Below are positions 1-64,000 of a stretch of 64,000 nt of DNA, piece after piece. Position 1 is the first letter of the stretch. Each line of letters starts with the position of its first letter. A program made the position numbers and the translations under genes. The notes below the pieces were generated by a model, which worked only from the letters and a program-made list of their open reading frames with translations, was not told where the DNA came from and did not search any database. The DNA is from Bilabrum cf. latius (lineage: Eukaryota): assembly GCA_965178125.1 (NCBI GenBank), contig OZ237746.1, forward strand, positions 992,001 to 1,056,000, in the 5' to 3' direction.

Positions 1-37808: not shown

Positions 37809-40312
37809 GCCATCGTGGTCGGCACGGGGAGGGGGCTCTGGGGTTGCCCCCTTTGCCTCTCTCCTTGCCTGTCACTTTGTCGAACCTCGACTGAACGGCA
37901 TGGGCTTCTTGCTCTCGCAATCGGCCGGCCGCTGACTTGCTTGGCCGCGTGCCCGAGGGCTCGCTGCCAGGCCCGCCGCGGGGTCCCCGTTTGACCGGGT
38001 CGTCCGCAGCGGTTGCCCACTTGCCGTGAATCTCTTGTTTGTCGCATTCTCCCTCCTCGGCCCGCGCTAGAGTTGGCACAGAAAAGAGCTGTCCTTGCCC
38101 GCTGCTTGCCGTGGGGCGCGCAGTGTCGGATCGCAAGCTTGTCTGTCTCTAGGGAGCCGTAGGTGCAGGGTCGGTGTCACGCATCGCCTTTGACATCAAC
38201 GCGGCTGGAATCGTCCCGAGGGAAGACTGCCTGCTGCGGACGTCGGGCTTGCGCGCCGGGCCTCTGCTCAGTTGTGCTGTCTACTCCACACCTTTCCAGG
38301 CTGCGGTATCCAGTACGAACCAATCCCGCTCGCTTGGCGAGTCCGTCGCTCAACCCCTGAATTCCTACCAGCTGTGCCAGTCTTTGCAGACGGCTCTTGA
38401 AGCGGTAAGAAGGGGAGTGCTCGTGGGCTCAAGCCTCGCTTGCTCGTTGCGCCGCGGATCTGTCGCTCGTCTTCTCGGTCGTCGGCTGGGCCTTTCGGTC
38501 CAGGAGTCCTGCAGAAGCACATCGCATTAGATCAACGCTGCGTCTAAAGTTGCCGCGCGCCTGGCTCAAGGCGTTGTGCTGGCGGGACAGCTCGCTTTCG
38601 CTTGCTCTCCGCCGGCTGCCGAGCCGGGTGCTGCTGCTCGCCGCGTCGGACCGCAACAGGACTCGCAGCGCTGTCCAATCAGTACGGGTTGTACTAATTA
38701 AATGGCATGCAATTCCTTTTAAGTTGTTACGGGACGCTGTCGAAGACAGTGGCGGGAGGAGGTGCCTGGTCCATCCGGGTGCCGGGCCCATTGCTGGGCG
38801 GCTCACCGGAGGCCGACTCGCCCCTCTTACAGTAGGTAAAAAATTGGCGTGTGACTCGTCAGCTGCGCAATCCTGTACATCGGTTGCAACCTGGCATTTT
38901 GGCACGCCGCAGATCGCGTACTGGGGACGCCCCAACCGGCCCGGACTTGGGCTCTCAGAATCGCGCGCTGCTATTCAGCACTCCGCAGGCCACAACGGCT
39001 TCTTTCACGCGTGCCGACGGCGTCTCATCCGCGCATAGCATGTCGCTGTACTGAAATATTGCGTTGATTGGAAGCATGCACGTTGAAGCGATTCCTACCG
39101 CGGCAAAGTAGCAACTGAAGCACCTCGTGCACCACACTTCGCCGGCCGCAGAGACTTCTCCACGACTGCACACATCGCATCGCAGCGCAACGAATGCACT
39201 CCATTCCGTTCCAATAGAATTCATATTAGATTTGCTGCGGCGCACGATCAAGATGGCTGTGAGGTTCGGCTGCAGCTTGTGCAAGACGGCATTCCAACGG
39301 CCTGCAACCAAGCAGCCGGTCACTGCTTGCACTTTCCCGGCAGATTTTCTTGTTCCAACTGTTCGGATTCCAATCTATTATACATTTAAATTGGTTTGAA
39401 TGGCTTGTCACTGCCTGGTATTGTCTGTGGGCGCGGGGCTGCGAGCTCTGACCACCAGCCAGCCCTCCCGGGCCTCCGCCGCGCCCCATTGCCGAGATGA
39501 AAACGGAGCCCATGCTCTATGCAGCCGGTTCAGCCCGCAATCTATGCCCCCCTTACCTGTGGATGTGCCTCAATCCGTCCTAGCTGTCAGCAATCGAGCA
39601 GAACAGCGACCCATCGAGAGCAGGCCGTGCGCGACCGCCCGGCCGGCCCATTCCAAGCTGCGCTTCTGCGCAAAGTATGCGTGCCTAGACCGCACCACAT
39701 ACTTTTTCTTGCAGTATTGTTCATTCCACCTGCTCCTTGGGCTCCGACAAGACCTCCCCTCCGTCAAACCGCGAGCCCCACCCCGAGCGACAAGCAATTG
39801 CTCTACTCTGGCGGTGCAGCCGAACCAGGTCTCGAGCTTGGCCCCGCCCACACGGCCGTTCCAGGAGTTATCCGCAATCTTGCTTCTAATATGTCTAAAT
39901 CATCGTCCAGGCGCCCCAAAGTTGCCTCGACCTGCCCTGCGGCCGAGATACGCGACGGATGCGGTCGCAAGGCACCTCCTCACGCAGTGAGTGCGGCAGG
40001 TACGCGCCCTTCATGGCACCATCCTTTCGGATCGCGCACTCAAGGGCCACCCACTCTAGCTCAATCGACACCTGTGCGCTGAATATGCGGTGAGTGGGCC
40101 CCTGGGCTGCATTGCGGGGCCGGTAGTTGCCGGCGAGGCCCGAGGCAGCGGCGGTGCGACCACAGGCGGCAGAGGTGCGCCCAGACAAAGAGGAAGCGAT
40201 GCATAGGATGCAGTACGCTGTCACAGGGTGTGCATAGGATGTGATGCATGAGTAAAAACCGAGGGGGGCATTGCGCAAACGTACACTGCAATCATCGAGG
40301 CAAGAAAAAGAG

Positions 40313-40432
40313 AGGCCTTCATCATCGGGGCTTCCCAGCTGGTCACCCACGCTAGTACTGGCCCGACTGGTGATTGCTTAGCTTCTGAGGTCGGCAGGGC
40401 TCAGGCGGGTCCAATCACATATGAACGAAGAC
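40313..40432 (-). rRNA. 5S rRNA (IGS-linked copy 5)
   Basis: Same sequence as 2365-2484. Confidence 0.9.
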
Positions 40433-41631
40433 AGGTAAGATGCGGACATCACGTTACTCGAACCATGCAACAGGTACAGCGGCAAGCCGGGCCAGCGGTG
40501 GGGTAGGAGGGGTGGGGTGCACGTGAGCGCGACTCGTGCACAGACTGCACAGCAAGCCAATAGGCACGCATCAAGCTTTAGCGAAGCGACTAGGCTGCGC
40601 ATACAGCGTGAATTGAGTACCTACGAAGAGGGCGGGAGGGGCGGCAAGGCATCGACAGCGGGTCGTAGCGAAGGGGGTCACTGGGAGGGGGACCGGGAGG
40701 GGCTGTGGCAGCGGGTAGCAGCGAAGGGGGAGGCTGAAGGACTAGGAGAGGCTGCGAGGGCAGTGTGCTAGCAGGCAATGCCATGGGTATGCAGTGAGGA
40801 CAAGTGGTGTCAAGCCATGCGTGGGAACGTGTGGTGGGTGGTGCTGGTGCGGGTGCGGGTGCGGGTGCCGGTGCCGGTGCGGGTGCGGGTGCGGGTGTGG
40901 GAGGGATAGATTGTGGGTTGGTTGGTTACTTTGGTGGTGCCGTAAAGGCACCGGGGAGTTAGAGCGGCCCGCCGCTCAGCAGCCGGGGCGCTGAGGGGCA
41001 GAGCAGCAGGCGAGTGGCTGAAATCAATGAGTCCGAAATTCCTCATAGTGTAGCAGTCAATCACCAGGCGAAAGAGTGCCAGGACGTGGAGGCACCTGCA
41101 GAGACCATGAGGAATGGTGTCCGAGGGTGGCTGCCGTCCGGCTGTACTCTTTCCCAACGCGTTCCAATGAAGGACCGGTTGACAAGAAGTGTGTTTGGTT
41201 GGGGTGACAGAGAATGCCCTTGGTGGAAGAGGCTGCATGTTGGCTGTAGGTGACATGGTGGCTTGCTTGATTACTAGCATAACTCTGGTCGATTCAACTC
41301 AGTGATTCATGATTCCATTTTGACGGACTCTGTGGTCGGCTAGTCTCCTACTGGAACCATCCGTCTTGTTGAGCCCGCTGGATGGGATGTCCTCCCACCC
41401 TTGCCACTGGCTGCAGTCATGCCGGAGGTGCGACCACCGTCTCCAGATGCATCCCCTCTCGGCTTTGCGCCACTGGCGGTTGAATCCGACTCCATCGGGC
41501 GAGCTGCACCTGAGGCTCCTTCACTGGCGCGCGGTGCCCTGCCGCGAACCTCCCTGGTGCTGCTGTGCTTGCGATGATGTGCATGCTGACCGGCAGCTCG
41601 AAGACCTGGTGCCCACCCACCCACCACGAGG

Positions 41632-41831
41632 NNNNNNNNNNNNNNNNNNNNNNNNNNNNNNNNNNNNNNNNNNNNNNNNNNNNNNNNNNNNNNNNNNNNN
41701 NNNNNNNNNNNNNNNNNNNNNNNNNNNNNNNNNNNNNNNNNNNNNNNNNNNNNNNNNNNNNNNNNNNNNNNNNNNNNNNNNNNNNNNNNNNNNNNNNNNN
41801 NNNNNNNNNNNNNNNNNNNNNNNNNNNNNNN
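41632..41831. other. Assembly gap (200 N)
   Basis: Run of n characters; true length unknown. Confidence 1.
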
Positions 41832-42878
41832 GACCGAACCTCGCAGTTGGCAAATCGTCTTCCTCGCACAGCAGGATCGACAAGACCAAGGACGTCAGCA
41901 CTGACAAGAGTTTCTAGGAAGACGCCATGGGATACAACGGCTATGTTGCGTTCCGATCGAGTGTAGAGGAACCGGACAAACGCCCTTGCCCTCGCGATCA
42001 CTTCGCTAACAAGCTCGCGCCTATCAGGTTGCCACCAAGTATCTTCATTTGTTCGCACCAAACTAAAGTCTACGTGTGGAAACTATGTCTTCATCTGCGA
42101 GGTTACTGAAATGGTGTGGAACAAGGTGCGATTTGCTTCATGCCTTGCAGGCTCACCACACGACCTATCAGTAGACACTAAGCTTACCGCAGAAACTGGA
42201 CTTCTTCTATCGCACGGATGCAGCCCATATGCTTCACGGACTGCCTCAACAGCGACCATTGGAACCTTTGTGCCGAAGATGCGGGTTGCAGTTTGCAGCG
42301 TCCGCAGCAGCGGGCTCACTAGAACCACGTCAACGCGTACTTTGCGCCTGGATAAATCTTCCCCTACAGCTGAAGCCTGTCGTTTGCCTGTGTCGTCCAG
42401 TCTGCGAGATGAGAATAACCAGTAGAGTCAAGCCAATTCTGCGCAGTCAAGCGTACCACTGCACATGTACGCCTGCAACAGGCTGGGTACGCTGCAGACT
42501 TTTCAATACTCATCAATGTTATCATAAGATCATATTTACAGATCAGACTACAAACTAGGGCGCCGGAACTGCCATTGACGCGTCGACTGCTTCCACCAAG
42601 TGCTTCCGCACCTTCACGCATTTGAAGATGGAAAAGGGGTTCTCACGATGCATCAGTCAGCGATACGTCGAGGTATGCCTTTTTGCCTCTATCTCTAGCG
42701 GCGACATTCTGCGAAATGTATCAGTAGATCGATCGTCGTCCATGTGCAAGCCCCATCAAGATGGTGTGATCCATCAACAAGACCACCACAGCCTCACATG
42801 CAACGCCTGCCCGTGTCGAACTAAATGCACTCTCTTAGCATCATTCAAACTCATCGCATAGCCCGCTGGTACCGCCAT
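41832..42878 (-). CDS. Histidine phosphatase / phosphoglycerate mutase-like protein, spliced; 3' end runs into the gap (possible tail in 41340-41631)
   Basis: Exons 42878-42798, 42708-42647, 42401-42188 and 42094-41832 (into gap), with GT...TCGCAG introns of 89, 245 and 93 nt. Spliced product: ..VHLVRHGQALH/NVAARDRGKKAYLDVSLTDAS/LDDTGKRQA..VSPLLRTLQTA..REAYGLHPCDRRSPVSA/MKT[TAG]FPHVDFSL..IAVVSHGVFL..FANCEVR. The RHG, SPLxRxxQT and SHG motifs are intact. Confidence 0.88.
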
Positions 42879-43076
42879 GTACTTGATGTTCGCAACGAAA
42901 GTGTGGTCGCGTGACTGAAGGTGCGATGTGCATTTGGCTCCGGACTTCCGGCAAACAAAATGAAAGTTGAACACGTACCACGTTCGTACACGACTTGATC
43001 AACAGCTGAATGGCAAAATACTTGCATCATGCATCCAGAGTTTTGAAACTAGTAATACGTGACATTCGAAAAAGAG

Positions 43077-43196
43077 AGGCCTTCATCATCGGGGCTTCCC
43101 AGCTGGTCACCCACGCTAGTACTGGCCCGACTGGTGATTGCTTAGCTTCTGAGGTCGGCAGGGCTCAGGCGGGTCCAATCACATGTGAACGAAGAC
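43077..43196 (-). rRNA. 5S rRNA, solitary copy outside the array
   Basis: Identical to the IGS copies except A>G at 43185. It keeps the CTCTTTTTC terminator, and its flanks are unrelated to the IGS. Confidence 0.88.
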
Positions 43197-44039
43197 GCCA
43201 GGGAGGCGGCATAATAGGATTTAGACCACATACGCGCAATGTGATACTCTAGTTTCAAGTTTCATTGACCTAGAGTTACAAACTATACATTACTGCCAGC
43301 TTCCTTGTGGGGTTCATGTATCCAAATGACCTCTAGTTGCTGGTTCGCACCTAAGCAGGAGTTAATGTGCATTCAACGTGGTTGCAACTAGGGTGGCTTG
43401 ATATGAGCCCGGATCGCACACATGGTGGAGCTGTCAGCCCCAGCCGTAGCATCAGCCTGGGTATGTACACTGTTGGAAGACGATGAGGCCAGTGAGTAGC
43501 CACAGTGCCTGCCTTTGGATCAGTGGCGCCGGCAAGCTTTGCCAACGCCCATGCACGTACAGGAGCAATGGCATGCTCTCGAAGACGCGCTTGCTTGCCG
43601 CCTGAAGACGACACAGGTAGAACGGAACAAGGCATGGCGTCCCGCCTAGCCATCTTGTACCCTACCGCTACAATACCGCGTCCTATGTATCTTCCCTCCT
43701 CTTTCTCGCCGTCGCAACTCACCACCGCTACGCGCACGACTTCTCGACTTGTCCAAGCACCTACGTCCAGCTCACGGCCCCAGCCTGAGAGGCGCAAACC
43801 CCTCACGCACGATCCCATTTTTAGCTCACCTGACATCGTGCTGCCTGTACATAATGGGTTTGTCATGCTGCTCACATCCTGGGGTAGCAACGATTCGCTT
43901 CAATATTGACCCACCCAGCTAACTAGCCGGCTCCGAGCCGACTGGGACTGAACCCACCCTGCTTCATGGAAGCGAAACCCTGGGTAGCTGAACCATCAAT
44001 TCTAGATCATTCCGACCCGGGGTGCCATCAAGTGCTGCA

Positions 44040-44725
44040 GCAGGTCTATCGAGCGAAGGGAACGAGCTGATACGGGGGGTGGCTAACCTAGGATCCGATA
44101 CGATGCACTGTCCAACTTCGCCACCGGTGCTATTACGTCAACTGTCAAGCGTGTTCTAGTTCTTCCCGCTCTGCGAAAGAGTGCAGCTGCGGCTGGTTCG
44201 AAAGGCTGGTGCGAAGCCTTGGATGACGACAGGAACTGGAGAGCAGTTGATTTTGGTTCGATGGGGGCAGCGCCTCCGAGAAAGGTCCCGAAACTTTTAG
44301 ACTGGGTTGTGTCAGCCCATGGCCGACACATCCACGACATTAGCACTCGCGGCTGTTTCATTTCGGACTATGCTATCGCCTCTATCGGTGGCAATTGCCC
44401 CAACTTAGAAGTTCTCATCGCGGACAAATTCGTGCAAGAGCAGCATTCGCACCACCCTCCTACGATCGTTGTCCCGGCCGGAAGCGCGGTCACAGTGCCT
44501 CGAACCGCCGCTGCACCATCGCCTGCACGGGCACATGCCAACCCTTGCCCAAGCTGCCCATCGCCCATCATGTCCCTGCAGGCATTGCGGGCACTCTCCC
44601 AGTCGGGGTCTCTCGCCTGCCTACCGCTTGCCTGTGTCAGACCCCGAATGGCGAGTCGGGCTACTCGCAGAGCGATCGGAAGGCCAACTGCTCGCACCCT
44701 TGGGGAGATCGCTGCTCGCTGCTGA
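44040..44725 (+). pseudogene. F-box/leucine-rich-repeat protein-like gene, frameshifted or decayed (boundaries uncertain)
   Basis: SSVF[TAG]FFPLCERVQLRLV is followed by a frameshift (one base missing) at ~44198, then SKGWCEALDDDRNWRAVDF; together these match F-box spacing. LRR-like segments ISDYAIASIGGNCPNLEVL and TARTLGEIAARC follow, then TGA stops. Confidence 0.55.
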
Positions 44726-45719
44726 CCCTGATTGTCGGAAGGGCTGATTTCGTGCGAGTTGTCTGCCTACTGTGATCAAGCACCCAGGCCCCTGCCTGCC
44801 ACTCCGCCGCCCGGTCCCCCCGCTGCAGCCCCCCATCCATAATCGCCGTCACATCAACATCCAGTGGTGCACCTCACAGACCGGCCGTGGACCTTTGTCC
44901 TTGATAGATGCACTTGTGGCTGACCTCAACACGGCTCCTCGCTCTAGTCCCAGAGAAGATGTTGAATGTTTACACGCCCTTGAACAGAGTCCTCGGGGCC
45001 TGGCAAGGCTCGCTGCATGAAGCGATTAGCCAGCAACAATACTCCCGCCAGATGCCGCACTGTCTACTAGGCATCAACGGGTTCTAAGAGCTTGCCGGGG
45101 GGGTGGTCAGGTAGGCGGGCCCGGCGCTTTGCCACACTCCTGCACAGCAACGAGGTCCGGTGCCTTCGATGCCATTCAGCATCCATGCTTACCTCCAAGC
45201 GCAAGAGCGTTGCTGCTTGCTTGCAGCTTGTCTCGGCAATCTTAGCAGCTTCCTTTGCTCAGACTCTTAGCTACAACTCGAGATTGTATTTGCCATGTAC
45301 CAGAGTTTTAGTCTTTGTCTCCTGCCAACAACACGGATCCGCTACCAGACTGCTCAAGCTGCCCCCGTGGACCTAATGTGACCGTTTCCCGGCCACATTG
45401 CAACCACGGCTGATTCCAGGGCAGACAATACGACTGCTTGTTGTTAGGCTACTTGAAATGGCAGGCGTTACGGATTGTTTAGCACGCAAAGTGTGACTCG
45501 CAGGTCAGGATCCAAAACGAAAGCCGCAGCACACGGATCTTGTCATAACCTCAATGATTATCAATCAATAAAGCACCAAAGTCAAAGTTTGTGGCGTCAA
45601 CATCTTATTTAGTACTCCATCATACACCCACTTGGTAAAAGAGCGCGCATTGCTCCAGTCAGCCTTGATCCTTTGGACCTTGGAATGCGAAGTCGGGTCT
45701 GTTTTACTGCAAGACACGC

Positions 45720-48700
45720 TCAGCCGTCGGGGGGTGGACGCTCGCCATCCCGTCGACGATGCCGCGCCATTCCAATGGACAAACGTGCAAACTGCAAGGC
45801 AAGGTCTTCAGCACCACCGCCAGACGACGTCAAAGTCTCGCGCCCCACGCTAAACCGGTGGTCCCGGCTAGTCTTGGACTTGAGCTTCATCATGAGCGAT
45901 CGAAGCCCTGCTGGTGGGCCACCATCACCTGCCTCGGCAGGCCTTGCTGATGGCTCACCATTCAGACAGGCCCGCCGTGCGAACTTGCGTGCTGCTAGAA
46001 CAGCTTCATCATGGCTACCCCTGTGCATGCACTCAAAGACTTGGTGGCATGCAACGTGGGCGGATGGCAGCACCGAGGTATCAGCTTGCCGCTCGCACGC
46101 CAACCCTGTGACATCTTGGCTCTATCCACGGGACACCCAGACTGGTGCAACCGAAGCTTGTCCGAGTTCACTAGCGTTTGCATGCTTCTGCCCAGTTCCA
46201 TGCCTGAATGACCGCGGATTGTGGGACAGGAACCCGAGAGTTGCGATCAGCAGGCTACCTAGTTCAGCGCCACTAGGCACCGGTTGCGGGTCTGGCGCAA
46301 GTGTAGCGGTGGCAGCGGGCTCTATCGTCACGCCTAGGCGGCTTAATTCACGTGAGTCCAGCCTCGGGGCGGACTGCAATGTCAACCCCGCGCAAATTGC
46401 GCAAGCCAGAGCAGCCTGCAGATGCTCGTGCTCGGCTAGCTCGACAAGTGGATCCGTGCGGGAGGTTTGCTTGGCAATGCCGAGCTCTATGGCACATGCA
46501 AGCACAACTAGCACAGACGCAGCCAGATCGGCACCTTGCAGCTAGAGGAGGCCGTCCAATGCATCCCCGTGGCGACGGACCCGCACTCGAATGCCGGGTC
46601 GTGCTACGCGAGAGTCAGACCCACCGGCACCCAGACCCATCCACGACCCCGACTCCAGCACCACTTGAACCCCTTGGACAGCTGGTACAGCAGCAGTGGG
46701 CTGCAAAGTTGGCGACGCTGCTACTGCACCTTCCTTTTCCACCCACTCGCCGATAATTGGGACTCGCATTGTGGTACTAGACGAAGCCTCTCGGGTCCAC
46801 CCTTGGGGCCTGATGTGCGCGATCTTCCGAGCCGCTGCTCGTCTGAATAGCCGCATTGACTCCACTAGCTATTCCGCCAGACTCCTCACGGCAATTTTCT
46901 CGGGGGGCACAGAGCGGTCGACTGCGTCGGCGCCACTGCGGTGGACCGCGGGATCGGCAACAGCTCTCCACAAGGCTACCGGCCGCGCACATCGCACCAT
47001 ATCATCGTCCGGCAGCTCTTGCGGCGGGGCCAAGCGACACCCAGCACAAGTTAGGCACAGTGACAGGGAAGCTTCTGGCTTTACAATCCCTTCCGCCGCA
47101 GTGGGCCGTGCCTCCCAGTGACCAAGCCCAAGGCAGCGGCGCCGTGCCATGCTGGCCACAGCGCGGGCTACCTAGTCCGCTGCGCCGGCGTCTCGGCTCC
47201 AGATGGCTTGCAGCGCCGCGGACCACTCTTCGAAACTTGAGACACCCTGTGCCTCATCCTCCAGTAGCAGCGAGGGCGCGCACGCCACCGTCTCCTCGTC
47301 CCGCTCACCGGCTGCCTGCGCGAGCGTTGCGCAAGCAGCATCCCACAGCAGCGTTGATACAGCTTCCGGTGAAAGTAGCAGTGGAAACGACCGCCCACGC
47401 TTCTGGTCATGCGCCTCCAGAAGGACCCCTAGCCCAAGGGTTGCGGGCTCATCCCTGTGGTCCGAGACGGAGGCGTCTCGAGCATAGCCTCGTGGCACAG
47501 ACAGGAGCGCAGGTGCCAGCAGGCAGGCCTGGTGCGGGGCGTCCGCAACACTCGCGTCACCGTCGCCTCGCGCGTGCGCAGGACTGGCATGCGTGCCCTC
47601 TCCCGTAGCGTCATCTTGCATGGGCACTGGTGGCGACTGCATCAAGTCCCCGGCCGCGTCGGCCGCGGTGCAGGCTCCTGTGACAGCGCGAGGTGGGAGC
47701 GCTGCAACGGGCAGCTTGGGCTGCTCGGGGGCGGGCATACCCATTAAGGCATGGAATATACGCAGGTTCTCCCCCAAAGCGTCCTTGCGGCCCGACCTTG
47801 GGATTGGCACCGCTGGCTCCCATGTGGCGTCACATCCTGGGCTTACCTACGAGTAACACACCACGGGATACGCGCTCAGCACGAGCCGGGTGCCTCCCAG
47901 CAGGGAACGGCAAGCCATCCGGCAGATCGGACTCGGTCGGGTGCTGGCAGTTGGCGTTGTGCCAAGAGACAACGCAATCGAAGAGAAAAGCGGCCTGCTG
48001 CTGTCACTGCCTCTATCTGCGTGAGGAAGACCAAGCAATCCCCGCGCAGGCTCCAACTCCTGGGCAGCCGGACCGGCAGCGCCTGAGCCAGTCGAGGGCG
48101 GCAGCAGCGGGGCAGCGCCAGAGCCGCCGGCTTTGACGGCCATGGAAGGGCGGTCTCGATCCAGATCCTGCCTCCCCGAGAGCAGCAGTGAGAAGGACCC
48201 TGGCTGCATGTCCTGCAGAAAGTGCCTGGCCACCTTACCGATCAGGATACCCGGCAGCCGGACCCGAGCGGCCGCCTTGCTGACCAGCTCATCGCCAGCT
48301 GCACTCCGCATGGTGTGGTGGGAGTCGCTGTGGGAGTCGCTGTGGGAGTCGCTGGCAACGTCCGATCCAGCATCCGCGGCAGCCGCTACCACGCTTGGCG
48401 CTGGGAGACTCTGCACGGAAGCACTGAGCCCAAGGGTCGCACGTGCGACGACCTGAAGCTCTGGACTCGGCCGTGCCAGCGCGTCGAGGGCTGCATCGGC
48501 CCCCAAGTCGCCCGCGGATTGTTCTGCGGCTTCATCTGCAGACAGGCTCGTGCCGACCCGGCCGGCGGCTGTCGAGTATCGGGACGCTTCGTGACCCGGA
48601 GAACTATCGAAGGCGTGGGCCGAGTCCTGCACGCACAACTCCAGCAGCGCTTGCTTGGCCCACTGCCTCCAGTCATCGCCCGGTGGACACTGGTGGTCCC

Positions 48701-51700
48701 GCAGGAATCGAGCGATGGCACCGGCCACTCGTGGCCTGTCGCCGATGTCTCCCCCGCTCTCGTCTGCACCGTGGCTAACCGCAGCACCGGGAGGCAGGAT
48801 CTGAGATGCCTGCATAGCCTCAGCCTCTGCTGCCTCGGCCACTGCACGGGCCCCGCCAGTGTCCTGCCATTCCTGCAGCCCGCCCTCCACCGCTCGCCCC
48901 GCCGCTTCCTCGTCCAGACGCCCCTTGGCCTTCTCGCTGGAGGCCCACTCCTGCAGGCGAGCCTGCTCGGCGCTGCGGGCAGCTCGCACAGCGGCCTCTG
49001 TGTGATCTCTGATCCACCTCCTTCGTAGCAGCACAGCGCACCGGGCCGCCACAAGGGGCCGAGCATCCGGCGGCCCGATCCACAGGACCGCATCCCCTGG
49101 CTGGTCAGCGCTGCCTTCCGCAGGCCCGCTTGCCCCGAGCCACGACTGCACGAGCGCAGAAAGCTGCTCTGTAAGCTGCACAACTTTGGGATCCATTCTC
49201 GAGCGAGGGACCGTGAGGCCAGCGCTCGCGGGGTCGGCGCTCTGCCGCACCTCATCGAGCGCCGACTGCATGGATGCAAGCACTCGGCCCGCCGACCCGT
49301 CACCGTCCGCGGGGGCGACCCGCGCCAGCGTCTCGCGGTCGAGCAGCACGTCTGCAGAGGACTGCGAGCTCGAGTCGCCGCAATAGGCAACCACTCGGAG
49401 AGACGGGGTCCAGCGGAAGGCGCTACTCGTCCCACCTGCAACGGACCCCTCTCCATGCGCGCTGCCCTACGACGTTCCATCAGCACTTCCAGGGAAGCGT
49501 GGAGTCAGCACCCACCGGAGGGAAGACGTGATGGTAGCCACGCGGGCTGACACCGCCCGGTAGCCAGAATGCTCGGCCGCAGCGACCGCGACCCCAACTC
49601 GATCCGACCCAGCAGCCGCCTCTAGCGCAGAGGCGGGCGTGGCTGTCTCTGCAGCCAGCGCCTGCACGTGTTCCACCGCGGCTGGGGCCGAGTCGCTATT
49701 TGGCTGAGAAAGGCCCAAGGCAACTGTGGCCTCTTGCACAGCCCCGGCCAGGTCTCGTGGACGAGGCGCCTCTGACGCCACTACCCTGCCGAGTGCCGAC
49801 GCTGCAGCCGCCGTGCGAGCCTGGAGCGTGCCTGCGAGCACGGACTCGACTCGACTGCGAGCGTCGATGGCTTCAGCGTTCTGACGAGCGTTGTGGAACA
49901 GGACGCTGTCGGGCAAGTTGCCGCGCACATCTCTCAGCATCACAGGCACGCGTGCAGCCCTGCGCAGCACTCGACCGGTCAGCGCCGCTCGCTCCGCCTT
50001 ACCGGGCCCATCCGCGTCTACCTGCGCGCTGGCTGGTATCACACCGGCGCGTGCAAGCGAAGACGACCTGGCACGCAGCGGAGTGCCCGGACGAGACGGA
50101 GGCCGGCCGCGACCGAACGTGTGTGCCGAGGGTGCCAGCGAGTCTGCTTCGCCGCCGCGCGGCTGCTGCAGCCAAGGCATCCAGTCCAGGTCTGGCCGCG
50201 CATTGAGCAGCAGGCGACGGAGTGCGTCCAACTCGGGCGAGGCCTCGGCCTCGCGGTCCATTGCGTCGGTGCTCAAGCTCCTGGGCCGCAGCGCCTGCTC
50301 CACATCCTTTGCACTGCACCCGGGACGCAGCGGCAGCACGAGACCGCAGGCGGCGCTACCGGCCACGGGCGCGCTGGCTGTGGGAGAGATATGGGGATTC
50401 TCCAGGCACCCTGCCGCTGCCAGGGCCCGCGTCGCATCTGCACCTGCCTGCATCATGCCGGCCAGCTCGGATAGCTTGCTGTGCGCCAGCGCGCGACGCT
50501 CTATCGCCTGCGGCTGCCGAGACGCGAACCGCAGCCTGCGCCTGCACTACTCTATGCGGAGACGCAGCGCCTCGCTGCAGTGCCTCGCACCCAGCATGGA
50601 CGCGGCCAGGGCGGCGCAGCCTCGCACCATCAGCTGCGCGTGGCGAGGACCAGGTGACGGAGGCGTGGCCGTGCGTGCCAGGCTTCCGACCCGCAGCCAC
50701 CGATGTCCTTTCCCTCGCTCCTCCGTGCTGGCTCCTCGCGCTCTGGCCTGCCGCAGGCTGCCGCGCCACGCAGACAGCAACTGCAATCCAGCCCGCCGGC
50801 GCGAGACCGCGCACCGGACGAGGGCCTCTGCGATGCGACGGGCCACCGGGTCGCAGCACGCCAGGTACGTCGCGTGCTGCACGATGCTCCCAGCGGGAGA
50901 CGAAGCTGCGCTGGATGATGACAAAGCGTCCGCGCTACCGAGAGCCCCGCCTCCTTCCACCGCGAACTGCGCGCTGGCTAGGCGGCAGGACCACGCTTCA
51001 ATCGGCGAAGCGCGGTCCTTGCTGGGTGCTGCTTTGGTGCAGCGGTGCGCTGCGAGAAGCGCGGAGCAGGTGGCACCAAGGGACTTTGGCCTACAATCGG
51101 GCCCGAGGGCCGCCTCGAATGCTGCCTGGTGGAGGACGCGGTGCGCACCGAGGCTCACAACGCTGTCGCGCGCGATCGGAATCCTCCCTCCAGCCGTGCT
51201 GCCTGCTGCCGTCCGCGCAGCATCGTTCGCAGGTTCTGTCCCGGGCGAGACCAGGACTAGCGGGGCGGGCTCGCTGGCCTCTAGCGGGGTATTCCACACC
51301 AGCAGCATCCGAGTCGCATCGCTGGCGCCGGCCGCTGCCGCCTCAGTCTTCTCACTCCCCTACCGCGACTTGACAATGGGCTGCGCCCGCGGTCGGATGG
51401 AATCTCGGAGCTGCTGGGCAAATAGGACAGCCCCGGCCGCCGCCTGCTCCAAGTCTGCATCCTCTTCTTCGGTTCGGTTCGTCCCCGGCCTGCTGCCTGC
51501 AGCTGCAGCCAGGAGCAGGTACCGAGCCGCGTCGGCTGCGAGCGGCAGGCGGTCAGGGCCCTCGAAGTCCTCGTCGTCTGGATGAAGCCCCGACCCCGGC
51601 CGCATACCCATGGACGCGGCCTCGCCATCCGTAGCACGGCTAGGCTGTGTGCCGCCCCGGGCAGCGGCAGCCGGTGATCGCGTTTGGGCTGCCACCGAGG

Positions 51701-54700
51701 CAGCCAACTCGCAGGACCATTCGCGCGTGGCCTGCCACCACACCTCTTGCCACGGCTGCCCGTCGCCCAGCCCTTCGTTCAGCTGTAGCGACCCCAGTCC
51801 CGCCTAGATTCCCGCGCGCATGGGACCTGGGATGTCCCCGCAGCAGGCCAGAGCCATGCTGGCCTCGTCCACGGAGGGCAGGCCTAGCAGGACTGAGCCG
51901 CTGCCGGCCACATCGTCTGTTTGCCACGAATTATTCCGCAGGGCAGCAACCGCTCGCATGCGCGGAACTGCGGCGGGCGAGGCGGCGGCGTGGGAAGCCA
52001 GCCGCAGCCGTTGCATGGCTGCACCGGCGCGCACTGCGATCCCACGCGGCTCTCTGCCCGGCATCGATGCGAGCAAGGTGGCCAGCACGCTGGAGGCACC
52101 CATCACGCGCCCCATTTCCCGCGAACCGTCGTTGAATTGGGTGCAAGCAAGGGCCAGCAGGCCGGGGCCAGCCAGACGACGCTGCAGGGAATCCATGGCC
52201 CGGACGCACCCCTCCTCCCACTCCAGCCCGGCGCGGCCCTCGGCCTCGCCGGCCGGTCCGAGTGGTCCAGGCTCCGGGCCGGCTTTCCGCATCCGCAGCG
52301 TCAGCCTTCCCTGGCTCGCGTCCACCCACTGTAGCGATAGTGGAAGCAGCTGCAGCAATTGCCGGAGCAGCCTGCCCCTCGCAGGCGCGCTCACGACAGG
52401 CGGCCACACCTGCTGCGACCGCAGGCGCATGGCTTGCTCTCGAGCCACAGGAGCTCCAGCCATCAGCCCGCGCACAGCTCGCAAGCCACTGCTTGGTGGT
52501 ATCACGCTGCGACCCTCCGTGAGACGAGAGCGCAAATTCCGCGCCGTAGACCCAAAGACAGCCCCCGTGGAGACATCGGCGGAGACTCCCGGCCTCTGCC
52601 GCCCAGCGCTAGCGTTCCCGGCCCCTCCTGGCCCTCGGGCAAGCACTGCCCCCGCTAGTCCGTGCGCCTCCTGCTGCCTGGCATCTTGCACCTGCTCCAG
52701 CGCCATGGACTCGACTGCTGCCCTGCGAAGGGCTTCCGCAGTTTGCTCGCAGGAGAGGGACAGCTCCCAGCCTGCCACGGGCCTCGCGCCGTACGTTCCG
52801 TGCATGGCGCCGACACGTTCTCCAGACGCTAGGTGTCCGTGGCCAAGTTCTGCATCCGCCACCCGGGGCGGGCGGCCGTGGGCTCCAGGTCGCTGCACGT
52901 CGGACCCGAAGAGGTCCGGGTAGTCAGTCCAAGCCCCGAGCGCAGCCTCTCGACGAAGCGCGGCGGCAGCCGAGGCGTCGTTGGTAAGAGGGTCGCCACC
53001 GTGCATGTTGAGCCGCTCCAAAGCATCGGCACCACCGCTGGCGGACAGCTCGCTGCCGACGCCGCCTTGCGGCCGGCCCCGCACGGGGACGGCGTCCGGC
53101 AGCGCGGCCTGCCCGCCCGGCTCCACGAGCAGCACCACCCCGGGCTGCCACGGAGGCAGCCGGTCCGGCAGATCCACTCCCCCGCCTTCACCCTTCTCCA
53201 CGCACAGCTCGCCGCTGGGACGGGACTCGTCCCGAGCTCCCAGCACCACTGCCACCCGGACCGTCTGCCTACCCACCGCGGCGGCAGTGCGCACCAGGGT
53301 CCTGTCCACGGCGGCACGCACGGACCCGCTGCTGCCGACCGCTGGCGCTGAAGAAGCGGCGGGTGACTCACCCCGGTGCAGAGATAGCCGATCCCGCTCC
53401 CCTGCCACCCCGTGCGCGGCCTCGACTGGGCCACCAGCCAGCCAGCCACCGGCCAGCGCAAGCGGAGCGATCCGGCGCCGACGCCACCGCGGGGCTAGGC
53501 TCGCTGCCCGGGTGCGTGCCGGTGCCAAGGCAGGTGCAACGGCCCGCCGGAACGTACCCACCCGCATCGCAGGGCTTGGCGTAGACCGACCAAACTGCAC
53601 AGAGGGCCTGCGGTTCACCAACCAGGACTCTAGAGCCGAAGCATCACGCAGCGGACCCGCCAGCTACCGCCCCCGTGCATGCTCAGCGCCACCCTCTGTC
53701 GAATCGCTCCTGCCAAACCTGCGCCAGCCCATGGCGCCGGCTCCGGGCCGCAGCCAGGCAAGCCCGTCCTCGCCCGAGCTCTCCGACGGCAGCTCCAGCA
53801 TGTCTGCGTCCCAAGGATTCTCGCCCGGCCCGTCTCCACCCTCCGAGCGCGACTCTGCCGAGCGGGAGGTGCGGTAGAAGGGGTCTCGCTCCGTGCCCGG
53901 CCCAGCAGTTCCATGGCTCCTGCCGGCCGCGGATCCCCTACTACTCTGCAGCTGCTCACGCCCCGTGAACCACCCCTGGTCCTGCGGGTGCTCTCCCTCT
54001 GCTTTCCCGTCCTCGATCGCCATGGGTACCGCCCCGCCCTCGATCCGCCGCCTCTCGCCGCCCCTAGACCCCAGGCGCGTTGCAGCCCCCGACCACTCCT
54101 CCTCGGGCTGCAGCTCCAGCGCCTGGCCCGCCTGCTGGCTGTCGTTCTGCCACTCGCTTCCTAGATCCAACAAACCCATCCCGTCTCTTTCTCGGCCGCG
54201 CACCAACTCGGACGCGGCAGCCACGACAGCGGTAGGCAGTCCGTCCGGCCTCACCCGCAGCTCCTCCGCCAGCTCTTCCCAAGCGCTGGCACTGCGGGCG
54301 GCAAGAGCTCTAGAGGCCGCCACTTGCCTCATCGCCGCCTGTCGCGCCGCAGCCGGGCCAGGAGAGCTGCTCCTGTGTCGCTCCGGCACTGTGCTCGTGC
54401 TCTCCCACTGACCGGGTTGGCCGCAGCGCGGGCGGGGGCAGATCGCTGCAGAGGCTCCCAGCTGCTCCCTTGACAGCCCGATGAGCCGTGGCTCCAGCGC
54501 CTTGCGCACGTCCGCGGCGTTTGTGCCTATCCCCGCCCTACCCAGCAGCAGCAACTGCTCCAAGGGGCACAGCCTCGTGGTGTCGGCCCTGCGAGCCACC
54601 GGCGAGTAGACGTGCACTTCGAGCTCCGGCGAATGCTGGGTCTCGTCACCCTCCGCAAAGGAACGCGGCGCCTCTGGTGGTTCGGTGCCGTTCTTCGTCG

Positions 54701-57700
54701 TGGCCCTGGTTCTGGTTCTGGTTCGGGTTCGGGTTCGGGAGGGCGTGTGTCCCTGCATGAACACTCGCACCACGCGGAGCTCACCTCCGATGCGCTAGGC
54801 CCACGCAGCCACCTGCCTTCCTCCCGAGCCGCGCACCCGGATGCTGATGGGCTGGGCCCGGCCGCGGCCCAGCATGGCAGTGCCACTCGGAGCCACCGGG
54901 AGCATGGCCATGGATACGGCGAGCGGAGCGGGAAACTTGCGCACGCTGCCTCCTGGCACCGCATCGCCGCCTGGTCCTTGCACCTGACTCGCAGACAGAG
55001 CGCACGCCGCCTCCACTCGCGCCCAGAGGTCCAGGCCGGCCCTCGAGCCGACAGACACGCTCTAGATCCCCAATCCCGCGTCGTCCCGCAGGCCGCCTTG
55101 CGCGAGCTCGAACCAGGCGCCCTGCTCCGGCCGCATTCCAGCGCCCGCTGCCGTGGCCTGCCTGCGGTGTAGCAGCCATTCGCGAGCTGCGTCCCGCACC
55201 TGGACCAGGAGTGCCTTGCGCTCCACGCCGATCATCGCGCCCACCGTGTCGATGCCCCCGCTGGACCTGGAACCGCCCTCGCCCTGTTCCTCGCCCTGCT
55301 GCACCGCGTCCGCCCCCCTGTCCAGACCTACATCCCCGCTCGAGGCCCCTAGCGCGAGCGCGCCCTCCCGCAGCAGCCGCTCCCACGTCGATGCCCGCAC
55401 CATGTCGCCGGCCGCGGCGTGCACGCCCAGGTATGGATCCACGGGCGACAGTGCTGCTGCGAGCGCGTCGTACCCGCCGGCTCTCCACCGGCCGACGGAC
55501 AGCCGGTCCACGAGCGCGGCCGCGACGCGGCAGAGGTCCCCGGAAGCGATGGACGCTCGTTCTGCAGGAGACCCGGACTGCTGCGCGATGCGCGCGGTGG
55601 CCCACGAAGGCAGCTGCACGTCCCAGCTGCGCTCCGAGGCCTGCCCGCGGCCCGATCCAGAGCCGCCAATCCCGCCGGACGGCAGCATGTGCGTGCCCTG
55701 TGCCTCAATGGCCAGCCGCAGCTGCGGGGAGGGGAACACACGCAGCAGCAGAGCACCGGAGGGCTGCCGCCACGCCTCGACTCGCGCTGGCAGCCTCCCG
55801 GGGCCCAGCCGCACAGCCTTGCTCAGCAGGCGGGACCGCTGCCGCACGATCGACACCAGCACGCGGCCGGTGACAGGGTGCCTTCGGAAAGCCAGGAACT
55901 GCGCCAGCGAGGTCACGACGGCCCCGACGGCGTCGAGGCTCTCGGAGATGCCTCCTGCCACCGCCCGCCCCTTGCCGCGCGCGGAAGAAGAAGAAGAAGA
56001 CGACGACGACGACGCGTCGGCGCTTTTGCCCTCGTTCGTCCCTCGCTGCGCTCCGAGCTTGCGTCGCAGCGCCAGGGCCCCGAGGTCCGTGCCAGGGCCC
56101 GCCAAGCGCCCGGCAGCGCTCCTCTCTCGGCCGCGGCTCGCGTTCGCGCCAGAGGCTCCCCGCAGTGCGGGTGGGAGCGGCCCGGGCGCGCTCCTCGGCG
56201 CCTTTCGCCCTCTCGCGCGCAGCTTTGGAGCCATCTCTAGCAGCTTTCGTCCGGCGCGGGTCCCCCGCAGCACCTCTGCGACGTGGGCCTCGTCGTCGTG
56301 GGTGGCAACTACGCGCCACACCGCGGCTCTCTGGTGGTACACGCAGAAAAACACCCGCCCGAACGCGTGAAATGCCGCGATGGTGCACAGCGCGAGGCCC
56401 TCGGCCCCGCCACCCTGAGGCGTGCCGCCGCTCATCCCCAAACTGCCCTCCCGGGTGTTCCACCCAGCCCCTGCGCTTCGCTGGACTAGCGCGGCCTCCT
56501 CGTCCCTGCCGTAGTTCCGCAGGACGGAGCTGAGCAGCAGGGGAGTAGCAGCCGCTGCATCCTGTTGTTGGTGTGAATCAGTCGAGCCGCCGGCAGTGGC
56601 GCCGCCATCGATGTGTTGGTGTCGCCCAGCGGTGCGTGCAGCTGGCCTGGCGTCGTACTCCCACTCGCCAGGGACCTTGGACACCCCGAGCCACACCCTC
56701 GAGTCGCGCAGCACGGCTCGCAGCACCTCGTCCAGGGCTCGCAGCCAGCCGCCGTCGCCCCCGTCACCGTCTACGGTGGGCACTCCTCGCCCCGTGCGCC
56801 GCCTGCCGTGCTCCCGCTTCCAATCCAGCTGTCCCGCCTCGGCATCTCGCTGCGCCGCCGCGCTGATGCTGCCACCGAGGCCATGCTCCGGACGCACGTG
56901 GCCAGCGCTGCGACCCGTGCGAGACTCATCCTGGACGTCTGGCTCTGCCGTGCCTGCGGCAGCTGGACGGCGCGGTGGGCGGCTGGCCCCCTCGGCAGCA
57001 TCGCCCGGCCGCCCCTGACCCCGCTCAAGCTCACCGTTTACGTCCTGCACACCTCCATACAGGTTGTACCCCACGTGCCCGTCTCCCAGCAGCACCAGGC
57101 TGTCCGCCTCCAGCGCCGTCACATACATGTGGTGCGGCGGAGTCTCTGCCGGAGTCACTGGCCCCGGACCCGCGCCGTTGCCAGCTCCTCCACCAGCACC
57201 GCCTTTGCCTGCTCCTCCTGTCTCTGACGACGAGCCATGCACCACACGCGTGATGCGACCGGGCGCCAGGGCCACCAACGCCTTGGCCGCCGTGTGCGCC
57301 TTGTCCGAGACGTACTTTGTGGCGATGGCAGCCGTGTCCGAGGATGCCAAGGTCACGGCTCCGTGCCCCGGCCCAGCGCCCGCCCCCTCCCCGCGTTTGC
57401 GGTGGCCGGCCGAGGCGGAGGCCGAGACAGCTGTGGCGGGGGCTCGCGCGTCGCCCGGGGCCCATCCTCCGTGCGGCCTCAGCGCCCGGAGGGCCGTCTC
57501 GCTGTGCGCCGACACGACCGCGTACCTGAGGTAGAGCTCGCTGCACCGCGCCTCCACCCAGGCCGCGATGGCACGCATCGCCGCGTTGCCGAGACGACAG
57601 CCGCTCCCAGCGGGGGCGGCGGGCCACTCCGGGTGCAGGATCCTCTGCCGGACGCTCGCCACGGTGGCCGGCGCGGGCAGGCCCAGGTCCTCTCGTCCGG

Positions 57701-60700
57701 AGCCCGGCTGCGGACGCCCGTCCGTCTCTGCCCTCAGCCGAGTGGCTAGGTCCCAGGGCGCCTCCAGCAGCAGCAGGCGCGCGCTCTCCCACAGCGTGCC
57801 GGCGCCTCGAGTCATGGGGGCCGACAGCAGGCCGCGCAGCTGCGCCGCCGAGTCCTTGCTGCCCGCGTGCGCCACCGAGTCCCCCGGCCCGAGCACACCT
57901 CCCTCCCTCCCTCGGGCCACGGCACGCTGCCGCAGCAGCCACCACTGCCGCCCCGCCTCCCTGCGCGCCTCCCTCTCCTCCTGCGGCGTGCGCCCGTCCG
58001 GTACGAGCAGCATGCCCAGGGCCTCTGCCACCAGCACGAAGGACACGGGGGGAGTGTCCGCGGCGGCGGCCCGCTGCAAGTCACTCGCCATCCGCAGGGC
58101 GAGGGGGCCGGGGCCAAAGGACGAGGCGGGACCCCCTTCGTCCGGGCGCGACACCTGCAGGCGGGAAGGGTCCGCGGCGGCACCGGCCCCCGACCCGCCC
58201 CCGCCCCCGCCCCCGCCGGCGCTGGTGTCCCCATCGGCCGCCGCCCTCACGCCGTCCTCCCCGCCACCCAGCCGCCAGCACGCCTCCGACTGCGCCTCGA
58301 GGCAGCTGGCCAGCCCCGGTTCAACGGCGGCGCTCATGGCCTGCGAGAAGAGCGCGTGGTCAGCGGGGGACAGGTCGCCGCCTTCGCCCAGCCGCAAGGT
58401 CTCGTCGCCGGGCCCGCTCGGGGGCATCTCCAGGAGCCGAGCGTGCTCGAGCGGCAGGCGGCTCTGGGCAGCGCCGCCGCTGTTGCTCGGCAGCTGCTGC
58501 ACCTCGGTGCGCGTGGGGGGTGGCAGGGCGGGGCAGCCCCCGAGGGGCACCGCCACGGCATCGGGAGCGGACGCGTCCCTGTAGCCCGACATGGCCCTGG
58601 CTTGCGGGGGCAGCAGCTGGCCAGACGATCCACCCGAGCCGTTCGATCCGGCCTGCGCACGGCCAACCAGGCCCAGGCCCAGGCGGCTCGGCTCCACCTC
58701 TTGCCACTCGGGACCCACCCAGCCGCCGCGGCTGAGGAGCCCCTCGCGCAGCAGCTGCGGCGCACCCGCCTCGCCCAGCACGAAGCGCCAGTTCCACACG
58801 GCCGCGATGCTGGGCGGCAGGGAGCGCGCCGGGGGGCTCTGTGAGCTGCCGGCGCCGATGGAGCTCGGGGGCGTGGGCAGCGGCATCTGCATGGCCGGCC
58901 GGCCCGTCTGCCTCCGGTCGCCGTCCTCCCGACCGGCGCCCTCGTCGTCCTCGCCCCCGCCGTACCCCAGCTGGTCCCGCCACAGCGCAGCCCCGAAGAT
59001 GTCGGTGCGCTCGGGGGCCCCCGGCAGCGGGTCACGCGCGCCTGCTCCGACAGCAATTGTACCAGCAGCAGCTTGCAGACCGCAGGACCGCAGGCGTCCG
59101 GCCCGTGGCGCGGTGGGCGCCAGCAGCACCACCACCCTGGGCCGGGGTCGCAGCTTCCGCACGCGGGCAAGCGCTCGCGCCGCCCGGCTGCGGCCCGCGG
59201 GGGTGCGGCCGCAGGTCAGGTACGTCACGGCGCACCGTCCCGCGGCCAGGACCCGCTGCAGGGCGCGGTGGGTCGGCGGCAGGCCCTCGTCGATTGCCTC
59301 CGGGGCCCCGTCGGCGGTCTGGGGCAGAGCCATGGGCCTGGCTCCCGGGGCCATGTCCCTATCGTACCCCGGGGCCTCCCTCTGGTCCACCTCGGACTCG
59401 CGCGCCCAAGCCCGCAGGTCGGGCCGCACCCCGTCCTCCAGCAGCCGCGGGAGGAGGGTGAAAGCGCCCGCGCACTCGGCCCGAAGCGCGTTGACGAGCC
59501 GCTGCTGGGCGAGCAGGGGAGTCTCCGTGGCGAGCACGAGCACCACCGGCCGCCGCAGCCCCTGCACGGGGCCCAGCAGGCCCCGGATGTCGGCCCCGGA
59601 CAGGGCGGAGGCGCCCTGCGGCGTCTGCGGCTCGGACGCCTCCCCGCCGCCCGGGGACTCATCCCCACCGCGGCGGGGCCCAGCGGGCAAGCCATCCACC
59701 GCCCCGGTGGCGCTGGCCGCCTCGCTGGCGACCCTCGCTCTCCTCCTCTGCTCGACCACCAGCGCGAGGCCCTCCGCCCGCTCCGCCCGCACCGTCTCGG
59801 CCACGCACGCGCGGACGCCCTCGGCGCCCTCCAGCCGCAGGACGAACTGCGGCGCCAGCATGGCCGCCTGCGAGAGGGCCTGGCACCACGCCAGCAGGCA
59901 GCCGGCGGCAGCTCCCGCGGCGCTGCTGCCGGTGCCCCACGAGGCCGGCCTGGGGCGCGCGGCGCTCTGCACGGCGAGCTGCATGAGCCCCCCCCGGCGC
60001 CGCAGCTGGCCCCTGGCAAAGTCCCGGTGGGCCGGCACCAGCGACGTCTCCGGGGGAGGAAGCACGGAGTCCTGCAGCAGCGGCCCGCTGCGCCCCTCCA
60101 CCGACGGGTCGGCCTCGCGCCCGGGGGCCGGGCCGTCCGCCACGCTGGACCCCAGCGGGGGCGCCGGGGGAGGGGACGCGGCCGCCGCCACCACGGCCCG
60201 CACGCACAGGGTGGGGTCCGCGAGCATCGCCCGCGCGGCTCGCAGGCGCCAAGGCGGCAGCATCACCCGGCCGGCCCTCGCGGCGGACGCAAGCCTGCCC
60301 GCGGCCGCGCGCACCTGCTCCCGCAGCGCCCCCGAGCCAAGGCGCCGCTCCCGCAGGAGGGACCAAGGGGCCAGGCACAGCGGGCTCACGGACAGCCGGT
60401 CCTCCCTCTCCGGCCGGGGCAGCGCGGGGGAGGCGGACTGCGCGTGGTCCACGGCCGGCAGCAGGTGCGAGCGCACGCGCATCTGCTGCGCGCCGCCAGC
60501 CCCGGCCGGTGGTCCCCGGCCCGTCGTGGCGGCCGTCGACTCCGACTCGCGGTCTGCCGAGGTGGGGGCCAGCAGCAGCGCCGCCACCTGCACGAGCATC
60601 AGCAGCGGGGGGGCGGGCGCCTCGATCCGGAAGAGCCCCTCCAACCCCTCCGCAGTGATCCCGCGGGCCGCCACTGCCGCCGCCTCGGCCGCCTGCAGCA

Positions 60701-63700
60701 TGGTCCTCCGCTCCCGCAGCCGCCTCCTCCCGCAGCTCCCCCGGAAGGCCCTCTGCAGCTGCGCCGCCGCGAAGGACGTCGCGAGGAACAGCCGCCTGGC
60801 CTCGGCCCGCGCCCGCCCCTGCCGCCCCCTCTCGGCGCGCTGCAGCAGCCGGGTGGCCCCCACCACGCGCCGAAACTCGGCGGCGATGCGGCGCCCCCCG
60901 GTGCCCCTCCACAGCCTCTGCAGGTTGGTGGCCGACCGCGTGGCGGCGCCGCGCAGCCGCGCCGCCCGCACCCTCGTCTGCACCCCGCGCACCAGCGCCT
61001 GGATGGCGATCGAGGCCTCGAAGGGGTCCCACACGTGCAGCGTCACGCCGGCGGGGGGCTCCGTGTCGGCCCAGTGCGCGGGCGCCCGCCGCCGGAGCGT
61101 CCCTCCCCCGACCCTGCCCGCCCGCCGCGCGTACTCCCGTCTCCACCGCGCGTGAGGATGCTCCGGGGGCGCAAACACGCTGACCCCGATGTAGGGCAGA
61201 GCCTGCGCCTCCCGCGCCTGCCGCACGAGCTCCTCTTCCCGCTCGGCCGCGGCCCGCGCCGCCTCCCTCCGCGCCGCCTCAGCCTCACCTCGCCTCTGCT
61301 CCTCCTGCCGCCGCACCCGCCGGGCCGCCTCCTCGGCGGCGGCCTCCTGCCGGCGCTAGGCCTCCCTCGCCCCTGCCACCGCGGCCGGCCCCGAGGCGCG
61401 CACGGCCTGCTCGACGCGCTGGGCACGGGTGGAGAACGCGTCGGGCCGCGCGAAGGACTCCGTAGGCGCTCCGGCCCGGCCCCGGTGCCCGCCGTCCAGC
61501 GAGTCCTCTCCGAGGCGTGGCTCGGCCCGCGCCACGTCCGCCTCTCCCCCTTCCTCCTCCTCCTCCTCCCCCACGCGATACGAGTCCCCATCAGCCCCAG
61601 AGGTCGGGCGGCCGTGGTCCTGCCGGTGGGCCGCAGGTGGTGGCGCCTCGTAGTCGAGGTAGCCGTCGGGGCCCACGCGCATGCGGCCGCACGCCTCCGC
61701 CTCGTCCAGCAAGTACCCGTGGGCCCACAGCACCGCGGCCCTCTCGTCCTCGCCCTCGCCCTCCTGTTCGTTGCGGAGCAGCTCGTCGCCCGGACCGGGC
61801 GCGCCGGGCAGGGGCGGCAGCAGCTGTGGGCCGCCCGTGATGCTGTGGAGGTCCCGTGCCGCGCGGGTCCTCTCGACATCTGCCAGCCTGCGCTCCGCAT
61901 CGGCGAGCAGCAGCGGATTCCCATCCAGGGCGGGAAGGGGAGGCGCCTCCTCTCCGTCCAACATAGCCTCGTCACTCTCCGCCGCCGCGCCTGCACCTGC
62001 ACCTGCACCTGCACCTGCACCTGCACCTGCACCTGCACCGCCGCCAGCAGCGTCGTGCCCACCGTCCTTTTTGCCGCCGCCCGCCCACCGGCCGCGCGCA
62101 GAGTGCGCCTCCCCGCCCAGGCCCGCCTCAGCCTGAGTCTTGGACTCGAGGGACCACCCGCCGCCGCGGATGCCGCCCGAGGCAGAGCTCGCGCTTGCGC
62201 CCGGACCCCCACGCCCGGCCCGGCCCCTGCGCCTCACGGCAGCCCCCAGCCACGGCAGGGCGGCCCCCACCACCTGGAGGTCTCCCATGGCCTTGCCCAG
62301 ATACGGCACGCCCCCGTGCACGAACGGGGGCCAGTGCCCGCCCCCTTCCTCCCCCGCAGCAGGCCCCGAGGCGCGCTCCCTCCGGACAGCGTCCTCCTCC
62401 AGCTGCACCAGCGCGGAGGGCACCGCGCCCTGCCTAGCCGCCGCTGCCTCCCTCTGCGCGGCCCATCGGCTGCGGCTGGCCGCCCTCCAGCGCGCCACGG
62501 CCCCCACCAGCTGCATGCCCGCCTCCCGCAGCCGGTGCACGAGGTCCCCCGACGACTCGCGCGCCTGCGCCCTGGCCGCCGCAACCGCCTGCCGCTGCTG
62601 CCGAGTGCCCGTGGGCGCCGACTCGCGGGCCGCTTTCTCCGCAGCCGCCGCGTGCGCCCCCAGCCGCACGGCCCTCCTGAGCAGCTCCTCCCGCTGCACC
62701 GCCGCGACCACGCAGTCCCTGTGCAGCGCGTCCAGCTGGTCCACCGTGACTCCAGGTTTCCCTTCCCGCGCCTGTGCTTCCTACCGCTCTCCCTGGGCGA
62801 GCGACGGCCGGCTGTCGCGGCCCCACGGGACCTGTCCCACCCTCGCGGCGCTGGAGGAGGCTGCACCAGCAGCAGCAGCAGCAGGGGTGTTGGCTGGGGC
62901 GGGCAGGCTGGGGAGCCGCCCCGACAGCCTGCCCGCTTCTCTGGCGGCTGCAGCCGGCAGCATGCCGCTGTCTTCAAACGCGGTGACGCTGGCGCTGGCA
63001 CCCAGGGCTGCACCCAATCTCTTGCCACCATCTACATCGCCGCCTGCCAGGGAGCGGGGGGGGCGTTGCGGCATCATCCGGCGAACACCGAGCGTCACGG
63101 AATGCCCCGCCACTCCAGCAACCGCCGCCTCCCTCGCCGCCCTCCTGACAGCCAGGGAATCGGCCGGACCCATCGACCCGCCGAGCCGGGAGCCCAGCGC
63201 CGCCCCCGCCCCCGCCCCCGCCCCCGCCCCCGCCCCCTCGTGCGCGTCCTGCGACCCTGCGGCCCGGCCCGCGTAGCCGCGGCTGGCACTGGCCATTGGG
63301 GCGTCTAGCAGGGCCATAAGCTCGCCGCCCGCCCGCGCCCGCGCCCGCGCCCCCTCTTCCCCCAATGCAGCAGCCGGCACGGCACGCCCTGCCTGGCCTG
63401 CCTGCCCGCCGCTGCGGCGCGCCTACCCGGATAGGGCGCTGCGACCCTCATCGGACAGGAAGGTGGCCGCTGCAGAGCCACGAGCCGCGCGTGGTTGCGC
63501 TCGGTTGAGCCATTTTCGGCGGGCGCTCAGCTGCTCGGCGCGCTCGGCTCGCTGCGACCGGCGCAGGCGCTTCTGAAATCCGTCGGTGCGGTTGATGGGG
63601 CAGTTGGGGTCGAGCGACGCATCATATTCGGGGATGCCTCCAGCACCAACTTGTTGACGATTGGTACCACCCGCAGACCCGCTTCGGGCCCCAGCTCCAG

Positions 63701-63929
63701 GATCGTAGCCAGGTCTCGGGCGAACGCTCTGGCTCATTGGCTCGTCGATGCGAGGGTGGCCACGGTCACGCGCTCTTCGACTTGTTGCGGCTCGGCTACC
63801 ACCCCCTTGATCATCATGCAAGCTACTCATCGATCTTGCTTGCCTGCGCAAGGATTCAGACGGTGCTTTTGCTCCGCGACCACCATCGTCGCTCTCTTTG
63901 CCCCATGCCTGTGGCAGGCTAGGCAACAT
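45720..63929 (-). CDS. Giant (~6070 codon) Ala/Gly/Arg-rich protein with coiled coil and 4 IQ calmodulin-binding motifs; requires TAG read as sense
   Basis: Sixteen ORF-track entries share one frame (all stop coordinates divisible by 3). Fifteen separators are TAG and the last stop is TGA (45720-45722). I translated the gaps between the ORFs and found no other stops. First ATG is at 63929, although the frame stays open to the window edge. Small in-frame introns cannot be excluded. Confidence 0.82.
60721..61004 (-). other. Cluster of four IQ motifs within the giant CDS
   Basis: IQALVRGVQTR, LQRLWRGTGGRR, LQRAERGRQGR and LQRAFRGSCGRRR fit [IL]QxxxRGxxxR at regular spacing. Confidence 0.85.
61990..62037 (+). 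repeat. (CCTGCA)8 coding microsatellite (Ala-Gly run on the minus strand)
   Basis: Direct reading. Similar frame-preserving repeats occur at ~63201-63237 (CCCCCG), ~54708-54738 (GGTTCK), ~55984-56013 (GAA/GAC) and ~48320-48354 (12-mer). Confidence 0.9.
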
Positions 63930-64000
63930 GTACCCCTCTCGTTCCGCTTTCCAGAGAGACAGGCAAGGCACTTGTACAATGCTAGCAATCGATAGAATAA

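What the first reader, a model, noticed from the sequence alone, without database searches (positions are those of the whole stretch)
45720..63929. Variant nuclear genetic code: an 18.2-kb single reading frame interrupted only by TAG (UAG = sense codon)
Seen: the minus-strand frame has TAG at 63423, 62781, 61356, 55062, 54795, 53664, 51804, 51360, 50547, 49467, 47847, 47172, 46869, 46542 and 46122 (lowest coordinate of each codon). There is no TAA or TGA until TGA at 45720. Protein text continues across them, e.g. GAREA*RRQEAAAEEAARR (coiled coil), AQGER*EAQARE, SLAE*LVESMR, LRIE*CRRRL. If stops were random and TGA at least as likely as TAG, 15 of 15 TAG has probability at most 2^-15. Known: nuclear stop reassignment occurs in several protist lineages, usually as UAA+UAG=Gln. 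Inference: UAG encodes an amino acid here, and the contexts favour Gln or Glu. Whether this is already reported for the organism needs a literature or database check.
Basis: partly seen in the sequence, partly recalled or inferred. Interest (0 to 1): 0.93.

Follow-up and report, generated by a model that had tools for sequence, protein, structure and literature searches.

The report
UAG read as an amino acid
An 18-kb gene beside the ribosomal RNA genes of a GC-rich eukaryote stays open only if TAG is read as an amino acid while TAA and TGA are avoided, and a distant relative's copy shows the same pattern, so this lineage probably uses a rare variant genetic code.

Summary
The minus-strand frame 45720-63929 has 6,069 sense positions with 15 TAG at the listed coordinates, no TAA, and TGA only at the end. 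From its own position-specific base frequencies, 19 TGA and 13 TAA were expected.

A metagenome contig (L001) holds a relative with about a third of aligned residues identical. It repeats the pattern: 14 TAG, 0 TAA and 0 TGA in 1,397 codons, then TGA, after which the frame collapses.

Fragments of a closer relative end at four of the window's TAG positions. At five others they carry Q, Q, E, L and S.

A second gene in the window, an intron-containing histidine phosphatase, probably also has an in-frame TAG.

The best reading is that UAG alone has become a sense codon in a nuclear genome. UAA is not a sense codon, and UGA closes all three gene ends seen. The amino acid is unresolved; Gln or Glu fit slightly best.

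The organism could not be named. No tRNA, eRF1 or confirmed RNA data were reachable. UAG-only reassignment is a known kind of code change, so this is probably a new member of it.

The parts
45723..63929 (-). Giant reading frame of 6,069 codons. It is Ala/Gly/Arg-rich, has no Pfam domain, and is open only if TAG is a sense codon.
   Evidence: GC at codon positions 1/2/3 is 0.76/0.62/0.77.
45720..45722 (-). TGA, the only non-TAG stop in the frame and the presumed terminator.
   Evidence: The contig of run X5 ends at 45582, 138 nt downstream.
63423..63425 (-). In-frame TAG, codon 169.
   Evidence: No relative covers it.
62781..62783 (-). In-frame TAG, codon 383.
   Evidence: Relative P0018 has Ser here.
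61356..61358 (-). In-frame TAG, codon 858.
   Evidence: No relative covers it.
55062..55064 (-). In-frame TAG, codon 2956.
   Evidence: Lies inside an X5 contig with 0 differences.
54795..54797 (-). In-frame TAG, codon 3045.
   Evidence: Relatives P0012 and P0017 have Gln here.
53664..53666 (-). In-frame TAG, codon 3422.
51804..51806 (-). In-frame TAG, codon 4042.
   Evidence: Relative P0010 has Glu here.
51360..51362 (-). In-frame TAG, codon 4190.
   Evidence: Relative P0010 has Gln here.
50547..50549 (-). In-frame TAG, codon 4461.
49467..49469 (-). In-frame TAG, codon 4821.
   Evidence: The 99%-identical fragment P0013 ends exactly here.
47847..47849 (-). In-frame TAG, codon 5361.
   Evidence: Relative fragment P0003 ends exactly here.
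47172..47174 (-). In-frame TAG, codon 5586.
   Evidence: Relative fragment P0005 ends exactly here.
46869..46871 (-). In-frame TAG, codon 5687.
   Evidence: Relative P0004 has Leu here.
46542..46544 (-). In-frame TAG, codon 5796.
   Evidence: Relative fragment P0004 ends exactly here.
46122..46124 (-). In-frame TAG, codon 5936, 134 codons before the TGA.
   Evidence: Relative fragment P0008 ends exactly here.
60726..61004 (-). Four IQ-like motifs ([ILVF]Qxxx[RK]Gxxx[RK]; the consensus is recalled, not taken from a tool) at codons 976, 1003, 1029 and 1058.
   Evidence: 4 hits, against a mean of 0.075 and a maximum of 2 in 200 shuffles of the protein. Pfam reported no IQ domain.
41832..42878 (-). 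Second gene: histidine phosphatase (His_Phos_1) with three GT-AG introns, cut at its 3' side by the N gap. My reading of the exons is 42878-42798, 42708-42647, 42401-42188 and 42094-41832.
   Evidence: Pfam PF00300, E=4.4e-16. Exons and introns were read. The model rests on no RNA data.
42083..42085 (-). TAG in the histidine-phosphatase gene. It is in frame in exon 4 if intron 3 ends at TCGCAG|A (42095), and it is the last three bases of the intron if the acceptor is CATAG| (42083).
   Evidence: Introns 1 and 2 both end in TCGCAG followed by A, as does the 42095 acceptor. Both choices keep the frame (93 or 105 nt).
43078..43196 (-). Lone 5S rRNA gene on the same contig as the giant ORF.
   Evidence: Rfam RF00001, 78.3 bits. 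The 129-nt match 43068-43196 is 99.2% identical to the 5S region of the rDNA units.
1..41236 (-). Tandem nuclear rDNA units of about 9.4-9.5 kb, each SSU-5.8S-LSU-5S. They are separated from the ORF contig by a 200-N gap at 41632-41831.

Best explanation
The window holds a real, very large nuclear protein-coding gene of 6,069 codons with no introns, in a GC-rich eukaryote whose ribosomes read UAG as an amino acid. UAG alone has been taken out of the stop set. UAA is not used as a sense codon, and UGA ends every gene end that could be examined.

By analogy with described cases, the inferred mechanism is a cytoplasmic tRNA with anticodon CUA. It would have arisen by one anticodon change from a tRNA that reads a neighbouring codon (Gln-CUG, Glu-CUC, Leu-CAA and the like), together with an eRF1 that recognises UAG poorly. 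Which amino acid is inserted is not settled; Gln or Glu are slightly favoured.

Shown: the stop-codon pattern, its repetition in relatives, and codon-like divergence. Inferred: translation itself, that the change holds genome-wide, and the tRNA/eRF1 mechanism.
For: 1. Window frame: 15 TAG, 0 TAA and 0 internal TGA in 6,069 codons. Expected from position-specific base frequencies: TGA 19.2, TAA 12.8, TAG 53.4.

2. Independent repeat: L001, a metagenome contig found with the relative P0016, has 14 TAG, 0 TAA and 0 TGA in 1,397 codons (expected 15.4, 8.7, 9.3). A TGA follows at 4193. After it, 13 stops of all three kinds occur in the remaining 308 codons, and GC falls from about 0.6 to 0.46.

3. 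TAA is not a synonym of TAG. If the TAA/TAG ratio followed CAA/CAG, 3.2 TAA would be expected in the window and 6.0 in L001. With GAA/GAG the figures are 2.6 and 9.0. None is observed.

4. Close relative (fragments 74-93% identical): 9 of the 15 window TAG positions are covered. At 4, the relative's ORF fragment ends exactly there. At 5, it reads S, Q, E, Q and L. Four fragments of the relative end where the window has CAG or GAG: codons 722, 3269, 4196 and 5007.

5. Window versus L001: mismatches at codon positions 1/2/3 are 0.48/0.43/0.67 over 938 aligned codons. In 276 codons of conserved blocks they are 0.31/0.25/0.63, with pN 0.28 and pS 0.72. Those blocks lie downstream of 9-13 window TAGs.

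6. All 3 of 3 gene ends seen are TGA: the window ORF, the L001 ORF and the convergent neighbour ORF on L001.

7. A second gene (His_Phos_1, E=4.4e-16) has a TAG that lies in frame in exon 4 under the acceptor shared with its other two introns.

8. Contigs of four public runs under four organism labels show no differing letter at any covered TAG and no credible splice joint. Run X5 covers 45582-55405 without a break, which includes 12 TAGs.

9. The mechanism is inferred from passages of PMC5304391: a CUA anticodon reads UAG but not UAA.
Against: - Almost everything rests on one fast-evolving gene family with no Pfam domain.
- No run is confirmed as RNA. X5 is labelled 'RNA? (probably DNA)', so retention of UAG in mRNA is not shown.
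- No tRNA gene lies in the window or in L001, and no genome was available, so the tRNA-CUA, eRF1 and other genes could not be examined.
- In the window TAG is under-used (15 against 53 expected), so it is a rare and perhaps poorly decoded codon there.
- The stop codons of the close relative are known only as ORF ends in protein records, not as DNA.
- Residues opposite TAG are all one-step neighbours (Q, E, L, S, K) and do not converge on one amino acid.
- The TAG of the second gene could instead be the 3' end of an intron.
- One Logan contig of run X1 lacks one base of a CCC run at 57682, which would shift the frame. X5 agrees with the window there.
Confidence: 0.82

Rival explanations
1. Both UAA and UAG are reassigned (the common UAR=Gln type), and TAA is simply too rare to appear in a GC-rich gene. 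[quoted passage not shown]
For: In the window alone the absence of TAA is weak evidence: 3.2 expected from CAA/CAG gives P=0.04, and 0.6 expected from a Leu-type TTA/TTG ratio gives P=0.57. Only three gene ends were seen, so use of TAG as a stop elsewhere cannot be excluded. UAR=Gln is the commonest nuclear variant (passages of PMC5304391 and PMC11687900).
Against: In L001, where GC3 is only 0.56, TAA is expected 6.0-9.0 times as a Gln or Glu synonym and 8.7 times from base frequencies, yet it is seen 0 times (P=2.6e-3 to 1.3e-4). In the window, base frequencies predict 12.8 TAA and none is seen. TAG occurs 134 codons before the TGA in the window and 30 codons before it in L001, so it is not depleted near the end.
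Confidence: 0.1
2. The TAGs are removed before translation. Each would lie in, or form the 3' end of, a short in-frame intron, or would be edited in the RNA.
For: The organism does have GT-AG introns of 89-245 nt. One TAG in the histidine-phosphatase gene could be an intron's last three bases. No confirmed RNA run was available.
Against: All 15 introns in the window and 14 in L001 would have to be multiples of three and free of TGA and TAA. For frame alone the chance is about (1/3)^15 in the window (my calculation). The contigs of runs X5 and X7, guessed to be RNA, show no joint that removes a TAG; the listed joints have 20-25-nt sides and non-intron ends. Protein similarity to relatives runs right up to the residue before the TAG at 4 positions.
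Confidence: 0.03
3. The frame is a decaying pseudogene, or is not translated at all; for example, a GC-rich artefact or the antisense strand of another gene.
For: There is no Pfam domain. High GC gives long open frames on both strands, for instance the 1,487-codon frame at 58845-63308 on the plus strand, in register with the minus frame.
Against: A decaying gene would collect TGA, TAA and frameshifts: P(15 of 15 TAG) is 4e-4 to 6e-4, and there is no frameshift in 18.2 kb. The same TAG-only pattern holds in L001 at about a third residue identity, with third-position-biased divergence. No plus-strand frame is open across the region (20-40 TGA each). Four spaced IQ-like motifs are present, against 0.075 expected.
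Confidence: 0.02
4. The recoding is gene-specific. UAG is still a normal stop in this organism, but in this gene it is read through efficiently by local signals.
For: Nearly all the evidence comes from one gene family. The neighbour ORF on L001 has no TAG in 181 codons.
Against: With 15 leaky stops in a row, near-complete read-through would be needed at each one (inference). The bases after TAG follow ordinary first-codon-position composition (G 7, C 5, A 2, T 1 of 15) and show no shared context. TAG positions turn over freely between relatives (5 of 9 changed). A second, unrelated gene probably carries one too.
Confidence: 0.03

Closest known systems
UAG=Gln with UAA and UGA kept as stops (NCBI table 15 type): the fornicate Iotanema spirale and the ciliates Protocruzia tuzeti, Hartmannula sinica and Trochilia petrani (passages of PMC5304391 and PMC11687900)
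   Same: Only UAG is a sense codon and UAA is not. Gln is one of the two best-fitting amino acids here (Q at 2 of 5 replaced positions).
   Different: Those organisms mainly terminate with UAA (passages), whereas here 3 of 3 ends are TGA. The locus here is GC-rich and lies beside a tandem rDNA array with linked 5S. The amino acid is not shown here.
UAG=Leu: the insect-dwelling rhizarian exLh (Sainouroidea) and an uncultured phyllopharyngean ciliate lineage (PMC5304391, PMC11687900; passages)
   Same: The reassignment is UAG-only. One of the five replaced TAG positions is Leu in the relative.
   Different: Three of the four 18S primers published for exLh were searched and have no match in the window's rDNA at up to 3 mismatches. 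Leu is not favoured by the tally.
UAG=Ser in the green alga Scotinosphaera (PMC8271138; passages)
   Same: UAG-only reassignment in a non-ciliate, with TGA seen as a terminator in one gene. One replaced TAG position is Ser in the relative.
   Different: There TAA ends actin, EF-1alpha and H3. Here Ser is 1 of 5 replaced positions. I judge the window's SSU (1,700 nt) and LSU (3,157 nt) short for a green alga, but that comparison is from recall (one search gives the lengths only).
UAR=Gln (table 6 type): many ciliates, hexamitid diplomonads, Streblomastix, several ulvophycean orders, and the aphelid Amoeboaphelidium protococcarum (passages)
   Same: A stop-to-sense change involving UAG, with TGA as the working terminator.
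   Different: TAA is absent here where 6-9 (L001) and 3-13 (window) would be expected.
Codes in which all three stops can be sense: Amoebophrya sp. ex Karlodinium veneficum, Blastocrithidia, Condylostoma (passages of PMC12005148; search listings)
   Same: In-frame stop codons in long essential-looking genes, unedited in DNA.
   Different: No in-frame TGA or TAA occurs here. That Amoebophrya genome is described as AT-rich, whereas this locus is 63-78% GC.

Membership tests
Nuclear UAG-only stop-to-sense reassignment (table 15/16 type) | In-frame UAG in bona fide protein-coding genes | tested here: met
   15 in the window ORF and 14 in its relative on L001, both with codon-like divergence. Probably 1 in the His_Phos_1 gene.
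Nuclear UAG-only stop-to-sense reassignment (table 15/16 type) | UAA (and UGA) not used as sense codons | tested here: met
   0 TAA and 0 internal TGA in 6,069 + 1,397 codons, against expected TAA 12.8 + 8.7 and TGA 19.2 + 9.3.
Nuclear UAG-only stop-to-sense reassignment (table 15/16 type) | UAG no longer terminates genes | tested here: inconclusive
   3 of 3 gene ends are TGA. The sample is too small.
Nuclear UAG-only stop-to-sense reassignment (table 15/16 type) | UAG falls at conserved positions of one amino acid in conserved proteins | tested here: inconclusive
   Partners of TAG in close relatives are Q3, E2, L1, S1 and K1, plus two further possible Q/E partners at ORF ends. The toy codon model cannot separate Q from E. 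In the distant alignment the partners are scattered (G, V, A, L, F, E, A).
Nuclear UAG-only stop-to-sense reassignment (table 15/16 type) | A tRNA gene with anticodon CUA | not testable with these tools
   No genome is held. ARAGORN finds 0 tRNAs in the window and 0 in L001.
Nuclear UAG-only stop-to-sense reassignment (table 15/16 type) | Altered eRF1 stop-recognition motifs | not testable with these tools
   eRF1 is not in the window and no genome is held.
Nuclear UAG-only stop-to-sense reassignment (table 15/16 type) | UAG retained in mature mRNA | tested here: inconclusive
   Contigs of runs guessed to be RNA carry the TAGs unchanged and unspliced, but no run is on record as RNA.
UAR=Gln (table 6 type) | Both UAA and UAG occur in frame | tested here: not met
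   TAA occurs 0 times in 7,466 codons.
Codes with all three stops as sense (Condylostoma, Blastocrithidia, Amoebophrya type) | In-frame UGA as well | tested here: not met
   There are 0 internal TGA, while TGG occurs 94 and 24 times.
Rhizarian exLh lineage | 18S rRNA matching the published exLh-specific primers | tested here: not met
   3 of the 4 published primers were searched, each with 0 matches at up to 3 mismatches. The fourth (F1) was not searched.

The most novel reading that the evidence does not exclude
The window comes from an undescribed, non-ciliate, GC-rich eukaryotic lineage represented by at least two divergent organisms: the window's own and the one behind L001. In this lineage UAG alone was reassigned to an amino acid not yet recorded for a UAG-only nuclear code, such as Glu or Lys, with UGA as the main terminator. 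That would be a new nuclear code variant, not another instance of table 15 or 16.
Probability: 0.2. Interest if true: 0.85.

Novelty: new member of a known kind. Interest (0 to 1): 0.62.

Why it matters
Nuclear codes in which UAG and UAA have different meanings are rare. The papers read here list a rhizarian, one fornicate, one green algal genus and a few ciliate lineages.

Each new case bears on how a ribosome and eRF1 can tell UAG from UAA, and on whether such changes start from rare use of UAG as a stop. A GC-rich case that ends genes with UGA would be a useful contrast to the UAA-terminating cases.

There is also a practical point. Any annotation of this genome made with the standard code will break or truncate its genes. 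The public protein records found here are already fragments cut at TAG.

Tried and rejected
Genome-wide tests and earlier notes were therefore unavailable.
- Pfam found nothing for the giant protein, for the neighbour ORF on L001, or for three ORFs between the 5S gene and the giant gene.
- No RNA holder is listed among the sequencing runs. The sharp stop of X5's contig at 45582, and its end about 20 nt beyond the window's end, look like transcript ends. An AATAAG lies about 25 nt before the 45582 end. The run's kind is only a guess, so I do not count this as evidence.
- HMMER against 1.84 billion representatives with the last 1,200 codons gave only 7 short fragments. The three word-index searches gave 5, 4 and 1 hits, all unnamed.
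- Cluster look-up gave no names.
- The first metagenome scan found no relative.
- The ESM Atlas gave no usable hit for codons 384-857.
- PDB sequence search with the histidine-phosphatase frame reached only distant relatives that do not cover the TAG position.
- I tried to infer the amino acid from the window/L001 alignment. Partners of TAG are scattered in poorly conserved stretches, so I rejected this as uninformative.
- I tried to name the organism. The exLh primers do not match, and the literature gave no GC-rich non-ciliate candidate.
- The supplementary files of PMC5304391 and PMC8271138 (sequences, codon tables) were not opened and might bear on lineage identity.
Full report
**What is in the window**

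- Bases 1-41236 are about 4.3 tandem units of a eukaryotic rDNA repeat, all on the minus strand. Each unit is SSU, 5.8S, LSU and a linked 5S, and is about 9.4-9.5 kb long.
- A 200-N scaffold gap follows at 41632-41831.
- The contig to its right (41832-64000) carries three things:
  - a histidine-phosphatase gene with introns;
  - a lone 5S gene at 43078-43196;
  - the long frame of the finding.
- GC rises from 0.52-0.60 in the rDNA to 0.63-0.78 across the frame.

**Check of the observation**

- The minus-strand frame 45720-63929 has 6,070 codons with 15 TAG at exactly the listed coordinates. It has no TAA, and its only TGA is the last codon.
- The other five frames hold 20-64 TGA, 20-38 TAG and 1-6 TAA.
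- A stricter null uses the frame's own base frequencies at each codon position:

| Codon | Expected | Observed |
|---|---|---|
| TGA | 19.2 | 0 (P=5e-9) |
| TAA | 12.8 | 0 (P=3e-6) |
| TAG | 53.4 | 15 |

- TGA and TAA are therefore excluded as stops would be. TAG is tolerated, but is rarer than composition predicts.
- GC at codon positions 1/2/3 is 0.76/0.62/0.77.
- The plus-strand frame in register with it is open for up to 1,487 codons. That is the usual by-product of GC-rich third positions. No plus frame spans the region.

**Relatives**

The protein has no Pfam domain. Public protein collections hold only short, unnamed ORF fragments of it. They fall into three groups.

1. *Fragments 98-99% identical to the window, from one 8.9-kb record.* One of them ends exactly at TAG codon 4821.

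2. *A closer relative, with fragments 74-93% identical*. Whether it is an orthologue, a paralogue or a divergent haplotype is not known.
   - It covers 9 of the 15 window TAG positions.
   - At 4 of them (codons 5361, 5586, 5796, 5936) its fragment ends exactly there, so a stop by the standard code is kept.
   - At the other 5 it reads through with S (383), Q (3045), E (4042), Q (4190) and L (5687).
   - Conversely, four of its fragments end where the window has CAG (722, 3269) or GAG (4196, 5007). These are one step from TAG, although two of those ends could be contig ends.

3. *A distant relative.* A 665-residue cluster member led to a 5,119-nt metagenome contig, L001.
   - Read from base 2, L001 has 1,397 codons with 14 TAG, 0 TAA and 0 TGA.
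   - It then has TGA at 4193. Thirteen stops of all three kinds follow in the remaining 308 codons, and GC drops from about 0.6 to 0.46.
   - In L001 TAG is as frequent as composition predicts (14 against 15.4), whereas TAA (8.7 expected) and TGA (9.3 expected) are absent.
   - Its TAG positions are mostly different from the window's.
   - In the local protein alignment to the window, 360 of 1,108 columns are identical.

**Evidence that the frame is coding across the TAGs**

- Over the 938 aligned codons of the window and L001, mismatches at codon positions 1/2/3 are 0.48/0.43/0.67.
- In 276 codons of conserved blocks they are 0.31/0.25/0.63, with pN 0.28 and pS 0.72.
- These blocks lie downstream of 9-13 window TAGs and 0-9 L001 TAGs.
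- The alignment was made at protein level and the blocks were chosen by identity, so both steps favour this outcome somewhat.
- Four IQ-like motifs spaced 26-29 residues apart sit at codons 976-1068. Shuffles give a mean of 0.075 hits. The motif consensus is recalled.

**Is TAA reassigned too?**

- In the GC-rich window alone this is hard to tell. Only 3.2 TAA are expected if TAA/TAG follows CAA/CAG (P=0.04).
- L001 has GC3 of only 0.56. There the expectation is 6.0 for a Gln-type ratio and 9.0 for a Glu-type ratio, and none is seen.
- Together with the composition test, this places the case in the UAG-only class.
- All three gene ends available are TGA.

**Which amino acid?**

- Partners of TAG between close sequences are Q3, E2, L1 and S1, plus K1 between two versions of the distant relative (L001 and P0016).
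- All are single-step neighbours of TAG, which is what any meaning of TAG would produce in a fast-evolving protein.
- A toy codon model gives the lead to Gln or Glu depending on the transition bias. It never gives it to Trp or Tyr, and it never decides clearly.
- Opposite the distant relative the partners are scattered.
- The amino acid is therefore open. My odds, which include the published precedents as a prior, are Gln 0.45, Glu 0.3, Leu 0.1, Ser 0.07 and other 0.08.

**A second gene**

- The frame at 41832-42427 matches His_Phos_1 with E=4.4e-16.
- Reading the DNA gives an exon with the RHG motif, then three GT-AG introns.
- Introns 1 and 2 both end in TCGCAG followed by A. The same string at 42095 gives a 93-nt third intron and leaves a TAG (42083-42085) in frame in exon 4.
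- The alternative acceptor is that TAG itself, giving a 105-nt intron.
- I could not reach homologues that cover this position. This is a probable, not proven, second example.
- The gene also shows that this organism splices, which makes the intron-free 18.2-kb frame notable.

**Public runs**

- Contigs of four runs under four organism labels match the stretch with no differing letter at covered positions, and show no joint that would remove a TAG.
- X5's contigs run unbroken over 45582-55405, which includes 12 TAGs. They stop 138 nt past the TGA, whereas a contig of X1 continues.
- This would fit an unspliced transcript, but the run's kind is only a guess, so I give it no weight.
- One X1 contig lacks a base of a CCC run at 57682. 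X5 supports the window there.

**Rivals**

- *Decay.* This would add TGA, TAA and frameshifts: P(15 of 15 TAG) is 4e-4 to 6e-4, there are no frameshifts, and the pattern would not be repeated in L001.
- *In-frame introns or editing.* This needs 29 independent frame-preserving, stop-free events.
- *Gene-specific read-through.* This needs near-complete efficiency at 15 sites with no shared context.
- *UAR reassignment or a dual meaning of UAG.* This remains the most serious sub-variant, at about 0.1.

**Comparison with what is known**

[quoted passage not shown] They also give the argument that only a CUA anticodon separates UAG from UAA.
- PMC11687900 (abstract, passages, first part of the reference list) adds phyllopharyngean ciliates, Protocruzia and Scotinosphaera.
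- PMC8271138 (passages) gives UAG=Ser in Scotinosphaera.
- Three of the four published exLh 18S primers were searched and are absent from the window.
- I judge a tandem rDNA array with linked 5S and 63-78% GC unlike ciliate macronuclear DNA. That comparison is from recall.
- Eight literature searches listed no GC-rich non-ciliate organism with this code. The library misses most subscription journals, and I could not name the organism, so prior description cannot be excluded.

**Verdict**

It can be sharpened to a UAG-only reassignment shared by at least two divergent relatives. It is a new member of a known kind unless the amino acid turns out to be unprecedented.

Noticed in passing
window 7706-9287 and 26686-28263 (compare 17141-18840 and 36109-37808): Two of the four SSU rRNA copies carry different internal deletions: 118 nt at SSU positions 1305-1422 in copy 1, and 122 nt at positions 153-274 in copy 3. 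Otherwise the copies differ at one column only. These are either degenerate array members or assembly artefacts.
   Followed up: partly
window 41832-42878, minus strand: A histidine-phosphatase (His_Phos_1) gene with three GT-AG introns of 89, 245 and 93 or 105 nt, truncated by the scaffold gap. Its introns share the acceptor string TCGCAG|A.
   Followed up: partly
window 43078-43196, minus strand: A solitary 5S rRNA gene lies outside the rDNA units, about 1.9 kb beyond the end of the array (41236), and the 129-nt match 43068-43196 is 99.2% identical to the 5S region of the units.
   Followed up: no
window 45720-63929: GC falls steadily along the gene from 5' to 3': 0.72-0.78 at 58-64 kb down to 0.63 at 46-48 kb, with GC3 falling from 0.95 to 0.59. 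No TAG occurs in the 2,097 codons with the highest GC3, between the TAGs at codons 858 and 2956.
   Followed up: no
window 60726-61004, minus strand: Four IQ-like motifs spaced 26-29 residues apart suggest calmodulin or light-chain binding, in a protein that is otherwise without features.
   Followed up: partly
window 57682: One Logan contig of run X1 lacks one C of a CCC run relative to the window. Run X5 agrees with the window.
   Followed up: partly
L001 4572-5117, minus strand: A convergent neighbour ORF of 181 codons, open at the contig end. It has no Pfam match and no TAG, and it ends in TGA.
   Followed up: partly

What the first reader, a model, noticed from the sequence alone, without database searches (positions are those of the whole stretch)
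45720..63929. UAG may be uncoupled from UAA
Seen: 15 TAG but no TAA in ~6070 codons, although CAA codons do occur in this frame. Known: UAA and UAG are nearly always reassigned together; UAG-only codes are rare (e.g. Iotanema spirale UAG=Gln, an uncultured rhizarian UAG=Leu, a few ciliates). Inference: UAA may remain a stop or be unused. High third-position GC weakens the test, and the only clearly placed terminator here is TGA.
Basis: partly seen in the sequence, partly recalled or inferred. Interest (0 to 1): 0.72.

Follow-up and report, generated by a model that had tools for sequence, protein, structure and literature searches.

The report
UAG read as sense, UAA not
In this GC-rich single-celled eukaryote and two relatives, the stop codon UAG is used inside genes as an amino-acid codon (most likely glutamine) while UAA never is, which adds a lineage to the few organisms that give these two codons different meanings.

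Summary

- **The frame.** The minus-strand frame 63998..45720 is a real, intron-free coding frame of 6092 codons. It has 15 TAG, no TAA and no internal TGA, and it ends at TGA.
- **A relative's copy.** A metagenome contig (L001, 63% GC, 62-67% protein identity) has 18 TAG, 0 TAA and 0 TGA in 1275 codons.
- **A second gene in the window.** A four-exon histidine phosphatase has 2 in-frame TAG, 0 TAA and a TGA terminator.
- **Totals.** 35 TAG against 0 TAA in 7680 codons. If TAA were used like TAG, scaled by CAA:CAG, P is about 4e-5. With the least favourable yardstick (TTA:TTG) P is 2e-3.
- **Meaning of TAG.** It aligns best with Gln. Glu is not excluded.
- **Open points.** Whether UAA is a stop or simply unused cannot be told, because both terminators seen are TGA. 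The closest named homologue comes from the stramenopile Cafeteria, but a tree does not resolve this.

UAG-only codes are already known in several lineages, so this is a new member of a known kind. It is unusual in being GC-rich.

The parts
45720..63929 (-). Giant intron-free gene. The frame is open from the window edge at 63998; the likely start is the ATG at 63929-63927. About 6070 codons, with no Pfam domain. Four IQ-like motifs lie near codons 995-1100.
   Evidence: Pfam gave no family at E<=1 on two halves and only sub-threshold hits on 15 segments. Purifying selection against L001: dN 0.40, dS about 1.9.
45720..45722 (-). TGA terminator of the giant gene.
   Evidence: GC and stop-codon content change immediately downstream.
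46122..63425 (-). Span holding the 15 in-frame TAG codons. Their first bases on the minus strand are at 63425, 62783, 61358, 55064, 54797, 53666, 51806, 51362, 50549, 49469, 47849, 47174, 46871, 46544 and 46124.
   Evidence: Confirmed letter for letter by contigs of runs X4 (15 of 15) and X5 (14 of 15 in the listed pieces).
41307..42878 (-). Histidine phosphatase (PF00300) gene with four exons: 42878-42798, 42708-42647, 42401-42188, and 42094 to 41307. The last exon is interrupted by the 200-N scaffold gap at 41632-41831. Introns are GT-AG (GTGAGG, GTGAGA, GTAAGC).
   Evidence: The spliced model aligns end to end with a Cafeteria roenbergensis protein, P0009.
42083..42085 (-). In-frame TAG no. 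1 of the phosphatase gene, three codons into exon 4.
   Evidence: In the alignment this column holds K in the closest relative (P0010), and E or D in most of the other rows that cover it.
41340..41342 (-). In-frame TAG no. 2 of the phosphatase gene, 10 codons before the terminator.
   Evidence: The closest relative, P0010, has Q here and reads on to the same C-terminal M-E-S.
41307..41309 (-). TGA terminator of the phosphatase gene.
1..43196 (-). Context: a tandem eukaryotic rDNA array (18S-5.8S-28S-5S, all on the minus strand, period about 9.4-9.5 kb), plus two extra 5S copies at 40314-40432 and 43078-43196.

Best explanation
The organism is a GC-rich microbial eukaryote. It and at least two relatives read UAG as an ordinary amino-acid codon, most likely glutamine. 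UGA still terminates. UAA is not used as a sense codon, so it is either a stop or unassigned.

Shown here: TAG lies inside conserved, selected coding sequence in three sequences; TGA and TAA are excluded from those frames; both gene ends seen are TGA.

Inferred from what is established for other UAG-only codes: a dedicated tRNA with anticodon CUA, probably derived from tRNA-Gln, reads UAG. By the wobble rules it cannot read UAA. A release factor eRF1 has lost UAG recognition. Neither molecule is encoded in this window.
For: 1. TAG is in frame and TGA and TAA are not. Window gene: 15 TAG, 0 TAA, 0 TGA in 6092 codons. L001: 18, 0, 0 in 1275 codons. Phosphatase: 2, 0, 0 in 313 codons. Off-frame counts are TGA 59 and 67, TAA 12 and 3 for the window gene, and TGA 16 and 23, TAA 6 and 4 for L001.

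2. The frames are translated and under selection. Window against L001 gives dN 0.40 and dS about 1.9. Of 664 identical residues, 408 use different codons. Alignments run through TAG positions without gaps, for example RAERGR-TAG-GRARGK against RAERGRQGRARAE.

3. A closer relative shows the same pattern. Its protein fragments (82-93% identity) end exactly before 4 of the 5 window TAG in the C-terminal 1200 residues, and one fragment reads through the fifth.

4. TAA is missing beyond chance. P(0 of 35) = 3.9e-5 on the CAA:CAG yardstick, 1.6e-6 pooled over all A/G-ending codons, and 2.3e-3 in the worst case, TTA:TTG.

5. Gln is the best-fitting amino acid. In the 17 aligned window/L001 columns with TAG on one side, the partner is Q 4, E 5, A 3, G 2, R 2, S 1. 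In the four best-conserved contexts it is Q 3, E 1. The posterior for Gln is 0.59-0.997 using the pair's own substitution counts and 0.60-0.85 using BLOSUM62. Phosphatase TAG no. 2 is Q in the closest relative.

6. Both terminators are TGA. After phosphatase TAG no. 2, the relative and the window share the same C-terminal residues, so that TAG does not terminate.
Against: - The sample is small: three coding sequences and 7680 codons. Two of them are orthologues of one odd, low-complexity gene, so a gene-specific codon bias could be shared.
- The amino acid is not settled. Over all 17 aligned columns E (5) outnumbers Q (4). Phosphatase TAG no. 1 sits in a column that is mostly E or D, and K in the closest relative. 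Across the close-relative comparisons the non-conserved partners are L, K, Q, plus one stop in the relative opposite a window GAG.
- No tRNA gene lies in the window or in L001, and eRF1 was not seen.
- There is no RNA or peptide evidence.
- No gene ending in TAA was seen, so 'UAA is a stop' is not shown.
Confidence: 0.8

Rival explanations
1. Ordinary table-6-type code: UAA and UAG both encode Gln, and TAA is merely rare because the genome is GC-rich.
For: The window gene alone is compatible with this (P(0 TAA) = 0.05-0.07). A-ending codons are strongly avoided in some families (TTA 2: TTG 54). Joint UAR reassignment is the commoner pattern in eukaryotes: at least 13 coordinated cases according to the abstract of PMC5304391.
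Against: L001 has GC3 of only 0.61 and CAA 13: CAG 33, yet 18 TAG and 0 TAA (P = 0.0025). Pooled P is 3.9e-5, and 2.3e-3 even on the TTA:TTG yardstick. TAA does occur off frame and in the 3' UTR.
Confidence: 0.07
2. UAG-only reassignment, but to glutamate and not glutamine. UAG = Glu is the reading reported for the ciliate Oligohymenophorea sp. PL0344.
For: Over all 17 aligned window/L001 columns the partner is E 5 times against Q 4. Phosphatase TAG no. 1 lies in a column where E or D predominates. The BLOSUM posterior for Glu is 0.14-0.40.
Against: In the best-conserved contexts the partner is Q 3: E 1. The posterior for Glu from the pair's own substitution counts is 0.14 or less at every threshold, against 0.59-0.997 for Gln. 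Phosphatase TAG no. 2 is Q in the closest relative.
Confidence: 0.15
3. Ambiguous, position-dependent code: UAG is sense inside genes but can also terminate near mRNA 3' ends, as in Condylostoma or karyorelict ciliates.
For: Only two gene ends were seen, so terminal use of UAG cannot be excluded. Such codes exist (abstract of bioRxiv 10.1101/2022.04.12.488043, in the listing).
Against: Both terminators are TGA. A TAG only 10 codons before the phosphatase stop is read through to a C-terminus shared with the relative. UGA and UAA are excluded from the frames, unlike in the fully ambiguous codes.
Confidence: 0.05
4. TAG is not decoded as sense at all: the frame is a pseudogene, the TAG lie in in-frame introns, or they are assembly errors.
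For: The organism does have introns, and one 93-base intron happens to be stop-free in frame. No RNA data could be obtained.
Against: 35 TAG against 0 TGA and 0 TAA is not what decay gives. dN/dS is about 0.2. Alignments are ungapped across TAG. TAG positions are conserved in a close relative. The letters are identical in independent runs.
Confidence: 0.02

Closest known systems
Iotanema spirale (Fornicata) nuclear code: UAG = Gln, UAA and UGA stops (PMC5304391; abstract and passages read)
   Same: UAG alone is reassigned, probably to the same amino acid. UAA and UGA are absent from coding frames.
   Different: In I. spirale UAA is the predominant terminator. Here the only terminators seen (2 of 2) are UGA, and the coding sequence is very GC-rich (GC3 up to 0.94). 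The 18S here is close to the eukaryotic consensus (1639 bits over 1700 bases), and the only named close homologue is from a stramenopile, not a metamonad.
UAG = Gln with UAA kept as stop in ciliates: Protocruzia tuzeti, Hartmannula sinica, Trochilia petrani (PMC11687900; abstract and passages read)
   Same: The same pattern: UAG is sense and UAA is not. The same expected mechanism, a tRNA-CUA that cannot wobble to UAA.
   Different: In those ciliates UAA ends 86.9-98.3% of genes and genome GC is 27-54%. Here GC is 57-78% across the gene, and UGA is the terminator seen.
Rhizarian exLh and an uncultivated phyllopharyngean ciliate lineage: UAG = Leu (PMC5304391, PMC11687900)
   Same: UAG-only reassignment.
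   Different: Leu was the partner of TAG in 1 of 21 comparisons here. Its posterior is below those of the five best-ranked residues, all 0.002 or less beyond the top three.
Table 6 type codes: UAA and UAG = Gln (many ciliates, Hexamita, Streblomastix, Ulvophyceae, Amoeboaphelidium; list taken from a passage of PMC11687900)
   Same: UAG probably encodes Gln.
   Different: The defining in-frame UAA is absent: 0 against 35 UAG.
Oligohymenophorea sp. PL0344: UAA = Lys, UAG = Glu (PMC10553269 seen in search listings only; the assignments come from a passage of PMC11687900)
   Same: [quoted passage not shown] Glu is the second-best reading of UAG here.
   Different: UAA is a sense codon there. It is not found in frame here.

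Membership tests
UAG-only reassignment to Gln (NCBI table 15 pattern; Iotanema-type code) | In-frame UAG inside conserved, selected coding sequence | tested here: met
   35 TAG in 7680 codons across three coding sequences. Alignments are ungapped across them. dN/dS is about 0.2.
UAG-only reassignment to Gln (NCBI table 15 pattern; Iotanema-type code) | UAG falls on Gln columns | tested here: inconclusive
   Partners across 17 aligned columns: Q 4, E 5, A 3, G 2, R 2, S 1. In the best-conserved contexts Q 3: E 1. Posterior for Gln 0.59-0.997. The phosphatase columns give K, E or D at one TAG and Q at the other.
UAG-only reassignment to Gln (NCBI table 15 pattern; Iotanema-type code) | No in-frame UAA | tested here: met
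   0 TAA against 35 TAG. P = 3.9e-5 on the CAA:CAG yardstick, 2.3e-3 in the worst case.
UAG-only reassignment to Gln (NCBI table 15 pattern; Iotanema-type code) | UAA used as a terminator | not testable with these tools
   Only two gene ends are available, and both are TGA. No whole genome is held.
UAG-only reassignment to Gln (NCBI table 15 pattern; Iotanema-type code) | UGA kept as a stop | tested here: met
   0 in-frame TGA in 7680 codons, against 16-67 in each off-frame reading. 2 of 2 terminators are TGA.
UAG-only reassignment to Gln (NCBI table 15 pattern; Iotanema-type code) | Suppressor tRNA with anticodon CUA, no tRNA-UUA, and altered eRF1 | not testable with these tools
   ARAGORN found 0 tRNA genes in the window and in L001. 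eRF1 is not in the window.
Table 6 type code (UAA and UAG = Gln) | In-frame UAA used alongside UAG, roughly in proportion to CAA:CAG | tested here: not met
   About 3 TAA expected in the window gene and 7 in L001. 0 observed.
UAG = Leu codes (rhizarian exLh type) | UAG falls on Leu columns | tested here: not met
   Leu is the partner once (P0002 at window codon 5710), in 21 comparisons. It never ranks among the five best residues.

The most novel reading that the evidence does not exclude
This is the first nuclear genetic-code change in a stramenopile (a bicosoecid-like flagellate lineage of at least three species). It arose in a roughly 70% GC background where UAA had already all but vanished. 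The lineage therefore runs in effect on a single stop codon, UGA, with UAG captured for Gln and UAA unassigned. That is the reverse of the AT-rich setting with UAA as the dominant stop in which other UAG-only codes sit.
Probability: 0.15. Interest if true: 0.8.

Novelty: new member of a known kind. Interest (0 to 1): 0.62.

Why it matters
UAA and UAG usually change meaning together. Each independent case where they split tests the idea that a tRNA-CUA plus a narrowed eRF1 is enough to uncouple them.

The known UAG-only lineages whose terminator use I could read about keep UAA as their main terminator: Iotanema spirale and the phyllopharyngean ciliates. This case sits in very GC-rich coding sequence, and the terminators seen are UGA. 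It therefore probes whether stop-codon capture depends on base composition in the way the codon-capture view predicts. In a GC-rich genome UAG should be a common stop and hard to lose.

There is also a practical consequence. Gene callers using the standard code cut this lineage's genes into pieces. The public protein collections searched here hold these genes only as fragments ending at TAG.

Tried and rejected
- **Whole genome.** None is held for this window. A genome-wide codon census, a tRNA scan and an eRF1 look-up were therefore impossible.
- **Expression.** No RNA holder is listed among the public runs. The laid contigs are colinear with the DNA and show no intron-like joints, but none is shown to be RNA. 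The listed joints have sides of only 21-32 letters in GC-rich repeats, and I treat them as noise.
- **Function of the giant protein.** Pfam gave no family at E<=1 on two halves. On 15 segments plus L001 it gave only sub-threshold hits, including IQ at E = 0.04 in L001.
- **More relatives' DNA.** Scans of genome contigs and viral contigs with the two-sequence alignment found none.
- **More relatives' proteins.** The two word-indexed searches on the giant protein were swamped by low-complexity candidates and gave only 5 and 1 hits.
- **Earlier notes of this scan.** Nothing relevant by place, sequence or words.
- **ESM Atlas.** I did not pursue it.
- **Naming the organism.** The phosphatase's best named hit is Cafeteria roenbergensis (52% by BLASTP, 60-62% in alignments). 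An ML tree of 28 rows leaves the window sequence in an unresolved polytomy. I chose those 28 rows from the 79 hits, and fragments were left out.
- **18S.** It could not be compared with any reference collection using these tools.
- **Print record.** Five full-text searches found no report of a nuclear code change in a stramenopile or bicosoecid. The Cafeteria genome paper names a non-standard code only for the mitochondrial genome (PMC6972860, passages read). Subscription journals and supplements were not searched.
Full report
**What the window is.** Bases 1-44,000 are a eukaryotic rDNA array. There are four full units of 18S, 5.8S, 28S and 5S, all on the minus strand, with a period of about 9.4-9.5 kb, plus two extra 5S copies. 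From 45.7 kb to the end, GC climbs from 57% to 78%. No whole genome is held for the window.

**Checking the observation.** Read with TAG as sense, the minus-strand frame 63998..45720 is open for 6092 codons. It has 15 TAG, no TAA and no internal TGA, and ends at TGA 45722-45720.

The frame is not open by chance. The other two minus-strand frames over the same region carry 59 and 67 TGA, 39 and 33 TAG, and 12 and 3 TAA. All 21 bins along the frame (300 codons each; 93 in the last) show coding periodicity: GC1 about 0.75, GC2 about 0.62, GC3 0.56-0.94. After the last TAG the frame stays stop-free for 133 codons, while the two other same-strand frames hold 5 and 10 stops. Directly after the TGA, GC drops from 61% to 49%, and 4 TAA, 1 TAG and 5 TGA appear in frame within 140 codons.

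Public-run contigs reproduce the sequence without a single difference. Run X4 covers all 15 TAG, and the listed pieces of run X5, from a different study, cover 14 of 15.

On this gene alone the missing TAA is only suggestive. The expected number is 2.9-3.3 from gene-wide A:G ratios, giving P(0) = 0.05-0.07. With ratios taken within 250 codons of each TAG it is 4.7-9.0, giving P(0) = 0.003-0.018.

**Relatives of the giant gene.** A full HMMER search of 1.84 billion representative proteins with the C-terminal 1200 residues returned only seven proteins, all short fragments.

- Five fragments (P0001-P0004 and P0006, 74-93% identical) come from a close relative. Four of them end exactly one residue before window TAG codons 5384, 5609, 5819 and 5959. 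P0002 reads through the fifth (5710) with Leu. The relative also has a stop opposite window codon 5030, which is GAG.
- A scan of JGI metagenome contigs found one locus, L001. It is 3826 bases, 63% GC, and encodes the stretch matching window codons 475-1715 at 62-67% identity. Its frame 0 has 18 TAG, 0 TAA and 0 TGA in 1275 codons. Its other two forward frames have 6 and 4 TAA and 16 and 23 TGA.
- The two orthologues are under purifying selection. dN is 0.40 and dS about 1.9 (saturated), and 408 of 664 identical residues use different codons.
- Alignments run through TAG positions without gaps in well-conserved blocks.

TAG is therefore translated, and this holds in at least three related organisms.

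**A second gene in the window.** Between the last rDNA unit and the giant gene lies a histidine phosphatase gene (PF00300) on the minus strand. It has four exons with GT-AG introns, and the 200-N scaffold gap falls in its last exon. The spliced model aligns from N- to C-terminus with a Cafeteria roenbergensis protein.

The gene has two in-frame TAG (42085-42083 and 41342-41340), no TAA, and ends at TGA 41309-41307. A 92%-identical relative (P0010) has K at the first TAG and Q at the second. It then continues to the same C-terminal Met-Glu-Ser, so a TAG 10 codons from the end does not terminate.

This gene also shows that the organism has ordinary introns. That makes the 18-kb intron-free frame notable in itself.

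**Is UAA uncoupled from UAG?** Pooled over the three coding sequences there are 35 TAG, 0 TAA and 0 in-frame TGA in 7680 codons. L001 is the informative sequence because it is less GC-biased (GC3 0.61). With CAA 13: CAG 33, about 7 TAA would be expected if TAA were a synonym of TAG, so P(0) = 0.0025.

For the pooled data I used each A/G-ending codon family in turn as the yardstick. P(0 of 35) ranges from 3.8e-9 (GCA:GCG) to 2.3e-3 (TTA:TTG). It is 3.9e-5 for CAA:CAG and 1.6e-6 for all families pooled. TAA is not absent from the DNA as such: it occurs off frame and in the 3' UTR.

Whether UAA is a stop or merely unused cannot be decided. Only two gene ends are visible, and both are TGA.

**Which amino acid?**
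- In the 17 aligned window/L001 columns with TAG on one side, the partner is Q 4, E 5, A 3, G 2, R 2, S 1. Two further L001 TAG face gaps.
- In the four columns with at least 9 of 12 identical neighbours, the partner is Q 3, E 1.
- A likelihood using the pair's own substitution counts gives Gln a posterior of 0.59, 0.86, 0.89 and 0.997 as the context threshold rises. Glu is at 0.14 or less.
- BLOSUM62-based posteriors are Gln 0.60-0.85 and Glu 0.14-0.40.
- Against Gln: the first phosphatase TAG sits in a column that is mostly E or D. The close relative shows L, K and a stop opposite GAG at other sites.

My estimate is Gln about 0.75, Glu about 0.15, and anything else about 0.1. Leu, the rhizarian assignment, is not supported.

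**Mechanism.** Shown: UAG is decoded as sense, UGA terminates, and UAA is excluded from coding frames. Inferred, from what is described for other UAG-only codes (PMC11687900 discussion, PMC5304391; passages read): a tRNA with anticodon CUA reads UAG and cannot wobble to UAA, which lets UAG change alone, and eRF1 has lost UAG recognition. No tRNA gene lies in the window or in L001, and eRF1 was not available.

**What organism?** It is unnamed. The 18S (1700 bases) and 28S score close to the eukaryotic consensus. The phosphatase's best named homologue is from Cafeteria roenbergensis. Cafeteria-like fragments (P0047, P0048, P0052) begin at the point where the window gene has its third intron, which suggests a shared intron position. 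Cafeteria's nuclear genome is about 70% GC, with 1.7-1.9 introns per gene. The genome paper names a non-standard code only for the mitochondrion (PMC6972860, passages).

However, an ML tree of 28 chosen rows leaves the window protein in an unresolved polytomy. I hold 'bicosoecid-like stramenopile' at about even odds.

**Comparison with what is known.** According to passages of PMC11687900 and PMC5304391, UAG-only reassignments are known in:
- the rhizarian exLh (Leu);
- Iotanema spirale (Gln);
- Scotinosphaera (Ser);
- Protocruzia tuzeti (Gln);
- phyllopharyngean ciliates (Leu once, Gln twice).

One ciliate gives UAA and UAG two different amino acids.

In I. spirale UAA is the predominant terminator. 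In the phyllopharyngean ciliates it ends 86.9-98.3% of genes, and genome GC is 27-54%. Here the coding sequence is very GC-rich, and the terminators seen are UGA.

Five full-text searches found no report of a nuclear code change in a stramenopile or bicosoecid. Subscription journals and supplements were not covered.

**Verdict.** It is a new member of a known kind of code variant. It is interesting for its GC-rich setting and possibly for its lineage. It rests on three coding sequences and no direct tRNA, eRF1, RNA or peptide evidence.

Noticed in passing
window 7706-9287 and 26686-28263 (18S copies of units 1 and 3): Two of the four 18S copies each lack a different internal stretch of about 120 bases (18S positions 1305-1422 and 153-274). 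Otherwise they differ from the full 1700-base copies by one base. Their Rfam scores drop accordingly. This is either real deletion variants in the array or assembly collapse.
   Followed up: partly
window 41632-41831: The 200-N scaffold gap sits inside the last exon of the phosphatase gene. A 99%-identical public protein fragment (P0023) reads straight across it with a single residue (Ser) between the flanks, so almost nothing is missing.
   Followed up: yes
window 40314-40432 and 43078-43196: Two extra 5S rRNA copies (99% alike over 129 bases, 2764 bases apart) flank the phosphatase gene at the edge of the rDNA array. A protein-coding gene is therefore embedded between 5S genes.
   Followed up: no
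window 45720-63998: There is a steady GC gradient along one gene. GC3 rises from 0.56 at the 3' end to 0.94 near codons 900-1500, then falls to 0.66 at the 5' end. TAG and CAA are concentrated in the lower-GC parts, and there are no TAG between codons 881 and 2979.
   Followed up: partly
window about 60700-61020 (codons about 995-1100) and L001 about 1660-1990: Four tandem IQ-like motifs are conserved between the window protein and L001. Pfam IQ reaches only E = 0.04 in L001, below its cut-off. The rest of the 6000-residue protein matches no family and has relatives only in this lineage.
   Followed up: partly
window 45720-63998 (several sites) and 40850-40930: Dinucleotide and short microsatellites lie within coding sequence, translated as runs of Ala-Gly, Arg-Thr and Ser-Asp-Ser-His. 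A dinucleotide repeat lies in the spacer near 40.9 kb.
   Followed up: no
runs X1-X7 on window 44001-64000: The same DNA occurs in runs filed under three different coded organism labels in three studies, with no differences in the pieces listed for the gene. That would fit a small flagellate travelling along in other organisms' cultures or samples. I did not pursue the sources.
   Followed up: no
window 42095-42187: Intron 3 of the phosphatase gene is 93 bases long and free of stops in frame, so an unspliced reading looks like a 31-residue insertion. This is a caution for intron-blind ORF reading in this genome.
   Followed up: yes
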